From contig NC_047062.1 of NCBI RefSeq assembly GCF_902459465.1, positions 30,938,001 to 31,002,000 of the forward strand: a stretch of 64,000 nucleotides of DNA, in the 5' to 3' direction. Positions 1 to 64,000 of the stretch are shown here, in pieces (position 1 is the first letter of the stretch; every line of letters starts with the position of its first letter). The stretch comes from Asterias rubens (taxonomy: Eukaryota). The position numbers and the translations under genes are program-made. The notes under the pieces are model-generated. The model worked only from the letters and a program-made list of their open reading frames with translations. It had not been told where the DNA came from and did not search any database.

Positions 1-35
1 CAGTTTTATTTATGAATTTTCTCCCACTTGTTTAG

Positions 36-1502
36 GAAGTCAAAGGTGGTGCAGCTAGACTCGAAGACATCGTCCTGACTGACATGACTGATCTGGATGT
101 CAGAAATGAGCTCATCTATTCCACAATTCGTGAGATCCGAGACGAGATCAACATCCCAGAGTCGGAGTTAGAGGAGCCTTACCTAATAGGACTGGCCAAA
201 AATAACACCAGCTCAGGACGACCAAGTGCTGAATTCTTTGTCAAGTATGTGTTGAACTTTTTCACACTTATCAGACTAAAGCACGGTTCATATTCCTGTG
301 AATGCGGTGCAAATTTTGACATCCCAGGGCAGCTAATATTTTGCAGGAGTTGAAGCACATTTCAATTAATGAGAATTATTCGGTGCAAATTTGTGACGTC
401 AAAATTCGTATCACATTCACATTCGAGTTTGAACCGGGCTCAAATCTAGAAGTTTGTTGAGAATAGTTTAAGAAAAACTGGGCCTTCTTTTTTGATCAAT
501 CAAACAAATAAATCTATATAATTTTTTTTATTTTGACACCCCACCACTGAAAATTGTTTTTGAAAGCCTGTTATGATATCAAACATTTTCTGAATTTGAC
601 TGAATTGGGTTCTACCAGCCAGCAAGAAATCTCTGATCTTTACTTAAATCCGCCCTTTGTCCATCTGCTTTTTGTTTTATCCTGGCCCGCTCTCCTTTAT
701 ACCAAGTGTTCATATAATGTCTTTGCTATTAAAATTACTTGACAGGTGCACATTACATTCTAGCAAAGTAATGGAGTTGTACAAAGCTGGTGGTGCAGAG
801 GCAGATGAATCAACTGGGCTGAAACTCGTCCCGCTAGCGGTAACTTTAATTTCTGTTTTTTCTTGACAAATCTGTTTCTGTTGTTTACTGAGTAGTACTG
901 GGTTAACTTAATGGCAGTGAGTTTACTCAGTAGTACTGAGTTTACTGACTATAGTGCTAAGTCAACTCAGTATTACTGAGTTAAGTGATGAGTAGCACTG
1001 AGTGGCACTGAGTAGCACTAAATACTGATTAGCACTAAATACTGATTTTACTAACTAGTGCTGAGTTAATTTAAAAGTAGATGAGTTTACTCAGTAGCAC
1101 TGAGATCAGTTTACTGACTTGCACTGAGTTAACTGAGTAGTACTGTAGTACTGAGGTAATAGAATAGTACTATTAAGTTTACTGAGTACTGAGTTTACTG
1201 AGTGGTACTGAGTTATACTAAGTAGAACTGAGTTAACTGAGTAGCACTCAGTTAATTGAGTAGTCCATTTACCGAGTCAACTGAATAGTACTGGCTTTAC
1301 TGACTTGTACTGAGTTTACTGACTTGTACTGAGTAGTACCGAGTTTACTGAGTAGTGCCAAATTGTTATTATATAAAACCATGACATTTTATTAATCCAT
1401 TTGCAGGAGGTGATGAGCATGGAAAACACTGATATGTGGAAGAAGATGGCACCATCTGCTAAAGGATGCGTCAAGATGTATACATTAATGATAGACTCAT
1501 AA
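36..1502 (+). CDS. NUDT22: Nudix hydrolase 22 (UDP-glucose pyrophosphatase NUDT22), last three exons; 5' part lies outside the window
   Basis: Exons 36-244, 746-839 and 1407-1502 splice in frame via GT-AG to ...ELIYSTIREIRDEINIPESELEEPYLIGLAKNNTSSGRPSAEFFVKCTLHSSKVMELYKAGGAEADESTGLKLVPLAEVMSMENTDMWKKMAPSAKGCVKMY...stop, matching the recalled human NUDT22 C-terminus (EICDEVNLP...[22 protein letters not shown]...GGPEAHESTG...LCPSAKG). Confidence 0.85.
885..1355. repeat. Degenerate low-complexity satellite built from ACTGAGT/AGTAGT/TTTACT units, filling most of the last NUDT22 intron
   Basis: Dozens of variants of tactgagtagtactgagtttactg visible directly. Confidence 0.85.
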
Positions 1503-3710
1503 TCAGATCTCATGACTTGGGCCCAATTTCATAAAGCCTGTGAACACACAAAACTTGCAAAGCACGGAGTAGTATCGCTTAGCAGAGACTGTTTACCAGC
1601 GGAGCCCATATTACATTAAGTTTGAATTGTTGTTGCTGGTGTCTGACTCAACTTTAAACTAGCAAAGACATTTGTCAAGCAGTATTTTCTGCTTAACAGC
1701 TTAATGACATTATGCCCAGACATGGTCATGACCTTTGAACTAGCTGCAATCAGTCCAAGCATCTGTCTCTCTAACTTAATTCTTCTTTCCATCTCTTCTC
1801 ATTTGCATGAACACACTTTTAGTTTATATTGTCTTTGGGTGAACTTTAAATAATTCACTCCCATAGGTGCAATTACAAGGGCATTGTTGGTTGAGGTTAC
1901 AACAGCTGTGTATATATTTATAGAAATATAGTTTTATTTTTGGTAGAACAAGGCTCAGTGCTTGTTAACAGCCGTATATATTATTATTATTATTATATAT
2001 GTTTTTGTTATTTCTTAAGTTAAACCCTCTTACTCAGTGGTAATAAACTATTTAAAAACAATTCAACTGCATGGGTTGTGCATGGTGGCACAAATTGGCA
2101 TAAAATAAACCACTTACACATGTGTTGGTGTGTAATTCTATGGCCAAATGATATATTGCATAGCTTGTCCATTACTCATGATCTTACTTAGTAAGTACTC
2201 AGGAGGAGGGTTAACATTTTTTAATTTTCTAATGATGTCAGTTTGGGAAAAAAAGACCAAGTGCCTTACTACATGTATGAAGAGTCAGGCAAAGAAACCA
2301 TATTTTTCCATTGTTAACATTCCAAAGGTGAGGATGTGCTTTATTTATTGTCTTCTTCTTCTTTCATTTTAAAGAGTTTAATAATGTGAGGTTTGTGGAT
2401 GACACCATGTGTATAGACCTCATTTTGAGTAGACAACTCAATGTCAAGTTACATAATAGCTCGATGATGAGTTTAGGCATGGAATTGAACCTAAAACTGA
2501 ACTGAATCTACTTGCTGCAAACTGCGTCACAATTGGTTAATTTTTTACAAGTGATGGTGAAAAGTAAAGTTTAATATTTGATAGCTATTTTTTTCTTCAA
2601 GTAAGGAACTTTGATATATTAAACGATGTGCAGTGCACTTCTACTTATAAATGTCCCCATGGCTTTCTGCCATTTTGGGATGGTCACATCATTGTATCTT
2701 TATAGTTTTATAGCAAATTAATTTTGTAGTGACTTATAAATTCACATGACTAATAAATAACACGGAATCAAAGTGAAATTTTAGAGTTTTGTTGTGTTCA
2801 GTTGTTTTGTGTAGATGGTTTTGGTTTGCTTTTAACAATGTTAACCTGGTTTTAGAGGGTTAATTTGTTGGAAGTGACCTCAAACTGATTGATTGGTAAA
2901 TGTTCCTTTTTGCTGTTGTTTTTGTTGTCTGTGTTGTATGTTAACCTCATTTTCCTGAAATACTGCAGGTACCCTATGGTTCTGATCATTTTTTGCACTG
3001 GCATTTAAAACTCAAATAGGTAAAAACAATTTAATTGAGAGAAAATTGTACAAAATAATCAATGCCAGAACCTAAACACAATAATTGTGCTCAATTAACA
3101 AAATTCAGCCGAATGCATTTTTTTAAAAGTAGGGTTTACTTTCATAGTTATTTGTCCTCTATAGAAATAGTGAACAGGTTGTTAAACTACTGGAACATCA
3201 AATAACAAAGGAAAACATGCTATAAATTATTTAGGAATTGAACATTTTGGAAGAGTGACAATGTCTGCTTGTAAACACACATAAAAGACATCCCAGAAAC
3301 TGTACCTATATTTGAGTTTTGATGGAGCTAAAATAATAGAAAATGTTTATAATTTGTACGTTAATTTGCCCAGATTATTTTAAGTATGTAGAAAAAAAAA
3401 CTAAATTCCCCCACATGAACAGGTGGTTTCTTTTACTTTATTAACGTCACGCGCATGATCGAAGTTATTTCATTTGAAGATGCAGGTAACCATTTCTCTT
3501 CAGTAAGAAAAAAAGTGCGAGGTGTTGTTTAATAATGTACCTCAAGTTATAAGACAAAGAAGCATTTTTTATCAATAACGTTAATTACAACAAACAACAA
3601 ACTGCAAACAATAATTTTCATCCCATCAAAGAAAAACACTCGGTGACCGCCGCGCATCTTGTGTGTGATGTGCCGCGAATTTTAATTATTCATTACTTGT
3701 CAATCATTTT

Positions 3711-3757
3711 GTGACGTCACACGTGGACCTTCCAAATAAGGCGAGTACTTCCCGCCC
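3711..3757. promoter_or_regulatory. Compact motif cluster upstream of BAZ1A: CRE palindrome, E-box, CArG box, E2F-like site
   Basis: GTGACGTCAC 3711-3720, CACGTG 3720-3725, CCAAATAAGG 3732-3741, TTCCCGCC 3749-3756; about 500 bp upstream of the ATG. Motif matches only, no functional data. Confidence 0.4.
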
Positions 3758-4262
3758 TCTTTACTCTCGATAGCCACTTCTGGTCTAAAACGCCACACCA
3801 AAAACTTCATAACTTTGCAATTAAGGCACCTGTTGTATTGCAAATTTGCAGGTATGTTTCGGGTAATGTGTCTGAGATCCTTGCCAAATTTCATGTCTGA
3901 GTAGTGTCTCTGTACGGAGTAATTAAATGTTTTATCTACCCTACCCCAAACTCAACTGGGATGTGGAATGCGTCATTGCACTTGCATAAAATATGAACGT
4001 TGGCGCTACTCCACACGACGAGGAGAGAAGTTGTTTTCAGACTGTCCAGAATTTCACCCTTTTTTCAGGCAAGTCTCCCATCATCCATGTCTTAAAACTA
4101 AGTAATCTGTATATTTATTTCTTCGTGACATGGCTGGTGGTCATTATGGGTTCTGTGTAACTTGAGATAGAGTGTTTTGGGTCATTCATAAAAGTATGTT
4201 TTCCCGGTCATTGTTTGTTTGCAGGTATTCCGTGTGAGTTGCAGATGGTCAGCGCATGAACG

Positions 4263-7200
4263 ATGCCTCTGCTTCGGCGCCGAGAATTCAAACCACTAAA
4301 ACCTCCACCAGATTTACATCCAACTGAGGAGGTTTTCGTCTGCAGACTCACCAATGAACTATTCAGGGATTACAAGTGAGTCTTCAAGATACTTAATACA
4401 CATTTCACACGTGTTTTCATTAGTTAGTAATCTTGTTACGTGAGGTTGAATATGGGTGGACCAATGTGTGTACAGTTCTTAAAATTGCGCCATTTTTGTT
4501 CAGCCAGGCTAGCTGGAAGCAGCAGTCCATGGCCGACTTCAGGCTTAGGCTTAACCGCATACACACGGGGTACACACACATGCCGTGTGTGGAGGTGCCG
4601 GGGGTTTTAGACTGAACGGTCTAGCATGTTTAGAGACGTTCAAAGGGTTACATGTTACATGGTTCTACTTTGCATTGTGTACTGTAGTAAGGCATGGCTT
4701 GCCTAAATAAAAGCAAGCAAGAATGTTTGGTTCTTGCTCTGTCTGTGTGTGTTGTTTTTAAATGTTGTTCGTTCACACTCACTGACTCAGGCAGGTGTGT
4801 TTGTTTCTGATCTGCCGGGTGGGGGTCTTGGTTGGTCATCTTTATTGGGTTGGGGGGGGGGGGGTACTCTCCTTGAGTCTTTAACTTGGATTTGGTGTAT
4901 GGAGGAAGGATGGTTGGGACGAAAGAAGCAAGAAGCAAAACAAGTTCCACCACAAAACCGTCCATGGCATGGCCATGTTGGATTTCTTTACTTACGAGAA
5001 GTTGACTTGGTTGGGGTGAACTTGGGTAGTTTATGTGGCAAGGGATCATTCGTACACCTTCATACACAGTACACTAGATTAATACTAATTCGAGCCACTG
5101 TGCCAATTATGTAACAATTAAAAAATAAATTTTATTGATTTTTGTGAAATTGTTGTTGTTTTGCTGTGTGGAAAAAGAGTTTCGTACAGGTTGTTTGAAT
5201 TAGAAAATATGCCAAACCCGACTGCCACTTTTTCACTCATTTTAATTTCCAAAAACATGTATTGTTTTACTAAAGAAGGTTTTGTTTTGGGTTATTTTTT
5301 ACTTATCCCAGTTAAGACTTTACTGCCATAATACATGATCTTACTATTAGGCTCATCAAGGGAAATATCAATCCCCCAGATTTCAATGCAAGAGTGGCCC
5401 AGTGTTAATGTACCAAGGTGTTGGTTTTTTATTTTGATATTGTGAGTTAGCTCCATCCATTTTAAACCACTGTTGTACAAGAAAGAAATCTGATTTTTGA
5501 CATGAAATTATTTACAAAACGTGTGTAACCCAAATTTAGGAATACCAGTAGTGGAACTTTAAACTTACATAAATTCTTGTCGTTTTGAATTTTTAGGGGG
5601 AATAGGTTAACAACTTATTGATCTTAATTATGTTGCTACCATCATGAAATTTTTCCCACCAAAAGATACAGAACCAAGGCGGTAAGGGAAAAAAGAAGTC
5701 TGACACCCTGCATACAACAGTGGCAATGGCAGTTATAATGTTTTCATCATGAAAAGAACCAGACTATCTTTTACTTCCAGCCTCGATTTGGTTACATTGG
5801 GCGAATGGAAAGGCCATACCATGATAAAGGTTTTAAATCAGTACAGGATTACAATAGGAGACTTGAGAGAAGCTGGCGGCAGCAGACATAACGGTCCTTT
5901 TTTTGCGGCTCTGAGCGTGTGCGCACCTGCTCAGTATTGAGCATAGTGTAGGTCTGAGAATGCGTACTACTGCGCAGAAAGGACGGTCTTAAAGTCTCCC
6001 ATTGATCTTTGTCAATGTGTATGTTTATTTTACTGGATTGGTCAAACGCTGGCGGACTAGTGAAATGACAAGCTAACTGGTCTTACTAGTTAGTCACTAA
6101 ATAAGTAAAGGGCAAAAAGTTGAAATAATTCACAGTTTCACACAACTTTTTTCTTTGTTTCTGCAGTGAGTTCTTCAAGCGGACGATTCTTTGCAACAGT
6201 CTAGTATGGAGTTGCAGCATGACAGGCAAGCCTGGCCTGACGTACCAGGAGGCTATAGAGAGTGAAGTCAAGGCTAAACGCTACCTGGCAAGTTTCCCTG
6301 TGTACTTAGAGGCACCCGTACTGTACCTTGTGACCCTCACCAAGAGAGGGCGCTTAGCTGACCTCTGCGATGATGTATTTGTCTTCTCGAGGGATCGCTA
6401 CTTTATTGGAGAGATTGTGGATGTGTCTCATAAGGGGACAAGGTAAGTACGGAGGTTGTGGACGAACATTTCTCTTAACAAAATATTGTGTTTGTGTACC
6501 TTGCCCGGTTGCACATCCTTGCAACACCGAGAGAAAATTGCTGTTCTTAGGGAAAACCTGAGGGAGGATTCCGCTGTGCCTCATAGCTCAGTTGGTAGAG
6601 CATTTGCCTCGAGTGTCGGGGGTCTTGGGTTCACATCCTATCTTGGCTCTGTAGCGATTTTGTAAAGATATACACCCATTATTACTAATTTGTTCTTTTA
6701 GTATCGTTTCCTTTCAACTCGGAGACAAGTTGCATGATGATTTATCTTGAGTTCTTGTTCAGATTGTCTCAAAGTTTAAATTTTTGTTGATCATGCAGGG
6801 AAACATGTCGAGTTGTGAGAGTTGTACCCCCGGTCGCCAATGACGAGTTGGCGAACGGTGAGTCAAGCGACAACGACGATGTCATCCTCGTTGATGACGA
6901 CGGGCAGGAAGAAGTACTCAAGATGGGCTCACCAAAATCCAGGTAAGGGCAGAATGGTAGATGAGAAATTAGCCGTCGCAAACTGCTTACCAACCAAAAG
7001 GACCATTGGCATAATTGCAAAAAATTAGTCAATGGTCTGAAGTTTTGACCCAAGCAGAGTCTTTCTCGAAGGATAAAGAGAAAGCCTTTGAGATAGCCTT
7101 TAGAAAGACTCTGCTAGGATTGAAATGTCAGGCCATTAACTACTTTTTTGCAGAATGGTAGATAAAAAGTAAAATAAATGCAAAAATTTAAACACAACAC

Positions 7201-10200
7201 CCTTCCAGCTATGAAATGGTAAAGCCCTCCGCCTCCCTCGGGTAAACAACTCCTTATAAGGGAATGCTGTGCGCGTCGCGCGTATTGCGTGATGTGGCAC
7301 AACTGTTTCAGCCGTTGCTCTCGACCAAAAGGAATAAAAGAAACTGTCTTATAAGAACAGGTGCAAGGTCGCGTGTCACGCCCATGAATTAACCGGTCAT
7401 AAACAAAGGTTTATACACACCCACGTGACGCGCTCTCCACCAATAGGAAAAGCGAAACTGAATATTTTTTGAAAGATGAAAGGTAGATGAAAGGTAGATG
7501 AGCACATTTATTACAAGCCTTGAAATAACCCACGTCACTCGCAGCAATTGGCCCTGTGCTTTTGCTGTGGTGCCCTCAGCAAGGTTCCAATGCAACTTAC
7601 ATTTTCCCCGTAGAGAAGTGCCCTTACGAGAGGACATTTTAATGTCTGCTTCGTGAAAATGTAAAACCATTTGTTTTTTCCTGTTAGGCCCCGTCCTCCA
7701 CAGTGTCTAGACTCGAACGACTACAAGTACGTGGTAATGTCTCTACAAGGCAACGGCACCTATCAAGTGGAGTACAAGAACATTGGGTTAGTGATATATA
7801 AACTATAACAATATCATCGGAAGTCTTATATAGCGCCGGTATCTACCAACAAGGTACTCAAGGCACTTTGAATATACAGAAAGAGAGGTTATTGAAAGTT
7901 AAGAATACTGTGACCCAATTATGTAGCACCTTTGTTTACAAGGCATTTATCCGCCAGGAACACCAGGGTTCTTTTACATGCGTTACACAACACATGGGAC
8001 CAACGGCTTTATGTCCAATTCGAAGGACGAAGCAATGGTTAAGTGTCTTGCTTAAGGACACAAGTGTCGGGGCTGGGCCACGACACTTCCATATTGTCTA
8101 TCCTTCTACACAAATTGACAGAAAATGATGAAACGGCAGGCCTGGAATGCTCAATATGATGGTGAAAAATTCACCCCTGTATTCCAAGTTTGAAAAAGTG
8201 GAAAAACTGACGACTTTGTAAAAGCGTCTTTTGTTCCAGGTACTTAATACATGGAACATCAACAACAAAAAATATCCCATTACACTGTACACTGTTTACT
8301 CGGTAATTATCCCTGAATTCTGTGAAAACCCCACAGGCTATCACTCTGGTGGGATTCAAACCCATGACCTTTGCATTGCTTAATTGAGCAGATGTCTTGC
8401 CACTAGACCACCGAGCCAAATCTTTAAACACTGATAAAAAATGTTGTTTTGATGAACTTATTTGCAGGAGGAAAAAGGGTCTTTTCACACGTGATAAGAA
8501 CAAACTATTCTTGAAGCAGCATTGCGCCATTGTCAACCATGTCTGGTGTGTTAAGGTAAGATATTTGTTGCACCCACTGTCAAAATCAGGTAATAATGTT
8601 GAAGCACCATGAGCGTCACTGCGTGATGGACCTGATGGCTATATAAGAAGCCACTATTATTTATGATTGTTTGTTTATCTTGACAGCGCGAGTACAAAGC
8701 CAAGTACAGTCTAAACAACAAGAGTTTCAAGGACTTCTACGGCGGGCCGCAGCCTCAATTTGTCTTCTCACCCGGGAAGAGAACCTGGAAGTGCAGCACG
8801 GAGATTGTGTCGTCGGAAGATGAGGACGATGATCTGCCTCTCTGTGAAGTCAAGAAGAAGGCTCAAGCCAAGCAGTTCAGAGACGGCAAACCAAAGAAAG
8901 AGGGATCTGGTGAGTAGATACATGGCTCGAAATGTACACTAGATGAACGCTGGTCCGCAGGCATTGGGCCAGTAAACTTATGAACGTCCGGCGGTCTTTG
9001 ACTAATATAAACACCACTGCATTTTTATTTTATATTGTTCAATTCCATTGAGTATTGATGTGTTACCCTTGCAGATATATGAGGTAAATTTTCTCTTAGT
9101 GCTTGTTCCAAAAACAGCTCAAATGTAAAACTGTGTTGATAGTATATGGAAATGTGTTGATAGTGTTCTTCTCATATCTGGTCTTGTATGCTTCTTACAC
9201 AATTCATATCAGATTTGTATTAAAGACAGTGGACACTATAGGTAATTGTCAAAGACTAGTCTTCACAGTTGGTGTATCTCAACATATGCATAAAATATCA
9301 AAGCTGTGAAAATTTGAGCTCAATCGGTCATCGAAGTTGCGAGATAATAATGAAAGAAAAAACACTCTTGTCACACGAAGTTGTGTGCGTTTAGATGGTT
9401 GATTTCGAGACCTCAAGTTCTAAATCTGAGGTCTCAAAATCAAATTCGTGGAAAATTACTTCTTTCTCGTAAACTACGTCACTTCAGAGGGAGCCGTTTC
9501 TCACAATGTTTTATACAATCAACCTCTCCCCATTACTTATCACCAAGAAAGATTTTTATGCTAATAATTATTTTGAGTAATTACCAATAGTGTCCACTGC
9601 CTTTAACCCATTAAGAAAGTAGGCATCTATAAACACAACTCATCTGTAAATTTGAGTGAAATAGTGTTTGTTATCAAAAATTAGAAAAACAACGACAGAG
9701 ATCTCCTCCGTCTGAGCCGAAGAAACCCAAGATGACAATGGAGGAGAGAGAAGCTATCCGAGAGAGAATCCGCCAAGAGAAGATGATGATCAAGGAGCAA
9801 CTCATCCTAGAGAGAGCCCAGGCTAGGGAGACCCTTAGACTGCAGAGGCTGGGCGAGAAAGAGGCAAGAAAAGAACAGATGAGGAAGATCATGGAGGAAG
9901 ACCGTCTCAAGAAAATGAAGGTATGAAAGTTCATCAACAAGTGGCCTGATACTTCATGGAGGCAACGGAGGTGATTGCCTCCGTTGCCCCTTGCCATTGC
10001 CTTGGTGCCTTGTTATCCTACAGGCATATCCAGCTTTTGGGGGATGATTTCTAAGCATCTATACATTGTTTTAGGTTATGAATAATGATTTTGTTCTTCA
10101 CTTTTTAGGAACGTGAAGCCTTGCGAGAGGAAAAGCGCATCCAAGACGAACACATGAGGGAGTTTAATCGTACAAGAGACGATCTGGAATGCGATGACCT

Positions 10201-13200
10201 CAAGGTAAGGTCACAACTTGTTAACATAAACACCCCTGTACATTTGTGGACTGTGTGTTATGCATTCGCCAAATAATGTCATATTGCAGGCTGAGTGGAT
10301 GTTATTGAATGGTCAGACAGTAGGAGGGTTGACTGTGTACCATGTAGATATATTCAACACATGATATCATATTGTTGGCTGGCATGGTTTATGTATCAAT
10401 CAAAACCACAATGGATGATATTGAATTGTCAGACAGTAGGAGGGTTGACTGTGTACCATGTAGATATATTCAACACATGATATCATATTGTTGGCTGGCA
10501 TGGTTTATGTATCAATCAAAACCACAATGGATGATATTGAATGGTCAGACAGTAGGAGGGTTGACTGTGTACCATGTAGATATATTCAACACATGATATG
10601 ATATTGTTGGCTGGCATGGTTTATGTATCAATCAAAACCCCAATGGATGATATTGAATGGTCAGACAGTAGGAGGGTTGACTGTGTACCATGTAGATGCA
10701 TTCAACACATGATATCATATTGTTGGCTGACATGGTTTATGTATCAATCAAAACCACTGTGGGATGACATTGAATGGTCAGACAGTAGGAGGGTCAACAG
10801 AATCTAACTACATATCAAAGTAACTGTTAAGAAATTTGATTGTGTTAATGTGTGACTCCACTCCCATCCCACACTGCAGGATCTTCCGTGGCCAACACCT
10901 GTGAATATGAAGCTACCTCATGAGTTATTTGGTGACATGGTCATGCTGATGGAGTTCATGTATCACTTTAAGGACTACCTGGGTTTCAGTGATGACTTCC
11001 CTGATGGAATCACGCTTGGTGAGTACTCTTTCTAACAATCGTCATTGTCAGGTTTTTTTTGTACAAATCGAAATATCAGAAATTCAATATCGAGTGTATT
11101 CGATATTGATTATATCCCGTGTGCAAGATGAAGCCTAAAAACACTGCCAAAAAATACTCAAGCTAAATATACAAATTGCTCTGTCCGCCTGCTTGGTTTT
11201 GGTTTGCAATTATTATTACAGTTGCCGCTTCCGCTTGCTAGTCTGAGGAATTCAAATGTAAGCGATTAACTTGTGACCAAGTAAGTCATTTTACTATACA
11301 TTATTCAAATCTGACTTGCAAACGGCTCATTAGGACACTGCCATATTACCTTCTTGTGAACCAACTAACAGGCCTTGAACTTTGCTCATGAAGGGGCACA
11401 GAAATGTTCCTCTGGTAAGATGAACTTCTACGACAGAAATTACAAAGGATCATTGCAAAGGGCATTACAGCAAAAGCACAGGGCACTTGCTGTATGCAGG
11501 CCTGATGCTTCACAGAGGCGATGAGGGCAATTGCCTCACTGCCCCCTGGTCTTGCCTTGGTGCCCTGGAAATGCTGACAGTAGAAACTTACAATATCCTC
11601 ATAGGGTGCCTTTTACCAAGGAGAAAATGCATTGGTGCCCTTTCCCTTTCAAAAATGAAGCTTGCAGGACTGTGTATGTGTCGCGGGTTGGTTCCAGGCC
11701 CGAAGTCAAACTTAACCAGTCTTGTTCTACTTAAAACAGAGCAATTGGAGGAGAGCTTGATCAGTAATAAGGTGGAAGGATTATTCTACGACCTCGTTAA
11801 CAGTCTCCTGACGGCGATCTTCAGGATGCAGGAAGAGGAAGAAGAGGATGAGAAGGTGGATCTTAAGGAACAGGAACACGATGCAACGTCAAGTAAGAGA
11901 AAACAAAATTGTTTGTTTAAATTTATATTTAAATGCTTTTCAGGAAAAATTTTGCAAAGTTTCAGATCAATGGGCCACTCGAGTTGAGGGCTATAAGGAA
12001 ATGAAATACCAAGTTGAGGTGTGCCACATTTCCTTTGTACTGCTAGAAATTAATCCATTTATACCCCTGGAACAATTGTCAAGGTTTTCAAACATTTTTT
12101 TCAAGGACCCAGTTTTATTGATTTTCTTTGCAGCTGATTTGGCGGAAACTTTAGGTGACGATGACCCAACCTATGCAGCCATGACAAAAGCAGCAACTTC
12201 AGCTATGATCTGGCCACAAATACATCAAGGTGAGTAGATTGTCAGACATTCGTGCAGAAACTCAGCATTAGAGTTGAAAGATTCTCTTTGTTGAGAAATA
12301 TTTGCCTTGTAGGTCCTTCTTAGGCGTTTTCAAGTAATAAACCACAAGGGTGCTTATGATTTATTTGGTATTTGTTCCAACCAGGTACACTTCTACGCCA
12401 GTTGCCCATTGATTCTACAACAATCTCAGAAGTCTTGCGTCTTCATTTCTTATCGTCTGGTTCCCGTACCACATCTGAGAACACCAAGTGGCGCTGGCAA
12501 CAGAGGGGTGGCTTCAGTCCCCATGATGATCCTGGGCTGGAGTTCCGTATGCAAGACCCTGACATCTTGAAGACATTGACGACTGGAAACATGTTTGATC
12601 TGAGTCCTGGTAAGTCTGATCGATTTGAAAATCTAGAGCAGTTCTGATACTTCTCGGAGGCGTACATAGAGCTACGTTTGTACAGCGCACGGGATGGGCC
12701 GATGAGCAACCTTCTTATGAGAGTTGGATGCGAGGGGAGGATTTCCTTTGGAGAAGCAATCACCACATGATATCACATTCAAAAGTGTTGAAAAGTGTTG
12801 AAACATTGGTGTGACACGCGAGCTTGCACCTGTGCCTATAAGACACTTCATTCCTATTGGTCGAGAGCAACGGCTGAAACAGTTGTGCAACATTTCGTCT
12901 TGGTAAAATTATCAAGTCCAAACCACTAGTTTAAACCACTTATTATTATTATTATTATTATAACTTTTTGTGTATTTGTTTATGGCAGCATCCAAAATGA
13001 AGATCCTGACCTCTGTCTGTGGCCAGTTGCTGAGCTATGTAACAATGCGGGACATTATTGAAGAAAGCTTGGAGACATTCCAGACCTCTCGTAAGGAGTG
13101 GAGAGAACTTGCAAGACTGGAGCTGAGAAGAGAGCGTGAAGAGGCAACAGCCAGGTAAATAGAGAACCGATTACGAAGCTTTGATTACAAATCAATGTCT

Positions 13201-16200
13201 TTGATACCAGGGATGGGTTTACTGATCCATCAAAACAACAGTGGATGATATTGGAAATAATGTGTTTGGTCTAATAACACAACTGTTTAAGAACTTCATT
13301 GTGTCAACTCATTGCGACCAGATCCTTGTCTTTGGTATCGGTGTCAGTGATAATTTCAAATGGTAATTGTTTTTCTTGACAGATGGAAGCGACGATTGGA
13401 AGAGCGTGCTTTAGAGAGAGATCATGATAGTCTCAGAAGAGAGATGAGAGAACGGGAACGTGAAGCCCAGCTCCGACAAGACCAGCAGCGACAAGACCAG
13501 CAGTCTACAGAAATGGAAGTCATCAACCTGGACAGCAGCTCTGAAAATGACGACGATGAGGAGGTGAAAGTTAAAGACTCTGTGAAGATCAACGAGCCGG
13601 TGGATCTTACCGATCTTGTCGCCAGGTTGGAGAGCCTGAAGCCGTTACCAACTCAAGAGGAACTGGAGATGAGGCAGAAGAAGGAAGAGGAGGAGAGTGT
13701 CGCCATCAAGGCGGAGTACACCAAGAAGAATCGGGAGTATCGCTTGGAGATGGCCGAGGCAGCGTCGCGGTACAGCATCGCGCCCCTTGGAGAAGACAGG
13801 ATCTACAGACGGTTCTGGTTGTTCAGCTCTGTGCCAGGATTGTTTGTCGAGCGAGACATGTTGTACCTCGCCGACATGGACTTCAGCCCTGTTCCGCAGA
13901 AAGTGGACATTAAGTTGTCGCCGTCTAAGACCAGCTTACCCGAGGTTCAGATGGATATTAAATCCGAAGGAGATAAAGAACAAGATACGTCGACGAGTAG
14001 TAACAAGGAGAACATTGACATGGAAGCTGTCAATGGAGAAATGGAAGTGGACGCTTCTCCACCCCAAGAGAAACTTGTGAAGGACCTCCTGATGGAGAAT
14101 GGTGTGGTCAAGGAGGTCAAGCAGGAGGTCAAGCACCAATTACCCGACCCATGCATGCAGCAAAGGGAAAACGTTAAATGGGCCTACTACAGTACTCCTG
14201 AGGAACTTAACAGTCTACTAAACACACTCAATCGCCGTGGCTTCCGTGAGAAAGCTCTGAAGGAGACGATCCTCCACGAGATGATGCGGATCGAGGAGTC
14301 CCTCAAGGACGTGCCCCTGGAGGCCCTTAATAGCATCGAGAAAGATGAGGTTGAGGAGGTGGCCGAGACCACCAAACAGGGCGTGGCACGACAGGTGGTG
14401 GTCAAGATGAACAGTGGCAAGAAGGGTCTTGTGTCGGATAAGGCCAACGGGGATGAGGCTTTGGAGTTACTTCTCAGGGAACAGTTATTGGATATTGAAG
14501 AGAGGGTCTGGAACGGAAGCTTGGGTATCATCAAGGTAAGTAGCAGAAAGTTGACTTCTCAAATGAGCCTCAGGCACCTTCTTTAAACTATTCCAAGAAC
14601 CCAATTTGGGTTCGAATCCCCAGCAAGACACTTTACCATTGCCTCGTCCTTCGGATGGGATGGAAGCCGTTGGTCCCTTGTATACCATGACATGGTGCTA
14701 AGGATTAGGTCTTATATCTCAAACTTCGTCCCACTCCTTGCAGTAATAATACCTGGTGCTTTGTATCCTTTGGCAAAAGGCACATTATAAATACGGATAT
14801 TATTATTATTATTATTATTAATTTCATAGAGCTGCTAAGCAGACGATCTGACATGGGGATTCTAGACATGGGGATTCTAAAATGTTAGGCCGGTAGAATG
14901 GTACCTGTCCTTAAAAGGGTCTGTGTACCATTGGTGAATGGTGAATGCCAATAAAAAATTATGTGGTAAGAACTACGGCAGCTTTGGATTGTTAGTACAA
15001 TGCATTTTGAGAAAGATTTACTTTCTCAAAATAGTAAGTATAATAAAAAATATCGAAGTCTTATATAGCGCAGGTATCTATCAAACAAGGTACTCAATGC
15101 GCTGAGTATAATACAAACTTTCAGAAAGATAGGTTATTGCAGTGATGAATTCTGAGACCCAATTATTTAGCACCTTATAAGGGTTTACAAGGTGCAACGG
15201 CGCATACAGCAGCCACAGCCAGGAACATCCGGGCGAACCCCTTCTCTTTTAGAAAAGTGCACTGGGTTCTTTTACATGCATTACATAACACATGGGACCA
15301 ACAGCTTTACGTCCTATCCGAAGGATGAAGCAGTGGTTAAGTGTCTTGCTTAAGGACACAAGTGTCACGGCTGGGGATTCGAACCCACACTCTGCGTTTT
15401 TGGAAAAACATACCCGTTTTTATCACCAAAAGTTTGAATATAGGGATCGTTAACTAATACTGCTTCTAAGATTATGTGTATTCCTAGAAGGGGTTATTCT
15501 TCCTGTTGGAGATATTGACTCTGGATTTTCGGCGATATCTCAAAAATGCCGCCACCTTTTGAAGCGAAATTTTCATGGGCTAGTTTTATTGTACATCTAC
15601 ATTTATATAGGAGTGAAACATTAAAACTTTTCCCAAAACCAAATGTGTACAGACCCTTTAAAGGGAAAGTACACGTTTGGTATTTACTTAAAACAAATGT
15701 TAACTTAAAAACTGACTTGGTTATGAGCATTGGAGAGCTGTTGATAGTATAAAACATTGTGAGGAACGGCTCCCTCAGTAAAATATTAAAAGACTTCTAG
15801 CCAGATGTCTTTTATTCCTAGCGTAGCATAGATTTTGAGAAAGAGGTTATTTCTCAGTAAAATATTAAAAGACTTCTAGCCAGAAGTCTTTTATTCCTAG
15901 CTGAAAGCACACAAACCCGTTCAACAAGGGTGTTTTTTCTTTCATAATTTTCTTGCAACTTTGATGACCAATCGAGACCAAATTTTCACAGGCTTGTTAT
16001 TTAGTGTTATTTTGTTCTGTATGTGTGTCTTTACTAAAGGTTGATAAGAGAGCCGACTGGATCAGCGCCATCGAGCAGGGATCCTTTGACCGTCAGTGTA
16101 AAGAGATCAGTTGGGGTCCGTTGTACGCTCGCTCCATCCTGGATGACAAAGACTTCCTCAACATGTCAATCTCCGATCTACCCAAGCTGGAGGAGGGCAC

Positions 16201-19200
16201 CACTGGGAATAAAAAAAACAGGTTAGTTGGATTAAAGAACTTGGATATGTTGAGCTAGGTTTTACAAAAACAAATCAGTAACAGACCTGGGTTAAATGTC
16301 ACGGCTCTGCTTACTGCGTCATTCTGCTCTTGCATCCCAGCCCCTGGTGTGTTGTTCTCAGAAAGGCAAGACAATTTTCCTTTTGCCAAGGGAAACTCTA
16401 CTTTTCTGCTTGGGCAATCAGGCGTGCAACTTTTCAGCTGATAAGCTTAATTCCTCTTTTTCTTTTCAAAACAGTGCCATAGAAAACTGAAAAACACTGT
16501 ACAAAAGTAAAGTGTGATCAGCCATCTCTTTTTTTTTTTTTGCAATTAGAAAGTTGCATGTCTGGGCACTTGAACTCCAACGGTAGGCATGTAAACCTGC
16601 ATAAAAAAGACTTGATAGACAATGAAACCATTCTGTGTGGTCTGTGGATCAGTTTAGATGTTTAATAGTTATTTCCCAAACTTGAACATTCATTAGGTTG
16701 GCGGAGCTACGGCGTGCAGATGCTACAGGGTCACCGTCATCGACTCGATGCAGCACGCCTACCAACCCATCCGAGAATGTCGTCAGGGACTTGGCCTGTG
16801 CCTTACTCCAGGTGTCTCAGGGAATTGAAGCCAAGTATCTGAAAGCTCCACTGGGTGCGTACACAATTGTTGATTATAAATGTTTAGTTTTATTGTTGGA
16901 TGCTGTTAATCACTGTACAGTCAACACTCTCTTACTGTTTGACCATTTATTATCATCCACTGTGGTTATGAATATTAGATAAGCTATTTCAGCCTGCAGT
17001 TTGATATACGTCATCAGGCAACCCTCCTAATGTCTGACCATTCAATAATCTCAGAGCTGTGTATTGAGAAAGTTGCGACAACTTGCGATTAGAATTCATT
17101 TTTGGTTCAAAATGTATCCAATGGATGTTAATTTCCATATGCTATACATCTAAGGAAACATTTTGCAGACAATAATTTATTTCTTACCATCTGACATCAT
17201 CTGATAGGAGCGGAGGATACCGGTCGATATGCAGCCATCAGAAAGAGCAAGAGGATGCAAGAGAAACTTGAAGGCAAAGAGGAGAGCGAGGATGAGGAGG
17301 AAGGTAAGTCTCTCTGACCAAGAACGTTTGACAAAAGACTTTCCAAAATTTAACCCTGCAGTGCCTTTTGTAATGCTATGCAATTTGAAGTGTAAGTTGA
17401 TACTTACATTGGTAGAATTCGCAATTGAAAGGTGTTGCTCTTTCCACAAAGTACCACAGGAGGCTGTGGAACCAAAGTACACAGTACTGATAATACAAGC
17501 TGTACAGACAGAAGAAACCCATGCACCCCAATGCTAGCCTAGAAGTTGTGGTACTTTGTGGAAGTCTTTGCCATCTCCTGCCAACTGACTCTTTCCACAC
17601 AATACCACAGGAGGCTGTGGAACCAAAGTACACAGTACTGATAATACAAGCTGTACAGACAGAAGAAACCCATGCACCCCAATGCTAGCCTAGAAGTTGT
17701 GGTACTTTGTGGAAGTCTTTGCCATCTCCTGCCAACTGACTCTTTCCACACAATACCACAGGAGGCTGTGGAACCAAAGTACACAGTACTGATAATACAA
17801 GCTGTACAGACAGACGAAACCCATGCACCCAATGCTAGCTTAGAAGTTACTTTGTGGAAGTCTTGTGTTATCTCCTGCCAACTGACTCTTACTGCAAAAT
17901 ACCACAGCAGTCTGTTCACAGTACAAAAGACGGCTGTACAAATGGAATGAACTGATGCACCCAATGCTAGCCTAGAAGTTGTGGTTCTTTGTGGAAGTCT
18001 TTGCCATCTCCTGCCAATTGACTCTTTCCACAAAATACCACAGGACACTGTACACAGTACACAAGCCACCTGTACAAATGGAATGAACCGGTGCACCCAA
18101 TGCCAGCCTTGAAGTTATGCGCTAATAGTCTGCAGTTAACTCATTAATGGAATGTTTTTTGCTTATCATGTCTGAGCAGCTGACAAGAAGCCCAGAAAGA
18201 CGTGTCGTGAGTGTTGGGAGGAGTCCCTGATGGCAGCCACCAGCCTTCCTCAGATCTTCCTGCATCTCTCCACGCTGGAGCGCTCCATCATCTGGTCCAA
18301 GTCCATCCTGAATGCACGATGTCGTATCTGTAGACGCAAGGGAGATGCAGAGCAGATGCTGCTATGTGACGGGTGCGACAGAGGCCTTCATATGTACTGT
18401 CTCAAGCCCAAACTAAAGGTCCGTATTTTTTTCTACAGAAAAGTTCATTCCTCCTTTACTCCCCCCATCTTTGTAGTGAAAAGACAAGCTAACGGGGCCC
18501 TCTGGCCAGTCACTAAAAAATGTTAAGGGCAAACCCTGCTTATGCTTTACCGTTACTTTCATCTAATTGCAGAAAGTACCTCAGGGTGAATGGTACTGCA
18601 AAGACTGCAAGCCCAAGGAGATTCACCGCAGTCCGAGGAAACAGCGGCGTAATATGATGAAGAAAGAGGAGGTAGAAGAAGAGGAGGAGGAGGAGGAGGA
18701 GGAGGCATCATCCGAAGAAGAAGAAGAAGAAGAAGATGAAGAGCAGGAGGCAGATACCTCATCTGAAGAAGAAGAAGAAGAAAGTGAGGAAGAGGAAGAG
18801 GAGGATAGTGATGCGGAGGACAGTGAGGAGGCGGCCAGCGATGCTGAGATGGAGAGTGACGACGAAGAGTAAGAATTCATCTTTATTCATTTTTATCACT
18901 CTTCAGTTTCTTTTGGTGTCATCGTCAAGTTAATATTCCTATTTCTCTTTTCTAAGAAGAAACTGAATTTGTTACACTTTTGTATGAATCAGGCATGATA
19001 TTCAACCTACTTTAGTCTGTTTTTGCGATTATTGAGCCCACAAAAGGGGCACCCATTTCATTTTGCCAAGCGCACTTCCTCTGGGCAATCCGAAATTTCA
19101 TGGGAAAGTTTTGAAGGGTCAACAAGGTCAAGACAGGGGCAAGGAATGCCATGCCCTCTGTGTTATTCCAAATTGAAAGTGAACCAGAAACCTGGTTTCA

Positions 19201-22200
19201 CTTTGCAAAGGGCACTTCCAGTGGTCAATAAGAAATTCTATGGGTATCTTTAAAAGGGGCATCAAGATAAAGACTGGGGCAATAGATGCCCTGCCCTGTG
19301 TGTAATTTAAGGCCTGCTAATGAACCAGAAACCTGGTTTAATTTTGTAAGGGGCACTTCCTGTGAACAATCAGAACTCAGAATCAAGGCTGGGGCAATAT
19401 CCTTCGTGTAATTCCAGTTCTGAGAATGAACCGGGAACCTTTTTCAATTCTTAGTAAATTCTCTGGGGTAGATTTGTAGATGAACCTTTTTCTTTCTCCC
19501 TTGTGACTCGTGTGATCTTCATGTGATCTTCATGTGATCTTGATGTGACGATCAAATCTTTGAGTTCTTCTGGTGACTCTTTCATTGCAGTATCGACCAC
19601 AATGATACATGTGGATGGTGCAGACACGGGGGTGATATGGTACTGTGCCATAGGTGCCCCTCTGCATTCCACATGGAGTGTCTGCAGCCGCCCCTGCATA
19701 AATTCCCCCGCCGGAAATGGTTCTGTCCAACGTGCTCTAAGCATTTGCCTAATGGGTAAATTTTCAAAATTCCCTTCAGTGTTTTTTGTTTTAAATCTTG
19801 GCTGCATCCCTGCATGTAAAAACTTGACCCTCCCTGAGACCACACCTACAAAAAAAAATCCACCCTTCCACTCCCTTTGTGTGCTTCGTATGAAAAAAAT
19901 AGAAAATGATGAATCAATTAGAATTTAACTTAATCAATATAATTGTAAGTTCTCATTTCATTAGAAACACATTCATGAGTGTATGAACTAATGTTCTGCG
20001 CCTTGAACACCCAGTAGGGTGGATACGTGCGCATTACAAGTCTTATTATTATTATTATTATTATTATTAAGGTTGCACGCACGGCAAAGTGTTGACATTT
20101 ACAATAGTATTGGGTAGTTCACATATAAGCCTCTAAACCGGATAACACAATTTCCTGCAAAAATATTAAGCACAATTCACATCAGTGCGCTTATTAATTA
20201 GCATTCACATTTATGTGATATGCGGCCAATCACCGACACAGTACAAACTCAACCCTCCCACTGTCTGACCATTCAATATCGTCCACTGTGGTTATGAATG
20301 ATGGATAAACTATGTCAGCTTGCAATATGATATCATGTGGTGAATGAGACTCACTTGAGTACACTGTCAACCCTCTTATTGTGTGACCATTCAATATCAT
20401 CTACTGCCATTTTGAATGATACATGATGCCAGCCTTTAACATGATGTTATGCAGTGAATACTCCTACATTACACAGTCAACCCTCCTGCTGTGTGTTAAT
20501 AACACTGAGTTCTGATAAATCGCTTTATCACACGCGAAGGGTGTATCAAAGTGCTCAGTTTTTCTGCAAGGCTTGTGGAGCTAGGTTTTTTAAGTACATA
20601 CGTATGAGACCCTATAGACCGTATTGAATAACCCCTTTTGGCTATGAAAAGTCGCCATCTTGTAGGGCAAACGATATGCGCGTCCAAATGCGTACATCAT
20701 CGAAGCACGAAGCACGCAGCACGCCACATTCTTAGTTTGATTACTACGGCACATGCACGCACACACACATGCACACGCTCCCAGACTCTATCTTGTAGGT
20801 GAGATGTTTGAACGGTGACATCATATTAAATACGGTCTATTAGTTTACATTATCTAGCACCATGTAATGGTTTACAAGGTGCTGTGGCTCAGTATGCCGC
20901 CGATCAAACCAGGAATACCCTGGCGAACCCCTTCTCTTTTCGATAAGTGCACAGAGTTCTTTTACATGCATTAACACAACACACATGACATAGGGCTTTA
21001 TGTCCCATCCCAAAGATGCTGCAATAATGGTTTTAAAGTGTCTGGCTTTTAAGGACACAAGTGTGTCGACTGGGGTTCGAACCCACACTTTGCTGAGCAG
21101 AAACCGAGAGCTTGAGTCTGGTGTTCTTATTTGCTCGGCCACAACACATTGTGCAGTTACTGATTCAGACTTACCAAACTGTCCTACATCTACTACACTA
21201 ATATCATAATCAACATACAAAAGCATGCGCTAAACTTGTATCCATCCACGTTTTTATAGCCTTAAATTTGTTTTTAAATGCCTTAATCTGTTTTGAATGA
21301 CCTACATGTAGTGCAGTAGTAACAACCCAAAATTGTCATTTAACTCATTGAACTAAGCACCTAATACCCTGTAGTCTTCAAGAAATTTAGCTAGCAACAT
21401 CGCCGACAATAGTTGATGTATTCTGTATTACAATACAATGTGTGATGACTAGTTATAATATAAGTTTTCAGACAAACACGAGTGGAATGCGGAAAAATAT
21501 AGCACATCTGCATCCCATATGCAACAAGGCTGAAGCTGTTGCATGTATTGTAACACGATGCAAACCACCTAAATGCTTTACAAGAACCCATTTTTCTGTG
21601 TAATATATTGATAGCATGGTAGTTTTAGCTAACCGTTCTGTCCTGTCGTTGTGTATCGTTGATTGTTTACTCATGTGTCTGCCTGCAGACTTCTGTGTAT
21701 TCGAACTGTATGGGGGCTGATGAAAAGAACATTTTCACAAATTAAGCAAAAGTGTGACGTCACAACACAAATGACATTGTCAATACAAGTCTTTTAAAGA
21801 TGATTCTTAGTGCGTTGTGACATCTGGGCTTGGTGCTCCTTTAAAAGTCACCCACAGACTTGAACATATTGAAAATGGCCATGCCCTCTCAAAAGGTAAT
21901 TTTCCAGGCCAAATGCAAAGTACCGATGAATCTTGGTTCCCCACAATGTTTGAATATGCAGTTTCCATTTATTTGTCTCTAAGCTTTTGTCAATGCTTCA
22001 TTCTTCCCTCTTCCCGATACTCTGCTTTTTGTTGTTGTAAGTGTAAGTAAAGGATTGAAATGTAAACATGGCTGCTGCACAGCTGTAATAGATCCAAAGC
22101 TTTTGTGTTTAGAAGGTCACAGTACCCGTTCAATTGTAAAACCATTTTGTGTACACTTGTTATACATTGGCAATTCCGCATGAAATATGCCAACTGATAT

Positions 22201-25200
22201 AATTTTAAAGGGAGAATGAAACCTTTCCTAGTTTTCTTTTGTCAAAGTGCAGTTGCACACCTGGTAGGTCAAGTGCTGTGAGATAGTATTCAGCGACACA
22301 TTTTCCTGTTGGCTTCTGCATGCTTTTATTTATTTGCGTCATCTTTAATGAGGGTAAACTTATATCAAAACTCAGTATAAAAATTGTATTAGTAAAAAAC
22401 ATTATTGCATATATTAAGCCATCAAAGTTGTTAAAAAGGAATGACACCATGGGCTCCTGCTTAAAGGCACTGGACACAAGTATCTGAAAGCACACAACTT
22501 GTGCGACAAGGGTGTTTTTTCTTTTATTATTATCTCGCAAATTCGACAACCAATTGAGCTAAAAATTTGCACAGGTTTGGTAATTTGTGCATATGTTGAG
22601 ATACATCAAGTGAGAAGACTGGTCTTTGACAATTACCAAAGGTGTCCAGTGCCTTTAAATAGCAATTATTTTCACAGAATTGTAAGATTAATTGTAGATT
22701 GTAGACACGTGTAAAATAGCACTCAAAAGGAAGCAGTATATATTTGAGCTGGTCATTTGTACCTTTGTAATAAGACAAATAATGCATTGGTTTCAGGGGT
22801 TATGCAAGTGACGCCGACGCCCATGATGACACCTGTACTAAGTGTAGGCACGGCGGTGAGCTGATCTGCTGCGACACGTGCCCCAAGGCTTTTCACATGG
22901 AGTGCTGTATACCAGTCATGTCTCGTATCCCTAAGGGACAGTGGAGCTGTGAAGTGTGTAAGAAAGGAACAACCAAGGGTGCTAAGAAAAATCAAAGCTC
23001 AGGAAAATCTAAGGGTGAGATTTCTAGAGGATTAATAAACATTGTAATAACAAAATCATGCTTAACATAATGAGGTTACCAGCCAAGCTCTCGTGTCACA
23101 TGCTGAATGTTTGACTGGTATCCTGCCTGATTTTGCCAAGTAGAAAAGTGTTTTCCTTCTGCTTAAGCAGCTCTATGAAATTGGAGCCAGAAAGAAGTCT
23201 TCCGGCCTTGAGTTTCAAATTTGAGAGGGCAAGGCCATTTTCCTTTTGGAAAGGGCACTTCAATTTGTATGAGGAAGTTTTGAAAGGGGCACCGAGGCCA
23301 AGACCAGGGGCAGCAGAGGGCTGAATTCTAAAATCTACTCCACCATAGCAGAACAAATAGCAAGAAATGTTTCAATAGCAGTGTATTCAGCAAAGTAGAT
23401 CCAGGTTGAAGTGAGCCATGATAAATTGTCGTTATGTCTGTTGTCACTTAGCCCCCCCCCCCCCAAAGTTTGTTGTTGTTTGTGAAATACTTTATCTTAT
23501 TTAACAACCTACTTAAGAAATCCTTTTTTGTGGTTTAGGTCTTGTTTCTTTAGTTAATTATTTTAATTATTTATTTAAAGAAAGATTGTTATTGACTTTT
23601 TGCCACAGCGAGTCCAGCAACAAATAGTTCAAGCAAAAACTCCACCCCAAAGGGTTCAACAAGCTCCAAGAACGCGACCCCCAAAGGTGCCACGCCTAAA
23701 GAAGCCACACCCAAAGCATCCACATCTAAGAATACCCCAAAGACCACACCCAAAGGGGGCAAAGCACAGGCCAAGTCAACCCCAGCGAGTGGTAAAGCCA
23801 AGGCGGGGTCATCTCAGAAGACGACCCCGAAGGAAGGGCGGGGCAGCAGGAGACAGTCCTCCGACTCGCGGTCCTCAACTCCCGATGTGGACGTCAAGAA
23901 GATGAAGATGATAAAAGGGGTGAAGGTTGTCCTGACTGCTCTCAATGGTGGTAGCAGGAAGCAGAGATCAAGGAGCCAGTCTTTGGATGATGGTAATGTT
24001 TGATTCTTTAATTGATGTAACAATTTTCCCTTCCCATGCAAGGTTTTAGCTAGGATTTGTTAAAAAGGGTGTCCAAATTTGCTGGAACTTTAAAAACTGG
24101 GTGTTCAAATGGTACATACGCTATTGGTTGGCAAATGCCAGATATGATTTCATTTTCATTTATGATTCTGGTTGTGAAGCCAAGTACTCCTATGAAAGCA
24201 AACTTATTCGCTACACTAGCCAATAACCCCCTAGACAGAACAGATTTTCAGTTTTAGATGTGGGACGAAAAACCTAGAGTAATTTTCCAGAGAAACCCGC
24301 CACGCAATGAGCTAGGGACTCGAACCCAATCCACACAGTTCCCCTGGCAGGATTTTAACCGGGGTTCTAGAGGTGGAAGGCTAGTAAAGATACCACTACG
24401 CCAACCCGAACACCCAAGAGTGGTGCACTAGGCTTGAACCCACCGAATTGTTTTCAAAGGTTGTTCAATCTAGTTTCATTTTTTGATTGATAGGTTCGGC
24501 ATCGGAAGATTCGGGTCCTTCCTCCGTCTACCGGAGGGTGTCGTCCACTGGGCGTGGTAGTCAAGAGATGAGACAATTGACCCATTGTGAGGAGCTTCTG
24601 AAGGAGATGGTCAAACATCCAGAAGCAAGACCCTTCCTCTCTGCAGTCAGCAAGAAGAATGTGAGTACTTTGTTTGGACTGTTGTTGAATTGGTTCTTAC
24701 TGCATTAGCCGTCTACGCTCCGTGCCCCACAAGCCTGCAGTGAAGACATGGTCCGTTATGAAAGCTCGATCTAGGAGGCTGGCGGGGCCTGGGACATGGC
24801 CCTGACTTGGTGCAAAGAAAGTCTTCCCAGAGCACCGCAAAGCTTTGTAACATTTGTCAAACAAGTTCACCAGCCAGTTGGAAACATTTGAAAGTTGTGG
24901 CGGCACAACCGCGCACAGAACAAACTGTGGGGATATGTCTTGTGTAGATCCATTTGCCACATGGTATAGTGTTGTGTCTATCATTTGAAACCACAATGGA
25001 TGATGTTGAACGGCCAGACAGTAGGAGGGTTGACAGTGTGTACTATGTAGATATTTTTATCACTTGATATCATATTGCAGGTATGCATGGCTTATTTATC
25101 ATTCAAAATGATATGAATGGTCTGACAGTAGGAGGGTTGACAGTGTACTATGTAAATGCATGTACATTTTTCAACAAAAGAATGGTCTACAATTATTCTG

Positions 25201-25753
25201 TTATCTAAGTACTTTAAGATTTAGCAAAATATTTCCTTGCATCTCTATACACTCTTCAAAAGCTTAATACTTTTTTCAAAAAGCTTGGTACACTTTTCCA
25301 AATTTGTATACAACTTTCAAAAGACTAAAAAGCTTTATACTCTTTTCAAAGCTTCAAACACTTTTCAAAAGCTTTTTACTTTTCAAAGCTAGACATTTTG
25401 ACAGGACTGTAACTCAATTTTATTTTGTTGTTTCTATTCAACTACAGGTGCCAGACTACTACAAGATTATCAAGCGGCCGATGGACTTTGCCACGATGCA
25501 GACAAAAGTCAACGCCGTGGAGTACCGCGGCGCCACCGAGTTCATTGCAGACGTCCAGTTGATTTTCACCAACTGTCAACAGTACAACCAGCCGTATAGC
25601 GACACGTACAAGTCAGGGACCAAACTCAGGGCCTTCTTCGAGAAGAGACTTAAGGCGTTGGGGATCAATGTGGATAGCGGGGAGGATAAACAGGCGGGAG
25701 AAACCACGAACGAGAAAACGCAACCGCCTAAAAAGAAGGCAAGACGGAGATGA
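4263..25753 (+). CDS. BAZ1A: Bromodomain adjacent to zinc finger domain protein 1A (ACF1), ISWI remodeller accessory subunit; complete CDS, 24 exons
   Basis: Exons 4263-4375, 6167-6442, 6799-6942, 7688-7786, 8468-8555, 8687-8909, 9685-9920, 10109-10204, 10880-11018, 11740-11892, 12134-12229, 12385-12609, 12989-13154, 13383-14535, 16040-16221, 16697-16854, 17208-17303, 18180-18418, 18573-18868, 19591-19755, 22797-23014, 23609-23992, 24494-24660, 25448-25753; phases compatible throughout. WAC (MPLLRRREF...EEVFVCRLTNELFRDYNEFFKRTILCNSLVWSCSMTGKPGLTYQEA), DDT (LFGDMVMLMEFMYHF), WHIM (PLGEDRIYRRFWLF, LNRRGFREKALK), PHD (CRICRRKGDAEQMLLCDGCDRGLHMYC), bromodomain (VPDYYKIIKRPMDF...FTNCQQYN). Confidence 0.95.
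6578..6648 (+). pseudogene. tRNA-derived pseudogene or SINE head in a BAZ1A intron
   Basis: A-box TAGCTCAGTTGGTAGAGC and degenerate B-box GGTTCACATCC; acceptor and anticodon stems pair poorly. Confidence 0.55.
7036..7140. mobile_element. Inverted pair of degenerate Penelope-like terminal motifs
   Basis: aatggtctgaagttttgacccaagcagagtctttct ... agaaagactctgctaggattgaaatgtcaggccatt are inverted copies; a related remnant is at about 33445-33530. Confidence 0.4.
7150..7460 (+). mobile_element. Dispersed non-autonomous element (copies also at about 38770-39245 + and 12670-12940 -)
   Basis: Shared cctccagctatgaaatgg...aacaactccttataagggaatgctgtgcgcgtcgcgcg...ctcgacca...ataaacaaaggtttat (hairpin)...cacgtgacg...ccaatagg; superfamily not determined. 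Confidence 0.75.
7811..8087 (-). mobile_element. tRNA-derived SINE, family A
   Basis: Shares gtgtcttgcttaaggacacaagtgtc and body with copies at about 15045-15395, 20858-21147 and 37585-37715; intact copies read as A-box TGGCCGAGC and B-box GGTTCGAATCC on the - strand. Confidence 0.7.
8265..8415 (-). mobile_element. tRNA-derived SINE, family B fragment
   Basis: acaggc...gggattcaaaccc...gacctttgca...gagcag.tgtctt.ccactagaccaccgag is the reverse complement of the 27375-27785 copy. Confidence 0.6.
9220..9606 (+). mobile_element. About 385-bp MITE with TTAA target duplication (Kolobok/T2-like)
   Basis: TTAA-AG(A/G)CAGTGGACACTAT.GGTAATT ... AATTACCAATAGTGTCCACTGCCT-TTAA; near-identical copies elsewhere in the window. 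Confidence 0.9.
10290..10800 (+). repeat. 116-bp tandem repeat, about 4.5 copies; unit also dispersed through the window
   Basis: atgatatcatattgttggctggcatgg...cagacagtaggagggttgactgtgtaccatgtag recurs at 10361, 10477, 10593, 10709. Confidence 0.9.
14603..14820 (+). mobile_element. SINE family A, internally deleted, with (TAT)n tail
   Basis: GGGTTCGAATCCCC-agcaagacactttaccattgcctcgtccttcggatggga... ending in tattattattatt. Confidence 0.65.
15045..15395 (-). mobile_element. tRNA-derived SINE, family A
   Basis: Colinear with 7811-8087; ggggattcgaacccacactctg is a reversed B-box. Confidence 0.75.
17440..18110. repeat. 151-bp tandem repeat, about 4.4 copies, in a BAZ1A intron
   Basis: ccacaggaggctgtggaaccaaagtacacag recurs at 17454, 17605, 17756, then degenerates. 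Confidence 0.9.
19591..19755 (+). CDS. BAZ1A: BAZ1A cassette exon encoding an additional (second) PHD finger
   Basis: ctctttcattgcag|T ATC GAC CAC ... CCT AAT GG|gtaaat; 165 nt, phase 2/2; DIDHNDTCGWCRHGGDMVLCHRCPSAFHMECLQPPLHKFPRRKWFCPTCSKHLPNG with full C4HC3 spacing. Confidence 0.85.
20612..20840. mobile_element. Small TIR element; inverted partial copy at 56808-56975
   Basis: TIRs tagaccgtatt ... aatacggtcta; internal gctatgaaaagtcgccatcttgtagggcaaac (contains YY1-like CGCCATCTT) is reverse-complemented at about 56915-56950. Confidence 0.65.
20858..21147 (-). mobile_element. tRNA-derived SINE, family A
   Basis: Same body; ggggttcgaacccacac and gctcggccacaacac mark the reversed B- and A-boxes. 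Confidence 0.7.
22461..22658 (-). mobile_element. Internally deleted TTAA MITE (same family as 9220-9606)
   Basis: TTAA-AGGCACTGGACAC ... GTGTCCAGTGCCT-TTAA, with one half of the internal sequence missing. Confidence 0.85.
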
Positions 25754-25835
25754 GCGTTTTTCGGCTCTAATTGATTGAGTTTTGAAAGAATATGAGTTTA
25801 ATCGGTAGCCGGCAGTCTCTTCGTTTTAGACTTCA

Positions 25836-25989
25836 GGCCTGGAATTACACGCGCAGGCCACAGAGACCATTGCCTCTGTTGCCCCTGGTCTTTGCCTTGG
25901 TGCCCCTATGAACTTACAGATTTTCCAATGGAAGTGCCCTTTGCAAAATGAAAATGGCCTTGCCCTTTCAAAAACGAAGTTCCAGGCCT
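25836..25989. mobile_element. Short TIR element in the BAZ1A 3' UTR; family members also near 11370-11700, 19040-19320, 23120-23320, 32000-32140, 46690-46850
   Basis: TIR caggcctggaa ... ttccaggcctg; shared internal gcccctggtctttgccttggtgcccc and gaagtgccct. Confidence 0.65.
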
Positions 25990-26357
25990 GAGACTCTGTA
26001 GTGAAATGGGAGGCTGTTCGGCCATGATGCCTTACATATGAGCACATAGTTCTGTGGTAACATAGTACCAGGGCCCAGTTCCAGGGCCCACATAGTTCCA
26101 AGGCCCAATTTTATAGCGCTGCTTAGCAGTCGATTTTGTGCTTACTGTGCAATTTCTATTTCATAGGGCTGCTAACTGTAAGCACACGAAAAGGCATGCT
26201 AACCTTCCAGTGCTTACCGCATGAAAAATAAATGACATCACAATGCAAATCCATGGTAAACACGCAATACGGCCGCCCAGTTTTTCTGCTAACCTGTGAA
26301 ATACGCTAAGGCTGAAGCAAATTTTTCGGCTACGGTTAGCACGCAAATTTGCTTACC

Positions 26358-26548
26358 ATTAAGCAGCGCCGTGAAATTAGGCCAAGGTCATAAAATGAGG
26401 CGCAGATTGCGTGCAGTCTGACAGCTACATAATAACCCTCATAGGGTCAGGATTAAGCAGCGCCATGAAATTAGGCCAAGGTCATAAAATGAGGCGCAGA
26501 TTGCGTGCAGTCTGACAGCTACATAATAACCCTCATAGGGTCAGGATT
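26358..26548. repeat. 94-bp direct tandem duplication
   Basis: aagcagcgcc(g/a)tgaaattaggccaaggtcataaaatgaggcgcag...tagggtcaggatt at 26361 and 26455. Confidence 0.85.
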
Positions 26549-27374
26549 ACTTGATTTTGTTTGTTTCACATAACTGAGAGGAAGTAAGCAGGTAAAAGGC
26601 TGGGAAACAGAAACAAGTATTTTGTTTTCATAAAAAAAAAATAGCAGACCAGCTTGGGGCATTATTATATGGGGAACTAATAGTATTATAGTTTTGACGG
26701 TGCTTGTTTTAGGTTGGCAGAAAATGTGTGCTTTCTAAAAAACTTAAAGCAACTTTTCAACCAAATTCGGAGAAGTATAATTTGATTGATTTGAAGTCAT
26801 CAGAAAGGCACCCCAAAACATTCCATTTACTAGTACTATAGCAAAAGTGGTGAGACTTGTTGTAATTTGCGTGCTTTTGGTTCATTTTTTTTAGGGTGGT
26901 GCAGTTGGGGGTAGGTTTATTTATTTTTTAATCGTTGACTTGCACAACTTATTAGAGTTTCAATTAAGGGTTTCTGTAAAGATTCTCCTTCAGTGATTGG
27001 AGAATTACTGTTAGGTAATGATTGATTTCACTTGTTCTGTTCTTTACTTTAAAGTGTCACACTTAAAAAAATAAAAAGTTAGAAATATGCAAAACCCTTC
27101 TACATTGACTGGGGTTTTGGGTGATAGTTAAATTATGCCAGTCTGTAACGTGATGTTCTGAATGCATCTACACAGTACACAGTCAACCCTCCTACTGTTT
27201 GACTAGTCATAATCACCCCCTGTGGTTTTGAATGATAGATAACTATGCTAATAGTAGGAGGGTTGATCCTGTGTTGCATGAAGTCTCTGGCCACATGTGA
27301 TTTATATAGAAACGCCCATCATTTAAATAATTGTTTGAGTTACCGTTTTCCTAATATTCATTTCCAAAAATGTT

Positions 27375-27785
27375 GCCAGCAAAACACCCGCTGCTAAAAC
27401 ATAGGATTCGAACTGCCTCTAGCCACCAGGCAATCTCGGTGGTCTAGTTGTCATGACTATGGGTGCGTTTGTTTAGCTTCCCTGGGTCGACCCCGGTGTG
27501 TGAGGTGTTTTTTTCCCAGGACGAACGTGTGCAGATAATTACCCACGTTCGTCCTGGAAGAAAAAAACGCCACACACCGGGGTCAACCCAGGGAAGCTAA
27601 ACGAACGCACCCATTGCTCTAGAATTGCAAAGGTTGTGGGTTCAAAACCCCCTCCCGAGTAGTATGCCTGTGATTTTTTCACAGAACTTGGGTAAGTACC
27701 GAGTATACAGTGCAAACACACATCGGTGTATATGGGTAAAACAAAATAATAATAAAAATATTCTTTATCCCTGATGCAAATTAAC
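27375..27785 (+). mobile_element. SINE family B, interrupted by a hairpin MITE
   Basis: ctcggtggtctagttg...[insert]...ttgctctagaattgcaaaggttgtgggttcaaaaccc...gcctgtga...cacacatcggtgtatatgggtaaaa; an uninterrupted inverted copy at 59480-59700 shows the empty site. Confidence 0.7.
27461..27612. mobile_element. 152-bp near-perfect palindromic MITE
   Basis: gggtgcgtttgtttagcttccctgggtcgaccccggtgtgtg ... cacacaccggggtcaacccagggaagctaaacgaacgcaccc. Confidence 0.85.
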
Positions 27786-28129
27786 AGTTTGTTTGTTCTT
27801 CTGGATAAAAATACACTTCATGCTTCACAGAAATTTGTAATGACTTTTTGAACTTGTATTATAGATATTTATCTCAATTTTGTATGTTCATCAAACTTTT
27901 GTAATAATTTTTTCATGAAAGAGTTGTCACCATTTGAGGACCCAGGAACGCCCTGTAATTTAACTAACAATTAATTGTAGTGATTAATTATGATTATTAG
28001 TTATTTTATGTTATAAGCATTAGGTGAGTAACTAAAGCAAATGAAAAAAGGAAGGGGAAAAAGGAAAAATAAAAAGTAAAAGTTATGAATTTATTAGGTT
28101 TAATGAGATTAAAAACCCTCAACGTTTAT

Positions 28130-28495
28130 CCCTATTAGGGATCACTGATATTATGAATTTGAGGTTAAGTGTCCCTTGTCCCAATTGGTGATCACTGATA
28201 TTCTTAATTGGCAATCTCTGATATTCTTAATTGGCAGATAAATGTCCCTTATCCCAATTGGGGATCACTGATATTCTTAATTGTCAGATAAATGTTCCTT
28301 ATCCCAATCGAGGATCACTGATATCTTCATTCTAGGACAAAGTGAATTTGTCTTTATGGGGGGGGGGGGCACTGATATTCTTAAATGGCAGACAAATGTC
28401 CCTCATCCCAATTGGGGATTACTGATGATCTTATTTGGCATACAAATTGCCATTACCCCAATTGGTGATCATTGATATTCTTAATTTGTAAGATA
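28130..28495. repeat. Degenerate minisatellite, unit about 50 bp
   Basis: Repeated atcactgatattcttaattggcagataaatgtcccttatcccaattgggg. Confidence 0.75.
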
Positions 28496-28779
28496 AGTGT
28501 CCGAACTGGGTTTAAATGATGCCCCTAATGGTGTAGTTTTGTTTAATGCATCACTGACAAGTCAGATTTAATTTCCTTAATTTTTTTTTTTGGAAGTTGG
28601 GCACACTGAAGTAAAGTTTGATTGCAACTTGAAGAAATATATGATGCCTTTGATATTTTGTTGTTTTGTGTTTGATAAAAACTAGAAAAAATAAGGGAGA
28701 CCAGATAGCTCAGTTGGTAGCTAGGTTCATCTCCTGAAAAGAATGCTCTATCGTTTCCTTGAAACTGTTATACATGTAC

Positions 28780-29440
28780 ACCACAAACAAACTGTGTAGT
28801 GTTACATTGCAAACCATGTGGTGTTGTTACACTGCAAACATTGTGTTTTACACCGCAAATCTTGAGGAGTTTACACTGCAACTAATGTGGGGTTACACCA
28901 CAAAGCATCCTGTGTTGTACCTTAAACTGTGTGGTGTTACACTGCAAACAATGTTGTGTTTCACCGCAAATCTTGAGGTGTTACACTGTAACCTATGTGG
29001 TGTTACACCACAATACATCATGTGTTACATCTCAACTATGTGGTGTTACACTGCAAGCCATGTGCCGTTACACTGCAAGCCATGTGGTGTTACACCGCAA
29101 TCCATGTGGTGTTACACCGCAAGCCATGTGGTGTTACACCGCAAGCCATGTGGTGTTACACTGCAAGCGATGTGGTGTTTTACTGCAAACCATCCTGTGA
29201 GTGATACATTGCAACAATCAGGTGTTACGCCTGAAACTTTGTGGTGTTACACTGCAAATAGTGTGGTGTTACACCACGAATAGTGTGGTATTACACTGCC
29301 AACTATGTGTTGTTACACTGCAAATCATTCGGTGTTACACTTCAGACAGGCCAGTGTGACACTGCAAACCATCTGGTGTTACACATGAAACTATGTGGTG
29401 TTACACTGCAAACTATATTGACACTCCACTACACATTGCC
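28780..29440. repeat. About 22-bp minisatellite (ccatgtggtgttacactgcaag)
   Basis: Numerous tgtggtgttacac(t/c)gcaa units. Confidence 0.85.
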
Positions 29441-29750
29441 TCATTACTTAAATCAATTATGCCTCTGACAAATTCCTGAGAAATTTTGTTACAACTTTGC
29501 TGTTTCTCCAGCCTTTAGATTTGTCGGAAAATCACAAAATAAATGTTTTAATTAATTGATTGATTGATTGATTAATTGACTGACATTGTTATTTCATAAG
29601 TATTGATTTGTTATGGTTTCTGTACTAAATGTACTTCTGTACTTCAAGTTCATTCTATCGAAAACTATATCTTTTGTGTTCATAATAATATGATTTGTGT
29701 ATTTTCTGTTGCATAATTTAGTGATTGCTTTATTATGTAAATACACAATG

Positions 29751-29756
29751 AATAAA
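29751..29756 (+). terminator. Candidate distal polyadenylation signal for BAZ1A
   Basis: AATAAA followed by T/GT-rich sequence; alternative AATAAA sites at about 27070, 28068 and 29538, so the true 3' end is unresolved. Confidence 0.3.
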
Positions 29757-31744
29757 GGAGTCCTTTGTTTCAGTACACATTTGTTCTTGGTATTCTTTTA
29801 TTTTTGTCTACTGATTGATTGTTATTCAATATCAACTTTGCCAGCCTGCATTATTATGTGGTTTATTCATGGACATTACATAGTCAACCCTCCTACTATC
29901 TGACCATTCATTATCGTCACGATACCAGATGGTACACGCTCAACCCTCCTAATCCACAATGCTGTCAAATGATAGATAAACTATGCTAGTCTGCAATGTG
30001 TTGTCATTTTTTGTACTGCATCTTCACTGTACAAGGTCAACCCTCCTACTGTCTGACCATTCAATATAATCCTCAATTCTTTTGAATTTTAGATGAACTA
30101 CATGTAGTATGCCAGCCTGCAATATTGGTAAATGCATCCTGCATAATTTACAGTCAATTATAAATGCACAGTTGTGCCACCAAGCATAACCAGTGAAGTG
30201 AAAAGGGTTTTGAATGGGTCGGTAAACTCACTGGAAATGGTACAAAGAGTAGGAGGGTTAAATACTCAGTTTTACAAATTAAAAACTATGTACCTAAGTT
30301 TAAACATTTCATATCCACGCAAAATTTTAATTCTAATTCTTCCTCTTGCATTTCTGGATTGAACAAACTATTTTAAAATTATTTTTAGTAATTTCAAAAA
30401 ACTTATTCGTAGCCCCCTTTTTAACCACGCCCACTTTGCCGACCCCGGAATCACTCCTTCTTATGTTCATTGTACACAAACAACACTACTTTTTTTCTAA
30501 CATGGTAAAAGCTTTGAATAGACGACCTTCATAGTTATAGGAAAACATAAAAAACAATAACACTAATAGTCTGGCGCACCATATGAAGAAACTAAAGTGA
30601 ACAATACAATAATAGAGACGTTTGGGATATATGCCACCTGTTATCGTGCGTATATGACATTGAAAGATTGTCCAGCTGATTGTGGCACCGCCAGTTTTTG
30701 GTACATTTTGTTTTCTAAAACCCTTAATATGTTAAATAAAGTAACACTTATACTTTCCAGTGATACTATAGCTGAGTACAGCCATATATTCGGTAAGTTT
30801 TTTTGTGTTTTGGGATGTCTTCTTCTTAGAATTTAGACGGTTGTTCAACGTTTGTTATTACAAAAAAAATTAAAAAATTACAATACAATACAAGCATTGC
30901 TCTGCATTCACTTTTCAGTCAAAGAATGCTGGCTCCCATTTAATTGAGCAGAAAACATACATTGCCCAGCCCCTCTCTCTGTTCATGTATTTCGATTGGT
31001 CATGACCCCTTCTAACACCATTTTTGGTATACTTGTTTATGAAATGGGTGACTGTGTGGGGTTGTCACATTTTAGCCCTTTGTAATTGTAGGTTTGAGAA
31101 AGACTCTGTCACTGTGTCTTTATATTATAACCCTGAGTGTTGAAATGTCAGGTTATAAGGTTTATCGCAAATAGCAAAATATCACCGTTAAACCCGCACA
31201 AAGATATAGGCGTTGTGTGCACGAGTCGTAGAAACTGCATAGAAACTGCCCCATATTCCTTCCCACAATGCATTGCGTTTCTGAATCGCGATAAACCTTA
31301 TTAATTGTAACCCTTTTTGTGCATATCTTTCCTTTGGAATATTTTGAACTGGCACAAAGGTCGAGATCAGGAGCTAGTAGCATCAGCAGCTATGATTAAA
31401 TACTTATTTTTGTATTCATTTCTTGGGTATACTACAAAAAATACAGCAAAGAGAAATTAAAGAGGAAGGAAAAAGACATGAAAGAGGAAGGAAAAAGAAC
31501 CAGCCAGGAGCCTGGTGGTTTTTCTAAAAGAAAAACAGTTCCTGCCTAGAGGCTCTCCTCTCCAGCTCTCCTAAAGTCTAAAGAGAGAAAATTAAGCATA
31601 CATGAAATTCCAGGTCTAGGAAATTCATCAAAATAACTTAATTTGTTTCAGTATTTACGTAGTCAGCTTATATCAAGTTTATATTTGTCATTCTAGATCA
31701 ACCTCTTGACCAATTTTGGTTAATGTGGTGAGACTTTTCCAACA

Positions 31745-34700
31745 ATGGCGTACTACACCCCGATCTCCAATAACACGCATCCCTTTGGACAAGAGGAGGA
31801 AGTGTCCAGGCAGCAGCTCTTTGTTGCCTTCTGTAACCATCTCCACCTCGGGCAATGGGAGCTTGTCAGGGCATGCGCCAGAGGACTACTTGAGTTTGGT
31901 AACGTGGGGCAAGGAACCACAGAGCCTGATGTGAGGAAAGTACTAGAAGCAGTGGTTGAACATCCATACGATTGCAGGTAAATGAGCAGGCCTGTGTGCT
32001 TCGTTCTTGAAAGGGCAAGAACACCAGTGAATTTTCTCCTTGGTAAAGCACACACTATGAGGAATTTGTCAATTTCTTCTGTTTTAGCATTTTAAGGGCA
32101 CCAAGGAAATGACCAGGGGGCATGGAGGCACTCGCCTTGGTTCCTTAAAGGAAGTGGACACTATTGGTAATTGTCAAAGACTAGCCTTCACAGTTGGTGT
32201 ATCTCAACATATGCATAAAACAACAAACCTGTGAAAATTTGAGCTCAATTGGTTATCGAACTTGCGAGATAAAAAATGAAAGAAAAAATACCCTTGTCAC
32301 ACGAAGTTGTGTGCGTTCAGATAGTTGATTTCGAGACCTCAAGTTCTAAACTTGAGGTCTCGAAATCAAATTCGTGGAAAATTACTTCTTTCTCAAAAAC
32401 TATTGCACTTCAGAGGGAGCCATTTCTTACAATGTTTTATACCATCAACCTCTCCCCATTACTTGTGATCAAGAAAGGTTTTACGCTAATAATTATTTTG
32501 AGTAATTACCAATAGTGTCCACTGTCTTTAATGAAGTATCAGGCCTGAATGAGGCTGTCTGGAGTTTGAACTTAGCCATGCCCGCTTGCCAAATGGAAAC
32601 AAGGGCGAGTCAAAACCCATTTTTTGCAGTCCGAAAATAATGGTTTCTTTTTGTACATTTGTACAAGATTGGTGTATGTCAAACATCAGTTATAAACTTA
32701 ATATGAAAAAGTAAATAAATACAAAATAATGCAGCACATCGAAATCATACAGGAAAAATAGAAATGTACAATTGGAGCTTAATATATCATACATGGAACT
32801 TAATATCTCATACCTGTTTTAGGTGTAACTTATAATCTCAAACTGCGTATGACTTTAATATCTTTTACTTGTACGACTTATCATTTATCTTTTACTTGTA
32901 CGACTTATCATTTACGGCTTAGTTTTTCAAAAAGGAAATTGTTTTTATTTCAGCAGTATGCTCCCGTACATTTGTAAGATTTTCTGATACAAAAGATATT
33001 TTGTGACTGAGTCTGCTATTTCAGACTGTGGCATTGACTTCAAAGTGCTGGCAGGAAATCGTTGGGTGGTTTTTAACCGGCGATGTGCATTACACTTCCT
33101 GTGGATTGTGTAGGCCTATAGAACAATCAGTGGCCTTCATGTCCATAAATCCAGGGTCCCAAAAATTGAGGTCCATTATAAATATAATCTCAATGAAAAT
33201 CAGATTAATAAAATATATTATTGCCTAGTCTAAGACCCTTACGCACAGTACCAAATCCTTCTGTATCCAATTGCCAAAGAGCTGGGGCCAGTAGGCCTAA
33301 ACAACAATTCGCTTATAGATCACAGGTCCTGAAAGGCATTCCTATCTTGTCTAAAGTTCAAACTATTTGGTGTGGATTGACATAGGAAAAGAGTATGTGG
33401 GAGGAAGCAGGCCAAAATGCAACCCAAACTCAACTGCCCAGTCAATAGGAATTCTAATGGCCTGGCGTTTCAAACCCTAGCACCTACATGTTGCAGAGTC
33501 TTTCTCGACTCTGCTAGGCTTGAAATATCAGACACTTAAAGGCAGTTGACACTATTAGTAATTACTCAAAATAATTATTAGCATGAAACCTTACTTGGTA
33601 ACGAGTAATGGGGAGAGGTTGATTGTATAAAACATTGTGAGAAACGGCACCCCCTGAAGTGCCATAGTTTCCGAGGAAGAAATAATTTTTCATGAATTTG
33701 ATTTCGAGACCTCAGATTTAGAGCTTGAGGTCTCGAAATCAACCATCTAAACGCACACACCTTCGTGTGAAAAGGGTGTTTTTCTTTCATTCATATCTCG
33801 CAAGTTCGATGACCGATTGAGCTCAAATTTCCACAGGTTTGTTATTTTATGCATATGTTGAGATACACCAACTATGAAGGCTAGTCTTTGACAATTACCA
33901 ATAGTGTCCACTGCCTTTAAAAGGCAGGGTACAATTTGGTCACTATAAAAACTTACTTGGTGAGGAGCGCCAAAGAGGTCTTGATAGAACAATCATTGTG
34001 AGAAACATTGACTTGATTCATCAGGAATGTTTTAAAGGGTCTATGTAACTTTTGTAGGACAAAAAACACAATGTCCACAGATTTACACTAAACTTACACA
34101 GTTTGAAAATAATGATAGTAGAAAGCTTCCCTGAAAATATTACGTGCTGAGGTACTGTAGTTTTTGGGAAATGAGTAAAACAATGTAATGAAAATAATTT
34201 TTGTCTCATGAGACGAAATATATTTCAATCATTTACATAAGTATTTTCATGACCTTGTTTTACTCATTTCTTAAAAAAACTACAGCACCTCAGTAAGTAA
34301 AATTTGAAGGGAAGCTTTCCACTATCATTATCTCCATACCCTGTAAGTTTAATGTAAATCTATGGACATTTTGAAAAGGTACCCAAATCCTTGAAGCCAT
34401 AAATTATAAAGATCTGAGATCATATCCAATCAATGTGATGTACTCATGGATAGAAATAATTCAGTTTCTTTCAGACACCATGTTTAGTCTGTTGTGTACT
34501 GATGCACGAAAATCCTTTTTGTTGGTTGATGAGTTGATGTTATCATTTCTTGGATACCTTTAGAATTACTTGATCAGAGATGTTGTTTATTTTGTGAGTG
34601 CCATGAAATTTGCTCATAGCTACACAATTTTACACCGTATTGTTTAATACTGTGTTTTTATGAACCTTTTTTCTTCTTTTTTGTGTGCAATTTGTCTGGT

Positions 34701-37700
34701 TAGTTTGGCATCTGAGAGTCTCCCATCAGCGTATCACATAGCATGGCTTGCTCAACAAGAACACAGAAACCTTACCACAGACCTAGTGGTAAGTACATAC
34801 ACCACACAGCAACATTCTATGTTGTTTATTTGTTATCATTTTCCCATAAATTTCTCATAAAATCAAGGGGTTCTGCACCACCTTTGTCTTAAAGTCGTAG
34901 AGAGAAAAGGAACCAGTAAAGAAAAGACAGTGATTACATTTTTTTGTTTTAAAGGCAGTGGACACTTGTGGTAATTTCTCAAAATAATTATTAGCATAAA
35001 AACTTACTTGATAACGAGTGATGAAACGGCTCTCTCTGAAGTGATGTAGTTTTGGGAAAGAAGTAGTTTTCCACGAATTTGATTTGGAGACCTCGGAATT
35101 AGATTTTGAGGTCCCAAAATCAAGCATCTGAAAGCACACAACTTAGTGTGACAAGGGTGTTTTTTCTTTCATTATTATCTCACAACTTCAACGACCAATT
35201 GAGTTCAAATTTTCACAGGTTTGTTATTTTATGTATACATTGAGATACACCAAGTGAGAAGACTGGTCTTTGACAATTACCAATAGTGTCCAGTGCCTTT
35301 AATGATTTAACAAATTTGCATTATCTAGGAGAGACTTCCACACACCCTAAGTGCCTTCATTGAGTTTAGACTTCTTCTCTACAATGTAAGAGACTGCACC
35401 TCAGCTGCTGTCATTCAGGTACGTTAGTTTATTTTTACTATTTAGCGGAAAAGATTATTATAACCCGTTCCATGACCTTAAGATGAAAATGAGAGAGCCT
35501 TGTTATGAATATATACTTACATATTAGGGAGATTTTAGCTGCAGGTTATGTGAGCAAACACGTGAACGTGAAAGTCAACAAATTGTGTCAATTCTAGGTT
35601 TAACCTCTTGTACCTATCACGATAAGTGTTACCTTTTATGTGCACAATCTCTCCTGGTACATGTGGTCTACATTGTGTAGGCTTTATGTGCTATCTGAAT
35701 GACAAAACAATTATGGTGAAGTATCTTGCTCAAGGATAGTGACATGAACCTCAGACTCGAACCAACAATCTGGTGATCAGAAACTCTAGAGTTAATCTGA
35801 CGAGTGCTCTGAACCACTCAGTAATGACAGGTCGTATCTTTTGGAGTGTACGGGTAAGATGGTGTTGTCTTAAATTTTTGTTTGATCTTTTCCATAGGAT
35901 GTTTATAAATTGTATATTCATGTACAAACAATTCACAATGCTGACGGGTTAGGTAACCCTCTCCCAAGGAATCCCCAGGACCTGCTGGTCACAGAGAGAC
36001 TAAGGACCTTCCTCAAGACAGTCATCCAGCGTGACGCCCATCTCGGCAACTCCATCCTCCATCAACTCAAGCTGCCTGCCTCCTCAAGGCATCATCAGCA
36101 CAATCAGAGCCTCCAGCAGGTCTACCTCGACTGTATCATGGAAGACGTCTCCATGCTAAGACAGTTGCGAGGAGACGATGTGGCCAAAATCATCGCCAGA
36201 ATCTACAAGGTTCTCTCACTGTTGGACCCCACAGAGAATATGAAAGATCTCCAAGTGGAGCTACTCTTCCTAAATGTCTTAAATTTAACACGAGCTCCGT
36301 ACAACCTCCTCAGAATCCCGTCCCTCTACTCTTCACTCCTCGGCCGAGACACCCCGTACCTCATCAAAGAGTTCTGTAGGCTGGAGGGACGAGAGAGAAT
36401 AGAGGAGCTGAACGGGGAGCTCAGGATCTCTAACTCCAAGTTGGAAGTCCTGTCGCAGGAGTTGAGAATCACCTTGAGGTTGGCTCAGATGGCGGATAGA
36501 GAGCTTGCCTGGAAGGAGATGTTCCATTGTGCACTCTTGCGAGAGAGGCACGTGCTGGCTAACGTAGTGGTGAGTGATAAACTCATGTTCTTCTTTTTGG
36601 GGATTTGGAGAGAAGATTTTTATCCAAGTCGGTTCCCGCTTTCATAAGGAGACGAGCATTTAAAAATGTATACACAGCGTTTTTTTGATAATCACCTTTT
36701 AACCCTTCTTATAGACACATTAAATTTCTTAGTTTCTGGAGACAGCCAGATCATACCTCAGTATGCCTCAAAATTAAATGGGTGACTACATATTGTTTTT
36801 GTTTTCATTTCTAGTGGTAGTTCCTTTGCTTTCCTTGGGCCCAATGTCCTAGAGCTACTTTAGCCGCAAATATTTTTCATTTTTTTTTTGCTAAAAGCAC
36901 AAATTAGCAGAAAAGCAGAACACCTTATTCTGGTAAGCACTATTTGCTCCGCTTAGCTACTTTTTGTGATTTAAGTAGGTTTATGAAATTTGGCCCAAGA
37001 GACGAAGTATCACAAAAATTGGTTTGAACTAAGTTGTTATTTATTTCAGGATACAAGCTTGTCGTTCATTCGAGACGGTATGTACGATGAGTTGGTAACC
37101 CTCCTATCACCAGATGAGTTTGCACCACTGAAGCCGCTGGTATTACTCCTAGGTTGGAACTACGTCTACAGCTGTGACAGTGCCAATAACCTGTTGGATG
37201 CTCTACATGAGCCCAGTAAAGTAAGAACTGGTTTTAACCGGATCAGCAGATTTCCTTTTTTTTCTTTTAAATAGTGCCATAACAACACAGTACTGTTCAA
37301 AGTTTGTTGTGCTTATTCAGTTTCCACTTACTGAGTTGCACGTAGGCTTAGATACATGTACGTTTGTTCAACAACCATCAGTTCTTTTTGCAACATCGCT
37401 ACTCCAAAGAGATTTACATACGGTGCTACAGCAACCCTCACCTGATTATACTCCCACAATGTTTCAAATCCTACTGAAAGACTGTTGTTGATGTGCACGC
37501 TTTTTTTCTGCTTGGGTGTGTACACAAAGTTCAGAATGTCTGGAACTGAAACTAAGAATCCCTCAAGCATGAACTTAATGTCTTGTCGGAACGCTAAAGC
37601 AAAGTGTTTTGCTGTAGGACACAAGTGCCACGACCGGGACTCAAACCCACACTCTGTTGACCAGAAACATCAGAGCTTGAGTCCAGTGATGTTAACTGCT

Positions 37701-40700
37701 TGGTCATGACGCGCCACAAAAAGATTCTGTGAAACGCATATCGGTGTTTTTGAGACTACTGTCAGCAGATGTCAATGCTGGAGGCACAATTTATTCTAAC
37801 CTCCTTCCTAGTTTATAACGCAAAGCGTCAAATCATACTTAGGGGGTCAATTCAAAAGAAACTCACTCTAAGCAAATCCATTGTTTTTGTTTCCTTTCTT
37901 TACCACTAGGCCACCATTGTGAACGAGCCACTCCTTGACCAAGCTTGCGGCAAACTGACCCACCAGGTGCAGTTGGTGCAATGGTGTCTGGAGAAAACAA
38001 AGTAAGAACAAGTTTTGAATTGAATGAAACCAATGTGTGTTAAAACACACATTGGTTTGCGGGTAATATTTTGAACAGGTAGAAACTATAAATAAATGGT
38101 AAACTTGGGGGTACAACCGAGTGTAAATTTCTTTAAGTTGGCTCTAAGCAGAGCCGGATTGGTCTCGATATTTCGAACAGTATGCTCGGCTTACTTCAGA
38201 TTCTCCTGAAGATGAGCAGAGTATACTGTTTGAAACGTTGGGACCAAACCGACTCTTCTCAGAGCCAACACTCGCCCTACGATTGTACCAGCAAGTTTAC
38301 TAGTTATTTATAGTTTCTTCCCATTTCTCCGCACCATGCAAAGTTTCAAACAATACCTAATATTTTTAACATCATTTCTGAACTTGACTGCAGGCCCTTG
38401 CTAGTTGCCAGCGGTGCAGATCTAGCATTTGATCCTAAAGTGAATGAGATGTTTCACAGTCTGGATTCCCGATCCGTTCTGCACATGCTGGACCACGCCA
38501 TCAACCTCACCCAGCTCGATACTGCAGAAGTCTTTGACATCCTGAGCAAGAAACCACAACTTGGTAAGAAAAACCGCAACCCTTCAATAGATCTAATAAA
38601 TAAGTGACAGCTTTATAACCTTTTAGAGACCGTAGCAGCTGCAAGCCACCTTGTTCCTAGTGGTTTATGATTTCGCGGCACCGTTTTTTCTTTCTTTCCT
38701 AGAATGCCTGATGATATGATGATAATCTATGATTGCTTTGCTAATAAGGGAATCAATGTGTGGTGAAGAGGTTTTCAACTAGTGGTTTAATCCAAACGAG
38801 GCCTGGTTCTTGATAATTTTACCGAGACAAAGTTTTTAAACCGATTCAACACACTTTGATTCCCATTCATAAACACCTTTTTGGTCAAAAAATATCAACA
38901 CTTTTTGGTCAAAAAGTAAAATAAATGCAAAAATTATATTGTTCAATGATTTCTTTCAACACAACACCCCTCCAGCTATGAAATGGTTAGGCCCTCACGT
39001 AAACAACTCCTTATAAGGGAATGCTGTGCGCGTCGCGCGAAGCGCGTGATGTGGCACAGCTGTTTCAGCCATTGCTCTCGACCAATAGGAATGAAGAAAC
39101 TGTCTTGTAAGCACAGGTACAAGCTCGCGTGTCACGCCCATGTTTCAACACTTTTTACTGGTCATAAACAAAGGTTTATACACACCCACGTGACGTGCTC
39201 TCCACCAATAGGAATAGCGACACTGTCTGAGGTATTTATGAATGTTTATTTATGATTGATTTGCTTTGTCTATTTTTCACAATTTTTGTGTACATTTTTT
39301 GTATTTATTTCAAAAGTGTAAAGTGCTATGATTATGCTACTTGGAATAACGCTATACGCCTGGTCATTATTATGCCTTTCTCAATAATAACCCCTGGAAT
39401 TGTGACTTTGAAATATCCAAATATATTGAATATTTTGTCCTAGAGGTTTTAGAGACCACACAGATTGTGCTTTCAAAAGGCGCATCAAGTTAAAAAGCAT
39501 CTGGCCCCCCCCCCCCCCATCTCGTTCTTTTTTCGCTCCTGTGATTTGTCAAACTTTATGCAGTTTAGATGACCATAAAAAGCATGATTCATTGGAAATG
39601 TATTGTGTCAAAATACGTGCATTAGGCCTATTACATGCGCGTACTAATGTAAGTGCCTAACAAGCCCCCCTCGAATGTACTTAACAAGTTTGTTGCTCAT
39701 AATACTTGTCAATATTGATAACCTTGCCTTTCGATGTTGTGTCTGATTTTTACCTCAGAAACCAAACCTTCCAAGGAAAGTAATAAATCTGGTGGGAAGA
39801 GCGTTCATTTTGAAGAGCCACGAGAGATGTCCATCGAACAGGAGAGGGACATTGCCATCTACCGTAGCTTCTTGGCCGTTAAGAACTGCATGACTGCACT
39901 CTCAAATAGCACACAGTGTAAGAAACCATCGGTAAGCCCTAAGACGAACAAGCAAGGGGTGTCCAGGGAAGGTTTGGCAGCATCAAAGACTGGTGATGAA
40001 GCACAAGGTATCGTGGATGGTACTGCTAGACAGCCTCAACATGCTGCTACTTCCGCTAGCAAGGACAGTTCAGGTTCGGATAGTCGGTGTGCGGATAGCG
40101 AACACGTAGACTCATGGGACAGGAGTGTCGTCCAGCACCTCCAGGAAGCCAGGCACCAGCTCTCTCTCCTGTACCCCTTGACGTACAGAGTGGAGATCCT
40201 TGAGAATGTCTTCTCTCTGCTCTTTGTACGTAGTGAAGATGCCTTTGTCGGGAAGGCAGTCATGTCTGACAGCGGTGGGGAGGAAGGGCTTGTCGACGAG
40301 GAGTGGCAGAACAGAAGTGTCATCAGTATCGAAAGCATCACCCCTAAGAATGAGGATGCTTCCTTTGAACTAGCAGCACAACCGCGTGTTGTTCAGTCAG
40401 CGGGTGACGCTAAGGTTCCAAGACTCAATCAAGAAGAGACGATCGTAGAATCAGCAAGCGCTGGTTTCTTAGAAACAATGATGAATGAAGAAAAGAGAGA
40501 TAGGACAAGCTCCGGATCGATAGTTGCCAAGAGATCCAACACCTCAGAGACGCACAGCCAGCACAGCTTTAACATGGCAGGAGGTGCCATGATTGGTTTC
40601 GTGGCTGGCGAAGACATTGTCGATGCGTTGTTGAGTATGCTCAAAGATTGCCTCACCGATCTCTCTGAGGCTAGGTACTCCCTGGCCGGACCTTCTGCAT

Positions 40701-43700
40701 CTGTCGGGATCCTCCAAGAAGCCGGTGGGAGTCTCATGAAGTATATGCACTGCTCTGTATCGACGTCATCCATGGCGCAACGCATCTCTCAGCTGACGCA
40801 GCGAATCAACGAAGCGTGGTGGCGCTATCGGCTCGTATCCCAAGCAACGAACTCTCAGAGCGCAGCGCAACGGTCATCTGGTGGCAGTAAGAAGCAGGGA
40901 GACAGCAGTAGTGATGAGGGGCTGTACACTTCTGGTTTTCATAGAGAAAAGGAGGACAGTAAAGAGGAGAAGAAGCAGAGCAAGAAAGTGAAGCATCGTC
41001 ACGACAGTCGCAGCCGCAGTGCTTCAGGTAAAGTTGATTCAATTTCATGCTAGTTTATCAGGTTTTTTTACATCTCATATAATGTTTTTAAAGGTACATC
41101 TCATATAGTGTTTTTAAAGGTATTATACAGGACTGGTAGAGCTGACAAATAGTCACAGACGTTGTTCATGTTTTTCAGTGGCTTTTGAGCGCCTGGTGTT
41201 AATATGCTCACATTACGGACATCTTTTTACATATTGTACTGTACCACAAACCATCACTGAGCTTCTCTTCCATGAAAGAGACATGCTGTAGTGAATACAG
41301 TTTTGAAAACTTTTCGGTTAAAAACATGTTGAATAGCAGTTATCACCATCCCATGCAATGTACCTTCATGATCGAGAGCCAAATTCTCAACGGTCAACTT
41401 ATGGTTTAATTTGTGTGGACAGTTGATAGCAGGTCTCCTCGGTTGGAGCTTTGCCTCAGGAACTAGTTTGATCACCTTGGAAGTTAAGATTCTAGACGTA
41501 ATTTTTTTAAACATGTTTTGAAAATGAAATTTTGAAAACTACAGGTCATATGAGACGCAGTTCATCAGGGTTGTATTACAGATCACTATCAGCCAAGTCC
41601 AACACTGGCATGTTGTCAGCAGGTCAGATTCAGGTCATGTGGAAATTAATGAGAGAAAACACTCAACTCATTCTCATACTCATGGGCTAACCAAGACATT
41701 GCTTGCTTCTTTGTTTCTTCCAGACTGTCATATTCTCATGCTTCATGCTTTTATTCAAACCCTGCTACTTTTGGTATACTCTCAGGCCCGCAGGAGACTC
41801 TCCTGCCGGACTGGCTCTTGCCACAAAACACCACAGGAGACTGTGGAGACTGACATGACTGAGTCCACTGTACACAAGCCACTAGTGGTGTACTCTCCTG
41901 AACAGCAGGGCGCTTTCCACAAAATGCCACAGGAGTCTGTTGGTTGAGGCTAGGTCCACACTTATGCACAATCCACTATCAGTAATACTCTCCTGCCCGA
42001 CTGGCTCTTGCCACAAAACACCACAGGAGACTGGGGAGACTGAGTCCACTGTACACAATCCACTAGTGGTGTTCTCTCCTACCCAACTGACTCTTACATG
42101 TAGCACAAAACACCACAGGAGACTGTAAACTGAGTCCACTGTACACAAGCCACTAGTGGTGTTCTTTCCTACCCAACTGGCTCTTAGCACAAAATGCCAC
42201 AAGAGACTGTGGAGAGTACAATCACAGTAGACAAGCCATGGGTTTCCTGTCAGTGATCATTCAAAACTGCCTCCCGAATTCAAATACGTTATGACAAACC
42301 AATTTTGGCAGCCTATCAGTCTCTTGTAATCTGGAGTTATAAAATCCACGATGACCTCCGGAAAAGGGAGATTTTGAGCATTAGCATTAATACCAGCAGC
42401 CTATTGCCCCTCTTTGTCTGGGGGAAACAAAACATTGCACGATGAGTTACTGGTGGTGAAGGGTTCGGGAATGGTTAAGGAATGCTAATGCAAAATATTT
42501 ATTTTGCTTTTAACTTAATTATAAATCATTACTGGTGTCACGGAAAAGGGTATCTGTAAGGGTGGGGTTAACCCTTAACACTAGCCTGGCATATTATTGT
42601 TTTAATAGTAGAAATTGGTATGAGGTAGTGAACAATACCTGGCAGGCTGTTAATAACTGTGCAACTTTTAAAATGTGTTCTTTATTTTTGAGTGTGTGAA
42701 TGCAACTTCATTTGACCATTCAACTTGTTGTGATCGGTACTGTTATTACATCAGAAAGATACATTTAATGACAATGTATATGTTTGAAATCTGGGCTACT
42801 TAATCTTCCTTGGGCAGGGAAAATTCACAGTTTACTAGCCCAGTGGGCTAATTTACAAAAAGCTTAAGCCAAGACCTTAATTTTTATTTTGTTTATTTGC
42901 CAAAGGATAATGCAGCCTCTAAAGCAGATGTTGAGGGTATTAATTTTAAATTTCAAAATAGCCATACATGTAGTGCATGCTATTAAAGAGCTCACAATTA
43001 CATGATTGACCAATGACCAGAGTCCAGTAATTTTAGCACCTTGGACATTAACTTTACATCCTACGGCTGAGGCTTCACCTCTTGTTGAGGCTTCACCTTT
43101 GGCTGAGGCTTCACCTCTGGCTGAGGCTTCACCACTGGCTGAGGCTTCACCTCTTGCTGAGGCTTCACCACTGGCTGAGGTTTCACCACTGGCTGAGGCT
43201 TCACCTCTTGCTGAGGCTTCACCACTGGCTGAGGCTTCACCTCTTGCTGAGGCTTCACCACTGGCTGAGGCTTCACCACTGGCTGAGGCTTCACCTCTGG
43301 CTGAAGCTTCACCTCTGGCTGAGGCTTCACCTCTGGCTGAGGCTTCACCACTGGCTGAGGCTTCACCACTGGCTGAGGCTTCACCTCTGGCTGAGGCTTC
43401 ACCTCTGGCTGAGGCTTCACCTCTGGCTGAGGCTTCACCTCTGGCTGAGGCTTCACCTCTGGCTGAGGCTTCACCTCTGGCTGAGGCTTCACCTCTGGCT
43501 GAGGCTTCACCTTTGGCTGAGGCAAACTGCATGCAATAGACTAGCTGCTGTAGACACTCAATCAAGAAGCAGCCTCGTTTTGTTTAATTTTGTTCTTTTA
43601 TTTGAGTTATAGATAAGAATAAAAAGTTATAGTCTTGAAATCCAAGCACTTTTTGTGTGATTCTCAGAGCACAGCACTTGATTGCACTAATTTCTAAAGT

Positions 43701-46700
43701 TGTTTGGGAACCGACTGGTGGAAGATTGAACTATCTCTCTGAGACTAAGGTTTTAAAAAGAACCGGTTTTGTACATGTAACATCTTGTTTCCAAAAATAC
43801 GCACTGATCCAAAATACTGATCGAAATGCCAAATAAAAAATAAAAACTCTGCTTTTCAGAATAACAACAACAGATATTTCATGTACATGGTGTTACTTTT
43901 CAACCCTTACTAAATTTAGGTTGAGATTTTGAAGTCTTCAACTTCACACTTCACTTGACAAAACTGTTATCATAAAAAGTAAAAACATCCCTCGAAACAT
44001 TTTCATCTTGTATCTATGGAATTTCAAAGAGATATGTGTTTATCATTTCTTCTTAAAGAGGGCAGTAACAGCAGTGCTAAGCAGCGACGTAAAAGGAGGC
44101 AAAGACGTCGGAGGTCAGATGCCAAACTGTCGTCTAGTGAGCGAGGAGTGGTCGCCCGTATGCTGTCGTCTCAAGACACACTTCTCAGAATGTGTTTACA
44201 TAGAGGGACCTATGCACAGGCTCTTCAGGTATCTGTCCTAAATATCATCTCAACCAGGGGCCAATTTCATAGAGCTGCTTAAGCCACAAATTTGCTTACA
44301 GTGTAGGCACGAAAATATCTCGCTTATTTTTCACATGTTACAGGCAAAAATGTCATGCCACATACATTGCTTGTGACTGGTATTTAGCTGTTGTTTACTT
44401 AGCATTAATTGAGTGGAGTCTTGGTTGATAATCTGATTTTACTAAGCAAGGATTTTTTTTTGCTTAAGCAAAATTTTGTCTAAAGCAGCTCATGGAGCAA
44501 TACTATAAAATTGGGCCCACAGGTGTAGTGACCAGTGCCCAGTTTCATAGAGCTGCTTAAGCAGAACATATTGGTTAAGAAGTTTTTGCTTAGCAATAGT
44601 AAGCAGGGAACCAGTCACAAACTACACACAAGATGGTTATTTGGCTGGTAACTCTTTTCTTGCGTGTGTCCAGTAAGCAAAATTGTAAGTAAATTTGTGT
44701 GCTTTTAAGCAGCTTTATGAAATTGGGTCATGGGGGAGTGTAGGGGTGTGACCTCCCTCCCTTGATAGTTTTGAGAGCTCTGAGGTTTGCAAATGGAAAC
44801 TAATAGGAACATCAAGACTAAAAGCACCACCCCGCCTGGTGGGCATTTCGTAGACCAGGCATTGTAGGTTGGGTTTTGACATTGATGATTACAGTTGTCT
44901 TGTGTGGTGGGTGCACAAGTATTTATTGAAACATTGGAAGACTGGTAGTGTGTCGAATCAGCGAGTCTACAAACTGGCTTCCATACACCCTTAAAAAGGA
45001 AATGCCTGTCAATTAATCTGCTTTGATGTAGCCTTTTCCAACATAGCACCAAGACTCTGGAATTCACTTTTATTACTCATCGCACTTGGTTTCGTTTCAC
45101 ATGGATGCTCCATCAGACAAACATACAAAGTCTGTAAAGATCAGTTACTGTCCCTTTCTTTCACTTGTAGGTGGTGAAGATGTTTGAGCTTGAAGACAAG
45201 CCAGAAGTTTCTGAGGTTTACTTTGCCGAACACTGGGAGCACACAGTCAGACGACTGCAAAGCCTCGATACCAAAGTTTCCAAAATGACTTCCACTTCAG
45301 TAGCAGCAAAGCCCAGACTATCCTCTTCATCCTCCATCGGGAAAATCGCTGCTTCAGGGACAGCATCACTGTCTGTTTCGGGTGTTGTGGACGACCTCCT
45401 GGCAACGTCGCACCTTCCGTTATTACCAACGACGCCGCTCGTCAACTCCGATCCACACGAGAAGCACTCCAGTGTGGCCACGATGCTGAAGAGCATCCAG
45501 ATGCTGAATGTTGCGGGGGTTGTGATCTTCGATCTAGCATGCACAGCCTGCATGTCATGGAAGGCCAGCACGGACTTACTGGACGTCGCCAAGGGTCGCC
45601 TACAGCTCGGACTGCACAGTCTTGGGGAGTATGACCAATCGTACAAAGCTCGTTCACCCCCACAGTCGGCCACCAAGTTGGACCCTCTGCAACTCCTGGT
45701 GGGCGTCTTGCCCTTTGTGCATCAGATCAATAACTTAATAGCACCAATATCTGCCGACTCGACTGCCCTCATCCGTCAAGACATTCTAGAAGAGTTTTAT
45801 CAGCGTAGCGCCAGCGAGGCTCTCCTGCAAGCCACAAGGCCATTAGATGCTGTCACATTGCGGGCTCAAATCAATACCATCCTGGAGCACAGGAAGGCAG
45901 TGATGGGGTTCAGTCGGGCTATCAAGACAGACAGCAAACGCCAGGTGCCGTTTTTTCCCGGATCGTCCAATGAGCTGGACGCCAGCTTGAGCTCTGCCAA
46001 CAAGGGACAATCCATGGTGCACCAGGCCATGAGGTATCTGTTGCAAACGTTTGATAAGAGCGGAAACTCATGTCAATCTCTGGCAGGTTTGCTGGCCGCT
46101 GCAGATACAGAGCAGAGTATGGTGTTTAGTAACTACCTGATGAGTCTGTATAGCCATGTCAGTGTGCTGTCGTCGTTACTTGTAGAAGCAAAGGACTGGC
46201 ATCCAGGTTTGTCTAACCAGTAGACCCCTATAAATACATGAGGTTAAAGATAGTGGACACTATTGGTAATTGTCAAAGACCAGTCTTCTCACTTGGTGCA
46301 TCTCAACATATGCATAAAATAACAAACCTGTGAAAATTTGAGTTCAATCGGTCGCAGAAGTTGCGCGATAATAATGAAAGAAAAAACACCCTTGTCACAC
46401 GAAGTTGTGTGCTTCCTGATGCTTGATTTCGAGACCTCAAGTTCTAAACTTGAGGTCTCGAAGTCAAATTCGTGGAAAATTACTTCTTTCTTGAAAACTA
46501 CGTCACTTCAGAGGGAGCTGTTTCTCTTAATGTTTTATACTATCAACCTCTCCCCATTACTCGTAATCAAGAAAGGTTTTATGATGATAATTATTTTGAG
46601 TAATTACCAATAGTGTCCACTGCCTTTAAACAAATGTGTATGTCTCGTGCACAACTCACAGCCAATGATAGGTCTTCCAGGACTTTAAATAACCCACTGC

Positions 46701-49700
46701 ACCCACAGCAACTGCCGTGGTGCCCTGTGCTTTTGCTTTGGTGCCCTTTGCTAAGTTTCAATACAAATTTTTAATTTCCTGAAAGAAGTGCCCCTTAATA
46801 GCGAAAAAAAATTGCTGTGCCCCTTCAAGAATGAATTCAAGGCCTGGTCTACAATGGCCTCAGTGAGGCACTGCTTTGGTCTTGTAAAATCAAAATTCAT
46901 CTTAAGACTCATTTATACAGATATAGATGACTGTTTTATTTCACTTCACATACATTGGAACATCTTGAGTTTGGACTTCTTTGTTGCATCTTCTGTAGGC
47001 CCTTTGTAACCTTGGGAAAAAGGCGCCTCATATAAATAAATGCTGATATGTATGTATGTAATGTATGTATGTATGCAAGGGGATTTATATTTAATATTTT
47101 GCCACATATTCCATTTGTGAGTTAAACCAGAAAACATTTATAGAGAGTTTGAGTAGATACAGATGCCTAACAACGTCTAAGGCAAACAAACCACCTCTTT
47201 TCAGAGCAAACACTTCTTCCCGAGAAACAATAACCATCCCCTTGTTGTATTTTCACAGGCCATGAGCAGCCATTGCATAGTGGGGGCACGAAGGCTGTCA
47301 ACCCATTCTGTGTCCTGGAGGAAAGCCCTACCTACCTTCTCGGCAAACTTATGTTCCAGAACCAGATCCCTCCAACAAGGTTGTCATTCAGGATTGATTT
47401 GAGGAAATAATATATCAGTAATAGATGAAATATACTATACAAGTATTAGATGTGTATGAGTGCGTTGTCATAGAATTGAATCAGAAGATATTAACAACTA
47501 TTTCATTGGAAAAGCAAGATTTCTCCAAAATACATGTACATTCAATGTTTGTTTGGTACAAACTTGCATGATCCTTGTCATTTGTACTAAAAAATTAATA
47601 TTTTTACTTGACATTTGAAATAGATAGTCACATCCATCCCCTTAACCTCTGCTGCTATCTATCAAGGGATCACACCTAAGTTTATGATACAACCTGGGAA
47701 GAGGCAGCCAGGGGTGCATCACAAAACTAAATTCCACCATAGACATTTTAGAGCTCCTCTCTAAAGTTGACTGGTTCATGAACATCGCCAATATTATGTC
47801 TACTCCTCTCTTCCAGGCTTGAAGGTGTTGCCGACCAGCTGAAGCTCAACCTCGTCCATGTCATCGTTCGGAGTTGTTGCCCAACCATCCCAATGCAGCC
47901 CATCAAGGAGACTAGGCGGCCCAGATCACACAGCGTCCCTTCCAGACCGTCTGGGCATGTCATCCTGAATGATCCTGGAGAGGAGACTAGATGGATTCAA
48001 GAGCCGCGACATCCTACGGCTGTTGCAGAGGAACTTCTCTCCAGAATGATCACGCTGATGAAAAGTATGTGAAGAGTACAACAGATCTTTTAAAAGTTGA
48101 TGGTTACACACATGTACAGACCCATAGCACAGCGCCCAGTGCACTTTCCTGTCCGCCATATTGGGGGTCAAAACATGCGCAAAAAGATTGTACACGTGCT
48201 TACACGTGCATTGGTGTGTAACTGTACCATCGTTTTTGTGCACATTTTGACCCCCAAAATGGCGGCCACAAGGCGCTGCGCAATGTGCAATGGGTCTATA
48301 CACCATCTTTTTCTGCACACAGAGTTTTAGGAACTTGCTTTTGTTGTTCTACTCTTCCCTTTTCAAAAGAACTCTCATGTGGAACACAGTTTAACAAATG
48401 AAACGTTGTGGGGACCTTTGTTACATTGTGAAATGGTTCTGCTGTTTCTCATTAGTGAATTTAGAATTCACTGTGTTGAGTTGGAGCAAATTTCAAAATC
48501 ATTTTCATTGCATCTCTTTTTCTCCAGCCCATGCAACAACCTCCAACTATAGCAAAGTGTTTGACCTACGGGCCAGCGTGCTAGCCTGCTGCTACCAAGA
48601 CTTCCTGGCCATCTCAGAGGCAACCAGGGAGCTGTCCTATGTTGATCTGGACCTGCTGGGGACGGCTAATCAGAAGCTTTGTTTCTTTGTGAATGTGATG
48701 AACCTCTTGTTGGCCCATGCCTCCCTCTATCACATCTATCAGCAGCTCATATCCAAGGTGAGGACCCCTTGATGTCACATACCATCTTCTTTTCAGTGGG
48801 CTCAAGTTCTGTATGTTACAGAATGTGAGTTTGAGTCGTGGCCTTGGCCCAACTTCATGGCTCTGCTGACTTTAAGCAAAGAATCGGTGCTTACGAAAGC
48901 AGGGAATTCTGTGCTTATGTCAAGCGTATTTCAAGGGTTAGCGGGGAATTTGGCTTCAGCGCTTGCAGACTTCATGTTATTCGGCATTCTCTGCTTACAC
49001 AGCTAGCGCAGAAATTTGGTGCTTGCAAATAAGCGGGGAATGGTTATCGTAAGCGCAGAATTTGGAGGTTAGCAGAGCCATGAAATTGGGGCGAGGTGAG
49101 CAAGGCATCTTATCATAATTTCTTCTCTCCATCATAGAGTGCTAATGGGTACCGATGAGAGCTGGGGAGTAACCTGCCATATACTGGCATCCTGTCCAAG
49201 GGAATAGAAATACTCTGTCGTTTAATGCCAATCAACCTGGTACCCATTTGTACTGCTGTGTGGAGAGAAGCAATTATGATAATATGCCTTACTCAATGAC
49301 ACAAGTGTCACGACTTACCAGGCCAGGATTCGAACCCACATTATGCTATTACAGAACTTCAGTCCATCACCCTAGATTGCTCGGCTATGACACCCCCTCC
49401 TTGGTATATTTAGAATATAAACCATCCTTGTTGTTTAAATACAGGATGTTATGCGACAAACTTCTAGTCACAAGAGGCACAGTTCACTGACGGAGAGACT
49501 CCATTTTGAAGATGAGGTCGCCCTACCAGGCACCAGCAGTAGGCAGATCAGCGACCGTATCACGTATCTAAACAAGATGGCGTATTGCATTGGCCAGCTA
49601 GGCACAGTAACGTGAGTAGGCACTAAGGGGGTCATCCTAAGTGTGAAATGTTTTAGAGGGAATTTCGGGTTCAACAATGGAAGTTGAGGATTTGAAAGCC

Positions 49701-52700
49701 TGAATGAGCTTGTTTGGGGACGACATTGTTTTTAGTTATATTGAGAGTAAAATGTTGAAGAAGAAAAAAATTGCAGGAAAATTTGTTACTTATAATTTTT
49801 TTAATGTTATGAGCATACTCAACAAATTTCTTCTTTATCATGTTTATGTTTTGTACATTTATTGTTTGGTTGCAGTGCCTTTGAGCTTCGTTACACCATT
49901 CTCCGGGCAGGTCTCCATCCACCATCTTGTTTCAACAATCTACTCCAGCACAGATTACATGGTATAAATACACCTCATTTTTCTCTATAGATGATTCACA
50001 AACCTTGTATGAAGAAGATCAATGTTTCCTTAAATTGCAAAATGTTTAAAATATTTGTCTTTGAAGTACACAGTCAGCAGTACACAGTCAACTCTCTTAA
50101 TGTCTGACCATTCGATGTCGCCCACTTTGGTTTTGAATGATCGATAAATTATGTCGGCCTGCAATATTATTTCTTGTGGTGACCACATCTACAGAGTACA
50201 CTGGCAACCCTCCCACAATCTGAGCATTCAATATCATCCACGTTGGTACACAAACTATGCCAGCCTGAAATTTAATATCATGTGGAGAGTGCATATACAA
50301 CATAAACACATGGACACAGTATAGTCGTGTACACAAATGTGCCACCATACACAAATTATGCAGTTAACTATTTTCAAACGTTTTGTCAAGTCACTTGAAT
50401 ATGTTACCAAGAGTAGGAGAGTTAATGTGTTGTCTATTTATATATATTTTTTGAAGCATTAAGTCCAAGTGACCCTTGGCATAAGTATCTACCACCAGCT
50501 GAAACACGTTTGCTTTTCGTCATCTCAAGTGGATGCCAAGTATCACCAATCCTGGAGGTAGAGTAATTTGATCAAGATTCTTAAGGGTAATTTTGTACAA
50601 TAAAGGATTTCAGCAAAAAAACTGGGAAAGTATACAACATTGACTTACTTTAAAAGGTAATTTAACTTCAATGATGAGCAGTTCATCTGCCTCAAGCAGT
50701 CAACAGCCCTACTGGCTTGTGCGTTATCCAATTAATTCCACTTTTTGGAAAAGGAATTACATAAATATAACAGGTGTGAGTTGCCAGATGAAAAGGATGT
50801 TTTAGCCTCTTTCTTATGCAGCTTTCTTGCAGTGCAGCCAATCAGTGAACATTTTAGCCAACTTGGTGGTCACATTAAAGAACTTCTTCTTCTTGGAGAA
50901 TTTTTGAATTGGCCAAATAAGAAGACTAATCATGCAGTTCCCTCCTCTGTTGATACTTGTAGGTTATGAAATCGGAAGACGTTGAGGGGCAACTGGAAGT
51001 TGCAATGCAGCGATTCCTGGAGAATTATGTCATAATAGACGAAGAGAAACTCAAAGTAAGTGGTTTATGCCCTAATATCTCTTTTTATCTGGAATGTTTT
51101 TACATACATGGTAATGCACGCTTGTACATTGCTGTTGTCCGCCAATTCCCTTTAAATCGTGCATGAAAATTATTACTTCAGTTACTGGGCAGTTTATTTC
51201 ATTCCTTAAACCATCTCAGCTTTGGAGAATTTGAGTCCAGTGCACTAGAGCTCGGCCGTGATATGTTGCACACTGTGTTGATTTAAAGGCAGTGGACACT
51301 ATTGGTAATTACTCAAAATAATTATTAGCATGAAACCTTTCTTGGTGACGAGTAATGGGGAGAGGTTGATGGTATAAAACATCGGAGAAAGGGCTCCCTC
51401 TAAAGTGCCATAGTTTTCGAGAAAGAAGTAAATTTCCACGAATTTGATTTCGAGACCTCAGATTTAGAACTTGAGGTCTCGAAATCAACCATCTAAACGC
51501 ACACAACTTCGTGTGACAAGGGTGTTTTGATGTTCGATGACCGATTGAGCTCAAATTTTCACAGGTTAGTTATTTTATGCATATGTTGAGATACACCAAC
51601 TGTGAAGGCTAGTCTTTGACAATTACCAATAGTGTCCACTGCCTTTAAAGGTACTTTCTTTGTTTCATTGAAACCGTTTTTTGTTCTCACACTCATCTTT
51701 CAATGTTCTCTCGTTGCAAAATGTCATTGTAGGTTACAATACCTAAACAGCTAGACTGGTTCCGTAAGGACTTCACTGGGAAGAGTCTGGGTATAGACAT
51801 TGAGCAGGGTCATATCTATGGTGGACTCCTCAACGTGGTGGCTCCTCATATGTCCAATCACATGGGAGAGAAACTGGAGAGTTACGTCCTGAGCTGTTCA
51901 CCTGGGCACATTCAGCTGGAGGAAAAGACGCCCTTGTCTGGCGGTATGTTCAAAAACTATTCAATTGTTTATTCCGGAGAAGCTCTGTTTCATTCCGGAG
52001 AAGCTCGTAAAGAATTTCCGAGTTTGTCGACAACAAGTTGGAAAGTGTACAACCTTTTCACTGAGTGGGTGTGTTTTAATTATTTGGGTGATTCAACTTA
52101 ATGGATGAGCAGTTAATCTACCTAAGGGAATGTAAGCAGCCCTACTGGTTTGTGTGTGATTCAATTAAGTCCACTGTTTTGTAGAAGGATTTACATGGAG
52201 ATAACAGGTGTTAGTTGTCAGATGAAAATGATGTTTCATTTTAGCCTCTTAAATGTAGTGTGGAGCTACGCTTTGTATGATATTATGTAGTGTTTTAGTG
52301 TTGGGGAATAATCAACGAGTAAATGTCATTTGTTTTATTTTATACTAGGTCCGGCCGACAGACCACTGCTTAACAGAGGCCGCTCCTTCCGATTCACAGT
52401 CAGAATCGAACCCTATGATTTCTCCTATGGTTACAAGTTTGATTACCACTCCACGCCTACACTCAGCACCCCTCAGACCCTCAAGCACAAGCGAAGTTCT
52501 TCACAGCCGGAGAACCTTCCGAGCGTCGAGCCGCTGAAAAGTCTTCCTCATCCAACATTCAGCATGACTGAGTCTACCATGGCCTACCTCCACTCCAAGT
52601 CTAAACTGGTGGCATCGCTCGCCGGCCTCATCAGTGTTGCAGTCGATGAGAGACCGGATCGGTTCGCTCTGAAGAAGTCTTTTGAAAGCAGTGGGAGCCT

Positions 52701-55700
52701 GACCAGTCCCATGGGGACCCCAAAGAGCCTTGTCTTCGATGAGGGGGCGTTCGGGGAAGACAGGGAGTACCACGCTACCAAAGCTTCCTCACGAGTAGAG
52801 ATGGCTAAAGTCTTGCAGCATGTGATGGGATACTCCACAATGCAGAGGTATGTGGAGACCTACCTGAGCAGTGTTGTTGAAACGGCCGAGGCAGTGGAGA
52901 GTGAGGCCAATAGTTACCTACCGGAGAGCCTAAGTGCTGCCATGACACTGCGTGACGCACACTCCTGCACCCTTGCAAACCATCACAGTGACCACTATCA
53001 GGCGATGATGTCTTACACATTAAATTACCTGGTCGCACACTCCAACTGGACAGAAGCCTTGCAGCTTATTGAGGCTCTGCCCAAGACAGACTCAACCTCT
53101 GATTGGCTGCCTGATCTGCCAATCATTCGAGACTTCATACTCTGCTGTGCAGCCCAGGCAGACCTTCCTCAGAAAAGCGTGGATATTTTGATTTCGGAAT
53201 CCTGGAGGTCCCTCCTCTGCCTTCAAGACAAGGACTTGTGTTCTCGCGTGACCCTTGGTCTGTTACCCCGTCTACCAGTTTCGGTGTGTCTGCAATTACT
53301 GAATCACTGTGTTGCACATCCGGCTTCAGGAGCCAGCCTAAGAAAAGCTGTTTGTGACAAGTTGGAGCAAATGAAGACATATAATAAGGTTGACTTTCTT
53401 GATACTTTATGCAAATTTTGTAGTGTTTAGATTTTGTTTTTAAACATTTAATGCAAAACTTTTGGTATTCTGTTACTTATAATGCCTTTTAAAGCTGCTT
53501 TTTGTAATTTGCTTATTTGTATCATATATCTTTCTCTCATTGTTTATTTTATTGTTCTCTTTATGCGATTAGCGGCTTTTTGCATTAGGCGCTTTACAAA
53601 TGTGTTATCATTATTATTATTTATAATCCTCCTTTCGATTATCAAATTTTATGATAACCCTTTTTGAGAATCCCTGCCAGGAAAAATTATTGTTTACTTT
53701 TTAGTTTAGTCAGTCAACTACTGTGCAAACACCACTCTAATGGGTTTAGATCAACCGTGTTATTGAAATCCATGTAGAATAAAAAATATTGACTACCGGG
53801 TGCTCATTGCTATGGGTATAATCCATTAGTTGCTATGAGTATAGTACATTGGTTACTATGGGCATTGTACATTTGTTGCTATGTAGTGTGCTGTTTTTGC
53901 AAAGCTTTCTCATCAAAATAAATCATATCTTAAGTATTGTTTGAAGCTTGCCATGGTGTTGAGACATAAGAAGAAACTATAAATAATTAATAAACTTGCG
54001 GGTACAACCATGTGTAAATCTCTTAGGGTGAGTGTTGGCTCTGAAAAGAGCCGGTTGGGTCTCGACGTTTCAAACAGTATACTCTGCTCATCTTCACGAT
54101 AAATCATATCTTGTGAGGCGCTGGAAATCAACACAAGGCGGAGTTTTTTTTTTAGAGGCTTCATACCATTCATTAATAAATCAACCATACGATTAAATTC
54201 CTAGATCACAGAATATGCCCAGGTCAAAACCTCGCCGCTGATTTCTGAAGATGAGACCGACCCTATGGCGTTACCGAGTCCCTATACCCAATGGCAGAGG
54301 GTGGCAACAGACAGTGCAGAGGACCCAAGTGAGGTTCTTGATGTCATGTTGAGTGCTGGGGACTTTGATCTGGCAAAGCGATGGGCTGTCCTTCACGGCG
54401 TGTACCACGCCCTGAAAGAGGTTAGCATGAGAATATGTTCTCTATTATCTATATTCTAAACTCTTGGCTGGAAAGTTTTGAAGTAGCCACCAAGTGAGAG
54501 TAAAAAAGAAGTAACTATATCTAGTAATCGTGTGGATACAACCAAATGTAAACTGCTTTTGTGAGGAGTGTTGGCTCTGAAAAGAGATTTGAAGTACATG
54601 TAGCCAACAGGTATTAAGAAAGGAAGGAGTAACTCCATGTGTAACTCGTAAGCTTGCGAGTACAACCATGTGTACGTGTAGGAGTGTCGGCTCTAAAAAA
54701 AAAAAAAAAAACGTTTTGAAGTAACCAACAACTAAAGGAAAGAAAGAAGTAACTAGTAAGCTTGCGAAAATAACCATGTGTAAATCTCTTTTGGTAGGTG
54801 TGTCGGCTCTACAACAAAAACAAACGTTTTGAAGTAACCAACAACTAAAGGAAAGAAAGAAGTAACTATAGTAAGCTTGCGAAAATAACCATGTGTAAAT
54901 CTCTTTTGGTAGGAGTGTCGGCTCTACAACAAAAACAAACGTATTGAAGTAACCAACAACTAAAGGAAAGAAAGAAGTAACTAGTAAGCGTGCGAATATA
55001 ACCATGTGTAAATCTCTTTTGGGAGAAGTATTGACTCAGCCGTTGGGGTCTTGACATTTCGAACAGTTTACATTGCTCAGCTTCAGGAGAGATGGAGACT
55101 AACAGAGTACATTAAAGTCAATGTTTCTTGAAGTTTTATTTTCAGTTTGTTTTAAAGAGTAGTAAAGTAACAACTTAAAATGCGAGGCATGACATGTATT
55201 TAACTCAGGGCACTCTGCTAGGTTTAAGTGGCAATTTTTCTTGTATTTCTTTCCCAGGCAATTCATGAGAAACATCTGCAGCATTTATTGAGAGACGGCA
55301 GCAACACTCTTATTGCATATCAGGTAAGTAAACAACATCATTCATTTTCTTCTTACTGCCGTCAATGGACCACCTTGGTCTAATGTCAAGAAACAGACTG
55401 GCTTGCAGACATTTGTGTTTACCAAATACTACTTTTTTGTTGAACCAGTGAGAGTTCGGCTATCGGTCATGAATATGCATGAGTTTGAATATGTATGTTT
55501 TCTCTCCTTCAGATCCTAGTGCATATCCCCGATAAGCTGATGTGTCTGCAAATCTGCCAGAGTCTACTGGTGAATAGACCAGTCAGAATTAGGCTATCCA
55601 TCATGAATATGCATGAGTTTGAATATGTATGTTTTCTCTCCTTCAGATCCTAGTGCATATCCCCGACAAGCTGATGTGTCTGCAAATCTGCCAGAGTCTA

Positions 55701-58700
55701 CTGGTGAATAGACCAGCCTCTCAATCATGAATATGCATGAGTTTGAATATGTATGTTTTCTCTCCTTCAGATTCTAGAGCATATCCCCGATAAGCTGATG
55801 TGTCTCCAAATCTGCCAGAGTTTACTGGCCGAGGAGGGTCCAGAGGATCGGATTAGTCTGGCCAGCACGGTGTTCTTGATTCAGTTCATGATGGATCATT
55901 TCCTCGACAAGATAAGCATGGAGGAGATGGAGGAGCTACAGGCTTTGAGTCTAGGAGTCAAGGTACTATACCTTCATTCAATTGTTTCACCAGGGGTGGA
56001 TTCCACAAAGATTTAAGACTAGGCTTGTCTTTAGTTAGGACGAGTTACTCATCCTTATTTAGCACTAGCCTTAGTTTTTAAATAACTCTTAGGACTAGTC
56101 CTAGGTTAGGACTATCTTTGTGAAATTGACCCCTGGGCCGTTTGGCAACCTTCTGCTTGGGGGGTCTTTTTCTGTTTCTGCTAAGCAAGGTATTTCTGAG
56201 CTTAGCCGTTTTTGTTTGTACAAGCTGTATGAAACTGAGCCCTGGCGAATGCATTTTTAATTTATAACCATAGCACCTTTTTTCATTGCAGGCTTTGCTG
56301 TGTTTACCAGAGCCAGAGAGATCTGAATGCGAGGATCTTGTTTCCAAACCGATGCTTATACTGGAACAACTACTCATGAATACCAAGGTAATGGTCGTGG
56401 GTAAACACTCAAGGACACTGTGGTAACACTCATGAACACTGAGGTAACACTCATGAACACTGAGTTAACACTCAAGAACACTGAGGTAACATTCATAAAC
56501 ACTTGTTAAACACGGTAGAAATAAACCCTCTGGCTAGTACTTGTAAACACTATACATACACTGAGGCACGTTTTTAACACCCACTTTGGTGTTTTACAGA
56601 TAGAGCATGCATCAGCCGTCCTGGACTGTTTGAGACGCGAACTTCAAACCAACAACTTCAGAGGCAGTGAATTATCACTACAATCATGCGATGCATTAGT
56701 GGCTAAGTACGCCAAGAAAGCTATAAAGCTAGTCGTTGCTGTACAGAGCCCACCACAAGGTTTGAAACTGTCCAACTCTTAATGAATATTTATCTATGAA
56801 AACTATCTATACACTGTATTGTGCGTGCGTGTGTGCATGCATGTGCTGTAGAAATCAAACAGTGAATATTGCGTGCTTCGTGCTTCATTGATGTACGCAT
56901 TTAGACATGCATACGGTTTGCCCTACAAGATGGCGACTTTCATAGCAAAAAAGGGGTCATTCAATACGGTCTATAATATTCATAAATTTATGATACTCTC
57001 TTATTTGTGGTCAAGAAATATTTCCTAGTAGCTTCCCATTGTCCCTCGTTTGTTTGTAATTTTGTAAATTCTTGGCAACAGCTCCCGTTTTTTTTGTGTA
57101 CACATTTTCCAACTGGGGACCTTCACCCAGCCAGGGACCCTACTGTCCTCTTTTGTTATAGGTTCCTGGATTGAATGTGTGGATTAATTGTGTGTACTGG
57201 AAAGAATCTATTTCAAAATGTTCACTCTGATTTACAAAATTCTCCATGCTCAAGCTCCCTCGTATCTTGTTAATTTGATTCACTTACAAATTGGTATTTC
57301 TGATGCACACAGCCATCGGCTCAGCTCCTCATCAGACTTGACCCGGCTCTCCATTCCTAGATCCGAAAGGAAAGCCGGGGACACAGCCTTCTCAGTTGCT
57401 GCGCCCCGCTCGTGGAACATTCGTCCCACAAGTTTGAGAGAAGCTGCGTCGTTGGCTGTGTTTAAACGCCTCCTCAAGACATTTTTATTCCCAGAACCAT
57501 CGTAATTTGCTCCTCTTTTTGTTTATCTATCGGCCTGTCGTTGGTCTGGTTATGTTTTTGTTCTTGTGTTGCGCTCTGTTCTTTGTACAATGTATAGCGC
57601 CTATAAATGCTTTGTATTATTACTTATTATTATTACATACCCAAGGGATGCCAGTTTTCCAGCTTTATTCAGGAATTACGGCTTTGTCAGCGTTTTTTTT
57701 TCAGCCTCTGAAGGAAAGAGGGACGAGGGATTATTCTTCCTGCAAGGACATTATTCGCTCCAGAGTTTTGGCAATATCTTAATATTGCGACCATTTTTAA
57801 ATGAACTTTTCACGAGTTAATTTTGTTGTATACATCTACGTAAGATTAAAACAATCAAACTTTTCAAAAGAGAACATTTCTTTTGAACCAGCTTTCCTCA
57901 CCACCTGTGGTGTTTGTTTTCCTTGACAGATCTAGATTGTACGATACGGCCCGCATCGAGCCTGAGTGTTACATCCCCAACTGGGCACAGAAGAAGCCGT
58001 GGTAGACTTAGTGTATCATCTATGTTATCTACAGTGAGCTCTCCAACGTCACCATCATCGTCACAAGCTATACCTGTACCTAGTGAAAGAGGTGAGTTGA
58101 CTCTATGTCTGAATAAAGTGGATACAAGAGTGGCAAGGAGGTATTCAATGGGCAATTATAACCGGCAGGGTCTTGACCGTGGGATAAAGGACCGTGCCCA
58201 AGGGGAGGTCCTTTGGGCACGGCCACGACCCTGCAAGGTTTAAGACGAACGGTTAAGCCTGAGTTACTGCTCTATCATTCCTGTTACGACGGGAATGCTC
58301 CATTTAAGAAAGATGCTCAAATTAGACACATCCTTTTCGTCTGGCAACTAACACCTGTTGTCTCCATGTATTTGCTTTACTAAATGGTGGACTTCAATGG
58401 ATCATACACCAACCAATGGTACTACTACTGCTACTTTTTAGTTTTTAATCCATAATATAAATTGAACAAGTTTATTTGGAATGTAATTGTTTCTTCCCAG
58501 GATTAACGTGTCTCAGCTCAGTGGCTCTCATTTAAGCTTTGCTGAATCATGTCAAGAAATTAATCTAAACAAATTTCTATTTACCTTTTATAATGTTTAA
58601 CAATATTCAATGCTTTTTCTCAATGTATAGGACCCAGCCCCACCCCATCAGTTCAAAGTGTATCTCGTGGTCTCTCCCCACGTGGCCAGTCTCCACGTGT

Positions 58701-61700
58701 TACATCATCGTCACGCAGGTCCTCATTATCCACTGTGTCGGACGCTGTCTCTATAACAGGAAGTATAGCGCCCTCAACCATCGCTCCCATCCAAGAAGGG
58801 CTACCCACCTCGCCACCGAAAAGAGACAGTTGGGTACCAGACACTAAGGTGACACACTGTATGGTATGCAAGGATGAGAGATTCAGCATGGTGAGTAGCC
58901 TGATACCCTAACAAGGAGGTTCTTTAAGAAACATTTGAACAAAGGTTTGATTGCCTGCATGTGATATTTTCTTTCCTGAAAAGAACTGACTTGTTAAACC
59001 ACTGGTTCTTTTTGGAACCATCGCAACTCCAAAAGAGATTCACTAGATATTTTTCTTCAAAAACTGAATATTTTTCACACTATTTTTTTAAAGTTGTTGA
59101 AAAATGATACAAACAATTTTTAAACTTCCGAAGAAGTTTAAAATTTCACAGGCTTGTTATTTCAGGTACAGTACTTGGAGGGCCACATAAAGTGCAGTTA
59201 CTGGCTTTTGACAACTATCAATACTGAAACCAATTGTTATTACAGTTCAACAGACGTCACCATTGTCGTCGTTGTGGTCGTGTTGTCTGCTGGCGATGCT
59301 CTCAGCTGAAGGCAGTGGTGGAGGGTTACGGTGACACTCCAGTTAGAGTCTGCGATCAGTGCTATCAAGCATTCATCATGCCAAGGTAGGAATTCAAGTT
59401 GACTTCAGGCGATTGTAGCAGGAACAGAATTTCACAATGCATGTAGTTGTGGACCTATACTTTTTATTTTATTTTTTATTTGTGTGGTTTTTACCCATAC
59501 ACCGATGTGTGTTAGCACTGTATACTCATTACTTTCCCGAGTCCTGTGAACAAAATATCACAGGCATATTTACTCGGGTGGGATTCGAAGCCAAGACCCT
59601 TGCAATTCTAGAGCAGTGTCTTACCAACTAGACTACCGAGGTTGCCTGGTAGCTATAGGCAGTTCGAATCCTATGTTTTGACAGCGGGTACCGCAACGAT
59701 ATAATATATGTTTGTTCGTTTTGTTTTTTACATTTATCTGTTTACACTGTATATGTATAATTTATTATGTGGTTCTTATTAATGTACATTCAATAAATGT
59801 TATTCATATGTATTTACTTGTATATAACTGCTGTGGTTTCAACCACTTTTACATATCTGCTTATTCTCATTTTGTCAAATAATCTTTATATTTTGAAAAA
59901 AATGTATATTGTCTATTTCTAGCCTTAACTGTTAATGTTTTCATCTGGAGCTGGCCAACGGATGTAATTGCCCATTGAGGATGATTGAAGTTTTTTGGAA
60001 TTTAATTTAATTGGAAAGCATGGCCTAGTCCCAGTGTCTATGAGAAACTTGTTGTGTACAATACCATCCTTGGCCCAATCTGAGATCATCAAACAAAAAA
60101 ACTGTTGAACATTCCTATGGGTACATGTCTATCTCATTCTTTATCAGGTGATAGAAGCTTTGATGCATGTACACCAAAGCTATGGAATGATCTTCTCTAT
60201 CAATTTCGCACACTTGACTCGTAACAGATCTTCAAAAGCCGTGTTAAAGGGTGTATGTACTTTTTGTTGGACAAAAAACACAATGTCCACAGATTTACAC
60301 TAAACTTACACAGTTTGAAGATAATGATAGTAGAAAGCTTTCCTGAAAATATTACTTGCTGAGGTGCTGTAGTTTTTGAGAAATGAGTAAAACAATGTCA
60401 TGAAAAATAATTTTTGTCTCATGAGGCAAAAATTATTTTAAGCATTTACAGACGTATTTTCATGACATTGTTTGACTCATTTCTCTAAAACTACAGCACC
60501 TCAGTAAGTAATATTTGAAGGGAAGCTGTTGTGTTTACCCTACACTGTGTTCAACACTCTGTACTTTCCCAAGTCTTGTGGAAAAATTGACAGGCATAAT
60601 ACTCGGGTGGGATTGGAACTCATAACCTTTGCACTCTGTTGTGATGTTTTAAGACCCCTTTGTTAACTCAGCGCTACTGTTTGACTATTTTCCTCACCTT
60701 TGCAGACCACAGCACGGGAGTTCATCATCTCAGATTCTTGAACAACGCCTCAAAGTCAGGCAACCAGGTCAGAAAAGCTGCAGTAAATTTATAATTTTGT
60801 TTACAGACAAACAGCGAGATTGATTATCCAAGAAAACAAAATTTTAATGTTTTTTTTAGTCTAAGAGCCAAAGGATTAAGGAGTTCACATTAGTGCTGTG
60901 CCTACAGGGAAATGTGTTGTGCTGAAATTCTAGAGCAATAACAAACTGTAAATTATTACAATATTAATAATATATTAGTTTTATAAAGCCTTGGAGCCAT
61001 ATAGTTTCACAGCTCCATTTCATTTCCTTTGTGCTCCTGTTGTGTCCAAATCTACCTTGCCTCCAGAATGTTGCTGTTTTGTTTTAAACTTTAAACTCCC
61101 TTTTGTTTTGTTTTAATTTTGTGTCCACAAATCCCCCCCCCCCCTCCTGTCTATGGCAGTTTTCCCAATTCCTGTTTGTCTGTTTAACTCTAGTAATATT
61201 TTTAATATTATTGTATTATCATATAAACTTGTACTTATATTTTTGATGTAATTTTATTGTTAACCAAATGCCATTAGTCTGTGACTTTTTATTTGGTGTT
61301 GTATTTTTATATGAAAATAAACCAATTTTGAATTGAATTGAATTGAATATTAATAAAAAAATTGTCTTTATTGAAATGATTGCATTATCAGGGAGTCGTA
61401 GACAGTCGCCCAGCTGCAGCAGAGGAACATCGCCCAGTTTCCGAGTCTCCCCTAGCTCATGGCAACAGCGCACCCCCGTACCTGGATCCAGTTTAACCAG
61501 TGGACACTCTGGAGGATCGGAAACACTTTATATGGAAATCATGGAGTGGAAGTTAACATTGGATAACGCCATGAACACGTTCATCAGAGAAGACTTCTAT
61601 TATGAACAGGTAAGCGAAGAGTTGAACAGCTAAAAAGGGAGATATCGAGTATGATTTTCAGTACCCTTTGTCCCTTGTTGAACTAGGGAAACAATAGTTG

Positions 61701-63842
61701 ACTAGTGGGTCATGTCAGTCCACCAATAACTAGTAGTTTAGTTGAGCGAAATGGATAAGTTAAACTAAATGTTGAGTTGGTTGATCGCAAGTAACCATTA
61801 ACTATATCAGATTAAAGGTTGGACAGCTAACTAATAGTTTACTAGTTGTTGATGTCATTCTACCATTAACTAGTGGTTTAGATGAGCAAGTTGGGCAAGT
61901 AACTAATAGTTTACTAGTGGTTGATGTCATTCTACCATTAACTAGTTGTTTAGATGAGTAAGTTGGGCAGCTAACTAATAGTTTACTAGTTGTTGATGTC
62001 ATTCTACCATTAACTAGTGGTTTAGACAAGTAAGTTTGGCAGCTAACTAATAGTTTATTAGTTGTTGATGTCATTCTACCATTAACTAGTGGTTTAGACA
62101 AGTAAGTTTGGCAGCTAACTAATAGTTTATTAGTTGTTGATGTCATTCTACCATTAACTAGTGGTTTAGACGAGTAAGTTTGGCAGCTAACTAATAGTTT
62201 ACTAGTTGTTGATGTCATTCTACCATTAACTAGTGGTTTAGATGAGTAAGTTGGGCAGCTAACTAAAAGTTTACTAGTGGTTGATGTCATTCTACCATTA
62301 CCTAGTAGCTTTGGAGGCTAGTAAGTTGGATGGCTAACTGAGAAGTGGTTGATCACAGTTTACTAGTAACTAGACAAGAATAAGGTTGACTAGTGGTCGA
62401 TCTTGATATAACAATAGTTAACACGGTTTGACTAACTATTCCTTGACTAGTGGTTGATTCCAGTTCTTGAAACTTGTGTAAACCCAAAGTCGCTTAATAA
62501 TGTACACTACACAGTATAACACACAAAATAATAACAATAATAATGATAGTGGCTTCTTATATAGCGCTCAGGTCCATCACGCAGTAACGCAAATGGCGCT
62601 TCAACATTATTACCCCTGGTCACTGGGCCTTAAATCATTCCTTAAACCATCCCAGGCTTTGTGGAGTATACAGCCTGTGCCGCCAAATATGTAGCGCAAT
62701 CAAGGCTAATCTATCACAAGAACCAACTCTGCCCTCACAGGTACCCATTTACCCCTGGGTGGAGAGAAGCAATTATAGTGATGTGTCTTGCTCAGGGACA
62801 CAAGTGTCACAACCGGAATTCGAACCCACACTCCGCTGAACAGAATCACAAGAGCTTGAATTGGGTGCTCTTTTCTGCTCGGCCACGACACCCACGAAAT
62901 GGTGCAACCAATTTTATTGTGAAGATTACGTCAGTTCAATTTGCACTACATTTGATTTTTTGCCTTTTGTCCATCCAGGCACCAAGTACTTCGGTCTGTC
63001 TGTCCATTCTAGATCTCCACAGTGATCCTAGAACCTGCGGTGCCCTCATACTACAGATGTGTCGAGACTTGTCCGAGTATCTGAGGCCGATCCGACCTGG
63101 AGTGCCCAACCCTGAAGTGGACTATAACCTGATTATAAGGTAAGGCCATGTACGAAATGACCACAGCTTTGGCTCAGACTGGATCTGACATCATGCATTG
63201 AAGTTATTATAATTTGTAACAAAACCCCAAACTTTATTTTTTTTGATGGGATTTAATCCGCTTGTTAGCAAAAGGACGGCGTGTTAAAGAGTTAAAGTGG
63301 AAAAACTTTCCAATTCATATGACCCTAAACACTCTAGGGGCCGTAGCGGCCATAACGGCTTGTACCAAAATGACCATAGCGGCCACAAGCAGCTGCAAGA
63401 TCTGGTCTACTTCTTCTCAAGCAAAAAGATAAAAGTAAAGGTCAGGTCCTGAGTTGACATTGTCCAATGTTTCCCATTGTAGCAATAGCATCTATGTTTC
63501 TACGACAACATCAAATTTCTGTTGTAGATTTGTACAAGGAAAAACTGTAAAAAAAAACTATAAAAAAAACATGCCTGCAGATATGGTGATGATTATACTA
63601 AAATGAATGGTCTCTTAAGTCTGAAGCCGAGATAAATTGCCATGTGTGTTTTTGCCTTATAATAGTATGATGAAGACGCTCCTGTTCAACGCTAAACTGA
63701 AGTTCATGACGGATGGAGACAGCAGTAGCATTGAACTATGTGACAGTTACCAAAGCTTCATTGATCTACTTAGTCTCTTTGTCAGCAGTAATAGTGCTGA
63801 TATACCTAGTATTCAGCAACTGTCCAATACGGACTTGGCAAG
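31745..63842 (+). CDS. ZFYVE26: Spastizin (zinc finger FYVE domain-containing protein 26, SPG15); 31 coding exons seen, 3' end beyond the window
   Basis: Exons 31745-31977, 34704-34788, 35329-35418, 35898-36569, 37050-37220, 37910-38001, 38394-38563, 39759-41027, 44059-44228, 45171-46206, 47259-47379, 47817-48064, 48528-48757, 49445-49611, 49876-49961, 50457-50557, 50963-51055, 51733-51943, 52349-53388, 54205-54420, 55258-55323, 55771-55962, 56292-56387, 56600-56759, 57930-58091, 58631-58890, 59246-59385, 60706-60767, 61392-61609, 62979-63139, 63666-63842, all frame-compatible. HPFGQEEEVSRQQLFVAFCNHLHLGQWELVRAC matches the human N-terminus HPFGKEEAASQKQLFGFFCECLRRGEWELAQAC; also LLVLLGW, ILEQLLMN, WVPD..C..C..FSMFNRRHHCRRCG, REDFYYEQAPS, NPEVD. 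Confidence 0.95.
32145..32531 (+). mobile_element. TTAA MITE (Kolobok/T2-like)
   Basis: Full-length copy with TIRs and TTAA at both ends. Confidence 0.9.
33536..33920 (-). mobile_element. TTAA MITE (Kolobok/T2-like), inverted
   Basis: TTAA-AGGCAGTTGACAC ... GTGTCCACTGCCT-TTAA. Confidence 0.9.
34032..34395. mobile_element. Fold-back MITE starting TTAA-AGGG (second Kolobok-like family); truncated copy at 60244-60528
   Basis: Left arm (atgtccacagatttacactaaacttacacag...gaaagcttccctgaaaatattac.tgctgagg...) is the reverse complement of the right arm over most of its length. Confidence 0.8.
34949..35302 (-). mobile_element. TTAA MITE (Kolobok/T2-like), inverted
   Basis: TTAA-AGGCAGTGGACAC ... 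GTGTCCAGTGCCT-TTAA. Confidence 0.9.
38085..38370. mobile_element. Inverted (tail-to-tail) Penelope-like terminal repeat remnant
   Basis: Arms mirrored around about 38200 (actataaa...gtaaact...gtacaa...ttggctct.agcagagccgg..ggtctcga / tgggacc..accgactcttctcagagccaa...ttgtacc..caagtttac...tttatagt); further copies at about 53920-54100 and 54440-55090. Confidence 0.6.
38202..38243 (+). ncRNA. Putative minimal hammerhead ribozyme of the Penelope type
   Basis: CUGAAGA 38206-38212, extra U, stem II GAGCAG/CUGUUU with loop AGUAUA, GAAAC 38232-38236, GUU 38237-38239; helix I UCUC/GGGA. Activity not shown. Confidence 0.5.
41780..42220. repeat. Degenerate tandem repeat, unit about 100-140 bp
   Basis: Repeated ccacaaaacaccacaggagactg...gagtccactgtacacaagccactagtgg. 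Confidence 0.75.
43066..43521. repeat. 18-bp minisatellite (gctgaggcttcacc(t/a)ctg), about 25 copies
   Basis: Direct inspection; reads (AEASPL)n on + and (GEASAR)n or (EVKPQP)n on -. Confidence 0.95.
44256..44730. mobile_element. Two adjacent MITEs with GGGCC(C)AATTTCAT TIRs; family also at about 26100-26385 and 48844-49092
   Basis: gggccaatttcatagagctgcttaagc ... ataaaattgggccc and gcccagtttcatagagctgcttaagc ... gcagctttatgaaattgggtc. Confidence 0.7.
46244..46629 (+). mobile_element. TTAA MITE (Kolobok/T2-like)
   Basis: Full-length copy with TIRs and TTAA at both ends. Confidence 0.9.
48115..48300. mobile_element. TA-flanked palindromic MITE (Tc1/mariner-like ends)
   Basis: ta-cagacccatagcaca ... 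tgtgcaatgggtcta-ta; internal inverted gggggtcaaaa / ttttgaccccc. Confidence 0.65.
48528..52450 (+). CDS. ZFYVE26: DUF547-like domain encoded by internal ZFYVE26 exons
   Basis: Spliced: LSYVDLDLLGTANQKLCFFVNVMNLLLAHA ... YLNKMAYCIGQLGTVTAFELRYTILRA ... ETRLLFVISSGCQVSPILEVMKSEDVEGQLEVAMQRFLENYVIIDEEKLKVTIPKQLDWFRKDF ... IEPYDFSYGYKF; motif order follows the recalled DUF547 (PF04784) consensus. Confidence 0.8.
51283..51648 (-). mobile_element. TTAA MITE (Kolobok/T2-like), inverted
   Basis: TTAA-AGGCAGTGGACACTATTGGTAATT ... AATTACCAATAGTGTCCACTGCCT-TTAA. Confidence 0.9.
54440..55090. repeat. Tandem array (unit about 112-120 bp) derived from the Penelope-like terminal sequence
   Basis: gtaaccaacaactaaaggaaagaaagaagtaact...accatgtgtaaatctc...gtgtcggctct repeated; ends in the degenerate hammerhead-like motif ggtcttgacatttcgaacag...cttcaggag. 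Confidence 0.7.
55467..55828 (+). repeat. Tandem triplication of a ZFYVE26 intron end plus exon start (periods 134 and 124 bp)
   Basis: tcatgaatatgcatgagtttgaatatgtatgttttctctccttcag|AT(C/T)CTAG(T/A)GCATATCCCCGA... three times; AG ends at 55512, 55646, 55770. Confidence 0.95.
56400..56520. repeat. 21-bp minisatellite immediately after a ZFYVE26 donor
   Basis: aacactcatgaacactgaggt repeated with period 21 (GT at 56423, 56444, 56486). Confidence 0.8.
57188..57640 (+). mobile_element. 3' end of an L2/CR1-clade LINE (5'-truncated)
   Basis: KMFTLIYKILHAQAPSYL...LSIPRSERKAGDTAFSVAAPRSWN..P.SLREAASLAVFKRLLKTFLF is the typical L2 ORF2 C-terminus; followed by a 3' UTR and (TAT)n-like tail. Confidence 0.85.
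58820..59385 (+). CDS. ZFYVE26: FYVE zinc finger of spastizin (two exons)
   Basis: WVPDTKVTHCMVCKDERFSM|FNRRHHCRRCGRVVCWRCS...VRVCDQCY: WxxD, R(R/K)HHCR and RVC PI3P-binding motifs are intact. Confidence 0.95.
59480..59700 (-). mobile_element. SINE family B
   Basis: Reverse complement of the 27375-27785 element without the MITE insert. Confidence 0.7.
60145..60528 (+). mobile_element. L2 LINE 3' fragment interrupted at TTAA (60244) by the fold-back MITE
   Basis: GDRSFDACTPKLWNDL...QIFKSRV directly abuts ttaaagggtgtatgtac, which matches 34032. Confidence 0.6.
61820..62330. repeat. 72-bp tandem repeat, about 7 copies
   Basis: gcagctaactaatagtttactagttgttgatgtcattctaccattaactagtggtttaga repeated with period 72. 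Confidence 0.9.
62535..62891 (-). mobile_element. tRNA-derived SINE (family A-type head, different body)
   Basis: gtgtcttgctcagggacacaagtgtc...ggaattcgaacccacac...gctcggccacgacac, with an (AAT)n tail at the left end. Confidence 0.7.
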
Positions 63843-64000
63843 GTGAGCCTTGAATGGAGGTTACAGCATTTATGAGGACATTTTCCAAAGCTATTAGTTA
63901 AGTAATTTTATGCTAGCAGAGGTATTGTATTGATTCAAGAATTTATAAATTTTAGTATGAATTCCAGTACCTTTTCTCCCATGTTGAAAGGGGGAAACAA

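Follow-up and report, generated by a model that had tools for sequence, protein, structure and literature searches.

Nearly all work on spastizin (ZFYVE26), the SPG15 protein mutated in hereditary spastic paraplegia, has been done in vertebrates and flies. A 64-kb stretch of genomic DNA from the starfish Asterias rubens (hereafter the window) contains part of a spastizin gene, and an earlier note, made from the sequence alone, had read six exons within it as an embedded DUF547 domain. The locus raises the question of whether these exons belong to spastizin and encode a true DUF547 domain and, if so, whether the domain is an ancestral module lost in vertebrates, a lineage-specific acquisition or an optional cassette. 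Very probably, as set out below, the exons are part of starfish spastizin and encode a DUF547 domain, which would be an insert ancestral to bilaterians and lost in vertebrates.

Exon borders were determined from the sequence and refined by exact protein-to-genome mapping, which placed 32 exon blocks of ZFYVE26 in the window, all with GT-AG junctions (table 1). The 3' end of the gene lies past the 3' edge of the window. The Pfam FYVE profile matches XP_033626820.1 with 68.9 bits, and a long alpha-solenoid surrounds the finger. TPR_ZFYVE26 (PF25569) was found at the C terminus (137.3 bits, residues 3153–3276), which is encoded beyond the window. The starfish sequences flanking the six exons map to vertebrate ZFYVE26 in the same order, including the anchor in exon A, and the intron phases are common to both. 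Orthology is bridged by the amphioxus protein, whose scores with vertebrate ZFYVE26 proteins are near 1000 bits.

The six block exons (E1–E6) were recovered with the outer borders given in the earlier note. They total 888 nt (296 codons), their introns are GT-AG, and phase-1 introns flank the block, one preceding E1 and one following E6. Their splicing with the neighboring exons gives a stop-free translation of 725 amino acids, which is an exact substring (residues 1397–2121) of the RefSeq ZFYVE26-like protein XP_033626820.1 of A. rubens and contains every DUF547 motif that had been quoted.

Table 1. Features of the starfish spastizin gene, given as positions in the 64-kb window.
Feature	Position	Strand	Description
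ZFYVE26/spastizin gene, part inside window	31745..63843	+	Residues 1-2758 of the 3300-residue XP_033626820.1
Exon A	47817..48064	+	About residues 1396-1478; anchor VIVRSCCP, low-complexity linker; phase-1 intron at end
Block exon E1	48528..48757	+	230 nt, residues 1479-1555; N-terminal helices and F..N..N....H motif; Pfam DUF547 match starts at residue 1525 (48665)
Block exon E2	49445..49611	+	167 nt, residues 1556-1610; variable Ser/Arg-rich stretch, then Y.(V/I)GQLG motif
Block exon E3	49876..49961	+	86 nt, residues 1611-1639
Block exon E4	50457..50557	+	101 nt, residues 1640-1673; DPW...R.LF.....SP motif including invariant proline
Block exon E5	50963..51055	+	93 nt, residues 1674-1704; Pfam DUF547 match ends at residue 1692 (~51019)
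Block exon E6	51733..51943	+	211 nt, residues 1705-1774; strand and W(F/Y)..DF motif, two helices, loop; phase-1 intron at end
Exon E7	52349..53388	+	Residues 1775-2121; last beta strands of DUF547 fold, linker, second anchor, alpha-solenoid
FYVE zinc finger coding sequence	58828..59371	+	Residues 2485-2547; two exons, 58828-58890 and 59246-59371

Pfam DUF547 (PF04784) matches XP_033626820.1 with 48.3 bits (E 1.3e-12; residues 1525–1692, profile positions 6–125 of 125), the gathering threshold being 27 bits. Scores of 44–63 bits were obtained for the orthologues of Asterias amurensis, Acanthaster, Diadema, Glandiceps, Saccoglossus, Branchiostoma and Haliotis, and that of Owenia falls slightly below the cutoff (26.7 bits). 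An HMM built from 53 orthologous segments matches the starfish splice over its whole length (336 bits), with the alignment running through segment residue 428. Three motifs, F..N..N....H, Y.(V/I)G.LG and R.LF.....SP, vary hardly at all among 53–56 ZFYVE26 inserts, and all of them occur in the starfish; likeness of these motifs to canonical DUF547 members was judged by Pfam score only. Canonical members probably have a Cys where the ZFYVE26 inserts have a Ser before the invariant Pro.

Structure prediction agrees with the profile matches. AlphaFold models of the insert reached pLDDT values of 85.7 (urchin) and 87.4 (starfish), with pTM of 0.86–0.87, and the starfish model superposes on a cluster of the Atlas that is 100% PF04784 (TM 0.64/0.75, rmsd 2.7 Å over 255 residues). 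When the model of the urchin orthologue was compared with AFDB clusters by Foldseek, all 30 top matches had a probability of 1.0 (E 1e-9 to 1e-12); those with names were DUF547, PH, DEP, RasGAP or MIP1 proteins, and the fold matches span model residues 1–337. The part of E2 that varies is partly a low-confidence loop (pLDDT down to 64–72, model residues 91–110), and a strand encoded by E7 (model residues 323–328) has pLDDT above 90. Thus, the claim that a true DUF547 domain is embedded in spastizin is borne out by both Pfam and the models. The models show one compact alpha/beta domain of ~340 residues, encoded by E1–E6, by the final ~10 codons of exon A, which supply the beginning of its first helix, and by the first ~35 codons of E7 (to ~52449), which supply its last strands (RFTVRIEPYDF). 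The domain is inserted in the alpha-solenoid ~700 residues before the FYVE finger, with low-complexity linkers on both sides.

It might be argued that the exons form a separate nested gene, or that the DUF547 match is a chance resemblance of motifs; when exons are scanned singly, only E1 gives a Pfam match, and a weak one (E 0.0053). Against this, the spliced protein reaches the score given above, and confident models match the DUF547 fold. Transcript contigs from two runs of different studies (3791 and 5614 nt) run through exon A, E1, E2, E6 and E7 in unbroken record coordinates, and the gaps between their listed segments equal the sizes of the remaining block exons. The nested gene was rejected on this continuity from exon A through E7, and either version of the argument is now scarcely credible. 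E1–E6 are constitutive coding exons of the starfish spastizin orthologue.

The earlier note had also taken the phase-1 introns on both sides of the block as the signature of a shuffled or optional module, such that spastizin would be made with or without DUF547 by alternative splicing. Several observations fit such a cassette: the phases at its two borders are symmetric (phase 1 at 48064/48528 and 51943/52349) and conserved in four phyla, the same gene has an in-frame phase-1/phase-1 cassette elsewhere (41545–41622), and the vertebrate gene, in which exon A and E7 are fused, resembles the skipped form. However, because phase 1 accounts for 10 of the 31 ZFYVE26 introns in the window, roughly one block in ten would be expected to have phase 1 on both sides. 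Transcripts of both forms would mark an alternative cassette, and the contigs of the two runs contain the inclusion form only. They support the joining of exon A to E1; a joint skipping from 48064 to 52349 was not found among those listed, in contigs that lose rare variants. No annotated isoform without the block was found in Asterias amurensis, Branchiostoma or Haliotis, all of which keep it. Moreover, the borders of the block do not coincide with those of the domain. The fold begins ~10 residues before the block and stops ~35 after it, and therefore skipping would leave orphan pieces of the fold in exon A and E7. Taken together, these results do not sustain the shuffled or optional module, and it appears improbable that the block is a cassette of this kind.

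To examine how widely the constitutive insert occurs, an HMM of the block was run on 123 long ZFYVE26 orthologues, and the insert was detected in 72 of them, from echinoderms, hemichordates, amphioxus, molluscs, a nemertean, an annelid, chelicerates, insects and crustaceans. The 51 negative orthologues comprise 48 vertebrates (all of those sampled), two beetles and one mite; two hagfish ZFYVE26 fragments likewise lack the insert, and in a tardigrade ZFYVE26 it has decayed. The domain is thus present in most invertebrate phyla sampled and in none of the vertebrates, in line with the earlier note, according to which no DUF547 annotation is known for human spastizin. The beetle and mite losses are independent of the vertebrate loss. 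Precomputed annotation gives the same picture, with PF04784 on dozens of public invertebrate ZFYVE26 entries and on no vertebrate one. Identity to the starfish is 34–41% in the fold versus 26–35% in the adjacent solenoid, indicating at the sequence level that the insert has evolved no faster than its neighbor.

Gene structure adds to this distribution. Starfish and acorn worm have the introns of the block at identical positions and in identical phases, and abalone and amphioxus share them except for one or two lineage-specific gains or losses: E1 and E2 are a single exon in amphioxus, and both species have an extra phase-1 intron within exon A. The introns flanking E3 (phases 2 and 1) are kept in acorn worm, amphioxus and abalone. 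Since intron positions are shared, separate origins of the protostome and deuterostome inserts are unlikely. Comparison of these genes indicates that the common ancestor of the sampled bilaterians already had the insert, with introns at these positions and in these phases, and that most invertebrate phyla have retained it. The earlier note had left two options open. Acquisition in echinoderms or ambulacrarians alone would account for the absence from vertebrates, its single point of support, but the same domain occupies the same place in cephalochordates, molluscs, a nemertean, an annelid, chelicerates, insects and crustaceans, and the introns agree among starfish, acorn worm, abalone and amphioxus, so that such an acquisition can practically be dismissed. 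The other option, an ancestral module lost in vertebrates, is the right one to bilaterian depth, because deuterostomes and a mollusc have the insert and its intron positions in common, and protostomes in general have the domain.

In medaka, gar and a bird, the exons flanking the block are one exon; thus, neither the block nor any of its seven introns remains. Matched anchor blocks are ~35–60 residues apart in colugo, gar, medaka, tinamou and hagfish, compared with ~430 amino acids in starfish, which reproduces in other vertebrates the short spacing (~70 amino acids) given for human in the earlier note. These comparisons place the removal of the insert before the split of hagfish and jawed vertebrates, with one fused exon and a loop of 40–50 residues left in medaka, gar and the bird. 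A structure search did not find the fold in reviewed UniProt entries, human and mouse spastizins included, and a profile of the insert had no match among PDB sequences, including human ZFYVE26. The DUF547 fold also seems to be missing from both the human and the mouse proteome. The locus offers a clean case in which a domain was lost and its flanking exons fused along the vertebrate stem, plus independent losses elsewhere. It also calls for caution with invertebrate models of SPG15, which carry a module that the proteins of patients never had.

The insert may also be older than bilaterians. DUF547 occurs widely among eukaryotes, in many cases as a fusion with a trafficking or signalling domain, and its absence from distant SPG15 homologues is hard to prove because their N-terminal half is too diverged to align. 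Spastizin could therefore have carried it since the eukaryotic ancestor with AP-5, rather than gaining it on the animal stem. However, neither Pfam nor the block HMM found DUF547 in the one ichthyosporean homologue, the sole non-animal holozoan homologue found, and DUF547 is not among the domains listed for a plant cluster of the Atlas with TPR_ZFYVE26. Both are thin evidence; the greater age is rather unlikely. With these two absences, "ancestral" reaches only to the bilaterian ancestor.

Comparison with described proteins showed that this is not a new kind of system. Vertebrate spastizin (human chain PDB 8YAD; bioRxiv 10.1101/2024.06.14.598999) has the same order of alpha-solenoid, FYVE finger, alpha-solenoid and C-terminal TPR_ZFYVE26, scores above 1100 bits against the invertebrate profile on both sides of the insert, and has the same intron phases before and after the region. 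It differs in lacking profile positions ~65–448 (the DUF547 fold and its linkers), where 40–50 unalignable residues are found, and in having one exon in place of the two flanking ones. In Branchiostoma belcheri XP_019625924.1, Haliotis rufescens XP_046355808.2 and Glandiceps talaboti XP_077991490.1, the three Pfam domains occur in the same order with PF04784 precomputed; invertebrate ZFYVE26 entries share the exon structure of the insert and differ in lineage details only, the variable stretch of E2 being longer in starfish. Other DUF547 proteins, such as plant MIP1-leucine-zipper proteins (AT2G23700), class IV glutaredoxins (GRX-DEP-DUF547), Entamoeba PTEN and bacterial stand-alone or thioredoxin-fused forms, belong to the same sequence family and share the fold (TM 0.5–0.75 over ~220–260 residues), with only ~18–22% identity. 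In those smaller proteins DUF547 is a terminal domain of ~245 residues, whereas in spastizin it is an internal insert of a 3300-residue solenoid coat protein, with longer loops.

As to novelty, the presence of DUF547 in ZFYVE26 was already recorded in public automatic annotation, but our literature search found no paper that names the two together or discusses the architecture; the DUF547 literature found contained nothing on spastizin. A conserved extra globular domain in the spastizin of most animals has thus gone undiscussed, as far as searched. Its recognition links the widespread, uncharacterised DUF547 family to a defined membrane-trafficking machine and so provides a concrete assay system.

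Human spastizin forms a complex with SPG11 and AP-5 that acts in autophagic lysosome reformation, and its FYVE finger, held on long flexible linkers, reads PI3P (bioRxiv 10.1101/2024.06.14.598999); knock-down of ZFYVE26 in fly also points to a role in this process. By analogy with the finger, DUF547 might be a second tethered accessory head of this coat, adding a further input such as a ligand, some feature of the membrane, the redox state or a partner protein. This idea, which we regard as tentative, derives from the domains fused to DUF547 elsewhere. One group of these is related to membrane targeting and signalling (PH, DEP, RGS, RasGAP, PTEN and kinase) and another to thiol redox chemistry (glutaredoxin and AhpC/TSA-thioredoxin). 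The second group, together with radical-SAM fusions, occurs in eukaryotes and bacteria and would suit a module with a catalytic or redox-linked role, or an enzyme-derived module that is now inactive, rather than a binding or targeting head. In keeping with such a module, bacteria have stand-alone homologues, and a few polar residues (Asp, Asn, His and Tyr) are nearly invariant among the ZFYVE26 inserts. However, no DUF547 protein has a known activity, no PDB chain resembling the fold was found (best Foldseek E 0.46, best VIA Z 5.2), and many other fusion partners are membrane or signalling modules; a catalytic or redox-linked module seems rather unlikely.

Against an accessory head, the losses in vertebrates, beetles and the mite and the decay in the tardigrade show that the coat can work without the domain. 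A broader and more doubtful proposal is that the coat of most animals reads its inputs through two tethered heads, PI3P by FYVE and another signal by DUF547, and that vertebrates dropped the second head. Were this true, invertebrate spastizin would be the first setting to give the DUF547 family a cellular role, and its loss in vertebrates would suggest that an input into lysosome reformation had been rewired.

For exon calling, positions 47600-52700 were read and translated in the three forward frames. The exons described in an earlier note on this DNA, namely an upstream flanking exon (exon A), six block exons (E1-E6) and a long downstream exon (E7), were all recovered with canonical AG/GT borders. 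E1-E6 add up to 888 nt (296 codons), and both the intron before E1 and the intron after E6 are in phase 1. Splicing from exon A to E7 gives a stop-free translation of 725 residues, in which every motif quoted in that note is present. A profile search returned a cluster of Asterias proteins including P0168 (XP_033626820.1, 3300 aa), a ZFYVE26-like protein (spastizin/SPG15) whose residues 1397-2121 are identical to the 725-residue splice; the proposed gene model is therefore that of RefSeq. When P0168 was mapped onto the window, residue 1 was placed at 31745 and the last mapped residue, 2758, at 63843, indicating that the gene exits the window at its 3' end.

Features of the ZFYVE26 gene around the DUF547-coding block (window positions)
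Feature	Positions	Strand	Remarks
Cassette-like exon	41545-41622		78 nt, phase 1/phase 1; P0168 residues 929-953
Exon A	47817-48064	+	AG/GT borders
Predicted DUF547 fold	~48031-52449		
Hairpin, intron before E1	48150-48268		36-nt arms
E1	48528-48757	+	AG/GT
High-depth element, E1/E2 intron	48846-49400		inverted arms
E2	49445-49611	+	AG/GT
E3	49876-49961	+	AG/GT
E4	50457-50557	+	AG/GT
Repeat copy, E4/E5 intron	50656-50802		~150 nt
E5	50963-51055	+	AG/GT
MITE-like element, E5/E6 intron	51282-51649		29-nt perfect terminal inverted repeats
E6	51733-51943	+	AG/GT
Repeat copy, E6/E7 intron	52087-52236		~150 nt
E7	52349-53388	+	AG/GT

Pfam analysis of single exons gave a weak match to E1 as the sole hit. 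On full-length P0168, DUF547 (PF04784) was detected at residues 1525-1692 (48.3 bits, cutoff 27, E = 1.3e-12), together with FYVE at 2485-2547 and TPR_ZFYVE26 at 3153-3276. When scored with an HMM derived from 53 segments of orthologues, the starfish splice reached 336 bits (profile positions 2-330). AlphaFold models of the urchin segment (pLDDT 85.7, pTM 0.86) and the starfish segment (P0168 1468-1830; pLDDT 87.4, pTM 0.87) each form one compact alpha/beta domain of ~340 residues. Comparison of the urchin model with AFDB fold clusters gave a probability of 1.0 in all 30 best matches, the named ones being DUF547 proteins with PH, DEP, RasGAP or MIP1 partners; these matches mostly start within the first 35 residues and end between residues 288 and 357. 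The starfish model could be superposed on an Atlas cluster consisting of 100% DUF547 proteins (TM 0.64/0.75, rmsd 2.7 A), and language-model features agree with the assignment. Both Pfam and the models thus bear out the identification of DUF547 in the earlier note. PDB Foldseek and the VIA wide search revealed no informative relative, none of the solved structures resembling the fold, and Foldseek against all reviewed UniProt models (AFDB Swiss-Prot), human and mouse spastizins included, gave a best E of only 0.38. The insert profile likewise matched none of the PDB sequences, among them that of human ZFYVE26 (8YAD).

The borders of the predicted fold differ from those of the block. The first helix of the starfish model comprises residues 2-18 (P0168 1469-1485) and straddles the upstream phase-1 intron, the exon A/E1 junction being at 1478. 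E7 encodes the last strands of high confidence (model 323-328, P0168 1790-1795), ~15-20 codons past the downstream phase-1 intron, and fold matches extend to model residue ~337-340. On the DNA the fold ends at ~52449, close to the end at 52450 proposed earlier. Since the modeled fold starts in exon A and ends in E7, the six-exon block is not the structural unit.

These borders bear on the suggestion that the block is an optional module which can be skipped in frame. In assembled contigs of two runs from different studies (3791 and 5614 nt), exon A, E1, E2, E6 and E7 are contiguous; the 3791-nt contig additionally has E4 as a listed piece, and the unlisted stretches of the contigs match the other block exons in size. 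In a third run, which bears the label of a different organism, E6 is joined to E7. A joint from 48064 to 52349 was absent among the joints listed for the assembled contigs, which drop rare forms and whose joints are mostly of intronic repeats, the listed ones being a minority. With ten of the 31 introns of the ZFYVE26 gene within the window in phase 1, a pair of phase-1 flanks is nothing unusual. DUF547 is present in every annotated isoform of Asterias amurensis, Branchiostoma and Haliotis, and the isoforms differ elsewhere. Phases, isoforms, contigs and the differing borders of block and fold argue against regulated skipping of the block, and the optional-module reading is not upheld; a rare isoform is possible.

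Elsewhere in the same gene, the phase-1/phase-1 exon at 41545-41622 corresponds exactly to a 26-residue stretch absent from isoform X2 of A. amurensis, and amphioxus isoform X3 lacks a homologous phase-1/phase-1 exon of 29 residues. It appears to be an in-frame cassette exon of spastizin, old and conserved.

To examine constraint, identity to starfish was computed for urchin, crinoid, acorn worm, amphioxus and abalone. Across the five species it was 34-41% in the DUF547 fold, 26-35% in the adjacent solenoid and 57-79% in the FYVE finger. Asp, Asn, His, Tyr, two Gly, Phe and Pro are invariant or near-invariant across 53-56 inserts. Sequence comparison indicates that the domain has evolved under purifying selection, as expected for a functional component of spastizin.

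A search with the amphioxus orthologue over its whole length yielded a list of 120 ZFYVE26 proteins for which Pfam domains had been precomputed. PF04784 was present in the listed cephalochordates, hemichordates, crinoids, a nemertean, and many molluscs, chelicerates, insects and crustaceans, and in none of the vertebrate entries listed. When an HMM of the block was run on every fetched orthologue of more than 1500 residues (123 proteins), 72 were positive and 51 negative (48 vertebrates, two beetles and one mite); a tardigrade protein retained a 22-bit remnant. With the starfish block as query, the hits up to E = 10 included none from vertebrates. Two hagfish fragments, shorter and outside the 123, have both anchors ~40 residues apart. 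In gar and colugo, the sequence to either side of the insert can be aligned to a profile of the region, which skips positions ~65-448, for which 42-51 residues stand in, and in the buprestid beetle Agrilus only 6 residues lie between the flanks, the stretch from ~61 to ~448 being missing as in vertebrates. Outside vertebrates, the insert has been lost or decayed independently in the beetles (P0154, P0155), the mite (P0158) and the tardigrade (P0153). Of the two origins proposed in the earlier note, loss in vertebrates agrees with the negative result in 48 of 48 tested, whereas acquisition in the starfish lineage is contradicted by the positive protostomes and amphioxus.

Proteins were then mapped onto their own genomic loci and intron phases were read 5' to 3' across the insert region. 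The starfish phases are 1, 2, (exon A), 1, 0, 2, 1, 0, 0, 1, (E7), 0. Acorn worm is identical, abalone has an extra phase-1 intron within exon A, and amphioxus resembles abalone except that E1 and E2 are fused. Across the mapped species, the introns coincide in the alignment, and the shared positions and phases imply that the exon structure of the insert is older than the protostome-deuterostome split. In medaka, gar and tinamou the phases are 1, 2, (one exon with both anchors), 1, 0; these jawed vertebrates lack the block together with all seven introns and have exon A and E7 as a single fused exon. The vertebrate state is derived, a clean excision which occurred before the hagfish-gnathostome divergence. 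The excision could have taken any of three routes: recombination with a cDNA that lacked the skipped exons, an in-frame deletion that began and ended within exons, or deletion followed by intron loss. The missing vertebrate span (profile ~65-448) is wider than the block (profile 113-387) and the linkers are unalignable, which speaks against exact loss of the six-exon block via such a cDNA and leaves the cDNA route indistinguishable from the two deletion routes.

The E7-equivalent exon of medaka (L002, ~13522/13592), gar (L003, 36736/38484) and tinamou (L006, 16006/16616) contains a phase-1 intron which the four mapped invertebrates lack. This intron is a gain, in the same region as the seven-intron loss.

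Beyond Bilateria, phmmer of E7 against 1.84 billion representatives returned 26 proteins only, none of them non-bilaterian, and a word-indexed search with a crinoid segment returned four. A profile search added echinoderms and one ichthyosporean, and no cnidarian, sponge or plant. Tunicates, too, were absent from the sequences retrieved. The ichthyosporean Chromosphaera perkinsii (P0164, 3091 aa) is the only non-animal homologue retrieved: TPR_ZFYVE26 is present, the N-terminal half is unalignable, and neither DUF547 nor FYVE is detectable by Pfam, which suggests either that the domain set of non-animal holozoans differs or that divergence is strong. In an Atlas plant cluster with TPR_ZFYVE26, DUF547 was not among the listed domains.

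In the SPG11-SPG15 structure, human SPG15 consists of an alpha-solenoid, FYVE and a further alpha-solenoid, and the FYVE, on long unresolved linkers, must reorient to meet PI3P (bioRxiv 10.1101/2024.06.14.598999). Like the human FYVE finger, starfish DUF547 is a globular insert between solenoid segments, with Pro/Ser/Arg-rich linkers on either side. Fusion partners of DUF547 elsewhere include a membrane/signalling group (PH, DEP, RGS, RasGAP, kinase and, in Entamoeba, PTEN), and a plant MIP1-DUF547 protein without transmembrane helices is located at a polar plasma-membrane domain. Our best guess, a tentative one based on these analogies, is that DUF547 might serve as a second tethered accessory head, giving the coat a further input by binding or sensing. 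Other fusion partners form a thiol-redox/radical-SAM group (glutaredoxin, AhpC/TSA-thioredoxin and radical-SAM), and the literature searched contained no demonstrated activity of any DUF547 protein; a catalytic or redox role, the main rival to an accessory head, seems rather unlikely.

The three-domain architecture is on dozens of public entries by automatic annotation, and one amphioxus fragment has the UniRef name "DUF547 domain-containing protein". A literature search found no paper with both DUF547 and ZFYVE26, spastizin was not the subject of any DUF547 paper found, and a paper on a fly SPG15 model mentions FYVE as the only domain. The finding is real and tidy, yet it lies within known families and is no new kind of system. 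Apparently new are the bilaterian-wide conservation, introns included, the exon fusion in vertebrates and repeated independent loss, and a fold unmatched among reviewed UniProt models, human and mouse proteins included.

The introns around the block also contain repeats. The MITE-like element between E5 and E6 has a word depth of 1e5-1e6 in four of four runs and is thus a very high-copy repeat of the Asterias rubens genome. The elements in the E4/E5 and E6/E7 introns are copies of one repeat, 78-85% alike and identical in orientation.
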